Positions 1-55,954 of a DNA stretch of 55,954 bases are shown one piece after another. The notes beneath the pieces are model-generated. The model had not been told where the DNA came from and ran no database searches. It worked only from the letters and a program-made list of their open reading frames with translations. Positions within the stretch are counted from its first letter, which is position 1, and each line of letters begins with the position of its first letter. A program made the translations under genes and the position numbers. The stretch spans positions 1-55,954 of the IMG/VR virus record IMGVR_UViG_3300032047_000018; one strand, given 5' to 3'. This DNA comes from a virus. Its lineage: Duplodnaviria; Caudoviricetes.

Positions 1-2
1 AC

Positions 3-434
3 AACTTCAGATCAGCCGAAGACATTCTTGAAGCAATTAAACCTTATCTCTTAGAGATGGGAGTAACAGTGAGAGTTGAGGAATCATTAATCGATAACGC
101 AGAGTTTCCGATTATACAATCCACAGCAACCATTACCGATGGTACTGATGCTATACGCGCAACAGCAGTTGTTGGCGTAGACCTCGGCCAGAAGGGTATG
201 GCTATGCCACAAAAGTTCGGCTCGGCCAGCTCGTACGGTAAAAAATATGCACTGGGAAATTTATTGTTGATAGATGACACGGCTGATGCTGATAGTACTA
301 ATACGTATGACAAAGATAGTTTAAAAGATCTAAGCAAAGCGCAGCAGTACATTAAGTCGGGTGGCACAATAGATGCAATTAAAAAGAAGTACAAACTTAC
401 GTCTGAACAAGAAAAGACGTTAACAACTCTTTAA
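3..434 (+). CDS. erf: ERF-family ssDNA annealing protein (5'-truncated by window)
   Basis: Frame is open from nt 3 (NFRSAEDILEAIKP). Carries the ERF-type motif QKFGSASSYGKKYAL and lies next to an exonuclease. Confidence 0.85.
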   Translation, partial: NFRSAEDILEAIKPYLLEMGVTVRVEESLIDNAEFPIIQSTATITDGTDAIRATAVVGVDLGQKGMAMPQKFGSASSYGKKYALGNLLLIDDTADADSTNTYDKDSLKDLSKAQQYIKSGGTIDAIKKKYKLTSEQEKTLTTL

Positions 435-1162
435 TGAATAAAGAAGCAATAAAAAAACTACGTGAAGATGAGCATTATTATGGAGATTTTGGTAAACAAT
501 TTCTAAGTAATAGTGACATCTCTACGTTGTTAAACAATCCTTTAGCGTATGGTAAACCTATGGAAATGCGGCCAGCTTTTTTAGTTGGTGGTTATTTTCA
601 CACTGCAATACTTGAGCCAGATAAGCTTAAGAAATACAAAGTGGTCGAAGCTACGACTAGAAATACTAAAGCGTATAAAGAGATTTCAGGCGGCGAGCTA
701 TGTTTGTTGCGGCATGAAGTGGATCAATTAGAAATAATGATCGATGCAATGCTAGCTAACGATGTTTGCAAAGGTTTAATACGAAGTGATAAAGCTGAAT
801 ATGAACAACCTGGAATTGGTGAAATATCTGGAGCTAATTGGAAAGGTAAAGCCGATATAGTTAATCATGACGAAAAACTAATTATTGATTTGAAAACTAC
901 AGCGGATATAAATAAATTTCGCTGGTCAGCTTCAAAATATAATTATGACAGTCAGGCTTACATTTATCAAAAGCTATTTGGCTATGAAATGGTATTCATT
1001 GCAATAGACAAGAAGACTAATCAAATTGGCATTTTCGATTGCTCACCACAATTCTTAGAGAAAGGAAAAGAAAAAGTTGAACAAGCTGTTGAAGCTTACA
1101 ATCTTTTCTATAAGAATTCGGATTTTGATCCACAACAATTTTTTATTAATCAAACACTTTAA
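434..1162 (+). CDS. PD-(D/E)XK exonuclease, RecE/exonuclease VIII-like
   Basis: Motifs GGYFHTAILEP, KGKADIV, IIDLKTT and YDSQAYIY. TAATG coupling to erf. Confidence 0.85.
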   Translation: MNKEAIKKLREDEHYYGDFGKQFLSNSDISTLLNNPLAYGKPMEMRPAFLVGGYFHTAILEPDKLKKYKVVEATTRNTKAYKEISGGELCLLRHEVDQLEIMIDAMLANDVCKGLIRSDKAEYEQPGIGEISGANWKGKADIVNHDEKLIIDLKTTADINKFRWSASKYNYDSQAYIYQKLFGYEMVFIAIDKKTNQIGIFDCSPQFLEKGKEKVEQAVEAYNLFYKNSDFDPQQFFINQTL

Positions 1163-1171
1163 TTTAATATT

Positions 1172-1351
1172 ATGGCAAGAACAAGAAAAAATCAAATGAA
1201 AATTTGTAGCGTAACAGGTTTAGAAACTAGTACAACTAATTTTTACAAGAATCAGAACCATGTTAAAGCCGTAGATAACCTGCGCAGGACAACTGGAGCA
1301 ACTAAAGATCAGTTGGCTAGAATGTTTAACCAAATTAATCAATACGCATAA
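1172..1351 (+). CDS. Small hypothetical protein (59 aa, not in ORF track)
   Basis: MARTRKNQMKICSVTG...QINQYA fills the gap exactly; its stop overlaps the next ATG (TAATG). Confidence 0.75.
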   Translation: MARTRKNQMKICSVTGLETSTTNFYKNQNHVKAVDNLRRTTGATKDQLARMFNQINQYA

Positions 1352-1665
1352 TGGCAAGTATTATTAAAACAAGTATTAACCTTAATGAAATCCCTAAAGA
1401 TAAAATATATCACGGGAAAAAAGGCAAGTACTTACCAGTTACTATCACTTTGAATGACGAGCTAGATCAGTTCGGAAATCAAGGCCCTGTAATTGTAGAG
1501 CAAACCAAGGAAGAAAGAGAGGCTAAAGTACAAAAGGTTTATCTTGGTAATGTTAAAGTAGTATGGACGAATGGAACCAATGTCGAAACAGCACCGAGAG
1601 ATAATCAATCTGCACCAGCAGCTCAACCTAAGAAAGAAGAAGTAGTAGACGATTTACCATTTTAA
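1351..1665 (+). CDS. Single-stranded DNA-binding protein (putative)
   Basis: Small beta-rich body, flexible linker and acidic C-terminal tip DDLPF. Lies between the recombination genes and the primase. Confidence 0.7.
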   Translation: MASIIKTSINLNEIPKDKIYHGKKGKYLPVTITLNDELDQFGNQGPVIVEQTKEEREAKVQKVYLGNVKVVWTNGTNVETAPRDNQSAPAAQPKKEEVVDDLPF

Positions 1666-1678
1666 ATACGATTAATAC

Positions 1679-3406
1679 ATGCAGACAACGGAGATCAATG
1701 GATTCTTGATTGATGAGTTCAATCAATATGGTCTAGAAGAAGGGAAGAAGCAAGGCACATGCCCGCTTTGTTCTCACACTAGACAACCCAAAAATCAGAA
1801 AGCAAAATGTGCTTCTTACGATTGGGAACGGGGTCTCGGTACATGTCACAATTGTAATTCTTCTTTTCAGTTACACACTTATCAACGTAAAGGCGCAAGC
1901 GAAAAAGAATACGTAAGACCTACACCTCCAGACCCAGAATATCCGGGTAGAGATTACGGGTTAGATGATAAAGTAACTGAATGGTTTAAAACAAGAGGTA
2001 TATCACCAGAGACCTTGCTTGATCTAAAAGTTGGGCAAGGCTCTGAGTATATGCCACAAACCGGCAAGTCCGAGAACACAATAAAGTTCAATTATTTCAT
2101 GGGCGATCAACTTATTAATGTTAAGTATCGCGATGGAAGAAAGAACTTTAAATTATATAAGGGTGCTGAAAAAGTATTCTATAATATAAATAGCATAGTA
2201 GGTTATGAATATTGTATTATAACCGAAGGCGAAATGGATGTGTTAGCTTTACATGAGGCGGGTATACCTAATAGTATATCAGTTCCTAACGGAGCAACAC
2301 TTAATAGTAACAACTTAGATTATTTAGACAATTGTATAGATTATTTCGAAGACAAAGAAAAAGTTATTTTAGCAGTCGATTCAGACGAAGCTGGACAAGC
2401 ACTGCAACAGGAACTTGTTAGAAGACTTGGAGCAGAGGTTTGCTATTTAGCCACCTTCGATGATTGCAAAGACGCTAATGAGTATTTAATAAAGTATGGC
2501 AAAGAAAAACTTTCGCAAAGAATTACACAAGCAAGACCCGTACCTCTTGAGAATGTTACTACGTTCCGAGATATTGAGGATGAGGTTACTGACTTTGTTC
2601 GTAATGGCTTTAAGAAAGGATATCAAGTTGGCTTATCCAATTTTGATGACATATTTAGTACTTATACCGGCCAATTCATTACTGTCACTGGCATACCTAG
2701 TTCCGGTAAATCTGACTTCGTTGACCAAATGGTTGTCGGATATAATCGTAACTACAACTGGCGAACGGCTTTTGCGTCACCAGAAAACGCGCCTACGTAT
2801 TTACACGCTCACAAGCTAATGCGTAAAACGTGGGAAGGAATGCCTACGTCAGATGATATACATACAGATAAATGGAATACAGTAGCGGATCACGTTAATG
2901 ATAATTATTTCTTTATTGATATGGAGCGTTACACATTAGAATCTGTATTGCGTAAAGGTGCTGAGCTTGTTAAGCGTAAAGGAATTAAATGTTTAGTCAT
3001 TGATCCGTTTAATAAGATTAGAGATGTAGATTGCAAGACTGAAGATGTTAATAGATACACTATGGAGTATCTAACCAAGATTGAAATGTTTGCTAAAAAA
3101 TATGATGTACTAGTATTTATTGTAGCTCACCCTACTAAGATGTATAAAGGCAGTGATGGTCAAATTGAAGAGCCAACAATGTATAACATTAAAGGTGGTG
3201 GCGAATGGTATGATGCTAGTTATCACGGCATATTAGTTCATAGAAACTATGAAGAAAAAACCGTTAAAGCAAAAGTTCTTAAAGTTAAGTTTCAAAATCT
3301 TGGCGAGAACGGAGCTGAAGCACATTTTAAATGGGAACATAAGTCGGGATGCTTTATACCACATGAACAAATGAAAATAGCAGATGAGGCTATGCCTTGG
3401 GAATAA
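1679..3406 (+). CDS. DNA primase-helicase (T7 gp4/Twinkle-like)
   Basis: Zn finger CPLC...CHNC, TOPRIM motifs TEGEMD and DSDEAG, SF4 helicase Walker A GIPSSGKS, plus VIDP and VAHP. Confidence 0.93.
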   Translation: MQTTEINGFLIDEFNQYGLEEGKKQGTCPLCSHTRQPKNQKAKCASYDWERGLGTCHNCNSSFQLHTYQRKGASEKEYVRPTPPDPEYPGRDYGLDDKVTEWFKTRGISPETLLDLKVGQGSEYMPQTGKSENTIKFNYFMGDQLINVKYRDGRKNFKLYKGAEKVFYNINSIVGYEYCIITEGEMDVLALHEAGIPNSISVPNGATLNSNNLDYLDNCIDYFEDKEKVILAVDSDEAGQALQQELVRRLGAEVCYLATFDDCKDANEYLIKYGKEKLSQRITQARPVPLENVTTFRDIEDEVTDFVRNGFKKGYQVGLSNFDDIFSTYTGQFITVTGIPSSGKSDFVDQMVVGYNRNYNWRTAFASPENAPTYLHAHKLMRKTWEGMPTSDDIHTDKWNTVADHVNDNYFFIDMERYTLESVLRKGAELVKRKGIKCLVIDPFNKIRDVDCKTEDVNRYTMEYLTKIEMFAKKYDVLVFIVAHPTKMYKGSDGQIEEPTMYNIKGGGEWYDASYHGILVHRNYEEKTVKAKVLKVKFQNLGENGAEAHFKWEHKSGCFIPHEQMKIADEAMPWE

Positions 3407-3684
3407 TGAAAAGCTTATATAGAAAAAAGAAAAACCACGCCTTACCATCCTATCTTCCAAACCAAGAAGAACAAAAGTGGTATAGATATTGTGTGCATAA
3501 CAATATAAGAATATCACCCTGGGGTATATTTAATGATCCTGATAACTGGTATATAAATATAAATATAGGGCCATATAAACGTGGTGAGAAACAAAACCTT
3601 TCACCAGAACCCTACGATAGAAAACAAATATGGAATAAATATTACGAATACTGTAAATATTATTATGATAAACGTAAACAATGA
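3406..3684 (+). CDS. Hypothetical protein
   Basis: ATG at 3406 is coupled to the helicase stop (TAATG). 92 aa, aromatic-rich. Confidence 0.7.
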   Translation: MKSLYRKKKNHALPSYLPNQEEQKWYRYCVHNNIRISPWGIFNDPDNWYININIGPYKRGEKQNLSPEPYDRKQIWNKYYEYCKYYYDKRKQ

Positions 3685-4492
3685 ATACAAACAACTCGTC
3701 GGTGGAATCCTTTACGGAGGCACTGATAAACAAGACCGAACTGGAACTGGGACGCTCTCTGTTTTTGGCAGAACGATTGAGCATAACATGCAACATTCAT
3801 TCCCTATACTTACAGCTAAACGAGTATCATTTAATGCAGCTAGGACTGAGCTCCTTTGGATCCTCAACGGACGCACAGACTTAAAGTATTTAGAAGATAA
3901 CGGTGTTAAGTATTGGCGACCAGATTATGAACGCTCTGGCCGAACTGATGAAACGCTTGGCCCAGTATACGGAAAGCAATGGCGAAACTTTAATGGTGTA
4001 GATCAACTGCATAAGCTAGTAAATGCTATACGTAATAATCCGCATAGTCGCAGATTATACGTTTCAGCTTGGAACCCGGCCGAGATGCCGGATATGGTAT
4101 TACCGCCATGTCATTATGGCTTTCAAGTTTACATTAACGACGGCTTTATGGACTTAGCTTGGCAACAACGATCGGCTGATGTTTTTCTTGGCCTGCCGTA
4201 CGATATTACAATGTATGGCTTATTACTTAGTTTATTGGCTAAAGGCGCTAATTTAACGCCCAGAAAGCTTATAGGCCAGCTTGGAGACTGTCATCTATAT
4301 AAAAATCATTTGGATCAAGCAGATGAATATTTAAATAGACCTAGCGTTGTTGCTAAACCCATAATTAAAATAAGCAATGGTATACATATAGATAACTATG
4401 GTGATTTATTTATACCTGGTAAAAACGATATAGAATTAATAAACTATAAACCCTTACCTGCTATTAAAGCAGAGTTAAGTGTTGGTAACTAA
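3665..4492 (+). CDS. thyA: Thymidylate synthase-family enzyme with Asp at the pyrimidine-specificity position (possible dCMP methylase)
   Basis: Motifs DRTGTGT, ELLW, GPVYGKQWR, SRR, PPCH, QRSADVFLGLPYD and GDCHLY. Likely start is ATG 3665 (MINVNNEYKQL). Confidence 0.92.
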   Translation: MINVNNEYKQLVGGILYGGTDKQDRTGTGTLSVFGRTIEHNMQHSFPILTAKRVSFNAARTELLWILNGRTDLKYLEDNGVKYWRPDYERSGRTDETLGPVYGKQWRNFNGVDQLHKLVNAIRNNPHSRRLYVSAWNPAEMPDMVLPPCHYGFQVYINDGFMDLAWQQRSADVFLGLPYDITMYGLLLSLLAKGANLTPRKLIGQLGDCHLYKNHLDQADEYLNRPSVVAKPIIKISNGIHIDNYGDLFIPGKNDIELINYKPLPAIKAELSVGN

Positions 4493-4500
4493 AAATAAAT

Positions 4501-5283
4501 ATGTACAACATTTATCACATTCCTGGTCAAAAAATCGGAGTTACACGTAATCTTAATAAAAGGGTTACGGAGGAACAAGGTTTCAGTCCAGACGAATACG
4601 AAGTTTTATTTACGAGTGAAGATATCGATGAGGTATCAGCGAAGGAAATAGAACTTCAACAGTCTTATGGCTATAGAGTAGATAGAAAATTATATAAACA
4701 ATTATTTAATAAAATGAAAATAAACCCAACAACTCAAACGAGTACATTTCCATGTCCGGTTAATAAACTTAAAGGACAACTTATGGATAACATAGGTTTT
4801 AAATGGAAAACACCACAAGGTTATAATTTTGAGATAACACATGAAACTATACCTTGGATCATGGCTAACGTGAGAGAGTCTATGTACGACTCTAACAGAA
4901 GTTATGTTTATAACAAAGCTTTTTACGAAGCATTTTATAATCCAAAACATAACCCTGATAAAGAAATTTGCGTAGCTAACAATTTAGATTGTGAAAGATT
5001 TGATCTAATACGAACTTGGGCGGCAGAACGAGGCATATACGATTCTGGCCATAAACATACACAGTATGTAAAACTTCAAGAAGAAGCTGGTGAACTAGCT
5101 AAAGCATTATTGGAAAATGATAAACCTGAAATTCAAGATGCTATTGGAGATATAGTTGTAGTATTAACTAATCTTGCACATTTAGAAGGATTAAGTATAG
5201 AAGATTGTATTGATGCAGCATATGCTGAAATAGTTGGTCGAACTGGTTCTATGGTTAATGGAACATTTGTAAAAGATAAATAA
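4501..5283 (+). CDS. mazG: Fusion of GIY-YIG-like N-terminal domain, unknown middle domain and MazG-like NTP pyrophosphohydrolase
   Basis: C-terminal KLQEEAGELAKA...DAIGDIVVVL is the MazG EExxE...D pattern. N-terminus is YNIYHIPGQKIGVTRNLNKR...KEIELQ. Confidence 0.8.
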   Translation: MYNIYHIPGQKIGVTRNLNKRVTEEQGFSPDEYEVLFTSEDIDEVSAKEIELQQSYGYRVDRKLYKQLFNKMKINPTTQTSTFPCPVNKLKGQLMDNIGFKWKTPQGYNFEITHETIPWIMANVRESMYDSNRSYVYNKAFYEAFYNPKHNPDKEICVANNLDCERFDLIRTWAAERGIYDSGHKHTQYVKLQEEAGELAKALLENDKPEIQDAIGDIVVVLTNLAHLEGLSIEDCIDAAYAEIVGRTGSMVNGTFVKDK

Positions 5284-5555
5284 TGAGAGATAAAATAATC
5301 GAGCAAGTTATTAATAAGATTAAGAAACGCTCAGATGTAGGCTATAAAAAATATGGCGTTACATTACAAGAAGACGATCAGTCATTAGAAATATGGCTAA
5401 CACATATCCAAGAAGAATTAATGGATGCTGTTAATTATATTGAAAAAGCAAAGGCTGTATTGTGCGATGAAATTGAAGAATGTATGCTTAAAAGAGCTAA
5501 CGAATTCAATGACAATATCTCAAACATCGATGTAAATGAGGAAGAGATATTATAA
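5283..5555 (+). CDS. Small all-alpha NTP-pyrophosphatase-like phage protein
   Basis: GYKKYG...WLTHIQEELMDAVNY with an EExxD acidic helix; coupled to mazG. Confidence 0.6.
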   Translation: MRDKIIEQVINKIKKRSDVGYKKYGVTLQEDDQSLEIWLTHIQEELMDAVNYIEKAKAVLCDEIEECMLKRANEFNDNISNIDVNEEEIL

Positions 5556-5991
5556 GAAAAAAAAGAGAGGTCCTGTTGTAAGTAAAAAAGTTACTTATGA
5601 CGGGATCAACTTTGCTTCTGGCCTTGAGCGATATATGTATATGGCTTTAAAAAAAGCTAAGGTTAGAGCTAAGTATGAAGGCGAGACGTTTGTTCTGCTA
5701 AATGGTTTTCATTTTGAAAACGAAGTTTATGAAAGACAATCTAATGGAAAAGGTGATTATAAAAATAGAGGCTGTAAGAGAATCTTACCTATTAAATATA
5801 CTCCTGATTTTATTGGTGATGATTTTATAATTGAAACTAAAGGTAGAGCAAACGAATCCTTCCCGATGCGATGGAAGTTATTTAAACAATTAGTTATGAA
5901 ACAATTTCCTAGTGTTACATTATATAAACCACAAAATCAAAAAGAATGCGACGAAACAATAAGCTTGATCCTGGACAAGAGAAAAGGATAG
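5536..5991 (+). CDS. T7 endonuclease I-like PD-(D/E)XK nuclease / Holliday junction resolvase
   Basis: Motifs FASGLE, YTPDF and IIETKG. Confidence 0.8.
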   Translation: MRKRYYKKKKRGPVVSKKVTYDGINFASGLERYMYMALKKAKVRAKYEGETFVLLNGFHFENEVYERQSNGKGDYKNRGCKRILPIKYTPDFIGDDFIIETKGRANESFPMRWKLFKQLVMKQFPSVTLYKPQNQKECDETISLILDKRKG

Positions 5992-6119
5992 CTAGACAAA
6001 AGTACGCTGAAAGGCAGATTGATAAGTGGGTTAAATGGAGCTGGGAAGTTAAAGGATATATTAAATTTAAAGACTTAGTTAACATACAAGAACGATACAA
6101 TATAAAAGTATATGGCTAA
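5946..6119 (+). CDS. Small hypothetical protein (57 aa, not in ORF track)
   Basis: MRRNNKLDPGQEKRIARQKYAERQIDKWVKWSW...KVYG fills the gap in an otherwise contiguous operon. Confidence 0.6.
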   Translation: MRRNNKLDPGQEKRIARQKYAERQIDKWVKWSWEVKGYIKFKDLVNIQERYNIKVYG

Positions 6120-6267
6120 AAAGAAAAAAGAAGAACGAGGCTGGGCCTTGTCTATAGGATTTTATCCTGGTATTTTAATCGGGATGAGAAGTTACGTAGA
6201 GACTGATTTTACTACGCACGTATTATATTTACCGCTAGTTGATCTAGCATTAGAAGTTGATAATTAA
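6112..6267 (+). CDS. Small hypothetical protein (51 aa, not in ORF track)
   Basis: MAKKKKEERGWALSIGFYPGILIGMRSY...LALEVDN; its stop overlaps the nrdB ATG (TAATG). Confidence 0.7.
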   Translation: MAKKKKEERGWALSIGFYPGILIGMRSYVETDFTTHVLYLPLVDLALEVDN

Positions 6268-7244
6268 TGGCAGCACCAATTTTTACAGAACGAATACCAT
6301 ACAAACCTTTTGAATATCCTGAGTATTATACAGAAGGCTGGTTAAAACAAGCTCAGGCATTTTGGTTACACACGGAAATACCTATGTCCGGTGATGTAAA
6401 AGACTGGAATGAAAAAATGACACCAGAAGAAAAGAATTTGGTAGGTAACATATTATTAGGTTTTGCACAAACAGAATGTGCAGTGTCGGATTACTGGACA
6501 CAAAAAGTCGTATCGTGGTTTCCTAAACATGAGATACAGCAAATGGCTATGATGTTCGGCTCGCAGGAAACAATACATGCTGTAGCTTATAGTTATTTAA
6601 ATGAAACACTTGGGCTTGAAGATTACGAGGCATTTTTACATGAACCAGCTACGGCTGCTCGTTTTGACAATCTCGTTGCATATGATGGCAATGATCCCGT
6701 GGGTATCGGAAAGTCATTGGCTGTTTTTTCTGCTTTCGCAGAAGGAGTATCTTTATATAGTGCTTTTGCAGTTCTTTATTCTTTTCAAATGCGTAATCTT
6801 CTTAAAGGTATTGGACAGCAAATGAAATGGTCTGTAAGAGATGAATCATTGCACAGCAAAATGGGTTGTCAATTGTTTAGACAAATGTGTTCACAAATAC
6901 CAGGATTAAAAGAAGAATGTAAAGCACACATATATGAAGCTGCTGTAACTATGCACAACGCGGAAATGACTTATATAAGTAAGCTATTTGAAATGGGAGA
7001 CATAGAGGGTATAAAAGAATATGATCTTAAACAATTTATTAAAAAACGTACAAATGATAAACTCAAAGAACTCGGCTACAACCCAACAGGATCAGACGAA
7101 TTCGGCTATGACCAAAAAGGAGTGGATGCTCTTTCTTGGTTCTATCATCTTACCGGCGGGCATACTCATACTGACTTTTTCGCGGTTAGGCCGACAGATT
7201 ATTCGAAAGCTAATGAAGGCGAAGACTTCGAAGACATCTGGTAA
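6267..7244 (+). CDS. nrdB: Class I ribonucleotide reductase beta subunit
   Basis: Motifs YKPFEYP, FW.HTE, ETIHAVAY, AEGVSLYSAF, RDESLH and C-terminal DFF...Y. Confidence 0.95.
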   Translation: MAAPIFTERIPYKPFEYPEYYTEGWLKQAQAFWLHTEIPMSGDVKDWNEKMTPEEKNLVGNILLGFAQTECAVSDYWTQKVVSWFPKHEIQQMAMMFGSQETIHAVAYSYLNETLGLEDYEAFLHEPATAARFDNLVAYDGNDPVGIGKSLAVFSAFAEGVSLYSAFAVLYSFQMRNLLKGIGQQMKWSVRDESLHSKMGCQLFRQMCSQIPGLKEECKAHIYEAAVTMHNAEMTYISKLFEMGDIEGIKEYDLKQFIKKRTNDKLKELGYNPTGSDEFGYDQKGVDALSWFYHLTGGHTHTDFFAVRPTDYSKANEGEDFEDIW

Positions 7245-7289
7245 CTGGGTAGAAATAACAGAAGAAGATATAATAAAAGATTTAATTAA

Positions 7290-7526
7290 ATGAAAGAATC
7301 AACATTAGTAAATATGAAACACGACATAGGCTCTGTGTTGGGTGGATTACAAAATACTATAAAAGAATTAGTAAGAATTAATACTTTGCAACAAGGCATG
7401 CTAGAAACAATTAAAAGAATGCCTGGCTACCAAGAAGCTATTGATAAACTATTAGACGAGCAGAGGGAAGAAGATGCTGTTAAGCAAGTTGCTGATATGG
7501 TAGAAAAAGAAATTGAAAATGAATAA
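7290..7526 (+). CDS. Hypothetical helical protein
   Basis: 78-aa ORF with an A-rich start context (TTTAATTAAATG); overlaps the next gene. Confidence 0.7.
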   Translation: MKESTLVNMKHDIGSVLGGLQNTIKELVRINTLQQGMLETIKRMPGYQEAIDKLLDEQREEDAVKQVADMVEKEIENE

Positions 7527-7821
7527 ATTTTTATGTTCAGGATGTGGAGCTTGTTGCTTCATGGCTGTAGACAAAGGCTTGATGCCAGACAGAGGCGATG
7601 GTGGTTGCGTAAACTTAGATGACGATATGTCGTGCAAGATATACGAAACCCGTCCTTGGTTTTGCAGAGTTGACGAATTGTTTACACGTATAAAGAAACA
7701 CAAACCACATCTTGATCAAAAAAAATGGAATATATGGAATACAAAACAATGCCATAAAATGATTGACGATAAGGGTTTTGATTCAAAATATAAAATAGAT
7801 TTAAATGAGTACGAGATATAA
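7519..7821 (+). CDS. YkgJ-like CxxCxxCC cysteine-cluster (Fe-S/Zn) protein
   Basis: Cys pattern CSGCGACC...CVNL...CKIYETRPWFCR...C. Confidence 0.85.
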   Translation: MNKFLCSGCGACCFMAVDKGLMPDRGDGGCVNLDDDMSCKIYETRPWFCRVDELFTRIKKHKPHLDQKKWNIWNTKQCHKMIDDKGFDSKYKIDLNEYEI

Positions 7822-8068
7822 ATTTTTAAAGCTTTTAGTTAAACAAAGAAAGCTTTTACCTATTGAAAGATTATCTAATAGGCTAGGATATATGGGTGCA
7901 GGATTTATGATGACAGCTCCTCATTTACTGCCTTCTAAAACAGGTATTGTAATATACATACTAGCAGGTTTGTTTTGTATACCGCAAGTTTGGGTTGCAA
8001 AGCAATGGAATTTAGTATTAATAAACTTAAATGTAATAATTGCATACGCGATATTATTTTCAAAGTGA
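7805..8068 (+). CDS. Small membrane protein, about 3 TM helices
   Basis: Basic N-terminus followed by three hydrophobic segments; contains IPQVW. Confidence 0.7.
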   Translation: MSTRYKFLKLLVKQRKLLPIERLSNRLGYMGAGFMMTAPHLLPSKTGIVIYILAGLFCIPQVWVAKQWNLVLINLNVIIAYAILFSK

Positions 8069-8235
8069 AAAAGAATATAATTAAATGTAGTCAATGCGAC
8101 GCAGAGTTTCCTCACGGCCATGCTTATAGAATGCATTGGGAGGAAGCCCACTTAGACGACGCGATAGAATACGCAAAAAAACACGGAAAAACTTATGTGG
8201 AACAAAGAGTGGAAAAAAGGTATAGATTACCCTAG
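8065..8235 (+). CDS. Small C2H2 zinc-finger protein
   Basis: GTG start overlaps the upstream TGA (GTGA). Sequence CSQC-x12-H-x4-H. Confidence 0.65.
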   Translation: MKKNIIKCSQCDAEFPHGHAYRMHWEEAHLDDAIEYAKKHGKTYVEQRVEKRYRLP

Positions 8236-9913
8236 TTGGGGTGACAATGATGTTTATAAAAAAACAATATCAGGCGGTTATTTGTTTCAAGGAGAATCTC
8301 CTAAGGAAGCTTATACACGTGTAGCTACACAAGTAGCGAGGCGTTTATATAAGCCTGAAATGGCTGAAACATTTTTTGAATACATATGGAAGGGCTGGCT
8401 ATGTTTAGCCTCCCCTGTGCTATCTAATACAGGTCTAGATCGAGGTTTGCCAATATCATGCTTTGGCATAGATGTTGCAGATAGCATTTTTGACATAGGC
8501 ACAAAAAATTTAGAGATGATGCTACTCGCAAAACACGGCGGCGGAGTTGGTATCGGAGTAAATCAAATTAGACCCGCCGGAGCAAATATAACAGGAAATG
8601 GAACATCAGACGGAGTCGTACCATTCTGTAAGATCTACGATTCAACAATCCTTGCTACAAATCAAGGATCAGTTAGAAGGGGAGCTGCATCGGTCAATAT
8701 CAACATTGAACACGACGATTTTGAAGAGTGGCTTGAAATACGAGAACCTAAAGGAGATATCAACAGACAAAGCCTTAACTTACATCAATGCGCAGTTGTT
8801 GGTGATAAGTTTATGCGAAAACTTAAACAAGGAGATGCAGGAGCTAGGGTTAAATGGAGTAAATTACTTAGAAAACGAAAAGCCACTGGCGAGCCGTATA
8901 TCTTGTTTAAAGGAAACGTTAATAAAAACAATCCAAGCGCATACAAAGACAACGGATTAAAAGTTCATATGACAAACATATGTAGTGAAATAACATTACA
9001 CACAGATGAATCACACAGTTTTGTTTGTTGCTTGTCTAGTTTAAATTTAGCAAAATATGAAGAATGGAAAAATACAAATATTATATATGACAGCATCTGG
9101 TTTCTTGATGGAGTCCTGGAAGAATTTATACAAAGGGCTAAAGGAAAAGTTGGTTTTGCCAACTCAGTTAGAAGCGCAGAAAAGGGCCGTGCGCTTGGGC
9201 TGGGAGTATTGGGATGGCACACCTATCTCCAAGAGAAAGGAATCCCGTTTGAAGGATTACTTGCTCAGTTTGAGACTCGCAGAATCTTTTCTCAGATTAA
9301 AATTGAGTCTGAACAAGCTAGCATGGATCTGGCAAAAATTTACGGAGAGCCTTTATGGTGTGCTGGTACTGGCTTGCGCAATACTCATCTTCGTGCTATT
9401 GCACCTACTGTTAGCAACAGCAAACTTAGTGGAAATGTTTCGCCAGGCATTGAGCCGTGGGCTGCAAATGTTTTCACGGAGCAATCAGCCAAAGGAACGT
9501 TTATAAGAAAAAATCCTACGTTATTAAAACTTTTAAGAAAACATAAAATTAATACGGAAGAAATATGGGATAAGATCTTGGCTGACGGAGGTTCGGTTCA
9601 AGGCATCAAAGAACTCGATGCTATACGCATGCAGCATGATGTACCCGCTAAAGACGTATTTAAAACGTTTAAGGAAATAAATCAATTAGAATTAGTAAAC
9701 CAAGCCGGCCTCCGCCAGCAATATATAGATCAATCAGTTAGTTTGAATTTAGCATTCCCTAGTGAAGCTACACCAAAATGGTTGAACAAAGTTCATATTG
9801 ATGCGTGGGAAAAAGGAGTGAAGACTTTATATTATACGAGAACAGAGAGTGTTCTTCGTGGAGATATTGCGGCTGCAGCAATGGATGAAAATTGCGCGGC
9901 ATGTGATGGTTAG
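8195..9913 (+). CDS. nrdA: Class I ribonucleotide reductase alpha subunit (short, no ATP cone)
   Basis: Motifs ASPVLSN, PISCF, GGGVG, TNICSEI, APTVS, DQSVSLN, KTLYY and C-terminal CAACDG. Confidence 0.96.
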   Translation: MWNKEWKKGIDYPSWGDNDVYKKTISGGYLFQGESPKEAYTRVATQVARRLYKPEMAETFFEYIWKGWLCLASPVLSNTGLDRGLPISCFGIDVADSIFDIGTKNLEMMLLAKHGGGVGIGVNQIRPAGANITGNGTSDGVVPFCKIYDSTILATNQGSVRRGAASVNINIEHDDFEEWLEIREPKGDINRQSLNLHQCAVVGDKFMRKLKQGDAGARVKWSKLLRKRKATGEPYILFKGNVNKNNPSAYKDNGLKVHMTNICSEITLHTDESHSFVCCLSSLNLAKYEEWKNTNIIYDSIWFLDGVLEEFIQRAKGKVGFANSVRSAEKGRALGLGVLGWHTYLQEKGIPFEGLLAQFETRRIFSQIKIESEQASMDLAKIYGEPLWCAGTGLRNTHLRAIAPTVSNSKLSGNVSPGIEPWAANVFTEQSAKGTFIRKNPTLLKLLRKHKINTEEIWDKILADGGSVQGIKELDAIRMQHDVPAKDVFKTFKEINQLELVNQAGLRQQYIDQSVSLNLAFPSEATPKWLNKVHIDAWEKGVKTLYYTRTESVLRGDIAAAAMDENCAACDG

Positions 9914-9932
9914 TTAGTTTGTTAGTTGATAG

Positions 9933-9968
9933 AAAGGGGATGCTGGCAACGGTGTCCCTTTTTTATTT
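9933..9968 (+). terminator. Intrinsic terminator at the convergence of the replication and late modules
   Basis: AAGGGGATGCTG-GCAA-CGGTGTCCCTTT forms a stem with a GNRA loop, followed by a T-run, about 20 nt after the nrdA stop. Confidence 0.85.
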
Positions 9969-10040
9969 ATACTTTTTGAACATAAGCTTATAAAGTAAGC
10001 TGTTCCAGGCTGCTTGTAGTTTGTCTATAAATTTTTTCAT
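9963..10040 (-). CDS. 25-aa cationic amphipathic peptide at the end of the lysis cassette
   Basis: MKKFIDKLQAAWNSLLYKLMFKKYK; its ATG overlaps the endolysin stop (TAATG). Confidence 0.55.
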   Translation of the reverse strand: MKKFIDKLQAAWNSLLYKLMFKKYK

Positions 10041-10393
10041 TAGTATGTCCACATTACGTTAGGTGTTTTTACCGGATCAATATCCACATGTATAAATCCT
10101 GAGCCCACACCAATTCTATTAAATCCAATACCCAACAGTATTTCTATTAGTTCAAATCTTTCTTTAGAGCTATTGCAATCTATATCAATTGCTAAACCCT
10201 TTAAATGTGAGGATCCCTCAACCCCACCAACAGCTTCGTTATGTTTTGGCGTTCGGTAACCGCTATTTATATGTATTGGTTTACCATAAGCTGCTCTTGC
10301 GGCGTCAATCATTTTAAGTATATTATCATTCATCATCTGACCACTACCCTGTACATCGGGCGAGTCGAACTCTTCATAAGTAAAATACTTCAT
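10040..10393 (-). CDS. Endolysin, peptidase M15 family Zn peptidase
   Basis: Motifs SGYRTPKHN..VGG, SSHLKGLAID and FIHVD. Start is ATG 10393 or 10399. Confidence 0.9.
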   Translation of the reverse strand: MKYFTYEEFDSPDVQGSGQMMNDNILKMIDAARAAYGKPIHINSGYRTPKHNEAVGGVEGSSHLKGLAIDIDCNSSKERFELIEILLGIGFNRIGVGSGFIHVDIDPVKTPNVMWTY

Positions 10394-10395
10394 TA

Positions 10396-10557
10396 TCATT
10401 TCTTTTTTTCTTTTTTAACATCTCTCCACTTTGCTACTGTATATCCTATAGTAACAAGTAAAAGAATTACTTTAAGGCCGTCTTCTATTTGGGTAAATGT
10501 AGTTACACCCACTGTGCCTGCGTTTAAAACGTATAATTTTAGATCCTCGATAGTCAT
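10396..10557 (-). CDS. Putative holin (53 aa, not in ORF track)
   Basis: MTIEDLKLYVLNAGTVGVTTFTQIEDGLKVILLLVTIGYTVAKWRDVKKEKKK: TM helix plus basic tail, directly upstream of the endolysin. Confidence 0.65.
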   Translation of the reverse strand: MTIEDLKLYVLNAGTVGVTTFTQIEDGLKVILLLVTIGYTVAKWRDVKKEKKK

Positions 10558-13500
10558 TATTTATTTTTTGATTTTAACCATTCAATTTTTTCTTGAATAG
10601 ATTTGCCTTTTTTCCAAGTATAATATTCAATAAAATATTCGCCTGATAAATTAATTTCTAAATTCATTAAAGTTTCTTTATTTACTCTTCTTGTTTCTGC
10701 TGCTTTTTCTTTACTTAATACTTTTCTTTCTTCTTTCGCTGTGACTTTAATTAAATCACCTTCTTCATTTTTAGCATTAACATCCCAAGTTCTCCACCCT
10801 AATCCTAATGCAATTCTTTGGTACGCTGTATTTCTTTCGTCTAATGCTTCAGATACAGCTTGCAGCTCTACCACTAATCTGTCTAACGGCAAATTAAGAA
10901 ATGCTGATGTTAAGTTACCTATAACGTTATAAGTAGGGCTAATATTAAATCTACCATCAATTGTTACATCAAATCCTCTTTCGGCAATAACATCTTTTTC
11001 GTATACGTCTTTTGTTTGAATAGCAGAGTATACTTTTCTAACCTTTGATCCAATAGGCGGCGAAACATTTAACAATTCAATTAAAGTATTTACATGATCT
11101 GCTTTAAAAGATCCTTTAGCCGCTTCAAATTGGTATCTTTGTATTGCATTTTTTAATGTTGAAACAACAGCTCCACCTAACCCAGACCCTCTTAATATGG
11201 TGTCTATCATGTTATTTAATATTCGCCTAGATTTTTTATCTAAATCATCTTCGTCGGCTTCTTCGTCGTCAAACCCTGGAATTAAAGCAAATAAAGCGTT
11301 GGACAATCCGCTGAAAATAAGATTTTGCACAAATCCATAATACATAATCTTTGAGACGTTTGTTTTAAAATCTCCACGGCCGTTTATAATATCCTGGCCG
11401 GCTTTTTTAATTAAACGAGTGTATTGCATAGGAGTGTTCTGGAAAGCTAATATAAGACGTCCTAAATGGCTTGATTGCTGTGATGAAATTAGCATAGGAT
11501 CACCCGATTGCTGTGTTTCATCCGATATTTTAGTAAAGTCTTGAAAAGCTTTTGCTTCAGCTTCAGCTTTAGACATGCCTTGCTTAACATAAGTTTTAGT
11601 TCTGTTAATTAAAAATGTAGCACCTCCACTAGCAATAGCCATACTATCCGCTATTTGTGTAGGAGTAAAACCTATTTTTAATAAATATGCAGTAATTGCC
11701 GAAACTTTATCTTTAGAATTTTTAGCTTGGTTAGCAATTTCTTGTTCTTGAACATCAGATCTTAAACCACCACGTCGTTGTTTTAATTTGTCAGAGTTAA
11801 ATATTTTTACCCATGTTTTCCAATACAACGGTTGGTTTGCAAACGCAGCCGCAGCATTCAATGGATTATTATCTGACCAATTAACAAAGTTTGTAAACGA
11901 AAGCATTTGTAAAAGAGCTGACCTTCTGTTAAAAAACATTATTGTACCTACCGAGTTGTTTACCCAGTTTAACCATTTGCTTTCCATAGATCCTACACTT
12001 CCAGGTCTGTTGCTACCGGATTTCATTCTACGAATACTATCTTTTAAAGCTTTTACATATAAAGTACCGTAGTTAGCTTCTAACTTAAGCATCATATTTG
12101 CATCAAATATATTATCTACATTTTCAATAAACTCTGCAAGATATTCTTTTCTGCTTATTGTTTGGGTCATATTATTTAAATCCTTTAATATGCTACCAAC
12201 ATCCCAAAACTCGCCCGGCTCTATCCATTCGTTATTTTTACCTACAAGCAATAAACCTTCTGCAAATTCTTTTAATTTATTATCCGCCTCTACAAAACTT
12301 AACAATTGAGCTTTGTCCCTTTTTGATAAACCAGGAATTTCATATCCCATTTTATTATAAAGATATATTCTTGCAGCCTGTTCATTGGTGTACTTTGTAC
12401 CGCCAATTGTCTTACCAAGCTTTCTTTTCATGCCTGCAGAATTTTTTAACAAAACTTTATATCCGTTTATAATATTTTGTCTTTCACTTTCAAGGGCAGC
12501 TACGCCTCTTGTGTAAGGATCAATTAAAGCTTTTTCAAAAAATGCTTGATCGGCTTCTCCTTGTTTGCCTTTACCAGCTAATGTATACGACGTTAGCCCT
12601 CTAAAGTCTTCAGCTGAATAAGGAACAAAGAATTTGTATTTACCTTTTTTAGCGCCTTCTCTTCTTGCAACTATCTGAGAATACACTGCTTCAGCGCTTA
12701 CACCTTTGTTACGCTGAATCATTTCATTCATAGTTTGATTCATTGATTTACTGAATCTTGCACGAGCTTGTTGAACTTTACCGTTTACATCAAAGACGTC
12801 TAATACATCTTTAACAGCTTTAACATTTTTCATTGCATCATCTACAAAGTAAAAATCGTTAAATCCTTCAGCAACTTTATTTATCATCCACCCAGCTTTA
12901 GCCGCTGGAGATCCGTTTTCAAGACCTACTATATTTTCTAATGGTATAGTTAAACCTAATTCTTTTAAAAATGTATGTATAGCTATAGCGGATTGCTGAG
13001 GTCTCGCTGTTAATACAAATATATTTTTGTTGCCAAACTTTTTAATTGCCTTTTTAAGCCTTGGGGCTAATGGCCCAGGTGTTCCTTCTACAACTTTATT
13101 GAATTCGCTAAAATCAAATGATGCGCCTTGCTCAGATAATATTTCATCCTGAGCCGCAAATTCTGCGGGTGTAATTTTCTTAACAGTACCATCAGGCATA
13201 GTAACAATAATATTACTTTTACTGAATGCTAACGTGTCGTCAAAATCATAAACACTAATTCCTTTTGATGGCTTACGAGAATAACTAAGTCTACGCGCTT
13301 TATTAAGAGCTTTATCAGCTATTTGTGCTTCGGTTGATTTAGTGGCTGCTTGATCCGATGTAAGTTTATTAAACGCTACAAACTCTTCACCAATAAGATC
13401 GCCTTTGTTTTCGCCTTCAATTACTTCAATGGGCACCATATTTTTATACCCATACATTACTTCGTCGTAATATCTATTTGTAGCGGGTTGTGTTAGGTAA

Positions 13501-16500
13501 TCCCACTTACCCATATTGTTTTGTCTAAATACGTTTAGATCATTATCCATTTCAATAGGAATAATAGCTACTTTGTATTTATCAAATAAAACATCTAAAT
13601 CTATTTTTTGTAATTTAAAAAAGTGAGCGGTTAAATATCTAGCCATTGCATCGGTAGATATCAAATGTTCATATCTGTTTAAACCATTTTCAAACCCATC
13701 AGCAAGATAATATTTTACTGCAGCCGCAGCTTTAAGCATGGAATTCATATTGCTTTTTAATGACATCATTGTCATTATCCAATCAACAGTTGTTCCGTTC
13801 TTTTTTACATAACCTAACCAATCAAGTAATTCTTCTTTAGCTTCAATAGAAGCATCCAATCTTTCGCTAGCTTCATCTACGAATACTTCTTTAGTTATGT
13901 TTTGCTGGCCACCTTTAAGTTTTTTAGTAGCGGCCTGTTTAGGTGTTGTAAGTTTTTCTTGTATGTTTTCTGCTTTGCCGTTTGAAGTAACGGTTGTAAT
14001 TTTAAAACCGCTTCCGGTTTGCACACCACTGAATACAATGTTTTTCCCTGCGTCTTTAAAAGCAGTATTCATCATGTTCATTAAATCTTCATTACCTCTT
14101 GTAATTTGATTTCTTTTCCCTTTTTCAAAAGCGTCCGCGCCAGCAGTAGCCATATGCCCTTGCTGCCACTTTAAAAATCTTATAGCAGTATTTTTATTTA
14201 AAGTCTGTATATATTTGCTTACAAGCTCTCTGTGTTTATTAACATAATCAGGAGTCCTAAACAATTCTGTTTGAGAGTTAATATCTAATTTTTTAAGACT
14301 AACACCAGATAAAAATAATACTGTTTTGCTTGTCATCATTTCTGATGCTGCAATTTCATCTAACAATACTCTACTAAAATTAACATTCTCAGTTCTATCA
14401 CTTTTTGTTAAAAATCTTTTTATAACATTAACAGACCTTCTTGAAAATTGCTCTATTTCTTTTGGGGTTAATCCTAAGTCTAAATCTTTCATAACCCCTT
14501 GCACGCGCGCGTAGGTTATATTATCACCCTCTTTAAACCTATTCTCTAATGCTTTTAATATCTTGGCTTCATTAGCGGCTACTGTGTTGGCAATATTTTT
14601 AGATAAACTAAATTTAGCGGGCCTTCCGTCTACTTGCTTCACAACTTCACCAACATAGTTCTCCATTAACTGTAAACCTAGTGCTGCTTGGTTTTTTTCA
14701 AAGGCATCTTTTATAGGGCCGCCAAATTCTATTTGATCTCTGAATATTTCTAATCCAATTTCAGATCCTATCTCAGCAGCTAAAGCTTCTTTCCTGCCTC
14801 TTATAGGCGTTCCATCGGGCTTGGTTATAAAATCTGCAAATTCTGCATCATTAACACTTGCTGACTTTCTTCTTCTAACTAACTGAGGACCAGACGTTTG
14901 GCCTTGTTGATCAGTAGATGTTTTTGCTCGATCTATTTTTTTACCAACCCAACCAGGGTAGTTTATAAAATTAGGAATAAATATAAAATCACCATTAGAA
15001 TCTTTTTTTCTTTTTCCGTCTTGGTCTGTTTCATATCTTCCTCCAACAGATTTTTGAATAACGACTGGTATACCGCCATCAACTGTACCTTTTTTCTTAT
15101 TGTCTTTACCCATTAAAAATGTAAGAGTAGAGTTTTCAATAATAGCTTTTTTATTTTTTATAGACCATTTTCTTAAAGCTCTATCCGCTTTGCCACCCAT
15201 TTCTTTTTTAAGAATGATATCAGCTTGAGTCTTTAAATCATTTTTAATTTCATTAATTAAATCAGTTTTAGTTTTATTAATTGTACCAACTTGATCTAAT
15301 CTAGATTTTAAAATTCTCGTTGCAGACAAAACAGAATTTGCAACATCTTTAAATGCTTTAGGTGAAATTATTTTACTTTTAGTAAATGCCCTATATGTTG
15401 GCTTATCGACTTTTTTAGTAGGCCCAGATTCATCAGCAATTTCATTTGTAGATTCATCTGTTCTTTTTGTAAAAGTTTTCTTTTCAATTTTTCTAACTCC
15501 ACTCAAATATTTTCTTTCAAGATAAGAATTTATCCAAGCGTCTAAATCTTGGTTTTGAGAAGGATTAAAATTATTGATATGATTAAGAGTTTCTAAAGTA
15601 GCTTCCATCATAGCGTCTTCTTTAGCAGCAGCTAGTGCCTGAGCATCACCTTCAAAAGTTGCCGTATTAAACATTGAAGATTTGGAATTCTGTATAGATT
15701 CTAACACTGGTATAAATGGTGCTATAATTTTGCCCATAGCTTGTTGGCCTCTAGGTGTTTTTAAAAACGGATCTTTAGATGTTTGCCACTGTGGATTGTC
15801 TTCTACAATTTTATTTACTAGCGCTTTTCTTTTTGCTGGTGGTAATTTACTTTGGCTTTTTTTAGCCCTTTCATTTTTAGCAATAGTACTTAGCTCTCCT
15901 TCAAATGTTACATTAGTTGGTGACCCTTGGTGAGCAGCTTTATTAAAGTCTTCAATAAACATTGCCGCATATTCTCCTTGATTTTCTTTTAATTTTAATG
16001 AAGGAAATTTGGTACCAATAACTCTATTGTACCATAGCCGCATAGCGTTTGTTGTACTTGGTTTTAATTGTGCACCATCGGCAATAACATCAGACATTGC
16101 ATTTAAAGCTTCTGAATAATATTCATCACCTTTAGCTTGATCGGCTTCTTCAAGGTAGCTTTGATTTAATCTGTATTGCACTTTAGCAAACATGTCTTTA
16201 TCGTTTTGTTCCAGCCAATCCAATAGTTCTTTACCCGCATCATTTTCATTAATACCGTTTTGTTCTGCATAAGCATGCAAAACTTCATGAGCAAATATAC
16301 CTATTCTTTTATTTTTAATCGATGCATCTTTATCTACAAGTATTACACCATTTAAATAAACTCCCTCGAAGCTACCCTCATTTAAAGCCCTAGCCATTTC
16401 TATTATTTCAGCAGCTGTAGCTCCAGCGTTTTTGTATGCCTCTAATATAGCTTCATTTTTACCTTCACCTTCAAACGTCTGTATATCTATAGGCGTCTTA

Positions 16501-19313
16501 AGATTCTGTTCTGCAAACTTTCTTGCGTTCTCTTCGCCTTTCTCTATTTTTTCTTTGTATACATTATCCACATAATCTTGGGCCGCTCTATTTTTAACCT
16601 GATCTGGAGTTGGGTTATCAACGCCCTCGGCAACAAACTTAGAAACTGCATCGGCATAGCCATTTTGCTTTTCCACTTCGGTTTGTTTATTGTACTCAGT
16701 CATAATGTCAAGCTGGCTTTCGTTCAGCATAGCAGCATCGTAGAAAGCATACCCCATTGTGTTATCAAAGGCTAAAGTATTTACTGTATTGGATTTTTGA
16801 TTAGCCTCTATAGTACCAGCGTCTGTAAGTATTTGTTGCTTTTGCAACTCTAGTTTATCAAACTCTTTTCTTAATTGAGCTTCGTAAGTTTTTAATTGAT
16901 CAGCCCCTATATTTTTATTAGCAATAGCCGCTAGTAACTGATTGTTTAAATACCTCATCTTTTGGTTTATACCACCAATTGCATAAAGCTGCTCTGCATT
17001 TAGATTAGTGCCGGCCATTTGAATGATTTGATTAATCATCTGTTCGCCTTCAGATTCTAGCTTATCTACTTGATCCTTAATTTCTTTAGGCAAGTTTTTA
17101 TATTGATCTAGGTTTTTTAATTGCCCAACATTAGTTAATTCATTTACGCCGGTTAACCCTCGTAACTGTTCAACTATTTCGATCATTCTTTTGCGCTGCT
17201 CTTTGGTTTCTAGTTCTGAAGCAATACCGCTTCTAACGGCTTTAAGCGCATTAATTGATTTTAAACCACCACCCATTAAGGCACCTCCTGCGAACGATTC
17301 TAATCCACCTTCAAAAAAGTTTTTATCTTCACCGAGTATATATATATCTCCAAAGTTTTGTACTAAAGTAGTAGCAAATTCAGAACCACCCTCTCGCCCA
17401 ATTCCACCACCAATTTGCTTACCAGCATAGCCAGCTATACTACCCCATTTGCTAAAGCCGTCTTTTAACGCCCAAGGTGGCATACCTTTTATACCTGTTT
17501 TTAAACTTTTGAATATAGCTATAGTGCCGACTCTTTCAAAAGCAACCTCTGCTAAACCATGTAATGCTGCATTAGACAATGTTCTCCAATTAGAAACATT
17601 TAATATTTCTGCATCTTTTTGCATTTCATTTTCAATGCTGGCACGAGTTAGCTCATCTAATGTTATATCGTCTAATAATTTTTTATTCTCAACCATCCTA
17701 ACCGCGGCGTCTTGTTGTCTTACAGCTACGTCCGATGTAGAGCTACCAAATCCTGATAGAAAAAATAATGGTAATGCTGCTGGTCCCGTTGTAGCCATAG
17801 CAAGCGATGGAATTAAATTCATGCTCGTACCCGCAACCCACCTACTTGCATTACTAAGATTCCAATCTATATCGCCAAACTCAGGGTTTACTTGGAAAGA
17901 TTCTGTTTCTATATTTAAATCAGATACTAAATCTACAAGGCCCGTAGCGTCGTTTAATCGTTGGGTGTTAACAGCAGATGGCAATGCAAAATACAATGGA
18001 TCGTTGGCCATTTGCGCAAGTGTAGCTAAACCATATGTTACTGTAGCACCTGTTTGTTTAAACGCAGTCGCAAGTTGTTCTAATCTGCTGTAGTTTTTTG
18101 AAAAATCCTGTATTGCAATTGGCACATACTCCATCCTATCATCTAACCCTTCGTCTATTAATTTGTTTTGTAAAGTCTGTAATCTACCTTGCTCTATTAA
18201 TAAATCATTTTGTAATTTAAAAGCAATGTCATATGTTTCAATAGAAGGAGCTAATTCATATTCGTCTAAAGCATATTCAAATTCCAATGCTTTTTTAGAA
18301 AATTGTTTATTTATAGCGTCAAAGTTTTTTAATTGCTCTACATCATATGTAGCCAAAGCAAATATATCCATTCTCTCTTCGTCAGTGCTATCATTAGCCC
18401 ACTCACTAGATTTTTCTAATGTATATTGCTTTTTTCTTTCTATATCCCATGCGGTTTTTTCTTCTTCTGTAACATCATTAAGGACCCCTGTGTTCCAATA
18501 TTGATTATATTCTTCTAGCTCTGCTTCGTTTCCGTTGAAATCTTCAACAGTAGCTGGTTTAATTTCTTGCCCCACCGCCAAAGGCATCTTATCCATTGGG
18601 TCGTTTTCGTAAATTGTTTCTGTTAATTCACGACGTATTCTTTTAAACTTTTTTATTTTGTCTTCAATAAGGCCTTCACTTATTTGAGTTTCAGAATACT
18701 CTGGCGCAGTTACATAAGGTATATAATCATTTATGTAAGTGTCTTCGCTCCTTTCAGCGGCCTGATTAACAAAATTTAAGTCTGCATTTTCAGATATAAA
18801 TTTGTTTATTTCATCAGCTGCTTTTTGTAATTCTTCGTCACTTCTATTTTCTCCAATTCTAGTGGCATAAAACAAATCGCTCACGCTGTCTTCAAGGTAA
18901 TCAGCAATGAAAGAACTACCCTGTGGCGCATTACGAGCTTCTTCTCTTTGTTCCGCACTAGTTAGAGTTAAAGCATCATTCATTAAAGACTGTTCAGCCT
19001 GTATACCTATTCTAGCTAACTTCTTATTTAAAGCGGGTACTGCTATTTCTTCATTAGTACGTAAGTCTTCTATAGTTACAAAGTAATCATCGGGTGATCC
19101 CAATAAAGTATTTTCCGAATTGGAATCCCCATCGGACGCTTGATTGTTCCCTGGAGCTACAGACGCATCCGTCTCCGCAACCCCGTTTCCCTTTACTTTT
19201 AGTCCAGCAAAATCTAAATAAGATTGTAAATCTGTAAACTCAACTAAAGCCATATCTTCTGCAACTTGTGCTTCTGAAAGCACAGCGCCATTACTAGTTA
19301 TGTATTCTGGCAT
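10557..19313 (-). CDS. Giant (2918 aa) internal virion/ejection polyvalent protein with zincin, sigma-2-like and HAD domains
   Basis: Last of three ejection-type genes. Gly/Ala-rich hydrophobic helices, HEVLH at 16275-16289, and HAD motifs DFDDT...LTARP...FVDD. Confidence 0.8.
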   Translation of the reverse strand: MPEYITSNGAVLSEAQVAEDMALVEFTDLQSYLDFAGLKVKGNGVAETDASVAPGNNQASDGDSNSENTLLGSPDDYFVTIEDLRTNEEIAVPALNKKLARIGIQAEQSLMNDALTLTSAEQREEARNAPQGSSFIADYLEDSVSDLFYATRIGENRSDEELQKAADEINKFISENADLNFVNQAAERSEDTYINDYIPYVTAPEYSETQISEGLIEDKIKKFKRIRRELTETIYENDPMDKMPLAVGQEIKPATVEDFNGNEAELEEYNQYWNTGVLNDVTEEEKTAWDIERKKQYTLEKSSEWANDSTDEERMDIFALATYDVEQLKNFDAINKQFSKKALEFEYALDEYELAPSIETYDIAFKLQNDLLIEQGRLQTLQNKLIDEGLDDRMEYVPIAIQDFSKNYSRLEQLATAFKQTGATVTYGLATLAQMANDPLYFALPSAVNTQRLNDATGLVDLVSDLNIETESFQVNPEFGDIDWNLSNASRWVAGTSMNLIPSLAMATTGPAALPLFFLSGFGSSTSDVAVRQQDAAVRMVENKKLLDDITLDELTRASIENEMQKDAEILNVSNWRTLSNAALHGLAEVAFERVGTIAIFKSLKTGIKGMPPWALKDGFSKWGSIAGYAGKQIGGGIGREGGSEFATTLVQNFGDIYILGEDKNFFEGGLESFAGGALMGGGLKSINALKAVRSGIASELETKEQRKRMIEIVEQLRGLTGVNELTNVGQLKNLDQYKNLPKEIKDQVDKLESEGEQMINQIIQMAGTNLNAEQLYAIGGINQKMRYLNNQLLAAIANKNIGADQLKTYEAQLRKEFDKLELQKQQILTDAGTIEANQKSNTVNTLAFDNTMGYAFYDAAMLNESQLDIMTEYNKQTEVEKQNGYADAVSKFVAEGVDNPTPDQVKNRAAQDYVDNVYKEKIEKGEENARKFAEQNLKTPIDIQTFEGEGKNEAILEAYKNAGATAAEIIEMARALNEGSFEGVYLNGVILVDKDASIKNKRIGIFAHEVLHAYAEQNGINENDAGKELLDWLEQNDKDMFAKVQYRLNQSYLEEADQAKGDEYYSEALNAMSDVIADGAQLKPSTTNAMRLWYNRVIGTKFPSLKLKENQGEYAAMFIEDFNKAAHQGSPTNVTFEGELSTIAKNERAKKSQSKLPPAKRKALVNKIVEDNPQWQTSKDPFLKTPRGQQAMGKIIAPFIPVLESIQNSKSSMFNTATFEGDAQALAAAKEDAMMEATLETLNHINNFNPSQNQDLDAWINSYLERKYLSGVRKIEKKTFTKRTDESTNEIADESGPTKKVDKPTYRAFTKSKIISPKAFKDVANSVLSATRILKSRLDQVGTINKTKTDLINEIKNDLKTQADIILKKEMGGKADRALRKWSIKNKKAIIENSTLTFLMGKDNKKKGTVDGGIPVVIQKSVGGRYETDQDGKRKKDSNGDFIFIPNFINYPGWVGKKIDRAKTSTDQQGQTSGPQLVRRRKSASVNDAEFADFITKPDGTPIRGRKEALAAEIGSEIGLEIFRDQIEFGGPIKDAFEKNQAALGLQLMENYVGEVVKQVDGRPAKFSLSKNIANTVAANEAKILKALENRFKEGDNITYARVQGVMKDLDLGLTPKEIEQFSRRSVNVIKRFLTKSDRTENVNFSRVLLDEIAASEMMTSKTVLFLSGVSLKKLDINSQTELFRTPDYVNKHRELVSKYIQTLNKNTAIRFLKWQQGHMATAGADAFEKGKRNQITRGNEDLMNMMNTAFKDAGKNIVFSGVQTGSGFKITTVTSNGKAENIQEKLTTPKQAATKKLKGGQQNITKEVFVDEASERLDASIEAKEELLDWLGYVKKNGTTVDWIMTMMSLKSNMNSMLKAAAAVKYYLADGFENGLNRYEHLISTDAMARYLTAHFFKLQKIDLDVLFDKYKVAIIPIEMDNDLNVFRQNNMGKWDYLTQPATNRYYDEVMYGYKNMVPIEVIEGENKGDLIGEEFVAFNKLTSDQAATKSTEAQIADKALNKARRLSYSRKPSKGISVYDFDDTLAFSKSNIIVTMPDGTVKKITPAEFAAQDEILSEQGASFDFSEFNKVVEGTPGPLAPRLKKAIKKFGNKNIFVLTARPQQSAIAIHTFLKELGLTIPLENIVGLENGSPAAKAGWMINKVAEGFNDFYFVDDAMKNVKAVKDVLDVFDVNGKVQQARARFSKSMNQTMNEMIQRNKGVSAEAVYSQIVARREGAKKGKYKFFVPYSAEDFRGLTSYTLAGKGKQGEADQAFFEKALIDPYTRGVAALESERQNIINGYKVLLKNSAGMKRKLGKTIGGTKYTNEQAARIYLYNKMGYEIPGLSKRDKAQLLSFVEADNKLKEFAEGLLLVGKNNEWIEPGEFWDVGSILKDLNNMTQTISRKEYLAEFIENVDNIFDANMMLKLEANYGTLYVKALKDSIRRMKSGSNRPGSVGSMESKWLNWVNNSVGTIMFFNRRSALLQMLSFTNFVNWSDNNPLNAAAAFANQPLYWKTWVKIFNSDKLKQRRGGLRSDVQEQEIANQAKNSKDKVSAITAYLLKIGFTPTQIADSMAIASGGATFLINRTKTYVKQGMSKAEAEAKAFQDFTKISDETQQSGDPMLISSQQSSHLGRLILAFQNTPMQYTRLIKKAGQDIINGRGDFKTNVSKIMYYGFVQNLIFSGLSNALFALIPGFDDEEADEDDLDKKSRRILNNMIDTILRGSGLGGAVVSTLKNAIQRYQFEAAKGSFKADHVNTLIELLNVSPPIGSKVRKVYSAIQTKDVYEKDVIAERGFDVTIDGRFNISPTYNVIGNLTSAFLNLPLDRLVVELQAVSEALDERNTAYQRIALGLGWRTWDVNAKNEEGDLIKVTAKEERKVLSKEKAAETRRVNKETLMNLEINLSGEYFIEYYTWKKGKSIQEKIEWLKSKNK

Positions 19314-19324
19314 ATTATTTTATT

Positions 19325-20590
19325 TTATTGTGGTAAAACTATGTTAAACATTTGCTTCGCTAGTTCTGGTGTTAAGGCTTCTGGCATACCATTAGTAAAT
19401 AGATAATACTTACCATCTTTTGTTTTTTGTATTCTATATGCTTTTGCTGTAGTAGAGCGCCTTGATACCGGTTGTCTAACTATGTAATTGAATTCTCTCG
19501 CTCCAAATAAATTTTCGTCATCAACGTATGCTTGAAGAGAAACAGTTTCATCTTGGTTTCTTGCTATTTGGGTACCGCTTAATTGAAAAGAATCATCACC
19601 ATCGCCATCGGTTCCTTTTGGATATTTTTTCTTATATGCTGCATTACCATTTTTCCATACGTCTTCTCTCGCTTGAACCATTCTGTTAATTAAATCTGTT
19701 CTTGCGCCCGCGCTAATTACTTCGCCATTATCACCTAGAACATCATCAAAACCATTTGGGTAAAAACCATTATCAAGCTTATCTTGTATATCACCTGTAG
19801 GTAATTCACCTTCAAAGTCAGCTAAAATAGATTTTAAAGTGTCATCGTTTTGAAAAGCATTTTCTAATTCTAATCTATATGCGTTTTGTGTATAAGGATT
19901 CCATTGGCCTCCCCTTGCCGCATTATTATATATAGTTTCATTCTTACTTATTATACTGGAGGCTAATTTATAATCTTTTAAAAATGGCTGAGGAGCGTCG
20001 TCATAAGAAAGTATTTGATCATTAATATTGAAACCTAAATTGCCACCTTCTTGTATTATAAAAGGTGCATTTACGCCGCCGTCATTTCTACCATCGCCAT
20101 CCGCATCAATAAATCCATACATCTTAGCGGCATCGCTATTCATTACAGGATCATTACCTAAGGATATTGTTCCATCTAATTGATCTTTAGCGTATTGAGC
20201 TTTGCTTTGTTTATAAGATTTTAATTGTGCGGCTAAATTAGTAAATGAATTATTGACACCTTGCATTATATCTACGTATTCCATATATCTTGGATCGGTG
20301 GTGTCTTCAAACTTGGCAGCTTCTTTTGCGGCTTGGGCATATTTATTTCTTTCTTGTAACAAAAAATCGCGCATACTTGCAGTCTCTTGTGAAGAAAATC
20401 CAGTAAAGTCCATATCAGTTTTCAAATTAGACATGTAACTATTCACTTGTCTTTGAATTTGATTGTTCTTTTTAACTGTGCCTGGGTTCATACCCGTAGT
20501 TATTCCTGACTCTACGGCTTTAGCAATATCAAAAAATCCTTGAGATTGCCTTAATTGTCCTTCGCCTTGTATTAATGCTTGATTTGCCAT
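19325..20590 (-). CDS. Putative internal virion (ejection) protein
   Basis: Helical N-terminal half; lies between the pilot-like gene and the giant protein; contains a DADGDG acidic loop. Confidence 0.6.
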   Translation of the reverse strand: MANQALIQGEGQLRQSQGFFDIAKAVESGITTGMNPGTVKKNNQIQRQVNSYMSNLKTDMDFTGFSSQETASMRDFLLQERNKYAQAAKEAAKFEDTTDPRYMEYVDIMQGVNNSFTNLAAQLKSYKQSKAQYAKDQLDGTISLGNDPVMNSDAAKMYGFIDADGDGRNDGGVNAPFIIQEGGNLGFNINDQILSYDDAPQPFLKDYKLASSIISKNETIYNNAARGGQWNPYTQNAYRLELENAFQNDDTLKSILADFEGELPTGDIQDKLDNGFYPNGFDDVLGDNGEVISAGARTDLINRMVQAREDVWKNGNAAYKKKYPKGTDGDGDDSFQLSGTQIARNQDETVSLQAYVDDENLFGAREFNYIVRQPVSRRSTTAKAYRIQKTKDGKYYLFTNGMPEALTPELAKQMFNIVLPQ

Positions 20591-20603
20591 ATTATATTTT
20601 TAT

Positions 20604-21236
20604 TTATCCGCCCATTAGTTTATCCATAGAAAAACCTCCAGAGCTTCCTACTCCAGATCCGACCGCAGCGCCCGCCAAACCTGTGACTCCACCTATTATA
20701 GAAGATGTTGCCGCGTCTCTAGCCGCGTTAGCCGCACCTAATCTTTGTTGAGCCATACCAAACATCGTATCTACCTTGTCTTTTTCTTGAGCTCTTGATT
20801 GATACGCCCCTTGTATTTCTTGTTGTTTTAATTGAGCGGCCATTTGTCTTTCCGCAGCTTGGTTAGATGCCTCTTGTTGGCCAATACTCACGGCTGCTTG
20901 CTGGGCATTAGAGGTTTGTTGATTCGCCATTGACTGCGCCAAGGCTGCTATACCAGAACCACCAGCGCTTTGCTGTAATGCGTCCATTGTATTTGCCATA
21001 CCTTGGTTTTGCTGCGCGGCTATATAATCTGCTTCTTGTGTGTTTACTGTTAAATCTTCATAAACATTTTCCTGATTAGCATACAAATTAGATGTGTCCG
21101 CATTTTGCATGCGTTCCTTCATTTGATTGTATTCTCTCTGAGCTGCTCGTTGTTCTTGTTTTCTTTTTTTGCTACCAATGATTCCGCCAGCAATACCGGC
21201 CAAGCCTTGAATAGCACCCATTACTGGTACTGCCAT
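20604..21236 (-). CDS. Putative DNA pilot/ejection protein
   Basis: Gly/Ala hydrophobic termini flank a Gln/Ala-rich coiled coil, typical of podovirus ejection proteins. Confidence 0.7.
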   Translation of the reverse strand: MAVPVMGAIQGLAGIAGGIIGSKKRKQEQRAAQREYNQMKERMQNADTSNLYANQENVYEDLTVNTQEADYIAAQQNQGMANTMDALQQSAGGSGIAALAQSMANQQTSNAQQAAVSIGQQEASNQAAERQMAAQLKQQEIQGAYQSRAQEKDKVDTMFGMAQQRLGAANAARDAATSSIIGGVTGLAGAAVGSGVGSSGGFSMDKLMGG

Positions 21237-21267
21237 AATCTATTGTTTTATATATTATTATTACGTA

Positions 21268-21594
21268 TTATTTGCTACTTTCAACAATTTCACTGCCAAC
21301 CGAAAACAGTTCCGCATAGTCGGTGGAGTCATTTCTAAATTGTACATTTGCGTAATAGCCTAACACGGATGTTAAATTTGCTTTGTTGTCTTTACTAAAT
21401 AGTATAAAGCTTGTTTGTGTGGGCCTTATAGTGCCAGCTCCTATTTCGCATGTTATAGAGTTTATAGTTACATTTGTTATTTCACCCATTTCTACAAGAA
21501 CAGTTCCCCGTGCATCATTAGTGTAATATGCTGTGTCTCCTATTTGTACTGAAACATTTAAGGGCTGTGGAAAAGTTATTGTTATTTGTGCCAT
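21268..21594 (-). CDS. Small tail structural protein (resembles the C-terminal part of muzzle/nozzle proteins)
   Basis: Beta-rich; ends GYYANVQFRNDSTDYAELFSVGSEIVESSK. Confidence 0.6.
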   Translation of the reverse strand: MAQITITFPQPLNVSVQIGDTAYYTNDARGTVLVEMGEITNVTINSITCEIGAGTIRPTQTSFILFSKDNKANLTSVLGYYANVQFRNDSTDYAELFSVGSEIVESSK

Positions 21595-21604
21595 AGTTTA
21601 TTTA

Positions 21605-24600
21605 TTAACAGTCAGACCAATCTGAAACTACCCCAAGATTATTAATTTGTTGTTCGAACTGATCTGGTATTTCACTGGTTTCTCCACCCGCGTAATAGCC
21701 TTCGCCATAAAATATATTTGCGTTACCTCCTAATGGACTATCATAAACTGTAGTTCCCGCTGGAGCCGGCTCACTGGCTTCTAGTGTACCAGTTACACTT
21801 CCGTTTGGATCAGGCCACCAATATGCCTGAGTATTAGTTATAGTAGATGCGCAAGCTGCCGATGCACTAGAATACGCGGTATCGCTAATCTCTACATAAT
21901 ATAATGTTGGACTACAAACAGTGTGATTGCCAACAATACCTGTAGCCGATATTGATTGATTGCTTACATTACCTGCAGCACACCCGGATCCATTATCATC
22001 TACCGCATAAGCGCCAACTGCCCAAGTGGAGTTGTAACCCTGTGCGCTTGTAAATACTTGTGTACCTCCTGTGGCCGGGCTATTTGCTCTTCTTTCTTGA
22101 CTTACACCACATATTGTAACATCCGTAGTGGTGTACCAATATCTATCATCATAAGATGTTTCAGAGCAAGGATTATTAGATTTTTTAATATCTACATATC
22201 CTCTTCCGGTCGCTTGTCTAATAGTTCCGTTGACAGCTACTACAAAATTTTGTGTTGCGCTACCATAGGTCCAAGTAACAGTTCCAGTGAGCAATGTTGC
22301 CCCTGAGTACGTTGGTCCAGCAAGCCAGTCACCTTGTTCTATATCAACCGAAGCAGTTACACTCGTACTACCTGTCGTGCCGGGTGTTCCAGAGAATTGG
22401 CCTGTACCTGTTACAGTTACTTGAATAGGCGGATTGCCATAAGGGGGATTTGCGTCGGTAACCCCTGATAAGTTAGCAGTAACGTTAACTATACCTAGTG
22501 GGCAATTTTGTGATGTTAAATCCGCTCCGTTTGTACAAAAACCTGGTTCATCTCCAACTGCTTGATTTCCACCATCTGACGAATCAATAGTATACCAACC
22601 ACCTCTTGAGTTTTCCGCGCCCCACACGTATATACCGTCTGCCAAAGGCACTGTACCGTTTGCGTCTTCATAACAAAAATCTCCACCATTGGGGTTAGTG
22701 TCTTGCCCGTCATGATAAAAAGTTGAAGTACCTGTTGCTAAGTTACTACAAATATTTAAAGTACTAGTTTGAAAATTTGTACTTGATAAATATGATGTTA
22801 AAGACGTTGGTGGCGATGCGGTTGTAACCGATAACTCTTGACCATATCCTGTTCCAACTGAATTTGTAGCATAAGCTCTATAGTAATATGTTGTTCCTGA
22901 ATTGAGCCCTATAAAAATTTGAGTCCATGCACCCGCGTTAGGTACACTCCCAGCTGATTGTTGATAAGGACCACCAGAAATTAAACTATATTCTATACCA
23001 TTGGCTACAGGAGTACCTCCATTAAACGAAAGAGCATTTCCTCCAGTTTGAAAACCACCAATACTTATATTGGTTGCTGTTGTAGTTGTTAAAGTTGGGA
23101 TTGAAGGTCCACCACCGCCAGATGGAGTTGTAAAAGCCACATCAGCGCCCGTACCTACACCTGAACTATTTTGTGCATATGCTTGAGCTATATATCCTGT
23201 TGACGCTGTTAAGCCAGTAATATCAATTAAGAAATCTGCGGTACCGGTAGCTGGGCTAGCTTGGTATGGCTGTATCATTCCGCCAACTGCATCTTTTAAA
23301 TAAATACCTCTACTTGAAATGGCTGATCCATTTTCAGCTAACTGAACACCTGATGTTTTAACCTCTGTTGAAGAAATAAGCTGTACTGGGCCTGTTGAAA
23401 TGCTTGGTACCGTAGGGGAAGTTGCAACTGTTATAAAATTATCTACATCTAAACTTACCGCAACATCTTGCTGAACCCCCGTGCTAACTAAACTTTGCAC
23501 AAAGGTTACTTTATAAGTATCTATAGTCGTTGATACAACTTGCGCACTTAAATTTTGTATATCCCAATAGGTTCCACCATTTAAATCACCATTTAGTTCA
23601 TCTTGTGGTAAAAAATCTTGAACAGTTGGCGCGGGTAATATCGGTGTTATTGTATAGCCGGGCGCTGCAACAACCTCTAATCCTATATTTTGAGTATTAG
23701 GTGGACTATAATTTTGGCTAGGTACAAGTATTGTTTCATTTGACGATGCACTTATTATGGTTATATTAGGATCTGAACTTGTTAAAGATACAGTAAGCGT
23801 CATCGCTAAGTCTTGTGTCAATAAGAATTGATCATCTAATGGTGCAGTTGGGCCTATTAATGCCGGATTTAAATCTCCACCAAAAGTAACTTCATATGTT
23901 TGATCCGCTGTAACGGTTGGAAATACTGCGGTAAAAGAAACGCTACCTGAAGCATCAATAACACCAGCCACATCGATAACAGTTCCCGTCCCTGCGGTGT
24001 TTTCTATTTTTAATGTATAATTTGCACCTGTATTTCCAGTAATTGATATTGCTCTACTCTCACCACCAGCATTAACATTTGATGTATTCATGGAATAAGC
24101 ATTAATATATACTTGTGTAGAAGGAACAGCAATAGCGTTGCCGGTAAAGGTTATAAAGTCGCCTGTTACATTATTATTAGGGAATGTATAACTAACATCA
24201 AAACTAGATTCTGTTATATTTAAACCTGTATATACATCTGTTCTTATTATACTATAGCTAGCTTCAACACCTGTATTTACAGTGGCAACAGGAATTGTAT
24301 TAAAGAAATAATCTGTATCAGCAGTTAGGGTTAAACCCGAAATTACTTCTTCTGTTGTACCTAATTCACCATTACCCGAATATGAACCAGAGGTTTGTAC
24401 TACACCGTTAATTGAACTAGTAGCATTTATAAGCGAAGCAACCCATAGTCCATCTACTGTAATTGCAATAAGCTGATCAAATCCAGCAACACATATAGGA
24501 ACTTCTAAATTATTGCTAGGCATTGTCTCCGAATTAAATACTAATACCAATTCTATATTTGCCCCAACTTGATTAAACACAGAGGCGTTAGCGTCTATTA

Positions 24601-24760
24601 ATGATGGTATAGGTGATCTTAAACTAAAATCACTTGCATCAATAACATAACCTTGATTAGGCGTGATAGTTATCGTAGCCCCGGATTGTACTGTAGATAT
24701 ATCTACAAATTCAGGTACCTCGAAATTAATATCGGTTACTGTAAAATTTCCTAATGCCAT
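21605..24760 (-). CDS. Tail-associated adhesin-like protein with Ig-like, two FN3 and Cys-bracketed repeat domains
   Basis: FN3 signatures GLTASTGYIAQAYAQNSSG and GLNSGTTYYYRAYATNSVG; T/S/G-rich. Confidence 0.75.
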   Translation of the reverse strand: MALGNFTVTDINFEVPEFVDISTVQSGATITITPNQGYVIDASDFSLRSPIPSLIDANASVFNQVGANIELVLVFNSETMPSNNLEVPICVAGFDQLIAITVDGLWVASLINATSSINGVVQTSGSYSGNGELGTTEEVISGLTLTADTDYFFNTIPVATVNTGVEASYSIIRTDVYTGLNITESSFDVSYTFPNNNVTGDFITFTGNAIAVPSTQVYINAYSMNTSNVNAGGESRAISITGNTGANYTLKIENTAGTGTVIDVAGVIDASGSVSFTAVFPTVTADQTYEVTFGGDLNPALIGPTAPLDDQFLLTQDLAMTLTVSLTSSDPNITIISASSNETILVPSQNYSPPNTQNIGLEVVAAPGYTITPILPAPTVQDFLPQDELNGDLNGGTYWDIQNLSAQVVSTTIDTYKVTFVQSLVSTGVQQDVAVSLDVDNFITVATSPTVPSISTGPVQLISSTEVKTSGVQLAENGSAISSRGIYLKDAVGGMIQPYQASPATGTADFLIDITGLTASTGYIAQAYAQNSSGVGTGADVAFTTPSGGGGPSIPTLTTTTATNISIGGFQTGGNALSFNGGTPVANGIEYSLISGGPYQQSAGSVPNAGAWTQIFIGLNSGTTYYYRAYATNSVGTGYGQELSVTTASPPTSLTSYLSSTNFQTSTLNICSNLATGTSTFYHDGQDTNPNGGDFCYEDANGTVPLADGIYVWGAENSRGGWYTIDSSDGGNQAVGDEPGFCTNGADLTSQNCPLGIVNVTANLSGVTDANPPYGNPPIQVTVTGTGQFSGTPGTTGSTSVTASVDIEQGDWLAGPTYSGATLLTGTVTWTYGSATQNFVVAVNGTIRQATGRGYVDIKKSNNPCSETSYDDRYWYTTTDVTICGVSQERRANSPATGGTQVFTSAQGYNSTWAVGAYAVDDNGSGCAAGNVSNQSISATGIVGNHTVCSPTLYYVEISDTAYSSASAACASTITNTQAYWWPDPNGSVTGTLEASEPAPAGTTVYDSPLGGNANIFYGEGYYAGGETSEIPDQFEQQINNLGVVSDWSDC

Positions 24761-24772
24761 AATTAATTTATT

Positions 24773-26431
24773 TTAAGGTGTGCCTCCATGACCTCCACAT
24801 ACATAAATACCGCTATTTGCAATTCCGGCTCCAAATACATAATCTATTGCTACGCCTTCACTCTGTGTGGCATCGCCATTAAAATACCAACCGCTTGGTA
24901 GCTCGGATAGAAGGCTGCCATCGCTTTGCTCTGTTCTATATAATCTATCTCCTATAGTCGGATTACCCTGTGAATTACTTCCCGTAGTAGCCCCAGGTAT
25001 ACGCTCTAAGTAATATACCGGGAAAGTATCACCATTATTAAAATCGTTTTCACCATCTACACAAGCAGTTTCGTCGCCAGCGTAAGTTTCCCATAAGTTA
25101 GGATTTACTGGTCTTGAAAGATTTGTAGAGAAATTTGAAGGAGCAGGTGTGCCGCCGCCACAACTAGGTCCAGCATATGTTGGTATTGAATATCCTAAAG
25201 CTAATAAGTTGTCTACAACAATTTTAGTATAGTAGCCATCACAAGTGTCACCATCATTCCATGTTTGACTTACTTGTGGAGTAAAGGCTTGTTGCACTGC
25301 ATAATAAGTTAAATTAAGTGTTGCGGTTGCCATTTGAGTACCAGCAGCCCCACTTATAGAATCATTATAAAATTCCGCAAATCCGGATAAGTTACCGACT
25401 TGATTATTAATACTAACTGGGAATACTAATCCTCTATAAAAACCGCTATTAGTTGCATTTAATGTTGAAACCTGAGAGCCTAAACGCTGAATATCTTGTA
25501 ATCCAGTTTGTGTTACTGGCGAAGATGTAGTTGGATTGTATGAAGATGCCGCTAGTGGAACACCAATATTATCGCATTCATCCATGAATACACCTATAAC
25601 TACACTAGTAGCATTAGGAAAATCACCGCCTGCTACAGTGCTAAATCCAGCTGTACTTGAATTTGATCTGTTGTTTAATTGATAATGTGGCCTTTCGCTA
25701 GGATCACTTACTAAACTCACGTGACTATTATACCCATTAACACCGTTAGTCGCGTTATCTGTATTGCCTTGCGCTTGTGTAAGGCCTGTAGCAAAAAAGT
25801 CTTGTAGATAATATTGCAAACAAGTATTATCTAACGCGGGATTAGTAACCCCGGATCCTTGAAGATCTCTTTGGAGTCTTGCTAATGTAGTACCCATAGA
25901 TCCGCTGCTGTCAAAAAAGAATTTAAAATAAGAATCTACTGTTGGTACAATACCACCTATTGTTATTGATTGTGTATCGCTTGCCCCAGCAGGATCTGTT
26001 ACAGTTAAATCAAACGTAACACTACCACCTTGAACAGTTCCTTGAACCGTACAGAATCCTCTAGTAGCATCAGGTTGAATAATACTATAATTAGATGGCA
26101 TATTGGAAGAGCTCCAAACTAACAGGTCAACATCGTGATCTGGATCAGTTGCAAAACCTTGATATTCATAACTATCTCCAACTCCGAATGGTCCACTTGG
26201 AGGTGTTGATGTTATATTAGGTGGGTCGTTAACATCTGAAACACTAACTGTTACCGTAGCAACATTACTATCAAAAAAGCCATTGTTTACTTTATATGTA
26301 AAATTACCCGCTGAACCCGTGTAATTAGGGTTAGGTGTAAATACAACAGTACCGGTAGTTGGGTTTATTGTTCCTAACGTTCCGTTCGTCGTATTGTCAC
26401 TTACTAAGCTATATGTTAATGTTAATGGCAT
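24773..26431 (-). CDS. Tail-associated protein with Big_9/cadherin-like Ig, second Ig, vWA-like and Cys-bracketed domains
   Basis: Likely start is ATG 26431 (MPLTLTYSLV). Contains FTPNPNYTG..FTYKV..VNDPP and the MIDAS-like FDSSGSM. Confidence 0.75.
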   Translation of the reverse strand: MPLTLTYSLVSDNTTNGTLGTINPTTGTVVFTPNPNYTGSAGNFTYKVNNGFFDSNVATVTVSVSDVNDPPNITSTPPSGPFGVGDSYEYQGFATDPDHDVDLLVWSSSNMPSNYSIIQPDATRGFCTVQGTVQGGSVTFDLTVTDPAGASDTQSITIGGIVPTVDSYFKFFFDSSGSMGTTLARLQRDLQGSGVTNPALDNTCLQYYLQDFFATGLTQAQGNTDNATNGVNGYNSHVSLVSDPSERPHYQLNNRSNSSTAGFSTVAGGDFPNATSVVIGVFMDECDNIGVPLAASSYNPTTSSPVTQTGLQDIQRLGSQVSTLNATNSGFYRGLVFPVSINNQVGNLSGFAEFYNDSISGAAGTQMATATLNLTYYAVQQAFTPQVSQTWNDGDTCDGYYTKIVVDNLLALGYSIPTYAGPSCGGGTPAPSNFSTNLSRPVNPNLWETYAGDETACVDGENDFNNGDTFPVYYLERIPGATTGSNSQGNPTIGDRLYRTEQSDGSLLSELPSGWYFNGDATQSEGVAIDYVFGAGIANSGIYVCGGHGGTP

Positions 26432-26433
26432 AA

Positions 26434-29400
26434 TTATGGATTTGAGTCTAGTGCATCTAATTGTAATACGGCACAGGTTGTTGTACAATCTTCAGAAACG
26501 GTATATACCATATTGTTTGCAACTGGTGCAACTGTTCCTAAATAACATGACGGATTAATAAATATATGTACATTGTACGAGCTTAAAAGATCCCCTGTAA
26601 CAATTCCTCTACCTATCCCCTGCACTGAAAAGTCGTGACTATCTACATTGTTGTCTGTATTTGTATTGAAAAAAGTATCATCACCTTTTAAGTATTGAAA
26701 CCACTTTCCTTCTTTTTCTACGTATTCATTTACACCACCTGTTTGTAAATTAGTAGTTAAATATTCTGTATACCATCCGTCTTTATATACTGTTTGACTT
26801 GTGGGTATAAAGCTTATAGCAATCATTTCAGCGGCCGTTTTGTCTTGGTACTGTGCGTTGCTATATAAATATTGTTTTGATTTTGATCCTGTGTAATTAA
26901 GTGTTTTGTAAGATTTAACTACGTCAGGCATTTCATTAATTAAAAAGTTAATCGATGAATCATATTGTATACCGTAAAAATTTAATCTTGGTTGAGATTG
27001 TATACCATGCCTCCAGAGCATACCATCTTTCCATGTATAAAATACGTTATTTAAAGATATTAATCCTTCAATGTTTTCAAAAGATTTACGAGTTTCCCAT
27101 CCAGTTACTTTTTCTTTAAACGATAACACTGTAGATTGCGGTATATAATCTTCCCAATCCCCCGAACTATTTACTCTTTTAGATTTAAATTCGTTTTGCC
27201 ATTCGCTGGCTAAAGGGTCTAAGTATAAATTGTAAGCTTTTTTATTATCATCAAAACCACCAATACATAATGTTGATGATGCAAGGTTATCAGCGAAGAA
27301 ATCAATCATCCCATATTCAGATATAGGCGTTAATCCATTTCCACCACCACCAGGCATGCTTGATAATCTAAGCACAGCCCCTCGAGCCTTGTCGGTAAAG
27401 TATGCTCTAAAGCCATAGTTTGCAAAAGACTCTGGGTTTTTACTTATACCATATTCGCCGGCGTAAGGCCTTGGGGTACCCAAAACTTTATTACTTGCTG
27501 TTACTGCTGTATTTCCTGCCGCGCTAAACAATATATCTTTATTAGCCGGCACGCTTAATACTTTATCTTCACAAAAAGTAATTAAATCTGTATCTCTGGC
27601 CCATAATTTTTGTATAGATCCAAATCTTGGATTTATGTCTAATGTTATAGATTCAGCCTGTATAAATTGATTTAAATTATTTATACCTGATATAGAATTA
27701 AACAATCCAGAATATATAAATCCTGTTGTTTTTCTTTCTTCTGCGTATGGCTCATCTAGTGGGGCTGAGGCTATTGGGCCATTGCCTAAAGTAGATGCAT
27801 TGTAATCATCTCTAATTCTATCTGACTCTACACCATTACCAAAAGAATAACAATTGTACCAGTTTAAATCGTAAGGCTGGGGGCTGTTTATATCGCCGTG
27901 GTTGCTAATTGGTATTAAGTCTGATGCTTTATAATAGATATCTAAATCCACAGCCTCTGCGGGCTCCGTTTCCCATATACCTGGATTAGTACTGCTAAAG
28001 CTTTTTTCAATAAAAAACGGTGCAAGTAACTCCATTACGTAACAATCCGACTGATTTGTCCATTGATTATTCCCTATAGTAGGATTAAATCCGCCTGTAC
28101 CCGAAACTAATTTATATTCTATTTCATATCGAGTTCTTTTATTTGAAGATTGCGCAAATGAACCAGACTTAGAATCAGCCTCGTAATTTCTAATTCTTGT
28201 TACTTTATTGCTGGCTGTAATTTCATATATACCTTGTTCTTCTGGCTCTGCTTCTGTTCCAATACCTGGATCTTGCCTCCATCTAAATCTTTGTCCTACC
28301 GCTTCTAGTCCATCTACAAAGTCTGCATATCTTTTTAAAGTAGTATGCCCAACGTTAAAATCTTTATCTTTATCTGGCGGTACACCTGAAAAAGATAAAT
28401 CCATTCTATATATTACATCTGCCCCTTGCGTTGTTGAAGCCCAGCCTGTTCCATTACCACCCGTAGCGGCTGTAACATTATCAATAAATACATTACCATC
28501 GCCTCGGTCTTTCCAATAGCTTTTTCCATAAGATCCAGAAGCATAGCCTACTTGTGTTGCGTTTTTAATTGAATAATTATCTTCATTAGCGTTAGCCAAT
28601 ATATATTTTTCTAATGCTAAATCTCTATATAATTTTACAAAAAATCTACCTTCATATTCAGGCTTTTGCTCGTATACTTTTGCGGCTAATTCAAATTGTA
28701 GGCCAGAAGTTTGTGTATCTCCTGTGCCGTCAATAGAAGTAAACGCCATGTCATCACCAAATCTTCCTTCAATATTAATTTGAATAACATCAGCCCCTAA
28801 GCCATTAACAGTTTCAGAAATAGAGGCTACATCATACCAATCGCTTTTGCCTGTATTACCTACAATACGCATTACCTGCGGATTTAAAGTCTCTGAGGCA
28901 GCTTCTTTTAAAGGGCTTCTATTCCATGTACCTTGAGCTGGATTTGTGTCTGAGCCCAGTTTCATTTGCATGTAAGCATACTCCGGCAAAGGAAATTGCC
29001 CTTGACCGTCGCCACTACCGTTTTGAAAACAAAAAGTATTATTGGGATCGTTATCTAAAGTACCAAATGTTTTTATTCTTTCTCTAATAAATATTGGTGC
29101 CTCATTAGCTATCGCAACTACTTTATATCTAGCAGGGTCAGAAACAAACTCGTCGTTATCGTGTTGTTTTTTTAATTCTAAAAATGTATTTTCGTCTATT
29201 TTATTTCTTTCGGAAGACGGAAATGAAATCCATATATTTTGATCATCAGCTTCATACCAACGATCCATAGCTATATTATAATACGGTTGTGACGCTTCTT
29301 TTATGTACCATGTAAAATAATCGAAACCTTCTGGAGGCAAGCTAGTCATTGTAGCGGTAATCCTATTATATTGATTAGCTTCTGGCTTTTGTAATATAGT

Positions 29401-31056
29401 AGCCGCTGATTCTGATGTAAATACCGGAGATTGTCTTCCGTATTTATCAGAGTATACAACACCAACTTGATATGTTCTCTGCGATTTTATAGATGGGTGC
29501 GATACACCTGGTGTAGGTGGTAACGCATATCCCGCTTGATCCGGGTTTAATGTTGTATTAGGTGCAATTACAATATCTATTGTTGGCTTAATTGTTTGAT
29601 TTAAGTCATTTAATAGCGTATAATTTTGAACATAATTACCAAATATTAGCCTGTTAGCACTTATTTCTAAACTTTTAGCATATCTTGGAACATTGTCATA
29701 TGGCCTTAATATTTGATTAGAAGGTAACACAGAGCTAATAATTTCTGATTGTATATCATAAGTATTAGCCGTCCATATTTCATCATCTCTTTCAAAAGAA
29801 TCTACCTTATATACATTGGTGTTTGAGGTTTCTTTATATAACAACTCAACTTCTTTTACGTTGTCAGGTATGTCATTTGTAATAAAATTACTTATAAGAC
29901 ATTGCCTTAATGTATTTTTCATTCCTAAGTTGTACCCTTGGAACGTGTTATATTCAAATTCACCAGGTAAAAAGGCTACCTCAGAAAATGGTGAGAATGC
30001 AGAAAATTGGTTATCTTCATATTTCCATCGATATGCAAATGAGGGAAATTTAAATTCAAATAAAGGATCGTCTTCTTCTAAAGTAACATCCCATGGTAAT
30101 GCTACTGCTGAAACATTTTCTGAAACAGACAATACACTTACCTCTGCAAATGTTTGTGTTAGCCCTTGAGGAACACTAACAACTTGCACTCTTGCCTCGA
30201 AATTTACTTCGACTTGGTCGTCGTCTTCGGCACTGGTAGTTAGAATTAATACGTCATTTACACTATAGTAAGGATATGGCGATTGAAGCCAATTTAGTGT
30301 AAGTAAAGAGCCTGGGGGTAAAGGAACAAATCCAGTATTGCCTGGGTCAAATCCGATTGGAGCAGACTCGGTAAAGTTAGCAGATGTAGTGTTATTAACA
30401 ACCACAGGATTACCGTCAGGATCAGTAGCTCTCGTATTTGCTAGGTCTAGTATCGGAGCTGTAGTAGGATATTTTTTAATAACTGTTATATCCTCTTCTT
30501 GAAAGTCCCTTGTTATAACGCCGTTAGTATAAGTGGTGTGCGTTAAAAAATTAGTTGAACCATTTTTAAATGTTTCAATTGTAATAGATTTAGGTTCAGT
30601 TTGATTATCAGTCCACATTAATATGCCTTCCAATATACTTATACCTGTAATTAAATAATCTTTACTAAATTTTAATATATTTTGAGTGTCTACTAAAACA
30701 GGAGCTATTGTATCTGTTTTTTGATCATACTCAGCAATAGCACTAATACCACTTGACGCAAGAAACCAATATATTTTTTCGTTGATATCATCTCTTATAC
30801 TACCTATAGTGCATGGGTAATACATGTTGGGTATAAAGTCATTGCCCCATTCAGTTATAACACCTGTTTGCGGATTAAGCGTCTTGTTATTATTAACAGC
30901 GTTACCTAATACAGTTTGTAAAGATCCGACATTGCTACTTTCAGAAGTTGATATTTCTAAATTTAAAGAATCTCTATATTCGCCATTAGGTACTAATCTT
31001 TCATCGAGGTCTTTATTCATTTTCCCCGATGTAAAGTTGTGTATTACTTCTGGCAT
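26434..31056 (-). CDS. Tail muzzle/nozzle (stabilization, tubular protein B-like) protein
   Basis: N-terminus FTSGKMNKDLDERLVPNGEYRDSLN; motifs NRLIFGNY, YQVGVVYSDKYGR and GISKNPES; follows the ring proteins. Confidence 0.8.
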   Translation of the reverse strand: MPEVIHNFTSGKMNKDLDERLVPNGEYRDSLNLEISTSESSNVGSLQTVLGNAVNNNKTLNPQTGVITEWGNDFIPNMYYPCTIGSIRDDINEKIYWFLASSGISAIAEYDQKTDTIAPVLVDTQNILKFSKDYLITGISILEGILMWTDNQTEPKSITIETFKNGSTNFLTHTTYTNGVITRDFQEEDITVIKKYPTTAPILDLANTRATDPDGNPVVVNNTTSANFTESAPIGFDPGNTGFVPLPPGSLLTLNWLQSPYPYYSVNDVLILTTSAEDDDQVEVNFEARVQVVSVPQGLTQTFAEVSVLSVSENVSAVALPWDVTLEEDDPLFEFKFPSFAYRWKYEDNQFSAFSPFSEVAFLPGEFEYNTFQGYNLGMKNTLRQCLISNFITNDIPDNVKEVELLYKETSNTNVYKVDSFERDDEIWTANTYDIQSEIISSVLPSNQILRPYDNVPRYAKSLEISANRLIFGNYVQNYTLLNDLNQTIKPTIDIVIAPNTTLNPDQAGYALPPTPGVSHPSIKSQRTYQVGVVYSDKYGRQSPVFTSESAATILQKPEANQYNRITATMTSLPPEGFDYFTWYIKEASQPYYNIAMDRWYEADDQNIWISFPSSERNKIDENTFLELKKQHDNDEFVSDPARYKVVAIANEAPIFIRERIKTFGTLDNDPNNTFCFQNGSGDGQGQFPLPEYAYMQMKLGSDTNPAQGTWNRSPLKEAASETLNPQVMRIVGNTGKSDWYDVASISETVNGLGADVIQINIEGRFGDDMAFTSIDGTGDTQTSGLQFELAAKVYEQKPEYEGRFFVKLYRDLALEKYILANANEDNYSIKNATQVGYASGSYGKSYWKDRGDGNVFIDNVTAATGGNGTGWASTTQGADVIYRMDLSFSGVPPDKDKDFNVGHTTLKRYADFVDGLEAVGQRFRWRQDPGIGTEAEPEEQGIYEITASNKVTRIRNYEADSKSGSFAQSSNKRTRYEIEYKLVSGTGGFNPTIGNNQWTNQSDCYVMELLAPFFIEKSFSSTNPGIWETEPAEAVDLDIYYKASDLIPISNHGDINSPQPYDLNWYNCYSFGNGVESDRIRDDYNASTLGNGPIASAPLDEPYAEERKTTGFIYSGLFNSISGINNLNQFIQAESITLDINPRFGSIQKLWARDTDLITFCEDKVLSVPANKDILFSAAGNTAVTASNKVLGTPRPYAGEYGISKNPESFANYGFRAYFTDKARGAVLRLSSMPGGGGNGLTPISEYGMIDFFADNLASSTLCIGGFDDNKKAYNLYLDPLASEWQNEFKSKRVNSSGDWEDYIPQSTVLSFKEKVTGWETRKSFENIEGLISLNNVFYTWKDGMLWRHGIQSQPRLNFYGIQYDSSINFLINEMPDVVKSYKTLNYTGSKSKQYLYSNAQYQDKTAAEMIAISFIPTSQTVYKDGWYTEYLTTNLQTGGVNEYVEKEGKWFQYLKGDDTFFNTNTDNNVDSHDFSVQGIGRGIVTGDLLSSYNVHIFINPSCYLGTVAPVANNMVYTVSEDCTTTCAVLQLDALDSNP

Positions 31057-31061
31057 ATTAT

Positions 31062-31991
31062 TTAACTTTTAATCCATTTGGATTGGTTTCTCATTACTTG
31101 CGCTAACAGATTATTTTTAAGTTCTGATAATCTTATTTTAGCATTGCGTCTTGCGGCTACGGATTCTTTTTTCCATCTTGCTACCAGGTATTCTTGCGTG
31201 TTTGCTCTTGTTGATAATATAGCATGTACAATGTATTTATAAATTGCGTCTATTGCAAATTTATGCACTTGCATATCTTCCTCTGTACCTAAGCCATCAC
31301 TAATATATTTTAATACTACAATTCTACCACTTAGATTAGAGCTAAACCTGATCATGCCTTTTATTTTATCAATATAAAATACCCCGTTTGCTTGTGCTTG
31401 TTGTGGATTTAATCCATATCTCCCACCATAAGCATACATAAAAAGCAAATCTGGATTACCCATATACCAATTTTGTAATGCCGTATTAGCATTAAAAGCA
31501 TTAGGAAAAACGTCGTCTCTTTTAAATCTTTTTAAAGTTTCAGATTCTTGCGCTAAAGGTATTTGTGAATCGCTATCAAAAGTATATTCGTATTCACTGT
31601 CTTGTATATATGGAGTTGGATTACTTGTTAAATCGGTTCTATATATTATTCTTTCAATTCCATATTGATCCGTCCAGGAAAGTTTTGTATACCCTACATA
31701 ATCTTGTGGCAAAACCATATATAGCCCAGGTGGTATTTCTATTTCTATAGATTTTTCCTGAGGCAGTATATCAAAGCTAAATTCCTGTAAAGCTCTTTGC
31801 GCATAAAAAGAAACATCTGTTCTTTTAACTTTTGTTATAATTTTTTCTTGGCCTACATATATAGTCATGAAATTATTAATAACATCAGCAATACTTGTAA
31901 ATTGATAATCGCCATAATTCTCGTCGTTGCTGTTCCACAGCCCGTCGGGTCCTAAGTAATATTCCTCTGGTGTTTGATTTAAAAATGGCAT
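31062..31991 (-). CDS. Tail ring/adaptor protein
   Basis: LPQDYV motif and helical ends; lies between the capsid and muzzle genes. Confidence 0.65.
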   Translation of the reverse strand: MPFLNQTPEEYYLGPDGLWNSNDENYGDYQFTSIADVINNFMTIYVGQEKIITKVKRTDVSFYAQRALQEFSFDILPQEKSIEIEIPPGLYMVLPQDYVGYTKLSWTDQYGIERIIYRTDLTSNPTPYIQDSEYEYTFDSDSQIPLAQESETLKRFKRDDVFPNAFNANTALQNWYMGNPDLLFMYAYGGRYGLNPQQAQANGVFYIDKIKGMIRFSSNLSGRIVVLKYISDGLGTEEDMQVHKFAIDAIYKYIVHAILSTRANTQEYLVARWKKESVAARRNAKIRLSELKNNLLAQVMRNQSKWIKS

Positions 31992-31994
31992 ATA

Positions 31995-32735
31995 TTAAGC
32001 TTTTTCTTGTTGGTTAGTTTCTTGTTCCATGCTATTAGCTATTTGATACATCTGCACGTCTTCAACATTTAAGCCTGCAAACTCTAAGATTTTAACAACT
32101 AACTCTGTTTCTTCCGAATCATGCAGTTCAAAATTAGTCGCTGTTGTTGCATCATAAAGTGCTTCACCATAAACAATTTGGTAGCCCCAAACTACTTCAG
32201 CGGGCTTTTTAATATAATTACACGTTACATCCGATGTTAACTCGGTATTGCCATATACTTTGTAGCCTGAACTATTCTCTATAAATATAGGTCTTGTGTT
32301 TGTTGGACGTGTGTATGCGGATTGATTGATATAAAGAAAATCATTGTATTCAATTCGCTCGGCTTCTACAAATGTTTCAATAGTTGTAGTAGCACTTGGG
32401 TTTAATGTAAAACCCTCTGTGGTGTTTTTGTAAACTATCGTACCCATTCTGTAAATATCAGCGGGTGGGCTCCAATAGTTATTTGCATAAGTCATATCAT
32501 CGTTGACTTCAAATATGCTAATCTTTTCATTAAGTATATTTAGCATGTCAGAAAACTCTGTATCGTTTCCTGGTATACGGCCAAATTGATTTATATCATA
32601 AAAGTACTGTTCGAATATATCCAATTGTGCTTGATTAGCAAACAAGTTAAATTGCTGAGGTGTTACATATCCTCGTTGTTCTTTATTAAGTATTGCTAAT
32701 ACTCTTTGATATACAGTATCTACGCTTACAGCCAT
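31995..32735 (-). CDS. Tail ring/head-tail adaptor protein
   Basis: Motifs NKEQRGYVTPQQFNLFANQAQ and YIKKP; position in the virion module. Confidence 0.65.
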   Translation of the reverse strand: MAVSVDTVYQRVLAILNKEQRGYVTPQQFNLFANQAQLDIFEQYFYDINQFGRIPGNDTEFSDMLNILNEKISIFEVNDDMTYANNYWSPPADIYRMGTIVYKNTTEGFTLNPSATTTIETFVEAERIEYNDFLYINQSAYTRPTNTRPIFIENSSGYKVYGNTELTSDVTCNYIKKPAEVVWGYQIVYGEALYDATTATNFELHDSEETELVVKILEFAGLNVEDVQMYQIANSMEQETNQQEKA

Positions 32736-32753
32736 AATTTATATTTTGTTATT

Positions 32754-32789
32754 ATAATAATAGGCCACCCTTAGATAGCCTATTACTAT
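32754..32789 (-). terminator. Intergenic stem-loop (weak terminator or mRNA stabiliser)
   Basis: Minus strand TAATAGGCTATC-TAAG-GGTGGCCTATTA gives a 12-bp stem with 2 GU pairs. No strong U-tract. Confidence 0.5.
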
Positions 32790-32798
32790 AAAAGGTGA

Positions 32799-33554
32799 CT
32801 ATTTAAGTCTTTTTTCTATATTCTTGTAAAGCTCCATACCCTCGTCAGTCTTAAAGTATGCACTTAGTGCAGAATAAGGATGTTCATCAAATGGTACTGT
32901 CAATACTTTTTTACCACTCTTGCCATAAGTAAATGTTCTTTGGTCTTGTGATAATTTTAATATACCAGCTTCAATTGCTTTTGCACCAAAGTTTCTCAAC
33001 TCAGTGTTTTCATCTTGTGCTAGTTGTAAAAATAGCTGAGGATTTTTTCTAGCAAATACTAATAAATCTCTTTTTAATTCTTCTGAAGATAATCTATTAA
33101 CTTTCTCTCCAACTTCAACTCTTAATATAGCTTCTGCCTCATCTACTGTAGCTTGCTTAGCAAGATTTAAAGCTTGCAATTCAAACTCAATCCAAGCAAC
33201 TTCATTTACTGCTTGCTCTTTTGGTTTTATTTCTTCAATAATACCCTCTTTCATATACGGGTGATATAAGGATAAAAACTTTTGAAGAGTTACATCTTCT
33301 TTTTTTACTCTTAATTGCCCGTTTCTAAATATTACTCTACCCATTGTTGCTTTCCCTTTTTGTTCATCTACAAAAACAGAAGGCTGATTTGTTGCGTATC
33401 GTAATTCTCTTTGGTAACCTAAATTTTCATCAAACCATAATAAAGCTTTTCTTTGTGAATGAGCTGTTGGTATGGTAAATATTAAAGGTTTTTTATTTTT
33501 GGTAAGTTTATAAAGTCTATCTTTAACTTCCCATTGTGTTGCTGTTTTAGCCAT
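32799..33554 (-). CDS. Hypothetical virion-module protein downstream of the major capsid gene
   Basis: Clean 251-aa ORF with an AT-rich initiation region; no recognised motif. Confidence 0.7.
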   Translation of the reverse strand: MAKTATQWEVKDRLYKLTKNKKPLIFTIPTAHSQRKALLWFDENLGYQRELRYATNQPSVFVDEQKGKATMGRVIFRNGQLRVKKEDVTLQKFLSLYHPYMKEGIIEEIKPKEQAVNEVAWIEFELQALNLAKQATVDEAEAILRVEVGEKVNRLSSEELKRDLLVFARKNPQLFLQLAQDENTELRNFGAKAIEAGILKLSQDQRTFTYGKSGKKVLTVPFDEHPYSALSAYFKTDEGMELYKNIEKRLK

Positions 33555-33578
33555 GATATAATATAATATAATTGTTAA

Positions 33579-33620
33579 TAAAAAGTAAAGATTGGGTGCC
33601 CGAAGACACCCGTTCCTTAC
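33579..33620 (-). terminator. Intrinsic terminator after the major capsid gene
   Basis: Minus strand GGGTGTC-TTCG-GGCACCC (cUUCGg loop) with an extended GTAAGGA/TCTTTAC stem, then a T-run. Confidence 0.85.
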
Positions 33621-33632
33621 ATTAGTTTACTA

Positions 33633-35129
33633 CTAAGTAGCTTTGAATAATACAAAGTTGTTAGCGGCTTGCGTACACATTGTTCTCTCCGATAAGAAGT
33701 TAACAGTCATTGTGTCTGCGTCACTTGTATAGTTACCACCAACTGAACCAGTTACCCAAGATTTTAACCTTCTGTCATCAGCTTCAGAAGCTCTGTAGCG
33801 AATGTGTAAGAATGGTCTTGAAATATTCTGTCCTAATTGTTGATCGTAAACTGTAGAAGTTCCTGCTGGTACTAACACACCTTTAATATCGTCAATAAGT
33901 CCTCTAGTTGTAGAGTCATTTAGATATTTCCAGTCAGTTTTGTAAAAGTCATATGCTCCACGTCTGAAACCAGAGAATCCTAAGTTAAGCGCCATATCTT
34001 CAGAGTTATCAAATACACCATAAGATGTACCTCCTGCTCCGTAAGAATTTTGCTGTGCTAACATAGTATCAATATCAAGAGATGTCTGTCTGTCTAAGAA
34101 TAACATGTTCTCTTCAATTGCTCCCTGCTTATCAAGCTCTTGTAGAATAGTATCGAACTGATCGATTCCTGAACCACCAGCAGCTCCCGCAGGTTCTGCA
34201 AATGCTGGGTCATTATATACCAATCCTCTTTCTTCTAGTGTAGCAAATAAACCTTGCATACCTTGTAGGTTTCCACCTTGGAATCCTGTAAAGCCTGGTA
34301 CACCTGCTACCACTTGCTCTACATTCTTTGATTCTACCATACTCATTTCTAAGTAATCTTCGAATCTAATTCTAGACTCGTGCTCAGATTTTAAGTACCA
34401 TAGATAACCACCTGTACCAATTTCAGTAGTAACTTCAACCCATCCGATTTGAGCAACGTCTGAACCGTTTACTTCATACTTATCTCTGATGATAATTGGT
34501 TGATTACTAAAACTTGTAAAGGAAGCATCAATAGAATTTCCACCCTCTGGTGATCCTTTTTTGTATTCTGAACCGAAAACAAATAAGCTTAACTCCCCAC
34601 CTGCAGCAGCTCCTTGAAGGGCTACATCTAGTACGTTGTTAGCGTCATCATATACATCAATATTGTATGTTTGCAAACCACCTGCAACAGGTCCTGCTAA
34701 ACTATTAATGTAAATATTATTTGTATCGTTTCCAAGTGCGATAACACAAGTCATACCAGGTCCTAAAAGTGGTACATTCCCATCAGCTCCCGGAGAAGGT
34801 AATGAAATTGTTTGTCCACCCGGGCCTGCGCCTGGTGCATTTGATGTAACTGTATCATATGCAATGTGTAATCTTCCTTGTTCTGACCAAACTACTTGGT
34901 CTGATGCCATAGGCATCTCTGCCCCTACCATTCTTAAGAAACCAGTAATCGTTCTGTTTCCATAACGCTCTACTTCTTTCTCGTAAACTTCAGGTAAAAA
35001 TTGTTGAGTCCAAGTCATATCGGCTAGTGATAAATAGTTATCACCAAATAAACCTTGTACGGGTCTTGGAGTCAAATGCGCTAAGTTGGCCAACGTTGGT
35101 GGCGCTTGCGCAAATCCTGGTGCTGCCAT
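33633..35129 (-). CDS. Major capsid protein
   Basis: Follows portal and scaffold and is followed by a terminator. Motifs QQFLPEVYEKEVERYG, WSEQGRLH, NQPIIIRDKYEVNGSD and C-terminal ANNFVLF. Confidence 0.85.
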   Translation of the reverse strand: MAAPGFAQAPPTLANLAHLTPRPVQGLFGDNYLSLADMTWTQQFLPEVYEKEVERYGNRTITGFLRMVGAEMPMASDQVVWSEQGRLHIAYDTVTSNAPGAGPGGQTISLPSPGADGNVPLLGPGMTCVIALGNDTNNIYINSLAGPVAGGLQTYNIDVYDDANNVLDVALQGAAAGGELSLFVFGSEYKKGSPEGGNSIDASFTSFSNQPIIIRDKYEVNGSDVAQIGWVEVTTEIGTGGYLWYLKSEHESRIRFEDYLEMSMVESKNVEQVVAGVPGFTGFQGGNLQGMQGLFATLEERGLVYNDPAFAEPAGAAGGSGIDQFDTILQELDKQGAIEENMLFLDRQTSLDIDTMLAQQNSYGAGGTSYGVFDNSEDMALNLGFSGFRRGAYDFYKTDWKYLNDSTTRGLIDDIKGVLVPAGTSTVYDQQLGQNISRPFLHIRYRASEADDRRLKSWVTGSVGGNYTSDADTMTVNFLSERTMCTQAANNFVLFKAT

Positions 35130-35135
35130 AATTTA

Positions 35136-36389
35136 CTATTTTAAATGTTTAAATGTTTTAATTTTAAGTTTACTGCTATCATTCCCCGAACCAACTGATC
35201 TAACATTCCAACCATTGGCAGTCTTAACATCTGAATGGACACCTCTCGCCCCCATCTTAACGTTTTTGGCTTTTGTTGTACTGTCTTTAATTGCATCTGC
35301 TTTACCTTGTTCGTAAAAGTGTTTTGCAACTTGATCTGGATTCATAGCTGTAAATAAGCTTTTATGATAACCGGAGGCATCTGACATTTCATTATTTTCA
35401 TTCAAGAACTTCTTGACAAAATTGTTAATGTCGCTCTGGCTATCCTTGACCTTGTTTGCGTCTTTAACATTAAACCTATATTTTTTATCGCCGACGTTAT
35501 ATTCAAAACCTTTGAAATCGTCATTGAAAACTTGGTTTGTTTTATTTAAAAACGCATCAGTCTGCTTTTTAGCTACGGATGATTGCTCTTTTTGTTCTTT
35601 ATTATATCGGTTAAAGAACTCTACCGCTTTTTGTTGTTCCGGTAATAATTTACTACCGCCTTTTATTTCTGCATAATATTTAGATTTTAATCCATCTAAA
35701 TAATTTTTTGCATTAGCAAGTTCTTCTTTTCTTGCTATTTTCTTTTTTCTAATATCTTTTTCATCGTCTTCATCTTCATTATAAGAAAACTTATCTTCCA
35801 TAATAAAGTTAATTTCGTCTCTATCAAGATGAGGTTTCGATGTTTGATAATACTCTGCTAATAGTTGATTTTCATTTAATGAATCATAATCAGTATTTAG
35901 CTTTACGTAGTCTTCTAAACTACCTCCTGTTTCATTTACAAAGTCTACAACCTTTTGAATGTTTTCAGGCAATTCTATACCAGATTCTTTTTGTTCCGCT
36001 ATTGCTTCAGCTACATCTTCTTTTAATTCTTGTGTAACTTCTTGCGTTATTTCCTCTTTCTTTTCTTCCGTTATTTCTTCAAGTACAGTTTCTTCTACTG
36101 GTTTTTCAGGTACGGATTCTTCAGCTTGAACGGGCTCTGGTTGTTGTGGTATTTCTTTTTCCACTTCTTGTACAGGTTCGGCTTGTTTATCTGTAACCAC
36201 GTCTGCTGCTTCTTGCTTTGTATTGGCATCTTGTTCTGGTTTTTTAGTTAAATCAAGTTTTATATTACCAGTTTCCTCGTTAATAACGGCTGGTCCTGTT
36301 TGAGCTGGAGATTCTTTAACTTCAGCTTCTTTTGTTTTTTTGGTGTTTTTTATTTTAAAACTACCTTCTGTTTTTGCTGCTTTAGCCAT
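35136..36389 (-). CDS. Capsid scaffolding protein
   Basis: Highly acidic low-complexity N-terminal half, coiled coils, FYEQGKADA and a basic C-terminal tip; lies between portal and capsid genes. Confidence 0.75.
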   Translation of the reverse strand: MAKAAKTEGSFKIKNTKKTKEAEVKESPAQTGPAVINEETGNIKLDLTKKPEQDANTKQEAADVVTDKQAEPVQEVEKEIPQQPEPVQAEESVPEKPVEETVLEEITEEKKEEITQEVTQELKEDVAEAIAEQKESGIELPENIQKVVDFVNETGGSLEDYVKLNTDYDSLNENQLLAEYYQTSKPHLDRDEINFIMEDKFSYNEDEDDEKDIRKKKIARKEELANAKNYLDGLKSKYYAEIKGGSKLLPEQQKAVEFFNRYNKEQKEQSSVAKKQTDAFLNKTNQVFNDDFKGFEYNVGDKKYRFNVKDANKVKDSQSDINNFVKKFLNENNEMSDASGYHKSLFTAMNPDQVAKHFYEQGKADAIKDSTTKAKNVKMGARGVHSDVKTANGWNVRSVGSGNDSSKLKIKTFKHLK

Positions 36390-36419
36390 GATAAAATATT
36401 ATATAATTAATTGTTAAAA

Positions 36420-38852
36420 TTATCTAGGTTCAAATCCACCTAGACCAAAACCGCCACCCATTATGTCATTACCTCCTGACTCAAAGTCTTTCGGTGGAGT
36501 GTCGTTTTTTCTTTGAGAAATCATTTCTGATTGTTGCGTGCCAATTATTTTAGCTCGCTTGTCTTTACGATCCTCAATTTCTTTTTCGCGATTAGCATTA
36601 TTTTGAACTTCCATGCCTTTAAGCTGCATGTTATATTGAAATTCTAATGCCATCAATTGTTTTTTAGCGTCAACTTCCACGCCTATTCTTTGATTCTCAA
36701 GCTGACTTTTTAATTGCTCTAGTTGAGATTTAGTTTGGAATAGCGCTTGATCTTTTTGTACTTCCGCCTGTGCAGCTACTTGTTGAGCCTGAGCATTAGC
36801 ATTTGCTTGTGCCTGTATATTTGCCTGCTGCTCTTCCTGTAGTCTTTCTTGGCGTTTTTTCTGTCGCACTTTTAATAGCTGATTTGCTAACTTTATATTT
36901 TGTACTTCTCTGATGTCAATTGCATCTGATAAATCAATAAGCCCACCACTTAATGCGGTTTGTATATTGTTTTCTAACATTGCTTTTTCCTCATCATCCG
37001 GAGTTAATTCTAAATAAATACCGAAATCATGAAGATGTAAATCTTTCATTTCATTTAACGTCGCTACATTAAAGCCACCTATTTTTTGAATAAAAGCTTC
37101 TTTGGCAGGGTGGTATTCTAATATATCTGATATCCTTAATGATAAGCACTCCGCGGTTTCTCTTGTTAGATATAAGCCAGCATCTAATATATGTCTTGTT
37201 GCTGTATTGCTATTTGCGGCCGCTAATTTTTGTACACCTACTAAAGCTCTAGAGTCAGGGGTACTAGCGTCTCTTGCCTCATTTAAACCGGTAACATCTC
37301 TTATCATTTGCAAATAATAATTGTAAGTAGATATTAATGTTTGTAATTTTTGACCACCACTACCAGTTTGCACTTCTTGAATAGGTACTTTGCCTGGGTT
37401 CATATCGCCCTCTTGCGTAAAAGATCTACCTATAATAGAACCTGTTTGGAAAAACATATTTAATGCTTCTTGCGGATTGTAATTAGTACCATTACCTAAA
37501 TCAACTTCATTTAAACCGTCAGCATCTAAATACACACCATCTGGTATCATTCTTTGTAATACTTGCTGTAATTTTAAATGTGTTAATTGAATCATATCTG
37601 CAAACGCAGTACATCTACTTACAATAGATTCTATTCTGCCTTGATACATTCTAGGCGCTGTGATAGCGTAGTTTAATTTAACTTTAGTTTCATCAGCCTT
37701 TGGTCTCATCATATTAGGTGCCATTTCCCATTTAAGTAAAATATTACTACCTAATACCATAACACCTTCATATAATACTTCAAGAGATCTTTGCATTTTT
37801 CCAAATTGCTCTTCAAATATTTCTTTAGGCGGATCAAAAGAATCATCTCTTGCTATAATTTTTGTAGCGCCAGTTGCTGTCTCTTTAACTTTGTAAACTT
37901 CGTTCATGTAAGTTTTAAAATTAAAGTATAATATTTGCACAACATTTTGATCGCGATTATTGTTGTACATATTACTTATATTATTATTCCATACACCCCA
38001 ATTCTGAGAACCTTGTTGTTGGATCTCTTCCATTTGGTCTTGCGTTAGGTTCGGAAACTGCTTTTTAAGCTCGTTTAAAGGAACGAATTTAACCTCCCCT
38101 ACATAATATACATCTTGAAAATATGGATCCTCCGTATACGAATAAACCATATAAGCTGGGTCTACATATTCAACAGTAACACCTTCGGTTTCTGTGAAAT
38201 TATTTTTAACCGCTCCTATTCCTAATGTTGCTAAATCGTAATAATATCTTTTCTTTGTTAAATCATATCTGTTGTCATCAAGCATAACATTGATAGCTTC
38301 TTCTTCAGCTATTTCAATACCTTGCTTATAACTTAATTGCATATGAAGATCTAACTCCTCTTCTGAGGCTGGTAATTTATCTGGATTATTTTCAAATAAA
38401 TTAATCCCAAATTCTTGCGCAGCAAAATTATTCAACTCTTCTGTTTGTAAGTCTCTAATTATTGCCTCCATATACTTTGTTCTTTTTTCAACACCGTAAG
38501 GATCTTGAGAATATGCTGTTAAGTCAAAAGCTCTATCAGCAATACCATTAACTACAATATCTACAAATTTAGATAAAATAGGAACTGGTTTCCAGTCTAA
38601 ATTTAAATAAGATAAATCGCCATTAATAGATAATTCATCTTTGTATTTTTGGATAGGTTGTTCTCCGCGCGCATACAATCGTAAATTGTGAAAAGTATTT
38701 TGATTACTTTGAAAACGAGTTGTACCGGAATTGCTAGAGAACCATTCGTTTTGAATTGCTCTTCCCACCTGAAGCCCGTACTCCATCGACATTTTTTCTG
38801 CATCACTTGCGACTTGGGTTGGAAAAAAACTATTTACTACGCCTCTGGCCAT
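36420..38852 (-). CDS. Portal protein
   Basis: 810 aa directly after terL. Motifs PILSKFVDIVVNG and RDVTGLNEARD; Gln-rich C-terminal barrel coiled coil. Confidence 0.88.
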   Translation of the reverse strand: MARGVVNSFFPTQVASDAEKMSMEYGLQVGRAIQNEWFSSNSGTTRFQSNQNTFHNLRLYARGEQPIQKYKDELSINGDLSYLNLDWKPVPILSKFVDIVVNGIADRAFDLTAYSQDPYGVEKRTKYMEAIIRDLQTEELNNFAAQEFGINLFENNPDKLPASEEELDLHMQLSYKQGIEIAEEEAINVMLDDNRYDLTKKRYYYDLATLGIGAVKNNFTETEGVTVEYVDPAYMVYSYTEDPYFQDVYYVGEVKFVPLNELKKQFPNLTQDQMEEIQQQGSQNWGVWNNNISNMYNNNRDQNVVQILYFNFKTYMNEVYKVKETATGATKIIARDDSFDPPKEIFEEQFGKMQRSLEVLYEGVMVLGSNILLKWEMAPNMMRPKADETKVKLNYAITAPRMYQGRIESIVSRCTAFADMIQLTHLKLQQVLQRMIPDGVYLDADGLNEVDLGNGTNYNPQEALNMFFQTGSIIGRSFTQEGDMNPGKVPIQEVQTGSGGQKLQTLISTYNYYLQMIRDVTGLNEARDASTPDSRALVGVQKLAAANSNTATRHILDAGLYLTRETAECLSLRISDILEYHPAKEAFIQKIGGFNVATLNEMKDLHLHDFGIYLELTPDDEEKAMLENNIQTALSGGLIDLSDAIDIREVQNIKLANQLLKVRQKKRQERLQEEQQANIQAQANANAQAQQVAAQAEVQKDQALFQTKSQLEQLKSQLENQRIGVEVDAKKQLMALEFQYNMQLKGMEVQNNANREKEIEDRKDKRAKIIGTQQSEMISQRKNDTPPKDFESGGNDIMGGGFGLGGFEPR

Positions 38853-38856
38853 ATTA

Positions 38857-41067
38857 CTATTTTATTATTTTTGATAATTCCCCATTTTGTTTATACTTTG
38901 CAAAGCTTAAATTAATAGGTGATCTTTGTAATTTATTTGTTGGTCTATACAGATCTTTATGACAAGCCATTACTGCTAATCCCGAACTTATAGCCGCATC
39001 AAATTTTGTTCTATTATTTATATCAAATTTAGCCCAATCATTTAATGTGTCTGTAAAATACATAGAACCGTAGTTACCATTGGATTGCAATCCTACGTGT
39101 TTATCTATATACATTTCTATAGCAGCTGCGTGAGCTTGCTTAATATCTTCACTTGAGTTAGGTATTCCACCAACTTCTCTTTCTGAAACTGATAACTTGT
39201 TCCATAATTTGTCAGGCCTATTCATTGAATATCCTCTATAACCGCGCCTTTTTAAATAATATAATAACCTAGGTTTATTATTTTCTGCTAATATTGGCAT
39301 TCCATAAAATACTATAGCCATTAAAACATCTTCAAAAAACATTTCAGCTGTTTGCGGTCTTGCTATATATTCTAAAAAAAATGTGCTAGGGGGTGCATCC
39401 TCCATGCTGAATTTAGTTAACCCATGCAACGCGCCTTTAGAACCTTTGCCGTCTGTTGTACCTGATATATCGTAACTGTCACAACCAAAAGCACCCACGT
39501 GTTCTAATCCCGGCCATCTAACTCCATTCTTTATTATCTGCCTATTTTGTAACTCATAAGAAGGAGTCCAGCTTATTAAAAACCTTCCATTTGGGTTTGG
39601 CGTAAAAATTACTTTTGAATCTTTAATACCATTTTCCCACATAAAACTACCGCGAGTTAATACATTACTATGCCGTAAATCTTCGTTGTAATCTATTTGT
39701 TCGTATATTTTTACTAAATTAAATATACTATTTTTGGTTTCATCCCTAAACGCATGCTCCTCTGTACGTGGAAACTGTCTGTAATACTCGTTTAGAGCGT
39801 CCTGGTCACCTTTTAAACCTTCAGCTTCGTTATTCCAATGCTCTATGACTCCGACGTCTATAATGTCCCCGTATGGCCCAACTTTTTCTTCTTCTGGTGT
39901 GTTGAATACAGGTATGCCATGAGAATCAATGAATCCTTCGTAGTTCCATTCCATAGGTATGAACAAAGAATATAGTCCGCTGCGAGTCTGTCCATTGGCG
40001 TTTCTTTTTGTGACATCTGAATCATTGTATAATCTTTTAAAATTGTCACCACCTTTGTCTAAAGCGTTTGATGTGCTTCCCATCATACACTTACCTATTA
40101 CTCTACTACCTAGTCTTAACGTGGTTTTCGTAACCCTCCAGTTGTTGAGGATGTTGTTCGGCCTTTCCCATTTGCCCGATTCGTCATGGACGAGAAGTTT
40201 AAGCTTCTCCCCGTCGTATGCGTTGTCACCGGTGTTCTTCCAATCGATCGTGGTGTCGAGACCCGATAAGGTTTCAACGGCGGTGTTATTGTCAAGTTTA
40301 CGTCTTGTGAACTTGGACGCTGGAACACGATAGGCGAGCTCGGTTTTGGGGCGGTCCATACCGTCCTGTATTGGTTTGAAAAAGAAGGGGTAATTAACCG
40401 ATATCGGTACCACCTTATCGGTAAACATCTTTTTCGCATCAGCCCCAGACTTGGATAGTATACCATATCGTGAATCGGAATTAATAGTGGCGAGATTAAC
40501 GGTTTCTCCAGAGGCCATAAATGAAAAGCCAGACCGTCTATTCTTGAGGTAGCACATCCCATAGGATCTGGAATCTGCCTTGCAAGCTTCCCAGAAAATG
40601 TAGAATAATCTATTTGCTTCGCGAAACTCTGGCTTCCCAACATCAATCTTGGACCACTGCAAGTACATAAAGTGAGTACCAGTAATGTAAGTAGCCACAC
40701 CTTTATTATTGAACCAATGGCCTTTTTCTCTTTTGTTAAACTGTTCATCGATATATGTGCCCCATTTTGATTTAAACTCTTCGGGATATTCTCTCCAATC
40801 AAATATACTTTTAATTAGTTTTAATTCCTTCGGATATTCCGCGGGCGTCCACTTGTCATTTGATTTGTCTAACTTTGCTGGTGCTTTTGGCAAAGCTATC
40901 TTCAGATTCTGTATATTATATATTTCTCCGATTTGGCCCGACTTACTTATAACAACTACATCATGCTCTTTGTTATAACCATACTTCCATTTCTTACTCT
41001 TATTTAGTCTAGATAAAGTAGTTTGTTTAATTGGTGTTATTACACTATATAAACTTTGTTCGTACAT
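38857..41067 (-). CDS. terL: Terminase large subunit
   Basis: Walker A-like LKNRRSGFS, Walker B LLVHDESGK, coupling motif GSTSN, and nuclease motifs GCDSYD, ENNK and FDAAIS. Confidence 0.92.
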   Translation of the reverse strand: MYEQSLYSVITPIKQTTLSRLNKSKKWKYGYNKEHDVVVISKSGQIGEIYNIQNLKIALPKAPAKLDKSNDKWTPAEYPKELKLIKSIFDWREYPEEFKSKWGTYIDEQFNKREKGHWFNNKGVATYITGTHFMYLQWSKIDVGKPEFREANRLFYIFWEACKADSRSYGMCYLKNRRSGFSFMASGETVNLATINSDSRYGILSKSGADAKKMFTDKVVPISVNYPFFFKPIQDGMDRPKTELAYRVPASKFTRRKLDNNTAVETLSGLDTTIDWKNTGDNAYDGEKLKLLVHDESGKWERPNNILNNWRVTKTTLRLGSRVIGKCMMGSTSNALDKGGDNFKRLYNDSDVTKRNANGQTRSGLYSLFIPMEWNYEGFIDSHGIPVFNTPEEEKVGPYGDIIDVGVIEHWNNEAEGLKGDQDALNEYYRQFPRTEEHAFRDETKNSIFNLVKIYEQIDYNEDLRHSNVLTRGSFMWENGIKDSKVIFTPNPNGRFLISWTPSYELQNRQIIKNGVRWPGLEHVGAFGCDSYDISGTTDGKGSKGALHGLTKFSMEDAPPSTFFLEYIARPQTAEMFFEDVLMAIVFYGMPILAENNKPRLLYYLKRRGYRGYSMNRPDKLWNKLSVSEREVGGIPNSSEDIKQAHAAAIEMYIDKHVGLQSNGNYGSMYFTDTLNDWAKFDINNRTKFDAAISSGLAVMACHKDLYRPTNKLQRSPINLSFAKYKQNGELSKIIK
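40116..40748 (-). CDS. Candidate overprinted lipoprotein in the +1 frame of terL
   Basis: Stop-free for 228 codons. KEKK...VWLLTLLVLTLCTC-S resembles a type II signal peptide. Coincides with a local GC rise. Confidence 0.35.
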   Translation of the reverse strand: MNSLTKEKKAIGSIIKVWLLTLLVLTLCTCSGPRLMLGSQSFAKQIDYSTFSGKLARQIPDPMGCATSRIDGLAFHLWPLEKPLISPLLIPIHDMVYYPSLGLMRKRCLPIRWYRYRLITPSFSNQYRTVWTAPKPSSPIVFQRPSSQDVNLTITPPLKPYRVSTPRSIGRTPVTTHTTGRSLNFSSMTNRANGKGRTTSSTTGGLRKPR

Positions 41068-41342
41068 TATTTAGATCTTCTTTCAGCAAACCCACCAAAA
41101 GTTGTTTGTTCGACTTCTTCTTTTGGTTTGTTTTCAATTATTCTTTGCTCCTCATCAATTCTGCTTAATATTTCAAAAGCATCAAATATAGCCAGCTTTT
41201 TTGTGGCTGCTGCATTTTTTAATCTGTCAGCTGAGATATCATCGTCCGAATCTACAATAGCTTCTTTTGCTACTTTAATTAATTCCTCAACTGCTTTGTG
41301 CCCAGCCTGGATTATATTCTTCTTCGTCTCCTTGATATTCAT
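41067..41342 (-). CDS. Putative terminase small subunit
   Basis: Small helical protein directly upstream of and coupled to terL. Likely start is ATG 41342 (MNIKETKK). Confidence 0.6.
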   Translation of the reverse strand: MNIKETKKNIIQAGHKAVEELIKVAKEAIVDSDDDISADRLKNAAATKKLAIFDAFEILSRIDEEQRIIENKPKEEVEQTTFGGFAERRSK

Positions 41343-41880
41343 ATTTAATTGTAATTGCATTCATGGGAACTCGGTATAACCTTTGCCCTTCTATTATAAA
41401 CTCGTATTCTGAATTTGGTTTAAAACCAACAAGCGTTTCTACTTCAATTTGTTCATTGCCGTATTTTACAATGCCGATTAATGGCCTTTCTTTTTCTATG
41501 GAAATTTCGTCCGTTTCTTTTATAGGCATTACAAAAACAAAACCTTCTAGTGCTTTCCACTCATTATTTTGTTTGTAAGCATATATTTGATCAGGCTGCA
41601 CTAAATAAATATCCTCTTCAAAATAGTTTTTACTATTCTTTTCTTTACCACGTATATCTCTAAATCTTCTAAATATATTGTGATGTACAATAACCTCTAA
41701 CCCTTCTTTAATTTCGTTATACATTCTTGCGCGAGGCAATCCTATAACAATACCAATTCTTTGAGTATATTGATGATTTTGTAATTCAGTGTTTAATAGT
41801 AACTCGTTACCTTCTATCTCTTTTTTTCCTGTTGTCCTACTGCCCTTCGGTTTTACCAGGTAATTGAATACACTCTGCAT
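41287..41880 (-). CDS. Tandem GroES-like (double cpn10 domain) protein
   Basis: Two similar halves: NYLVKP...RIGIVIGLP...EGLEVIVHH and GFVFVMP...LIGIVKYG...VETLVGFKPNSEYEFIIEGQRLYRV. Confidence 0.6.
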   Translation of the reverse strand: MQSVFNYLVKPKGSRTTGKKEIEGNELLLNTELQNHQYTQRIGIVIGLPRARMYNEIKEGLEVIVHHNIFRRFRDIRGKEKNSKNYFEEDIYLVQPDQIYAYKQNNEWKALEGFVFVMPIKETDEISIEKERPLIGIVKYGNEQIEVETLVGFKPNSEYEFIIEGQRLYRVPMNAITIKYEYQGDEEEYNPGWAQSS

Positions 41881-41881
41881 T

Positions 41882-42106
41882 TTACCATGAGAGATCGTAT
41901 TCGACGGATATCGACATGTTTTTGTTAAAGTCCTTCCAGGGCATTAACATATCCTCTTTTGTTATATAGATGGAGTACTTATCTTCTTCCTCTATTATAT
42001 TAGCTATAGTATGCCCGCCATACACTTCTTGCCCAACAGCATAATGCATAGCGTCATTCTTATAGTCTTTACCGACACTAATCTTTCTTATTATCTGCTG
42101 CGACAT
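41882..42106 (-). CDS. Hypothetical protein
   Basis: 74-aa beta-rich ORF overlapping the upstream gene. Confidence 0.75.
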   Translation of the reverse strand: MSQQIIRKISVGKDYKNDAMHYAVGQEVYGGHTIANIIEEEDKYSIYITKEDMLMPWKDFNKNMSISVEYDLSW

Positions 42107-42500
42107 CGGTATATTCTCCAGTTTTTAAATCAATGTTAACAGAACCATATACATCTTCTAACTTTTTTTGTTCAGCTTGAACAACTTCGGCGGCGGCTTT
42201 TATTGCTGTCAACAATTGAGCTTTATGAGCTTCAAGACCACCGATTTGCATTTGAATTTGATTAACTTGATTTACTGCGGCTTGAATAATTTGTAATTCT
42301 TCCGCTTTAATTTTGTTTACTTTTTTTGCCATTTTATTTGATTTAAGTGATTTATAAGGAAAAGCTTTATTTAACTTTTCTTTTCTAGTTTTACAACCGC
42401 AATCTTTTCCGGTTGCTTTCGATATGGTATCAACTACTTTTTTGATACCTGTTGCTTTAGTGATTTTTTCTATTGTATCACCAAGTCCTTTTGATTTCAT
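42078..42500 (-). CDS. Hypothetical protein: GLGD...CGC module fused in frame to a coiled-coil protein with probable internal start at 42332
   Basis: MKSKGLGDTIEK...DCGC...FPYK is followed by AAATCAAATAAA-ATG and MAKKVNKI...YGSVNIDLKTGEY. Confidence 0.7.
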   Translation of the reverse strand: MKSKGLGDTIEKITKATGIKKVVDTISKATGKDCGCKTRKEKLNKAFPYKSLKSNKMAKKVNKIKAEELQIIQAAVNQVNQIQMQIGGLEAHKAQLLTAIKAAAEVVQAEQKKLEDVYGSVNIDLKTGEYTDVAADNKKD

Positions 42501-42824
42501 TTAACAATTCCATTTACGTCTAGCCGCTTTACCTCTTTCTCCAGTCCACCCACGAGATCTAGCGCAAAATGATTTACGTCTTTTTGCAGCCTTGCTATCT
42601 GGATCTAATTTGGAAGGAGGGGTTGTAACAGCTGTTTTTAAATTACCTCCTGTTTTTCTATTATAATTCGCTACACCTTTAGCGGTCATTCCGCCACCTG
42701 CATCTTTTCCAGTACCGCCTCCTTTTTTAACTTCGGCGTAATTGCCAGACTTTTTGTTTCTTGCTGGCGCATAAGACTTAGATTTAGCTTTTTTGAATGG
42801 TGAGTTGTGTTGTATATATGCCAT
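42501..42824 (-). CDS. Small basic protein (DUF6321-like) with SPFK leader
   Basis: GGMTAKGVANYNRKTGGNLK...KRRKSFCAR...RRKWNC; family name recalled from memory. Confidence 0.7.
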   Translation of the reverse strand: MAYIQHNSPFKKAKSKSYAPARNKKSGNYAEVKKGGGTGKDAGGGMTAKGVANYNRKTGGNLKTAVTTPPSKLDPDSKAAKRRKSFCARSRGWTGERGKAARRKWNC

Positions 42825-43810
42825 TATTTCCCAAAGTATTTAAGTTTCATAGGCGCACCTTTTCTAAAGAATTTTGATTTTTTCGGGGCTGCAGTTTTCA
42901 CTTCTTTTAAAGGTATATCTAAATTTTTTTGCTCTTCAACACTTAATTCATTTTGCTTTAAATCTCTACCTTCACCCCTAACAGTCCCTTGAGTGCCTAA
43001 ATAATTAGCCCCATACCCGGAAGTTTGGTTTTGCTTGCTTTGATTTTTTACATTAGTTAACTCGTTGTCAGAAATTTCATATCTACTTTGTGCTTTTGAA
43101 AGTTTATTTAAATCGCTTTGACTTAAATTGTCATTAGCCTTAAAGTTGCCTTCTGCATCAAATGTTCCATACTTGCCCATTTGTCTTCTATACTTGCCTA
43201 CTCTTCGACTCGTATGTATTCCACTTCTTATATTATTACGTCTTTGCAAAGAAGTTTGAGCGGTACCAGAATCGTTAGTTCTTAAGGTTAATTCACCTTT
43301 TTCGAGTTTGTCGTCTTCACCAGTTGTTGTATCTGGTTCTGGATCTTTAATATTTTCATCTGCCCATACGCATCCCTTAACGCCTCTTTTACGAGAGCCA
43401 TCTGCATTATAACATTTTTCTTTAAAGGATTTATCTTGCGCAGCGGTTGAATCGGGTGTATCTTGTACACACTTACCCGCCGCATTCTTAGTAAAACCTT
43501 TGCCACAACCACCTTTTTTAGTAATTAAGTCGCCGGCTGTTGTTCTTTTTTTAACAGTTTTTATAGTGCCATCAGGACCTAGCTCTTGATTCTGGGAAGT
43601 CTCTACGTGCCCAGGCTCATGCGCTTTTAAGGGGCTAATGTTTATAGAAAACCCTTTTTTTTTAGCTGGCGATTTTGTAGCAGCGTCGCTAGTGGTGTTG
43701 TCCCCGTATACGCCGGCTGGCCCAACATTAAGAATAGGCTCTGTAACACCTTTCTTTTGATTGAATAAACCTTTGTTTACTCTAGCTGTTATTGGTATAT
43801 TTTTTCCCAT
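42824..43810 (-). CDS. Basic low-complexity protein with SPAK/SPLK motifs (candidate capsid cargo)
   Basis: 328 aa, Lys/Gly-rich, four Cys in two pairs. Confidence 0.7.
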   Translation of the reverse strand: MGKNIPITARVNKGLFNQKKGVTEPILNVGPAGVYGDNTTSDAATKSPAKKKGFSINISPLKAHEPGHVETSQNQELGPDGTIKTVKKRTTAGDLITKKGGCGKGFTKNAAGKCVQDTPDSTAAQDKSFKEKCYNADGSRKRGVKGCVWADENIKDPEPDTTTGEDDKLEKGELTLRTNDSGTAQTSLQRRNNIRSGIHTSRRVGKYRRQMGKYGTFDAEGNFKANDNLSQSDLNKLSKAQSRYEISDNELTNVKNQSKQNQTSGYGANYLGTQGTVRGEGRDLKQNELSVEEQKNLDIPLKEVKTAAPKKSKFFRKGAPMKLKYFGK

Positions 43811-43824
43811 GATTAGTTGTTATG

Positions 43825-44322
43825 TTATAATTTAAATTCCGAAATATCCGGTATTTCTAGTTCTGTGTCAAATTTTTTTCCTGTAAACGAAGCAAATGGA
43901 TTGTCATCCTCTTTACTTACATCGTTACTTAGGTTCGCGGTTTTCGCTGGTGGCTTTTGATCTCCAAATCCTTTTTTCACTTCAGCGGCATAATCAATGC
44001 CTCTTTTGCTAGCTAATACATCTTTCTCTCCTTCTATTAAAGCCATGTTCATTTTTGCTGGAGATTTAGACTTGGTTGTTATTGGATTAGCCATGTCCCC
44101 ATTATAGCCATCTTGAAAGTAAGCTTCACCTCCATAAAAATTTTTATTTAATTTGGCAGGAGATCGTCTTTTAGCAAACATAGCTTCAGCTTCTTTCAAA
44201 TGTACTCTACCACCAACCCCTTGTCTAGGGCCTGGCGCAGACTTCTCTTGAAAGCCGCTGGCGTTTCTATTGTCTGATATTTTATTAAGCTCCTCAGCTT
44301 TTCCTCTAAAATTTATTGCCAT
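43825..44322 (-). CDS. Modular protein with two SPAK motifs (candidate capsid cargo)
   Basis: The segment after the second SPAK resembles the N-terminus of the 19325-20590 protein. Confidence 0.7.
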   Translation of the reverse strand: MAINFRGKAEELNKISDNRNASGFQEKSAPGPRQGVGGRVHLKEAEAMFAKRRSPAKLNKNFYGGEAYFQDGYNGDMANPITTKSKSPAKMNMALIEGEKDVLASKRGIDYAAEVKKGFGDQKPPAKTANLSNDVSKEDDNPFASFTGKKFDTELEIPDISEFKL

Positions 44323-44579
44323 TATTTTTTATATTTAGTTACTCTGCCTTTTGTATCTTTTTCTCTTTTTGCAGCTGCTTTTTCACTAGGTGATAATTCG
44401 CTCCAGGTTGCTGGTGTTTTACTTGAAACTCTTTTAGTTGGCCTAAAAGTATTTTCACCACCCTCATAGCCTTTCTTGCCGCTGGGTGTTCTCCAATCTT
44501 CTTTAAACCATCGTTTAAGTGCTGCACCCTCTTTGGTTTTTCTAACTTGTAGAGGTGAACCTTTCATTTTAAAAGCCAT
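44322..44579 (-). CDS. Small basic protein (DUF5872-like) with MAFKMKGSPLQ leader
   Basis: LKRWFKEDW...RPTKRVSSKTPAT; family name recalled from memory. Confidence 0.7.
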   Translation of the reverse strand: MAFKMKGSPLQVRKTKEGAALKRWFKEDWRTPSGKKGYEGGENTFRPTKRVSSKTPATWSELSPSEKAAAKREKDTKGRVTKYKK

Positions 44580-45061
44580 TATTTTTTTGAATTACCCCAA
44601 TTAGCAGCTCCAACTTTTCTACATTTGGCCATTGCTCCACTTCTATATGCAGAATTTTTTGGACCATACCTGGCAACTACCTTTTTATAGCATGCATCTT
44701 TTTTTAATGGTGAAGAATTTTTATATGCTTCATCTTCCCATTCAAAATCAGGATGCCCTTCATTCATAGTTTCCCTATTATAAACTTTAGCTGGAGATTT
44801 AGTGTCTTTTTTCCAAGTTACGGTTTGATTATCATACTGCAACCTTCCTTGTGCCATTTGATCTAAATGCACTTTTTCGTGATCAACCGCTTCTTTAACT
44901 TTTTTGTCAGACAGTTTTGAATTAACAAATATAGTACCATCACGATTTGCTTCGCCTTCTATACCTTTCTCTAAATCATCTTTTAAAATAATAGGTTTTC
45001 CAAATTCGGAGTCTTTATGTATTCCGAACACGTCATGTAACGGACGAAGTTTAAATGCCAT
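44579..45061 (-). CDS. Zincin-like metallopeptidase with MAFKL leader and a basic C-terminal module
   Basis: GEANRDGTIFVN...HEKVH (44867-44881)...WEDEAY, then SPLK-KDACYKKV...KCRKVGAANWGN. Confidence 0.75.
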   Translation of the reverse strand: MAFKLRPLHDVFGIHKDSEFGKPIILKDDLEKGIEGEANRDGTIFVNSKLSDKKVKEAVDHEKVHLDQMAQGRLQYDNQTVTWKKDTKSPAKVYNRETMNEGHPDFEWEDEAYKNSSPLKKDACYKKVVARYGPKNSAYRSGAMAKCRKVGAANWGNSKK

Positions 45062-45426
45062 TACTTAGAGTATTTACCGCCTTCTTTATTACCGTAGCCT
45101 CCTTTGTTCGCTGCTTGCGCATTTTCTGCATAATGTTTACGTGCAGATTTGCTTAAGCTTTGATTAGACGCTTCTTTAATATCATAAGACATTCCTTTGT
45201 TCATTTTTTTAGCTGGAGAATCATAATCTGCTTTAGAAGCTGATTGATCGCCATGAGATGAACCATCTTTGCCTTTATAACCTTTATCTGTACCTTTGTA
45301 ATTTTTGTAATCTGATCTGCTTGCAGATTGATCACCTTTCATCGCACCGTATTTTTTAGCTGGTGAACCTTTATCACCACATCCTATTTTGTTAGGGCCG
45401 ATACCTTTAAATCCTGAATATGCCAT
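45061..45426 (-). CDS. Small basic Gly/Lys-rich protein with two SPAK motifs
   Basis: Internal repeat GDQSASRSDY / GDQSASKADY. Confidence 0.7.
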   Translation of the reverse strand: MAYSGFKGIGPNKIGCGDKGSPAKKYGAMKGDQSASRSDYKNYKGTDKGYKGKDGSSHGDQSASKADYDSPAKKMNKGMSYDIKEASNQSLSKSARKHYAENAQAANKGGYGNKEGGKYSK

Positions 45427-45447
45427 TGTTTATTATTTATTTGTTAG

Positions 45448-45984
45448 TTAATCTATTTTTTTTTGTGACCCTAATCCGCCGCCACGTGATTTGTTTTCTC
45501 TTGCTTTTTGCTTTGCTGTAGGTCCTGATCCGGCACCTTTCATTTTTGCATTAGCAACTTTGCCGGCAATTTTAGTAGCTGCCTCTTTTGATTTGCCTTG
45601 TTTTTCAAGCTTGCTTACTAAACCTTTAAAGCTTTTAGCTGGGCTACTTTTCTTTTTGCCTATAGCTTTATCTACAACTTTCCCAACAACAGCTTTGCCT
45701 AATGCTCCTGCCACGGCTCCTAGTATTTTAGCCGGGGATTCAGGTCCAATATTTTTAGGTCCAATTTTTGCTGGTGAACCTGCTATGTCATCAATGGGCA
45801 TATACTTGTTCAAATTTTTTCTTTCTTGAGATGCTGATTCTTTTTTGCCTGGCGCAGCCTCTATTTTAGCTTTTAGATGATCAGGCAATTTGTGCTGATC
45901 TCCCTTCAATGCTTTTTGCGCAGGACTTGGAAAATTTAAAGTCTTCTTTAAAAGAGGAGACTTGGGGTTCATTTTAAATGCCAT
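45448..45984 (-). CDS. Basic protein with MAFKM leader and five SP[AL]x motifs
   Basis: Contains SPLL, SPAQ and three SPAK; Lys/Ala/Gly-rich. Confidence 0.7.
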   Translation of the reverse strand: MAFKMNPKSPLLKKTLNFPSPAQKALKGDQHKLPDHLKAKIEAAPGKKESASQERKNLNKYMPIDDIAGSPAKIGPKNIGPESPAKILGAVAGALGKAVVGKVVDKAIGKKKSSPAKSFKGLVSKLEKQGKSKEAATKIAGKVANAKMKGAGSGPTAKQKARENKSRGGGLGSQKKID

Positions 45985-45986
45985 AA

Positions 45987-46427
45987 TTATCTATTTTTAT
46001 CATTAATCATATCGTCAATAGCTTTATTGTAAACTTTGTCCGTATATGTTTTGTTATTGTAGAACTTGCTTCGTTCTGATGTAGGCATGTCTTCTTCTGC
46101 CAGTAATATTCTATATACTCTATTAATTAAATTTTTACAAATATATGAAGTCGTATAAGTGTTAAATTTATTTGTAGTTCTATTTCTTGCTGAATAAATA
46201 TCAATCCATCCGTTTTTTCTTAAACGTTCCCATCGGTTTTTATCCCATGAATATGTGTAAGATCCATTAATAAAATCATTTCTTGTAAAAAACTTTTTAC
46301 AATCTAAATATATTAATAATTCTAAATCAGCGTCTTTTAAGTTGTAAGTTTTACATGCCCACTTACGCACTAACCTATAATATTTAAATAAATTTAATTC
46401 TCTTAAATCGGATGAAGTTAATCTCAT
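45987..46427 (-). CDS. Hypothetical protein, possibly winged-helix DNA-binding
   Basis: LKDADLELLIYL...RWERLRKNGWIDIY resembles a MarR-type winged helix; ATGA coupling to groES. Confidence 0.5.
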   Translation of the reverse strand: MRLTSSDLRELNLFKYYRLVRKWACKTYNLKDADLELLIYLDCKKFFTRNDFINGSYTYSWDKNRWERLRKNGWIDIYSARNRTTNKFNTYTTSYICKNLINRVYRILLAEEDMPTSERSKFYNNKTYTDKVYNKAIDDMINDKNR

Positions 46428-46681
46428 TCTACAATAACCACATCACCAATTGTAATAACTTGGTAAAGTGTGCCGTTCCATTCGATACCATGACCTGCAT
46501 GCTTGTCATATCTAATTATATCGCCGTTCTGTATATGTTCAACCTTATCCCCTACACTAACCACCTTTGCTTTTAAGTACCTAATGTCGTTATTATTTTT
46601 TTCTGTAATTTCCAAACCACCTACTTTCTTCGGCGCTTCCTTAATTTTATCTATTATAATAAAGTAATTAATTGCTTTCAA
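46424..46681 (-). CDS. groES: Co-chaperonin GroES
   Basis: Mobile loop KVGGLEI, AKVVSVG and GDIIRYDKHAG; adjacent to groEL. Confidence 0.88.
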   Translation of the reverse strand: MKAINYFIIIDKIKEAPKKVGGLEITEKNNNDIRYLKAKVVSVGDKVEHIQNGDIIRYDKHAGHGIEWNGTLYQVITIGDVVIVE

Positions 46682-48275
46682 GAGATCTTACGTTTGAGAT
46701 TATACAATCAGCAGATACTATTGTTGTGGCAACACTTATCGCATTTTTTAATGCAGCTTTTGTTACTGATATAGGGTCTACAATTCCAGCATCTACCATA
46801 TCTTTATAACAACCACATGTAGCATCTATCCCCATTCCTTGCCATTTAGAATCTTCCATTTCATTTTCAGGATCCTCTGTGACTTCTTTAGGAGTAAACA
46901 CATTTGATATACCAGCATTTTCTAATATAGCATGGTATGGCTCTTGTATTGCGTTTAAAAGAAGACCGTACCCGTCGTTTTTTATTTCAATTTCCTGTGC
47001 GGCATTGAGTAAAGCAACACCACCTCCAGGAACAATACCCTCTTGTAATGCAGCTTTTGTAGCATGCAGAGCATCTTCTACCCTATCTTTCTTTTCTTTT
47101 AACTCCACTTTAGAATCGGCCCCTACGTAAATTACCCCAACCTTACCAGTTAACATAGATAAACGCTGCTCTAATTTCTTTTTTAAATAACCGTTCTTTT
47201 CGTCTTTTATTTTCTTTTCAACATCTATTATTCTTAAAGCAACCTCTTCATTTGCTTCTGATACTTGTAATGTTGTAGTCTTGTGATCAGTAACCGCCTT
47301 TGCGACTTGGCCTAAACAATCTGGTTGAATTAAATCTAAATCATCCCCAAGCTCTTCGTTAATTACTTTAGCTCCTGTTAATATTGCTAAATCCTCTATT
47401 GAATCTTCTTTTGTTGTTGCAAATCCAGGGAGGTCAACTATATTTACTTTTATATTACCTTTAGCATTATTAGCGACTAAGGTAGCCCAGGGTTGAGCTT
47501 CTAATGTTGCAACTATTAATAAAGGTTTTTTGTTTTTTATAACAAACTCTAATATATTTTGTATACGTCTTATGTTTGGAATTGGTGAACTTACTATTAA
47601 TACGTAAGGATTATCTAATATGCAAGTACCCTTGCTTTTATCTGTTATCAGATAGGTTGATTTCATTCCTGAATCAAATTGTACGCCATCAACAAATTCA
47701 ACATAAGTTTCATTTGTTTCTGACTCTTCCATCAGAACGATCCCATTTTTTCCAACTTTTTCAAAAGCTTCGCCGATTTTTTCTCCAAGCGTAGAGTCAT
47801 TGTTACATGAAATGTAAGCCACTTGCCTAAGCATATCATCCTTAACCGGAATACTGGCGTTATCAAGATATACCAAAATTTCTTTATGGCATTCAGAAAT
47901 GCCTTCTTTAATGTCTCTAATCGTTTCTTCACCTGCGTATGAATTTATATTATGTAATAAAGAGTGAGCAAGAACGGTAGCTGTTGTTGTACCGTCCCCT
48001 GCTTCTCTTACCGTGTTTGTGGCTGCTTCTTTTATTAAAGTAGCTCCAATGTTTTCGACCGGGTCTATCAAGACTACGCTTTCCGCAACGGTTACACCAT
48101 CTTTTGTTATCACCGGTCGGCCCATTGCGTCTTCATATATAACGCATTTTCCAGAAGCTCCAAGAGTGGATCTCACTGCGTCCGTTAATTTATTAACGCC
48201 AGCCATTATTTTATTTCGCGCTTCATCGCCGAAATTCAGATCTTTAACAATCTGACTTGGTAATTTAAATTCCAT
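46668..48275 (-). CDS. groEL: Chaperonin GroEL
   Basis: Motifs ITKDGVTVA, GDGTTTATVL, KDRVEDALHATKAA and GIVPGGG. Confidence 0.97.
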   Translation of the reverse strand: MEFKLPSQIVKDLNFGDEARNKIMAGVNKLTDAVRSTLGASGKCVIYEDAMGRPVITKDGVTVAESVVLIDPVENIGATLIKEAATNTVREAGDGTTTATVLAHSLLHNINSYAGEETIRDIKEGISECHKEILVYLDNASIPVKDDMLRQVAYISCNNDSTLGEKIGEAFEKVGKNGIVLMEESETNETYVEFVDGVQFDSGMKSTYLITDKSKGTCILDNPYVLIVSSPIPNIRRIQNILEFVIKNKKPLLIVATLEAQPWATLVANNAKGNIKVNIVDLPGFATTKEDSIEDLAILTGAKVINEELGDDLDLIQPDCLGQVAKAVTDHKTTTLQVSEANEEVALRIIDVEKKIKDEKNGYLKKKLEQRLSMLTGKVGVIYVGADSKVELKEKKDRVEDALHATKAALQEGIVPGGGVALLNAAQEIEIKNDGYGLLLNAIQEPYHAILENAGISNVFTPKEVTEDPENEMEDSKWQGMGIDATCGCYKDMVDAGIVDPISVTKAALKNAISVATTIVSADCIISNVRSLESN

Positions 48276-48297
48276 TTAATTAAATTTTATTTGATTT

Positions 48298-48588
48298 TTA
48301 TTCGAATGTTTTTACAACTTTCGGTCCAGAAACGTAATCAAGTTTTTTCTGATAATGTGAAATGGATCCATCGATTGCTGATTCAGCTCCATCTAATGTT
48401 TCCCTTCTTGTAACATCTTGCCAGGTTTTTTCATCTTTAGGATGTTTTATTTCTGTTTGGTAATATCCATTTGGTAATTGGGTAATACGCCAGTTTTTTT
48501 TATCTGCTGCGTGTTTCCAGGTTTCTATGGATTTTTCTGTTGGTTGTGGTTGACTAGTCCACGAATTAGTCTGGTAAAATAGTGTCAT
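48298..48588 (-). CDS. Hypothetical protein
   Basis: 96-aa ORF with an A-rich leader; WRITQLPNGYYQTE...DVTRRET. Confidence 0.75.
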   Translation of the reverse strand: MTLFYQTNSWTSQPQPTEKSIETWKHAADKKNWRITQLPNGYYQTEIKHPKDEKTWQDVTRRETLDGAESAIDGSISHYQKKLDYVSGPKVVKTFE

Positions 48589-48630
48589 TTTGGTTTTGGT
48601 TTTAATTATTATTTATGGTTATATAATTAC

Positions 48631-50277
48631 CTAATTTTTAAGTAATTTAATTTCTTCTTGCAATTCTTGTATTGCTTTTATTAAAACGGGTACTAATGTA
48701 CTGTAATCAACTTGTTGTGGTATTATACCTTCTATATCCCCGTCTTCTTCTATTTCAGATTTAATAAGGCCTATTTCGTCTTTATAACCTGTGGCCCAAT
48801 CTTCTTTTATATTTTGTAGTTCATGTGCTTTAACACCGTAATCTCTCTCGCCATCAATCCATTTAAAATCGTAAACTTTCATTTGCGAAATTAAATCTAA
48901 GCCATTAAAATCTTTAAAGTCTTCTTTTAATCTATAATCAGACGTGGTATTATATTGTGTTCCAGATCCACCAAATGTTATGGTTCCTTTAATAGTGTTA
49001 TTGTTAGACTCAAACTTTATTGCGGTGTTGCTTGTTCTGTTCCCGCCACTATTAGGAGCTGAAGCTTGCTTTAAAGCTAAACAAGCATAATCATTACCTT
49101 GACCAGTGAAATCTGTCATGTAAAAATTGGCTACCTCTTTAGAATTCGTACCACCTGTTAAATCCGCTTGATAAGAAGATTGCATCGTAGCAGACTGGAA
49201 TATCCTATTGTTAAAAGAAAACGCTACATCATTTGTAAAATTAGTTACATGCGAATAACTCCCGTAAGTATCTATCTTTATGCTTCCATGTACTGTGGCT
49301 TGGTTTCCATCTTGGTACAAATCTATTTGATCATGGACTTTTAATATATCGTCTACTTCTAGGTTTCCATGTATTTGTGTATCTCCTGTATAAGTTATAT
49401 CTAACCTATTTATTGAATCTGTATAAAACTCTACACCTCCACCAGTTCCTACTATTGAGTTAGATGTGCCTGTATTTAAATATATATTATCTGCAACCCT
49501 TAAACTACCATTTACAGCTAATTTATTATTAGCATCTGGACTTGCCCCAATACCTACATTTGTACCATTATCTCTTATTATGCTATTGCCCAGTGTTGTG
49601 CCATTAGTAAACCTAGGTACATAATTAGCAGTACCTGAACCACCTATAGAGCCACCTGAGCTACCACTCGACGCAGCTGTTATTCTACCTTTTGCATCGA
49701 CGGTTATATTAGCATTAGTATAACTATTTGCTGTTACCCCAGAATCTTTTAATGTTAAGCCAGCAACTGAAGTATTTTGTGCCCAGCTTGCTGCATTTAT
49801 ATCTCCACCTGCGCCAATAGATATTGGTTGTGCTTCAATGCTCATGCTCAAATTACCTACATATAAATCGGCATTAAAAGTTGAATTACTCCTGAATCTG
49901 CTTGTGCCATTAACATCTAACTTTGCTGATGGTTGTGTTGTCCCTATACCACAATTATCTCCATTACTACCATTTAATATAATATCACCGTCTCTTTGTA
50001 GTTGTATTTCAGCTCCACCGGTTTGCGCTCTTGATATATAAAATGGAGCACTACCAGCTGTGCCTTGAAAATGCATGTTTACATTGTCTTGGTTACCAGT
50101 ACCCACCGCGCTAAACCTTAACCCAGAAGTGTTATTACTAGAATCTTCTATTTCTATTTGAGCACCTGGGGTTGTTGTGCCAATACCAATTCGACCAGTA
50201 CTTTGGTCTATAAAAAATTGATCAGTATTAGCCGTAAAATCCCCCGTTAACGCTGTGGAATTTAAAAGTTTTGGCAT
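48631..50277 (-). CDS. Tail fibre with C-terminal intramolecular chaperone (peptidase S74)
   Basis: GIGTTxP fibre repeats, TTSDYRLKED autocleavage motif, and coiled coil VDYSTLVPVLIKAIQEL. Confidence 0.88.
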   Translation of the reverse strand: MPKLLNSTALTGDFTANTDQFFIDQSTGRIGIGTTTPGAQIEIEDSSNNTSGLRFSAVGTGNQDNVNMHFQGTAGSAPFYISRAQTGGAEIQLQRDGDIILNGSNGDNCGIGTTQPSAKLDVNGTSRFRSNSTFNADLYVGNLSMSIEAQPISIGAGGDINAASWAQNTSVAGLTLKDSGVTANSYTNANITVDAKGRITAASSGSSGGSIGGSGTANYVPRFTNGTTLGNSIIRDNGTNVGIGASPDANNKLAVNGSLRVADNIYLNTGTSNSIVGTGGGVEFYTDSINRLDITYTGDTQIHGNLEVDDILKVHDQIDLYQDGNQATVHGSIKIDTYGSYSHVTNFTNDVAFSFNNRIFQSATMQSSYQADLTGGTNSKEVANFYMTDFTGQGNDYACLALKQASAPNSGGNRTSNTAIKFESNNNTIKGTITFGGSGTQYNTTSDYRLKEDFKDFNGLDLISQMKVYDFKWIDGERDYGVKAHELQNIKEDWATGYKDEIGLIKSEIEEDGDIEGIIPQQVDYSTLVPVLIKAIQELQEEIKLLKN

Positions 50278-50281
50278 TATA

Positions 50282-52297
50282 TTATATTGATATTAAAATT
50301 GCTTCGTAAGAGCCATTTGTGATGGTTCCGTTAAATGTTATTGTTAAAGCGCTTCCAGATCTTGTTATTGTTGGAATTACTGTTTCGCCGGCAGAGCTAA
50401 TAACTTCACATTGCACATCTTTCGCGTCTGATTTACCTAAATCTGTACTTGTGTTAATTGACCATGAAGTTGCTCCACCTGATGTTCCATTTGCAGTTAC
50501 CGCTCCCGAGGTTGCCCCAAGTGAGTATCTCTGACCATTTGAAGCTGTAGAGCCTGGATCGTCGTTTGTTACTGTAAATATACCATTTGATACAGATACA
50601 CTAATACCAGTACCAGCTGTTACGCGTGCCGCGCCTACATCTGTTGCTGTTGCATTATCTATTGCTATATCAACGCTACCAGATGAACCCCCGCCCGTTA
50701 TAGGCGCTGTAGTCGTTACTTCTGTTATATCACCTTGTGGTATTGTTGGAAAAGATTGTAACCCACCAGAACCGTCAACATACTCAGAAGAATCACCCTG
50801 CCATTCAAGATCAATAGTTCCGCTACCTGTTACAGGTGTATTAGTTACGTCTAACGCGCCTGTGTTATCTATAGCTAATCCTACACTTGTAACAAAAGGC
50901 AAATCAACTAAAGCATAACTTACTGTTTCACCACTACTTGAAGAATCTAAACCAATTAAAACTTGATCATCTTCCTCAGGAGTTCCACTACCACTTGGCG
51001 CAGCAGCTACTAATCCAGTAGTCGCAGTATAATCTACACCGACTGTTGCTGTACCACTAGAATATGAAACTGTCGTAGCAGTTCCAGCATTTACATTACC
51101 TTCACCAATCGTAGTAAGCGTAGCTTCTGTAACGTTCTTGTTAACTTCTGTCCAGTTTGCTTCAGCAGTTGGATTATCTTGTAAAGCTATAATTAAATCA
51201 CCTATAGCTAATGGTGTAGACCAGTATGTTCCACCTGCACCGCTACCAGCTGTTGTTACAACATATGTATAACCTTGTAGTACTGATGCTCCTGATGGAG
51301 GATCTTGGCTTGCATCATAACCGCCAGCATAAACTAATTGGCCTGTTAATAACCCTTCAACATAACCTTTAGTGGTTAGTGTCGTAGAGCCATCAGATCC
51401 TGTTGTTGCAGCTGATGTTCCTTTATTTGTTATACTTAAGGAATCTACTGTTGCTGTTTTTGTTACAGTTAAGTCACGGCTAATTGTAACGTCTTGAGGT
51501 AAACCTATTGTTAATGTTCCTCCAGACTCAGCCACGTCAACCTCGTTGTTTGTTCCGCTAAATGTAGCTGTTGCTTGTGTAGTTATATTAGTGGTATTAG
51601 AACCGTCTGATAAAACCCAGTAGTTATAATTATCTGAAGAAGGAATACTAACTTTACCACCGTCGGCTGTTACGTATTCACTTGATGTACCTTGCCATTC
51701 AAGTTCAAGCTCGCCATTAGTGGTTATAGGAGAATTTAAAACATCTAAAGCTGTTGAGTTATCTATACTTAACCCCACGCTAGTTACTGTACCTGATTTA
51801 TAGTCTGCTAGTTCACCAGAACCTAAAACAACTTGGGATGAGTCACCTTGCCATTCTAATTCTATAGTACCAGAACTTGTTACAGGGTTGGTACCTCCTA
51901 TACTAATAGCTTCGTCTTCATCTATAGTTAGTTCTACGCTTGTTACCGTACCTACATTACTTGTTTTGTTATTAAATGTACTCCAGTCTGTAGAACTTAA
52001 AAAACCATTTTTGCTTGCTGATGATTGATCAATTCCAATTAATACATCTGTTGTCCCGCTTAATGTTATTGGATTAGTACCTGTAGCTTTACCTATGGTT
52101 TCAACACCACCTCCTACTGCTTCCCAAGTTGGGTTAGTAGAACTAGCTACTGTACATACTTTTAGTTGATTTGAAGAATCATTATAGTAAAGTTGTCCCA
52201 ATACACCAGCTCCAGGATCAGCTCCGAGGTTTTGTATTGCCGCTCCTAATAGTTCGTTCTCATTAAGATTGATGCTGCTTAAAAAATTTATTGCCAT
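50282..52297 (-). CDS. Tail fibre protein
   Basis: Three VTSV...LEWQG repeats, TTKGYV, and a GYTYVVTTAG...GDLIIA module. Confidence 0.8.
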   Translation of the reverse strand: MAINFLSSINLNENELLGAAIQNLGADPGAGVLGQLYYNDSSNQLKVCTVASSTNPTWEAVGGGVETIGKATGTNPITLSGTTDVLIGIDQSSASKNGFLSSTDWSTFNNKTSNVGTVTSVELTIDEDEAISIGGTNPVTSSGTIELEWQGDSSQVVLGSGELADYKSGTVTSVGLSIDNSTALDVLNSPITTNGELELEWQGTSSEYVTADGGKVSIPSSDNYNYWVLSDGSNTTNITTQATATFSGTNNEVDVAESGGTLTIGLPQDVTISRDLTVTKTATVDSLSITNKGTSAATTGSDGSTTLTTKGYVEGLLTGQLVYAGGYDASQDPPSGASVLQGYTYVVTTAGSGAGGTYWSTPLAIGDLIIALQDNPTAEANWTEVNKNVTEATLTTIGEGNVNAGTATTVSYSSGTATVGVDYTATTGLVAAAPSGSGTPEEDDQVLIGLDSSSSGETVSYALVDLPFVTSVGLAIDNTGALDVTNTPVTGSGTIDLEWQGDSSEYVDGSGGLQSFPTIPQGDITEVTTTAPITGGGSSGSVDIAIDNATATDVGAARVTAGTGISVSVSNGIFTVTNDDPGSTASNGQRYSLGATSGAVTANGTSGGATSWSINTSTDLGKSDAKDVQCEVISSAGETVIPTITRSGSALTITFNGTITNGSYEAILISI
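50770..51952 (-). repeat. Three dispersed protein-level repeats of about 45 aa in the tail fibre
   Basis: VTSVELTID...IELEWQGDSSQVV, VTSVGLSID...LELEWQGTSSEYV and VTSVGLAID...IDLEWQGDSSEYV. Confidence 0.85.
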
Positions 52298-52303
52298 TGT
52301 TTA

Positions 52304-53035
52304 TTAGTTTAGATATGCTTTCCCTGAAAATGCAGCGGAAAAAGTTAGTGTTACTTGTGTCTCTGAATTATATAAGACAGAACCCTGCACAACCGTATTG
52401 GCAGAATCCACAACCGTCACTGACGGAAATTTCTTTAACTGATGATTTATTGTCCATGTTGAGTTTGGTGTTACCTGTTCAAATATTATTGTTTTGTCCT
52501 GCGCGTTTAACGGGTCTAATGTTATACCATATTGATGCGCATCTTGTATGGTCCCGCTGCTCTCTAAAGGTATTAACTGTAATTGATATATTATATTGCT
52601 TACCCCAGTAACACCTGTGAGTTCAAATATTCCAAAAGAACCTAAATCGTTTCTATCGAATATAGTTATAATGTTGTCTTGTACTTTTACTTTTGGATCT
52701 GATGGATCATCAGTAAGTAAGTAATTTAAATATGGTAATGAATTAGAATTATTCATCATTAATGTTTGTACATTAATAGATGTAATATTACTCCAATCTG
52801 TGCCATCACCGCCACCTGCCGCAAAAAACATAGAAGACTTACGCATAGCCCCGTCGATTGCGTCTGTTGTAAATTTCCAGCTATTGTTAGCTAAATAAAG
52901 GCTTATTGCTGCGGCTGATATATCTCCCAATAAAAAATTCTTAGTTGGTCCACCCGCATTATCCATGTCGGTACCAAGTAATAAATCATCCTTTTGAGGG
53001 TTATTATCTATTGGATAACTGGATACTCTAGCCAT
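52304..53035 (-). CDS. Tail fibre attachment/structural protein
   Basis: N-terminus MARVSSYP...DDLLLGTD; C-terminal small beta domain WTINHQLKKFPSVTVVD...FSAAFSGKAYLN. Confidence 0.65.
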   Translation of the reverse strand: MARVSSYPIDNNPQKDDLLLGTDMDNAGGPTKNFLLGDISAAAISLYLANNSWKFTTDAIDGAMRKSSMFFAAGGGDGTDWSNITSINVQTLMMNNSNSLPYLNYLLTDDPSDPKVKVQDNIITIFDRNDLGSFGIFELTGVTGVSNIIYQLQLIPLESSGTIQDAHQYGITLDPLNAQDKTIIFEQVTPNSTWTINHQLKKFPSVTVVDSANTVVQGSVLYNSETQVTLTFSAAFSGKAYLN

Positions 53036-53261
53036 TTTCTTGTACAGGTTTTAGATTTCTATTGCCCAGCATTAGTTCATTATACTCTATATAAGCTTTA
53101 GGGTCTTCTTGATATTTAGTTCCTTGGGCTACTACCTCTTCCCAGGTTTCACATGTAAGTTTCGCGCAGCCTACGTGCATTCTCCATCTGCCCTCTACAT
53201 CAACTATTAGTTTTACCTTGTATTTATTCAGTATGTTTATTTGCTCCTTTGTATAACCCAT
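53028..53261 (-). CDS. Hypothetical protein
   Basis: 77-aa ORF packed between its neighbours. Confidence 0.65.
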   Translation of the reverse strand: MGYTKEQINILNKYKVKLIVDVEGRWRMHVGCAKLTCETWEEVVAQGTKYQEDPKAYIEYNELMLGNRNLKPVQENG

Positions 53262-53262
53262 G

Positions 53263-53715
53263 TTATTTTTTTATTATTGATCCCACCTTTTCTGCTCCTC
53301 GCGATCCAAAATAGGCAACGTATACTGTTGTTGTTAATGTTTTAAGTAAGCTAATCCATTCTTGTTCTACTGTAAAATCTATATACCCATGACTATCTAC
53401 CCATATAAAAGATATAGTCATAAATGTAAGAAAAATTAAACTCATAGGCCTTGTATTTTTACTAAGCCATGAATCCGATTTCATATCTGCTTTCCAGCGA
53501 GCACTTACTTCTTGTGCTTCAATCATATCATGCTCCAATAACTTTAGAGCCATCTCTTTATCTGGTGGAGGTAAGTTATCGTCTTTATCAATCAAACCTT
53601 TTACTACACCAAGTAATCCTTTGTCTGGCAAAACATCTGCTAGCGAATCTAATACTCCAGATTTTCCTAATAGGAATTGTCCGACTTTGGTTTCTTTAAA
53701 TTTTTTTTTTGGCAT
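53263..53715 (-). CDS. 3TM holin-like membrane protein (GTA holin family-like)
   Basis: RWKADMKSDSWLSKNTRP followed by TM helices and YFGSRGAEK. Confidence 0.75.
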   Translation of the reverse strand: MPKKKFKETKVGQFLLGKSGVLDSLADVLPDKGLLGVVKGLIDKDDNLPPPDKEMALKLLEHDMIEAQEVSARWKADMKSDSWLSKNTRPMSLIFLTFMTISFIWVDSHGYIDFTVEQEWISLLKTLTTTVYVAYFGSRGAEKVGSIIKK

Positions 53716-53725
53716 ATTTTATATT

Positions 53726-55954
53726 TTACACTAGGGTAGTTGTAAGATTTCCAGTGTTATCAACTGTTACTCGATAATTATTTCCATTAGGGGCCGTTAA
53801 TACAATCCCAGCGCTAGGCTGTTCTATTTTTACATCCCCGTCTTTCATTATTAAATTACAAGGGTCACCTGATCCAGTATCTACTATTAAATCTGAAGCC
53901 GAACCAACTGTTACTGTAAGAAGACAATTATCTCCGCTGCCGCCTCCTGTAAGAGTTACAGCGTCACCAACAACATAACCTGAACCCCCTTCGTCTATAC
54001 TAAAAGCTGTTACTCCTGAATTGCTGTCTATTTCTAAAACCTTTATTCGAAGACCAGACCCACTACCGCTTGTTGAAGTATTATAAATGTCATCTTCGTT
54101 ATATCCAGTACCGCGACCATTACTGCCAGGTGGGGATATGAAAGAAAGAGCTATACCGCCTGTGGTTTTTATTTCTAAGTCGTTAGCCGCTGTTTCTTTA
54201 ATAGACCAGTTAGGATTTGTTGGGAAATTTTTGTTAAAATAAATATCTCCAGTATATAAAGAGTTAGAAGATACTGTGTTTCCTTCTATTACAGTAAGAA
54301 CTGCACCACCAACATTAAGATTTACTATATCACCCGCATCGTAATCTTGACCTGGATTTGCAACAACGAAAGTGTCAATACCTGAGCCACTAGTTACTTC
54401 ATCTACTGTTATAGTTAAACCAAATCCGTTACCAGTTGATGTCGTAGTATAAGTATCGCCTTCATTATATCCGCTGCCTGCAGAAGTCACACTTAATAGT
54501 ATATCGTCTCCTCTTTGAATTTTAAGAAAACCGCCACTATTATATAAACCGCCGTGTGGTATACCGCCTGTTATTGCCGTATCATCATTATTAAATTCAA
54601 ATGATGGGACTGTTTGTAATGCCACCATTGGGTGGTAATTAATTACTTTTGATCCCTCTGTTATTAGTAAAGCGTTTTTAGTATTTACATCTTTATCTAC
54701 ATATGTATTTACTGCAAATTTAACTGGGCCTCTTTTATTAACTCCAGATTGCGCTGCTGGATATGTAGCGGGGTTGTTATCATAACCCAGAGTCATTGTT
54801 TCTGTTACAGGTGTTAAATCAAAACCTACGCTAAACATATTCCTATGCGCAGCTCCACCGTTACTTGTTATGTTTATATTACTACCTAATGTGAAGCAAT
54901 TTGTTGGTGTGTTGCTCGTACCTATTGCTTTAATGTCATTATCTATACCGTAGACAAAATGTGATCCACCGCCGACATCACTTTGTATAGTGTTCGAATT
55001 ACCTAGCACTATACTATTATTTAATCCTGTTAAATTGTTATTGATACCTTCAACTACTGCATTGTTAGAACTTACAACAGTGTTGACCGAACCACCTATA
55101 ATTGAATTGTTAGAGCTCTGAACGGTATTGTTTGTTCCAGTTAAAATTGTGCAATCTGAATTTAATTGAATTTGGTTACCGTTACCCACTGTTAACGAGT
55201 GATCCGATCCGGCTATAATGTCGTTACTACCGGCCCCAATAATAACCGATGTGTTATCTACTTGGGGTAAACTAGGATTATTAGACACTACAATACCATT
55301 TCTTATAGCAATTGGAAGCCCTGTTGGAGTTCCCATGTCTACTGCGAAATTTGTGTTAGCACTTCTGCCTAATCCTATGTTGGTGCCGTTATCATATATA
55401 GAGCTGCTACCAATTATACTGCCAGCTGCAGTAAATTTAGCAATCGCGTTTTGTGCACCTGTTCCTGTAACATTATTTGCCGGTATTGGTGTTACTATTG
55501 AGCTAACATCTTTCCATTCTACAGAATTTGGGCCACCGGAGCCGCCTTGTGATGTTAATACTTGATTTGTATCTCCAGCTTCTTCGTTAGTATCGTATAA
55601 TGCGCCAAAAATAGTAATCTCATTGAAGTCAAAACCTGCAGTTGTTACAAATTTGGTCTGGGCATTGTTCCATGTTATCTCACTTTCGCCTAAAACGTTA
55701 GTATTTGTCCATAATGCTAGTCTGTTGGCAATTCCGCCGCCAGCTAATACTGATGTATTGTCAATTTTGTCCCAAAAACAGTTTCCTGTGCTATCTTGAG
55801 AGATAATCGCCCAGTCACCAGGCTGCCAATCGGTTATAGGAACGTTTCCGGCGCCAACTAATGGGGTACCACCAGCTACGCTTACTACCCAATAATGTCC
55901 TGTATTACCAGCTTGAGGTACTATAATCGATAAATCAGGTTGATCGAGCGTTGC
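53726..55954 (-). CDS. Tail fibre/spike protein (5'-truncated; frame open to the window edge, at least 742 aa)
   Basis: The frame continues upstream of the track's Met 55336 (GHYWVVSVAG...WQPGDW...WDKIDNT; AKFTAAGSIIGSSSIYDNG). Contains a GxxN beta-roll and two GSGY-type modules. Confidence 0.85.
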   Translation of the reverse strand, partial: ATLDQPDLSIIVPQAGNTGHYWVVSVAGGTPLVGAGNVPITDWQPGDWAIISQDSTGNCFWDKIDNTSVLAGGGIANRLALWTNTNVLGESEITWNNAQTKFVTTAGFDFNEITIFGALYDTNEEAGDTNQVLTSQGGSGGPNSVEWKDVSSIVTPIPANNVTGTGAQNAIAKFTAAGSIIGSSSIYDNGTNIGLGRSANTNFAVDMGTPTGLPIAIRNGIVVSNNPSLPQVDNTSVIIGAGSNDIIAGSDHSLTVGNGNQIQLNSDCTILTGTNNTVQSSNNSIIGGSVNTVVSSNNAVVEGINNNLTGLNNSIVLGNSNTIQSDVGGGSHFVYGIDNDIKAIGTSNTPTNCFTLGSNINITSNGGAAHRNMFSVGFDLTPVTETMTLGYDNNPATYPAAQSGVNKRGPVKFAVNTYVDKDVNTKNALLITEGSKVINYHPMVALQTVPSFEFNNDDTAITGGIPHGGLYNSGGFLKIQRGDDILLSVTSAGSGYNEGDTYTTTSTGNGFGLTITVDEVTSGSGIDTFVVANPGQDYDAGDIVNLNVGGAVLTVIEGNTVSSNSLYTGDIYFNKNFPTNPNWSIKETAANDLEIKTTGGIALSFISPPGSNGRGTGYNEDDIYNTSTSGSGSGLRIKVLEIDSNSGVTAFSIDEGGSGYVVGDAVTLTGGGSGDNCLLTVTVGSASDLIVDTGSGDPCNLIMKDGDVKIEQPSAGIVLTAPNGNNYRVTVDNTGNLTTTLV

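What the first reader, a model, noticed from the sequence alone, without database searches (positions are those of the whole stretch)
3665..4492. Thymidylate synthase with Asp at the Asn177 position: candidate dCMP methylase
Seen: the motif reads QRSADVFLGLPY-D-ITMY (GAT at 4202-4204), where E. coli ThyA has QRSCDVFLGLPF-N-IASY. The spacing from the catalytic Cys (C149 to D180) is 31 residues, the same as C146 to N177. Known: this Asn selects dUMP; E. coli N177D and L. casei N229D shift activity to dCMP, and T4 dCMP hydroxymethylase has Asp here. The rest of the protein looks like canonical ThyA rather than a divergent hydroxymethylase. Inference: the phage makes 5-methyl-dCMP (or hm-dCMP) before replication and packages cytosine-modified DNA, hidden under a routine thyA annotation.
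Basis: partly seen in the sequence, partly recalled or inferred. Interest (0 to 1): 0.8.

Follow-up and report, generated by a model that had tools for sequence, protein, structure and literature searches.

The report
Phage dCMP methylase labelled thymidylate synthase
An uncultured marine phage carries a thymidylate synthase look-alike whose base-selecting residue is switched from Asn to Asp, so it most likely methylates dCMP to make 5-methylcytosine nucleotides; this trick is already known from other phages.

Summary
Observation confirmed. ORF 3665-4492 (+) encodes a 275-aa ThyA-family protein (PF00303, E 1e-82; 44% identical to E. coli ThyA). Cys149 and Asp180 align with E. coli C146 and N177. 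The GAT codon at 4202-4204 also stands in contigs of four independent runs.

Asp is fixed in 194 of 194 distinct homologues of the clade (60-99% identity). All also keep Leu143, Asp169, His147, Glu58 and Tyr94. By the published residue code (N177D = dCMP; Leu143 = methyl, not hydroxymethyl; Asp169 = not 5-hydroxy), the predicted product is 5-methyl-dCMP.

In 79 of 80 related loci the same neighbour gene is present. It fuses a GIY-YIG-like domain to a MazG-type NTP pyrophosphatase. This fits the thymidylate-synthase/PRA-PH pairing reported for cytosine-modified viromes.

The kind is known from Xp12, PaMx74 and MetaGPA viromes, and this scan has met the same phage family before.

Two differences stand out. 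The active site is otherwise canonical. Four near-complete relatives lack DNA polymerase A/B, dCMP deaminase, DHFR and ThyX; the two scanned also lack a P-loop kinase motif. The step from 5-methyl-dCMP into DNA, or to dTMP, would therefore need host enzymes and is unproven.

Verdict: new member of a known kind, modest interest.

The parts
3665..4492 (+). ThyA-family ORF (275 aa plus stop), predicted dCMP C5-methyltransferase (5-methyl-dCMP synthase)
   Evidence: PF00303 E 1.2e-82. Best solved relative 6auj, E 2.3e-66. 44% identity to E. coli ThyA. It is the only PF00303 match in each of four near-complete relatives.
4202..4204 (+). GAT codon for Asp180, the E. coli Asn177 position (pyrimidine specificity)
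   Evidence: Asp in 194 of 194 clade sequences. No other letter at this place in contigs of 4 runs.
4109..4111 (+). TGT codon for the catalytic Cys149 (E. coli C146), followed by His150 (H147)
   Evidence: Cys and His are invariant in 194 of 194.
4100..4102 (+). TTA codon for Leu146 (E. coli L143), the position reported to separate methyl from hydroxymethyl products
   Evidence: Alignment. Leu in 194 of 194. T4 gp42 has Asp here. The code comes from passages of PMC13326640.
4501..5283 (+). 260-aa fusion: GIY-YIG-like domain (residues 1-63), a middle domain of unknown fold (about 77-147) and a C-terminal MazG-type all-alpha NTP pyrophosphatase (about 164-245). Candidate dCTP-clearing, dCMP-supplying partner.
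   Evidence: C-terminal domain: PF01503 30.4 bits and PF03819 27.3 bits, both over cut-off; PHROG MazG-like families; PDB 1vmg; Foldseek rows 1vmg, S-2L MazG-like enzyme, DCTPP1, all with E above 0.001.

N-terminal domain: VIA Z 5.8 to I-TevI, 4.5 to PD-T4-3, 4.4 to UvrC, 4.0 to T4 EndoII; sub-threshold Pfam hits MUG113 and T5orf172.

The gene starts 9 bases after the ThyA-like stop. An ORF whose best window match is this gene is present in 79 of 80 related loci; it lies directly after the ThyA-like gene in the loci whose coordinates I listed.
5283..5555 (+). Conserved 90-aa ORF of unknown function following the fusion gene
   Evidence: Best-hit homologue in 72 of 80 loci. Only unknown-function PHROGs. 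No Pfam, PDB, hhalign or Atlas assignment.
6267..7244 (+). Ribonucleotide reductase small subunit (same nucleotide-supply block)
   Evidence: PF00268 E 3.6e-56.
8195..9913 (+). Ribonucleotide reductase large subunit (same nucleotide-supply block)
   Evidence: PF02867 E 7.8e-92 and PF00317.

Best explanation
The gene encodes a thymidylate-synthase-fold enzyme that has been re-aimed from dUMP to dCMP by a single change, Asp in place of the uracil-selecting Asn. Everything else needed for the normal reaction is kept.

Inferred mechanism:
- Cys149 attacks C6 of dCMP.
- The one-carbon unit of 5,10-methylene-tetrahydrofolate is added at C5.
- Because Leu146 (E. coli L143) still shuts water out, hydride transfer from the folate gives a methyl group.
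- The products are 5-methyl-dCMP and dihydrofolate.

The neighbouring MazG-type pyrophosphatase probably turns dCTP into dCMP. That would both feed the methylase and drain the unmodified competitor. The phage RNR supplies deoxynucleotides.

5-methyl-dCMP is then phosphorylated by host kinases and built into phage DNA by the host replisome, since this phage family has no polymerase of its own. The result would be DNA in which 5-methylcytosine replaces some or all cytosine and so resists restriction.

Shown: the sequence features, their fixation in the clade and the gene pairing.

Inferred: the substrate, the product, the pyrophosphatase's specificity, the host kinase step and the modified virion DNA.
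For: 1. Family and catalytic set. PF00303 E 1e-82. R21, E58, W80, Y94, R126, R127, C146, H147, Q165, R166, S167, D169, H207 and Y209 are all conserved against E. coli ThyA and invariant in the clade: 193-194 of 194 for R21 (one sequence gapped there), 194 of 194 for the rest.

2. Asp at position 177 in 194 of 194 clade sequences spanning 60-99% identity. The clade is one branch (support 97). Its two nearest representatives also have Asp (support 95).

3. Published residue code, as read in the papers. N177D switches TS to dCMP methylation, and Asp marks TS genes of cytosine-modified virome contigs (PMC8670742, section 11). L143 hydrophobic versus Asp/Glu goes with methyl versus hydroxymethyl. 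D169N marks 5-hydroxy-dCMP synthases (PMC13326640, passages). The window protein has D177, L143 and D169.

4. Experimental precedent. The Xp12 TS homologue and 5 of 7 virome Asp-type TS genes gave 5mdC in E. coli when co-expressed with T4 gp1 kinase (bioRxiv 10.1101/2024.12.05.627091, passages).

5. Context. The adjacent gene carries a MazG/PRA-PH domain whose acidic residues E194, E195, E198, E210, D213 and D217 are invariant in 32 homologues. A homologue of this gene is present in 79 of 80 loci. PRA-PH (PF01503) is reported to co-occur with TS on modified contigs and is among the top neighbours in the deaminase study. PaMx74 also has a pyrophosphohydrolase gene next to its Asp-type thyA.

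6. No second ThyA-family gene and no ThyX in the window or in four near-complete relatives.
Against: - No assay and no modification-sensitive data. All runs are held as Illumina contigs.
- No phage dNMP kinase. No PF02223 match in the window. The only credible Walker A motif in the window and in complete relatives G001 and G003 is that of the primase-helicase. The published in vivo assays always added a phage kinase, so host kinases may not accept 5-methyl-dCMP.
- No dCMP deaminase, DHFR or DNA polymerase A/B, unlike the Xp12/PaMx74 cassette.
- The enzyme is much closer to true ThyA (44%) than to the PaMx74 enzyme (29%). It keeps His147, the second position that separated modified from unmodified contigs in MetaGPA. 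PaMx74 has Pro there, and 5 of 15 Asp-type representatives lack His.
- 2 of 7 tested virome Asp-type enzymes gave no 5mdC.
- An AT-rich phage (36% G+C) with RNR next to a TS gene is also the ordinary picture of dTTP supply.
- The MazG domain's substrate cannot be read from sequence, and it shows no similarity to T4 gp56 dCTPase.
- The window is only 87% complete.
Confidence: 0.6

Rival explanations
1. 5-methyl-dCMP is made but serves as a route to thymidylate, not as a DNA base. dCTP is cut to dCMP by the MazG domain and methylated by this enzyme. A host dCMP deaminase then turns 5-methyl-dCMP into dTMP. This would feed an AT-rich genome from the cytosine pool, and virion DNA would carry ordinary C.
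For: - Xp12-infected cells make thymidylate from the methylated cytosine nucleotide (the review PMC8543423 lists Kuo et al. 1982, 'A new thymidylate biosynthesis'; the bioRxiv discussion gives 5mdCTP to dTTP).
- No phage kinase to carry 5-methyl-dCMP towards DNA.
- The genome is 36% G+C.
- This is the only TS-family gene in the family, and there is no ThyX.
Against: - No deaminase in the window or in four near-complete relatives, so the route would rest wholly on an untested host enzyme.
- An ordinary Asn-type TS plus the same host deaminase would give dTMP just as well, so this does not explain why Asp is fixed in 194 of 194 sequences.
- In the published cases the deaminase is phage-encoded and accompanies full 5mC replacement.
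Confidence: 0.15
2. It is still an ordinary thymidylate synthase. In this sequence background Asp180 is tolerated and dUMP remains the substrate.
For: - Every other active-site residue is canonical, including His147, Gln165 and Asp205.
- It passes the NCBIfam equivalog TIGR03284.
- It sits in a typical RNR-TS block.
- The W83-to-Asp change and the longer C-terminus are not special: 53 of 134 Asn-type representatives also have Asp at position 83.
Against: - The one residue that differs is the one reported to exclude dCMP. N177D in E. coli and N229D in L. casei are reported to turn TS into a dCMP methylase (as cited in PMC8670742 and PMC13326640; I could not read the original papers).
- Asp is the minority state among close TS representatives (15 of 150), yet it is strictly fixed in this clade.
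- Natural Asp/Leu143 enzymes that were tested made 5mdC in 6 of 8 cases, counting Xp12.
Confidence: 0.12
3. It modifies dCMP but gives another C5 product, such as 5-hydroxymethyl-dCMP or 5-hydroxy-dCMP, as a base for later hypermodification.
For: - Asp177 is shared with T4 gp42 and with the 5-hydroxy-dCMP synthases.
- The residue code for products is a correlation, not a proof.
Against: - Leu143 is kept (T4 gp42 has Asp) and Asp169 is kept (5-hydroxy synthases have Asn), both in 194 of 194 sequences.
- No glycosyltransferase or other transferase family came up in the Pfam, PHROG or NCBIfam scans of the ORFs I submitted. Several small ORFs were never scanned.
Confidence: 0.05

Closest known systems
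Deoxycytidylate C5-methyltransferase (5-methyl-dCMP synthase) of Xanthomonas phage Xp12 and its homologue in Pseudomonas phage PaMx74
   Same: ThyA fold. Asp at the N177 position, Leu at 143 and Asp at 169 (PaMx74 aligned). An NTP pyrophosphohydrolase gene lies next to it (PaMx74_53). The reported product is 5mdCMP and the DNA is fully 5mC.
   Different: Only 29% identical to the PaMx74 enzyme. PaMx74 has Pro147, Leu165 and His205 where the window protein keeps the canonical His, Gln and Asp. PaMx74 also carries dCMP deaminase, DHFR and a DNA polymerase; this family has none of them. I did not fetch the Xp12 sequence itself.
[quoted passage not shown]
   Same: A canonical TS in which only the specificity Asn is Asp. 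The window protein looks like a natural version: 44% identical to E. coli ThyA, with all other residues within 6 A of C5 conserved or conservatively changed (A142V, C168A).
   Different: Natural, and fixed in a large phage clade (194 of 194). Kinetics unknown. The original papers were not read.
Asp-type thymidylate synthase genes of cytosine-modified virome contigs (MetaGPA; Yang et al. 2021, PMC8670742; follow-up bioRxiv 10.1101/2024.12.05.627091)
   Same: Environmental phage TS genes with Asp177 that co-occur with PRA-PH pyrophosphohydrolase domains. 5 of 7 tested made 5mdC.
   Different: Those tested were chosen for a neighbouring dCMP deaminase, which this family lacks. MetaGPA also flags position 147, which is canonical His here. 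Whether this family is in their data I could not check, because supplements are closed.
T4 gp42 dCMP hydroxymethylase
   Same: ThyA fold, catalytic Cys, Asp at the specificity position, and partnership with a dCTP-clearing pyrophosphatase (T4 gene 56, annotated).
   Different: gp42 has Asp at position 143, Thr at 147 and no C-terminal tail. The window's MazG domain shows no detectable similarity to gp56. T4 also has its own kinase and polymerase.
5-hydroxy-dCMP synthases (RB69 gp48, DLP3 gp80; PMC13326640)
   Same: ThyA homologues acting on dCMP, with Asp177.
   Different: They have L143E and the diagnostic D169N. The window protein has Leu and Asp.

Membership tests
ThyA-type thymidylate synthase superfamily (PF00303 fold) | Significant match to the family profile over its whole length | tested here: met
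   PF00303 277.5 bits, residues 7-273 on profile positions 2-266 of 266. 122 PDB sequences at E <= 0.001; the best 60 shown are all thymidylate synthases or DHFR-TS fusions by name, apart from one entry named ORF70.
ThyA-type thymidylate synthase superfamily (PF00303 fold) | Catalytic Cys146, phosphate-binding Arg21/126/127/166, and Glu58, Tyr94, Asp169, His207 | tested here: met
   All are aligned and identical to E. coli ThyA. Invariant in the clade: 194 of 194, except Arg21 at 193 with one sequence gapped.
Thymidylate synthase proper (dUMP to dTMP, EC 2.1.1.45) | Asn at the E. coli 177 position, which selects uracil and excludes cytosine | tested here: not met
   Asp180 (GAT 4202-4204). Asp in 194 of 194 clade sequences.
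Thymidylate synthase proper (dUMP to dTMP, EC 2.1.1.45) | Makes dTMP from dUMP; complements a thyA-null strain | not testable with these tools
   Needs an enzyme assay or a genetic test.
Phage dCMP C5-methyltransferase (5-methyl-dCMP synthase, Xp12/PaMx74 type) | Asp at 177 together with a hydrophobic residue at 143 and Asp at 169 | tested here: met
   D177, L143 and D169 in the window protein and in 194 of 194 relatives. The criteria come from PMC13326640 and the bioRxiv paper.
Phage dCMP C5-methyltransferase (5-methyl-dCMP synthase, Xp12/PaMx74 type) | Product is 5-methyl-dCMP; virion DNA carries 5mC in place of C | not testable with these tools
   The runs are held as Illumina contigs only. 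Palindrome statistics were uninformative.
Phage dCMP C5-methyltransferase (5-methyl-dCMP synthase, Xp12/PaMx74 type) | Neighbouring NTP pyrophosphohydrolase | tested here: met
   The MazG/PRA-PH domain gene starts 9 bases downstream. A homologue is present in 79 of 80 loci. PaMx74 has the same pairing.
Phage dCMP C5-methyltransferase (5-methyl-dCMP synthase, Xp12/PaMx74 type) | Rest of the cassette: dCMP/dCTP deaminase, DHFR, own DNA polymerase, dNMP kinase | tested here: not met
   PF00383, PF00186, PF00476 and PF00136 gave 0 matches in the window and in four relatives that are 97-100% complete. PF02223 gave 0 in the window. No kinase-like Walker A motif in the window, G001 or G003. A divergent kinase among the small unknown ORFs is not excluded.
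dCMP hydroxymethylase (T4 gp42 type) | Acidic residue (Asp/Glu) at position 143, letting water reach the methylene intermediate | tested here: not met
   Leu146 aligns with L143, whereas T4 gp42 has Asp. Leu in 194 of 194.
5-hydroxy-dCMP synthase (RB69 gp48 type) | Asn in place of Asp169 | tested here: not met
   Asp172 aligns with D169. Asp in 194 of 194.
MazG-type all-alpha NTP pyrophosphatase (for the neighbour, residues about 164-245) | Profile match plus the acidic metal-binding motif (EExxE ... ExxD; motif recalled from memory) | tested here: met
   PF01503 and PF03819 over cut-off. E194, E195, E198, E210 and D213 are invariant in 32 sequences. Fold rows are all MazG-type, but with E above 0.001. 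Substrate not testable.
GIY-YIG nuclease superfamily (for the neighbour, residues 1-63) | Beta-beta-alpha-beta-alpha core with conserved Tyr, Arg and Glu | tested here: inconclusive
   The model has pLDDT 90.6. The top four VIA rows are all GIY-YIG nucleases, but Z is only 5.8-4.0. Pfam MUG113 and T5orf172 hit at E about 0.01, below cut-off. Y2, Y5, R21 and E49 are invariant. The second Tyr of the motif is Lys.

The most novel reading that the evidence does not exclude
A large, uncultured family of marine Flavobacteria-type podophages builds 5-methylcytosine DNA with a minimal kit: a natural 'N177D' ThyA plus a nuclease-like/MazG fusion. It has no polymerase, kinase or deaminase of its own. 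The host's CMP kinase and replicative polymerase would therefore be made to synthesise fully or partly 5mC-substituted DNA. The GIY-YIG-like domain might attack unmodified host DNA, as T4 EndoII does.
Probability: 0.3. Interest if true: 0.5.

Novelty: new member of a known kind. Interest (0 to 1): 0.3.

Why it matters
- If the prediction holds, a widespread marine phage family carries 5-methylcytosine DNA while being annotated as having an ordinary thymidylate synthase. At least 134 IMG/VR stretches encode a relative, and near-identical DNA stands in runs of 13 studies.
- It would be a natural counterpart of the classic N177D laboratory mutant.
- It is a test case for whether host kinases and the host replisome can carry a modified pyrimidine without phage helpers.
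- The principle itself is already published, so the gain is in breadth, not in kind.

Tried and rejected
- **Close relatives among deposited phages.** Megablast of 3000-9000 found none. tblastn of the protein matched 4126 records, all under 60% identity.
- **ThyA-family gene in relatives by large terminase.** None in MW202828.1, nor in one Elemovirus, Cellulophaga phages phi46:3 and phi38:1, or Tenacibaculum phage Gundel_1 (0 of 4). No cultured model was found.
- **Missing pathway genes in the unseen 13% of the genome.** The about 6 kb lying upstream in relatives holds a DNA ligase, a DenV-like glycosylase, a GP88-family protein, weak sigma-like and HTH hits and unknowns. It holds no kinase, deaminase or polymerase.
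- **Walker A and deaminase motif scans.** Only the primase-helicase motif looks real; the other matches lie in structural or overlapping frames.
- **MazG domain against T4 gp56 dCTPase.** hhalign probability 2%. Against PaMx74_53, BLASTP E 0.022 over 68 residues. Neither gives usable evidence of shared specificity.
- **ORF 5283-5555 as a second MazG-like protein (my recollection).** Not supported: hhalign probability 0.3%, no Pfam above noise, no PDB match, Atlas score 0.78.
No PDB match better than E 0.6 and none to a DHFR. No Pfam, PHROG or NCBIfam hit.
- **W83-to-Asp and the two-residue longer C-terminus as signs of altered folate handling.** Rejected for position 83, because 53 of 134 Asn-type representatives also have Asp there. 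The C-terminus was not pursued.
- **Palindrome avoidance as an indirect sign of protected DNA.** Observed/expected is 0.75-1.10 for all sixteen 4-mers and shows no trend with G+C content in 6-mers. Uninformative.
- **Read evidence for modification.** Not possible. All 24 listed runs are held as Logan contigs, and those with a library on record are Illumina. The RNA-library contigs that hold the gene (X3) do not show transcription, since DNA can be in such libraries.
- **Foldseek of the whole fusion model.** No match at E <= 0.001.
- **Host.** No tRNA genes. Two short contigs (1.1 and 3.0 kb) binned into a Bacteroidetes and a Flavobacteriales MAG carry 71%-identical copies. That is weak support only.
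- **Literature.** Searches listed no paper on this phage family. That is not proof that none exists, and supplementary tables of the MetaGPA papers could not be seen.
Full report
**What is there**

The window is one whole IMG/VR virus record of 55,954 bases. It has 36% G+C, is classed as linear, and CheckV estimates it at 87% complete.

ORF 3665-4492 on the + strand gives a 275-aa protein, P0001. It matches Pfam Thymidylat_synt end to end (277.5 bits, E 1.2e-82). It also matches many solved thymidylate synthases (best 6auj, E 2.3e-66) and is 44% identical to E. coli K-12 ThyA.

The motif is QQRSADVFLGLPYDITMY. Cys149 (TGT 4109-4111) and Asp180 (GAT 4202-4204) fall in the E. coli C146 and N177 columns, 31 residues apart.

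Contigs of four runs from four studies cover the codon and none reads another letter there.

**Is the Asp meaningful?**

- The 120 closest proteins in the large metagenomic collection (72-99% identity) all have Asp.
- A scan of IMG/VR found 134 stretches encoding a relative. I kept the best 80 loci (60-75% identity).
- Pooled and made non-redundant, 194 of 194 sequences have Asp at position 177.
- All 194 also keep E58, W80, Y94, R126, R127, L143, C146, H147, Q165, R166, S167, D169, G173, D205, H207 and Y209. R21 is kept in 193; one sequence is gapped there.
- Outside the clade, the 150 best 50%-identity cluster representatives (37-54% identity) are 134 Asn, 15 Asp and 1 Ser by alignment. A cruder motif count gave 129, 15 and 1, with 5 unmatched.
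- On a FastTree of 170 rows the clade is one branch (support 97). Its two nearest representatives also carry Asp (support 95), and the next one carries Asn.
- The Asn/Asp state changes at least 12 times on that tree, and at least 4 times if only well-supported branches count. The tree is weakly resolved (75 of 167 inner branches open). I read it only as saying that Asp has arisen more than once among canonical-looking ThyA enzymes.

**What the residues predict**

Three papers give a working code.

- Yang et al. 2021 (PMC8670742; I read section 11 and passages). The ThyA domain was the family most associated with cytosine-modified virome contigs. Positions 177 and 147 were the most discriminating, with Asp177 on modified contigs. 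They cite Hardy and Nalivaika 1992 and Liu and Santi 1992 for N177D/N229D turning TS into a dCMP methylase. I could not read those originals.
- Lee et al. 2026 (PMC13326640; abstract and passages). A bulky hydrophobic residue at 143 goes with methyl products and Asp/Glu with hydroxymethyl products. D169N marks the newly found 5-hydroxy-dCMP synthases.
- The bioRxiv paper 10.1101/2024.12.05.627091 (passages). The Xp12 homologue and 5 of 7 virome Asp-type enzymes produced 5mdC in E. coli when a T4 dNMP kinase was co-expressed. Xp12 and PaMx74 are said to replace C entirely by 5mC.

The window protein has D177, L143 and D169. T4 gp42 has Asp at 143, and PaMx74 has the same D/L/D triplet as the window. 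The predicted product is therefore 5-methyl-dCMP, not the hydroxymethyl or hydroxy form.

**How it differs from the known methylases**

It is only 29% identical to the PaMx74 enzyme. It keeps His147, Gln165 and Asp205, where PaMx74 has Pro, Leu and His. Among the 15 Asp-type representatives, 10 keep His147 and 5 do not; all 134 Asn-type ones keep it.

It therefore looks like a natural version of the engineered single mutant.

I first suspected that the change of W83 to Asp was special. It is common in ordinary enzymes, in 53 of 134. NCBIfam's equivalog model TIGR03284 is passed (257.5 against 108.35 bits), so pipelines will name the gene thymidylate synthase.

**Neighbourhood**

The gene order on the + strand is:
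- ERF-type recombinase (57-434, cut by the contig end);
- PDDEXK-like nuclease (434-1162);
- primase-helicase (1679-3406);
- a small unknown ORF (3397-3684);
- the ThyA homologue (3665-4492);
- a 260-aa fusion protein (4501-5283);
- an unknown 90-aa ORF (5283-5555);
- DUF1064 (5536-5991);
- the RNR small subunit (6267-7244) and large subunit (8195-9913).

The primase-helicase label for 1679-3406 rests on my reading of its sequence and its Walker A motif; I did not scan this ORF against a family library.

In the 80 related loci, an ORF whose best window match is the fusion gene is present in 79. Where I listed coordinates, it lies directly after the ThyA homologue.

The C-terminal part of the fusion is a MazG/PRA-PH all-alpha NTP pyrophosphatase:
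- PF01503 and PF03819 are over cut-off, with PHROG MazG-like families.
- PDB 1vmg matches at E 8e-08 with a 32-sequence profile.
- Fold rows are 1vmg, the cyanophage S-2L MazG-like enzyme and mouse/human dCTPase, though none reaches E 0.001.
- The acidic residues E194, E195, E198, E210, D213 and D217 are invariant.

MetaGPA reports PRA-PH co-occurring with the TS domain on modified contigs. PaMx74 has a pyrophosphohydrolase gene beside its Asp-type thyA. This supports, but does not prove, a dCTP-to-dCMP role.

Residues 1-63 of the fusion fold as beta-beta-alpha-beta-alpha (model pLDDT 90.6). Its four best structural matches are all GIY-YIG nucleases:
- I-TevI: Z 5.8, rmsd 3.2, 61 residues aligned;
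- the 5hmC-specific PD-T4-3: Z 4.5;
- UvrC: Z 4.4;
- T4 EndoII: Z 4.0.

Sub-threshold Pfam hits go to MUG113 and T5orf172, which I recall belong to the same clan. These Z values are modest, so I treat the domain as GIY-YIG-like only.

**What is missing**

I looked for the rest of the Xp12-type pathway.

- The window has no match to dCMP deaminase (PF00383) or thymidylate kinase (PF02223).
- Because the window is incomplete, I also used four relatives rated 97-100% complete, two of them with terminal repeats.
- None of these five records has DNA polymerase A or B, ThyX or DHFR. None of the four relatives has the deaminase.
- Each relative has exactly one ThyA-family match.
- Motif scans of the window and of complete relatives G001 and G003 show a credible Walker A motif only in the primase-helicase.
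- The region missing from the window holds, in relatives, a ligase, a DenV-like glycosylase, a GP88-family protein and weak sigma-like and HTH proteins.

This family therefore appears to replicate with the host polymerase. It has no recognisable kinase for 5-methyl-dCMP. That is the main gap in the story, because the published in vivo assays always supplied a phage kinase.

**Mechanism and rivals**

My best reading has confidence 0.6. It is a dCMP C5-methyltransferase working with the neighbouring pyrophosphatase, and host enzymes carry 5-methyl-dCMP into phage DNA.

- Rival 1 (0.15): the same enzyme activity, but 5-methyl-dCMP is deaminated by a host enzyme to dTMP. This echoes the thymidylate route described for Xp12, and the DNA would stay unmodified.
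- Rival 2 (0.12): an ordinary dTMP synthase that tolerates Asp.
- Rival 3 (0.05): another C5 product.

Nothing available here can see DNA modification. The 24 listed runs are held as contigs, and those with a library on record are Illumina. Palindrome statistics were flat.

**Who is the phage?**

The large terminase is 62% identical to that of an uncultured podovirus genome. It is 31-43% identical to those of Flavobacterium (Elemovirus), Cellulophaga and Tenacibaculum podophages; a Maribacter phage was also among the 87 matching records, though not listed. Two short MAG contigs labelled Bacteroidetes and Flavobacteriales carry 71%-identical copies of the gene. A marine Flavobacteriia host is therefore likely but not shown.

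None of the five terminase relatives I checked has a ThyA-family gene. No deposited phage has a homologue above 60% identity, so I found no cultured model. Near-identical DNA stands in marine, seawater and viral metagenome runs of 13 studies.

**Novelty**

The kind is known. Earlier notes of this scan (by sequence) describe the same or sister phages with the same reading: e1-5359370 shares 22 of 71 words, and e1-5932015 and e1-4035604 are also close. My own tests agree with them.

- the residue-by-residue test in 194 sequences;
- the read-level check of the codon;
- the conserved GIY-YIG-like/MazG fusion partner;
- the systematic absence of polymerase, deaminase, DHFR and ThyX in near-complete genomes, and of a kinase motif in the two scanned.

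I rate it a new member of a known kind, with interest 0.3.

Noticed in passing
window 4501-4690 (residues 1-63 of the 260-aa ORF 4501-5283): The N-terminal domain of the MazG fusion looks like a minimal GIY-YIG nuclease domain. Its top four structural matches are I-TevI, PD-T4-3, UvrC and T4 EndoII at Z 5.8-4.0. Y2, Y5, R21 and E49 are invariant. I have not seen a GIY-YIG-like/MazG fusion next to an Asp-type ThyA described; I recall none, and my literature searches did not target it. Its role is unknown.
   Followed up: partly
window whole; relatives G001-G004: This roughly 56-66 kb podophage family has a primase-helicase, an ERF recombinase, a PDDEXK nuclease, RNR and (in relatives) a ligase. 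It has no detectable DNA polymerase A or B, so it presumably uses the host replisome.
   Followed up: partly
window 46668-48275 (-) and 41287-41880 (-): The phage encodes a GroEL-type chaperonin (PF00118, E 1e-58) and a GroES-like co-chaperonin (PHROG 13932).
   Followed up: no
window 10557-19313 (-): A 2918-aa ORF with no PHROG match at all. It is conserved at 64% identity in relative G001 (2940 aa). It lies at the end of the structural block and its function is unknown.
   Followed up: no
window 3397-3684 (+): A 95-aa ORF (TTG start) that overlaps the ThyA start by 20 bases. It is conserved in 46 of 80 loci and has no family, PDB or DfrB-type DHFR similarity.
   Followed up: partly
window 5283-5555 (+): A 90-aa ORF conserved in 72 of 80 loci directly after the MazG fusion. 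It hits only unknown-function PHROGs. My hunch that it is a second NTP pyrophosphatase found no support.
   Followed up: yes
window ends (1-57 and 55337-55954); relatives L002, L006, L017, L024: The record is about 87% complete. In relatives, about 6 kb of early genes lie upstream of the ERF gene and are absent here: a DNA ligase, a DenV-like pyrimidine-dimer glycosylase, GP88, and weak sigma-like and HTH proteins. The ERF ORF at 57-434 is shorter than in relatives (125 against about 180 aa).
   Followed up: partly
window 33633-35129 (-): The major capsid candidate has a weak Pfam hit to the crAss-type capsid family (E 0.006, below cut-off) and a strong PHROG structural match. This hints at a distant link to crAss-like Bacteroidota phages.
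   Followed up: no
L101 and L102 (genome contigs): Two short contigs (1.1 and 3.0 kb) binned into a Bacteroidetes and a Flavobacteriales MAG carry 71%-identical copies of the Asp-type gene. They are probably phage fragments binned with the host.
   Followed up: no
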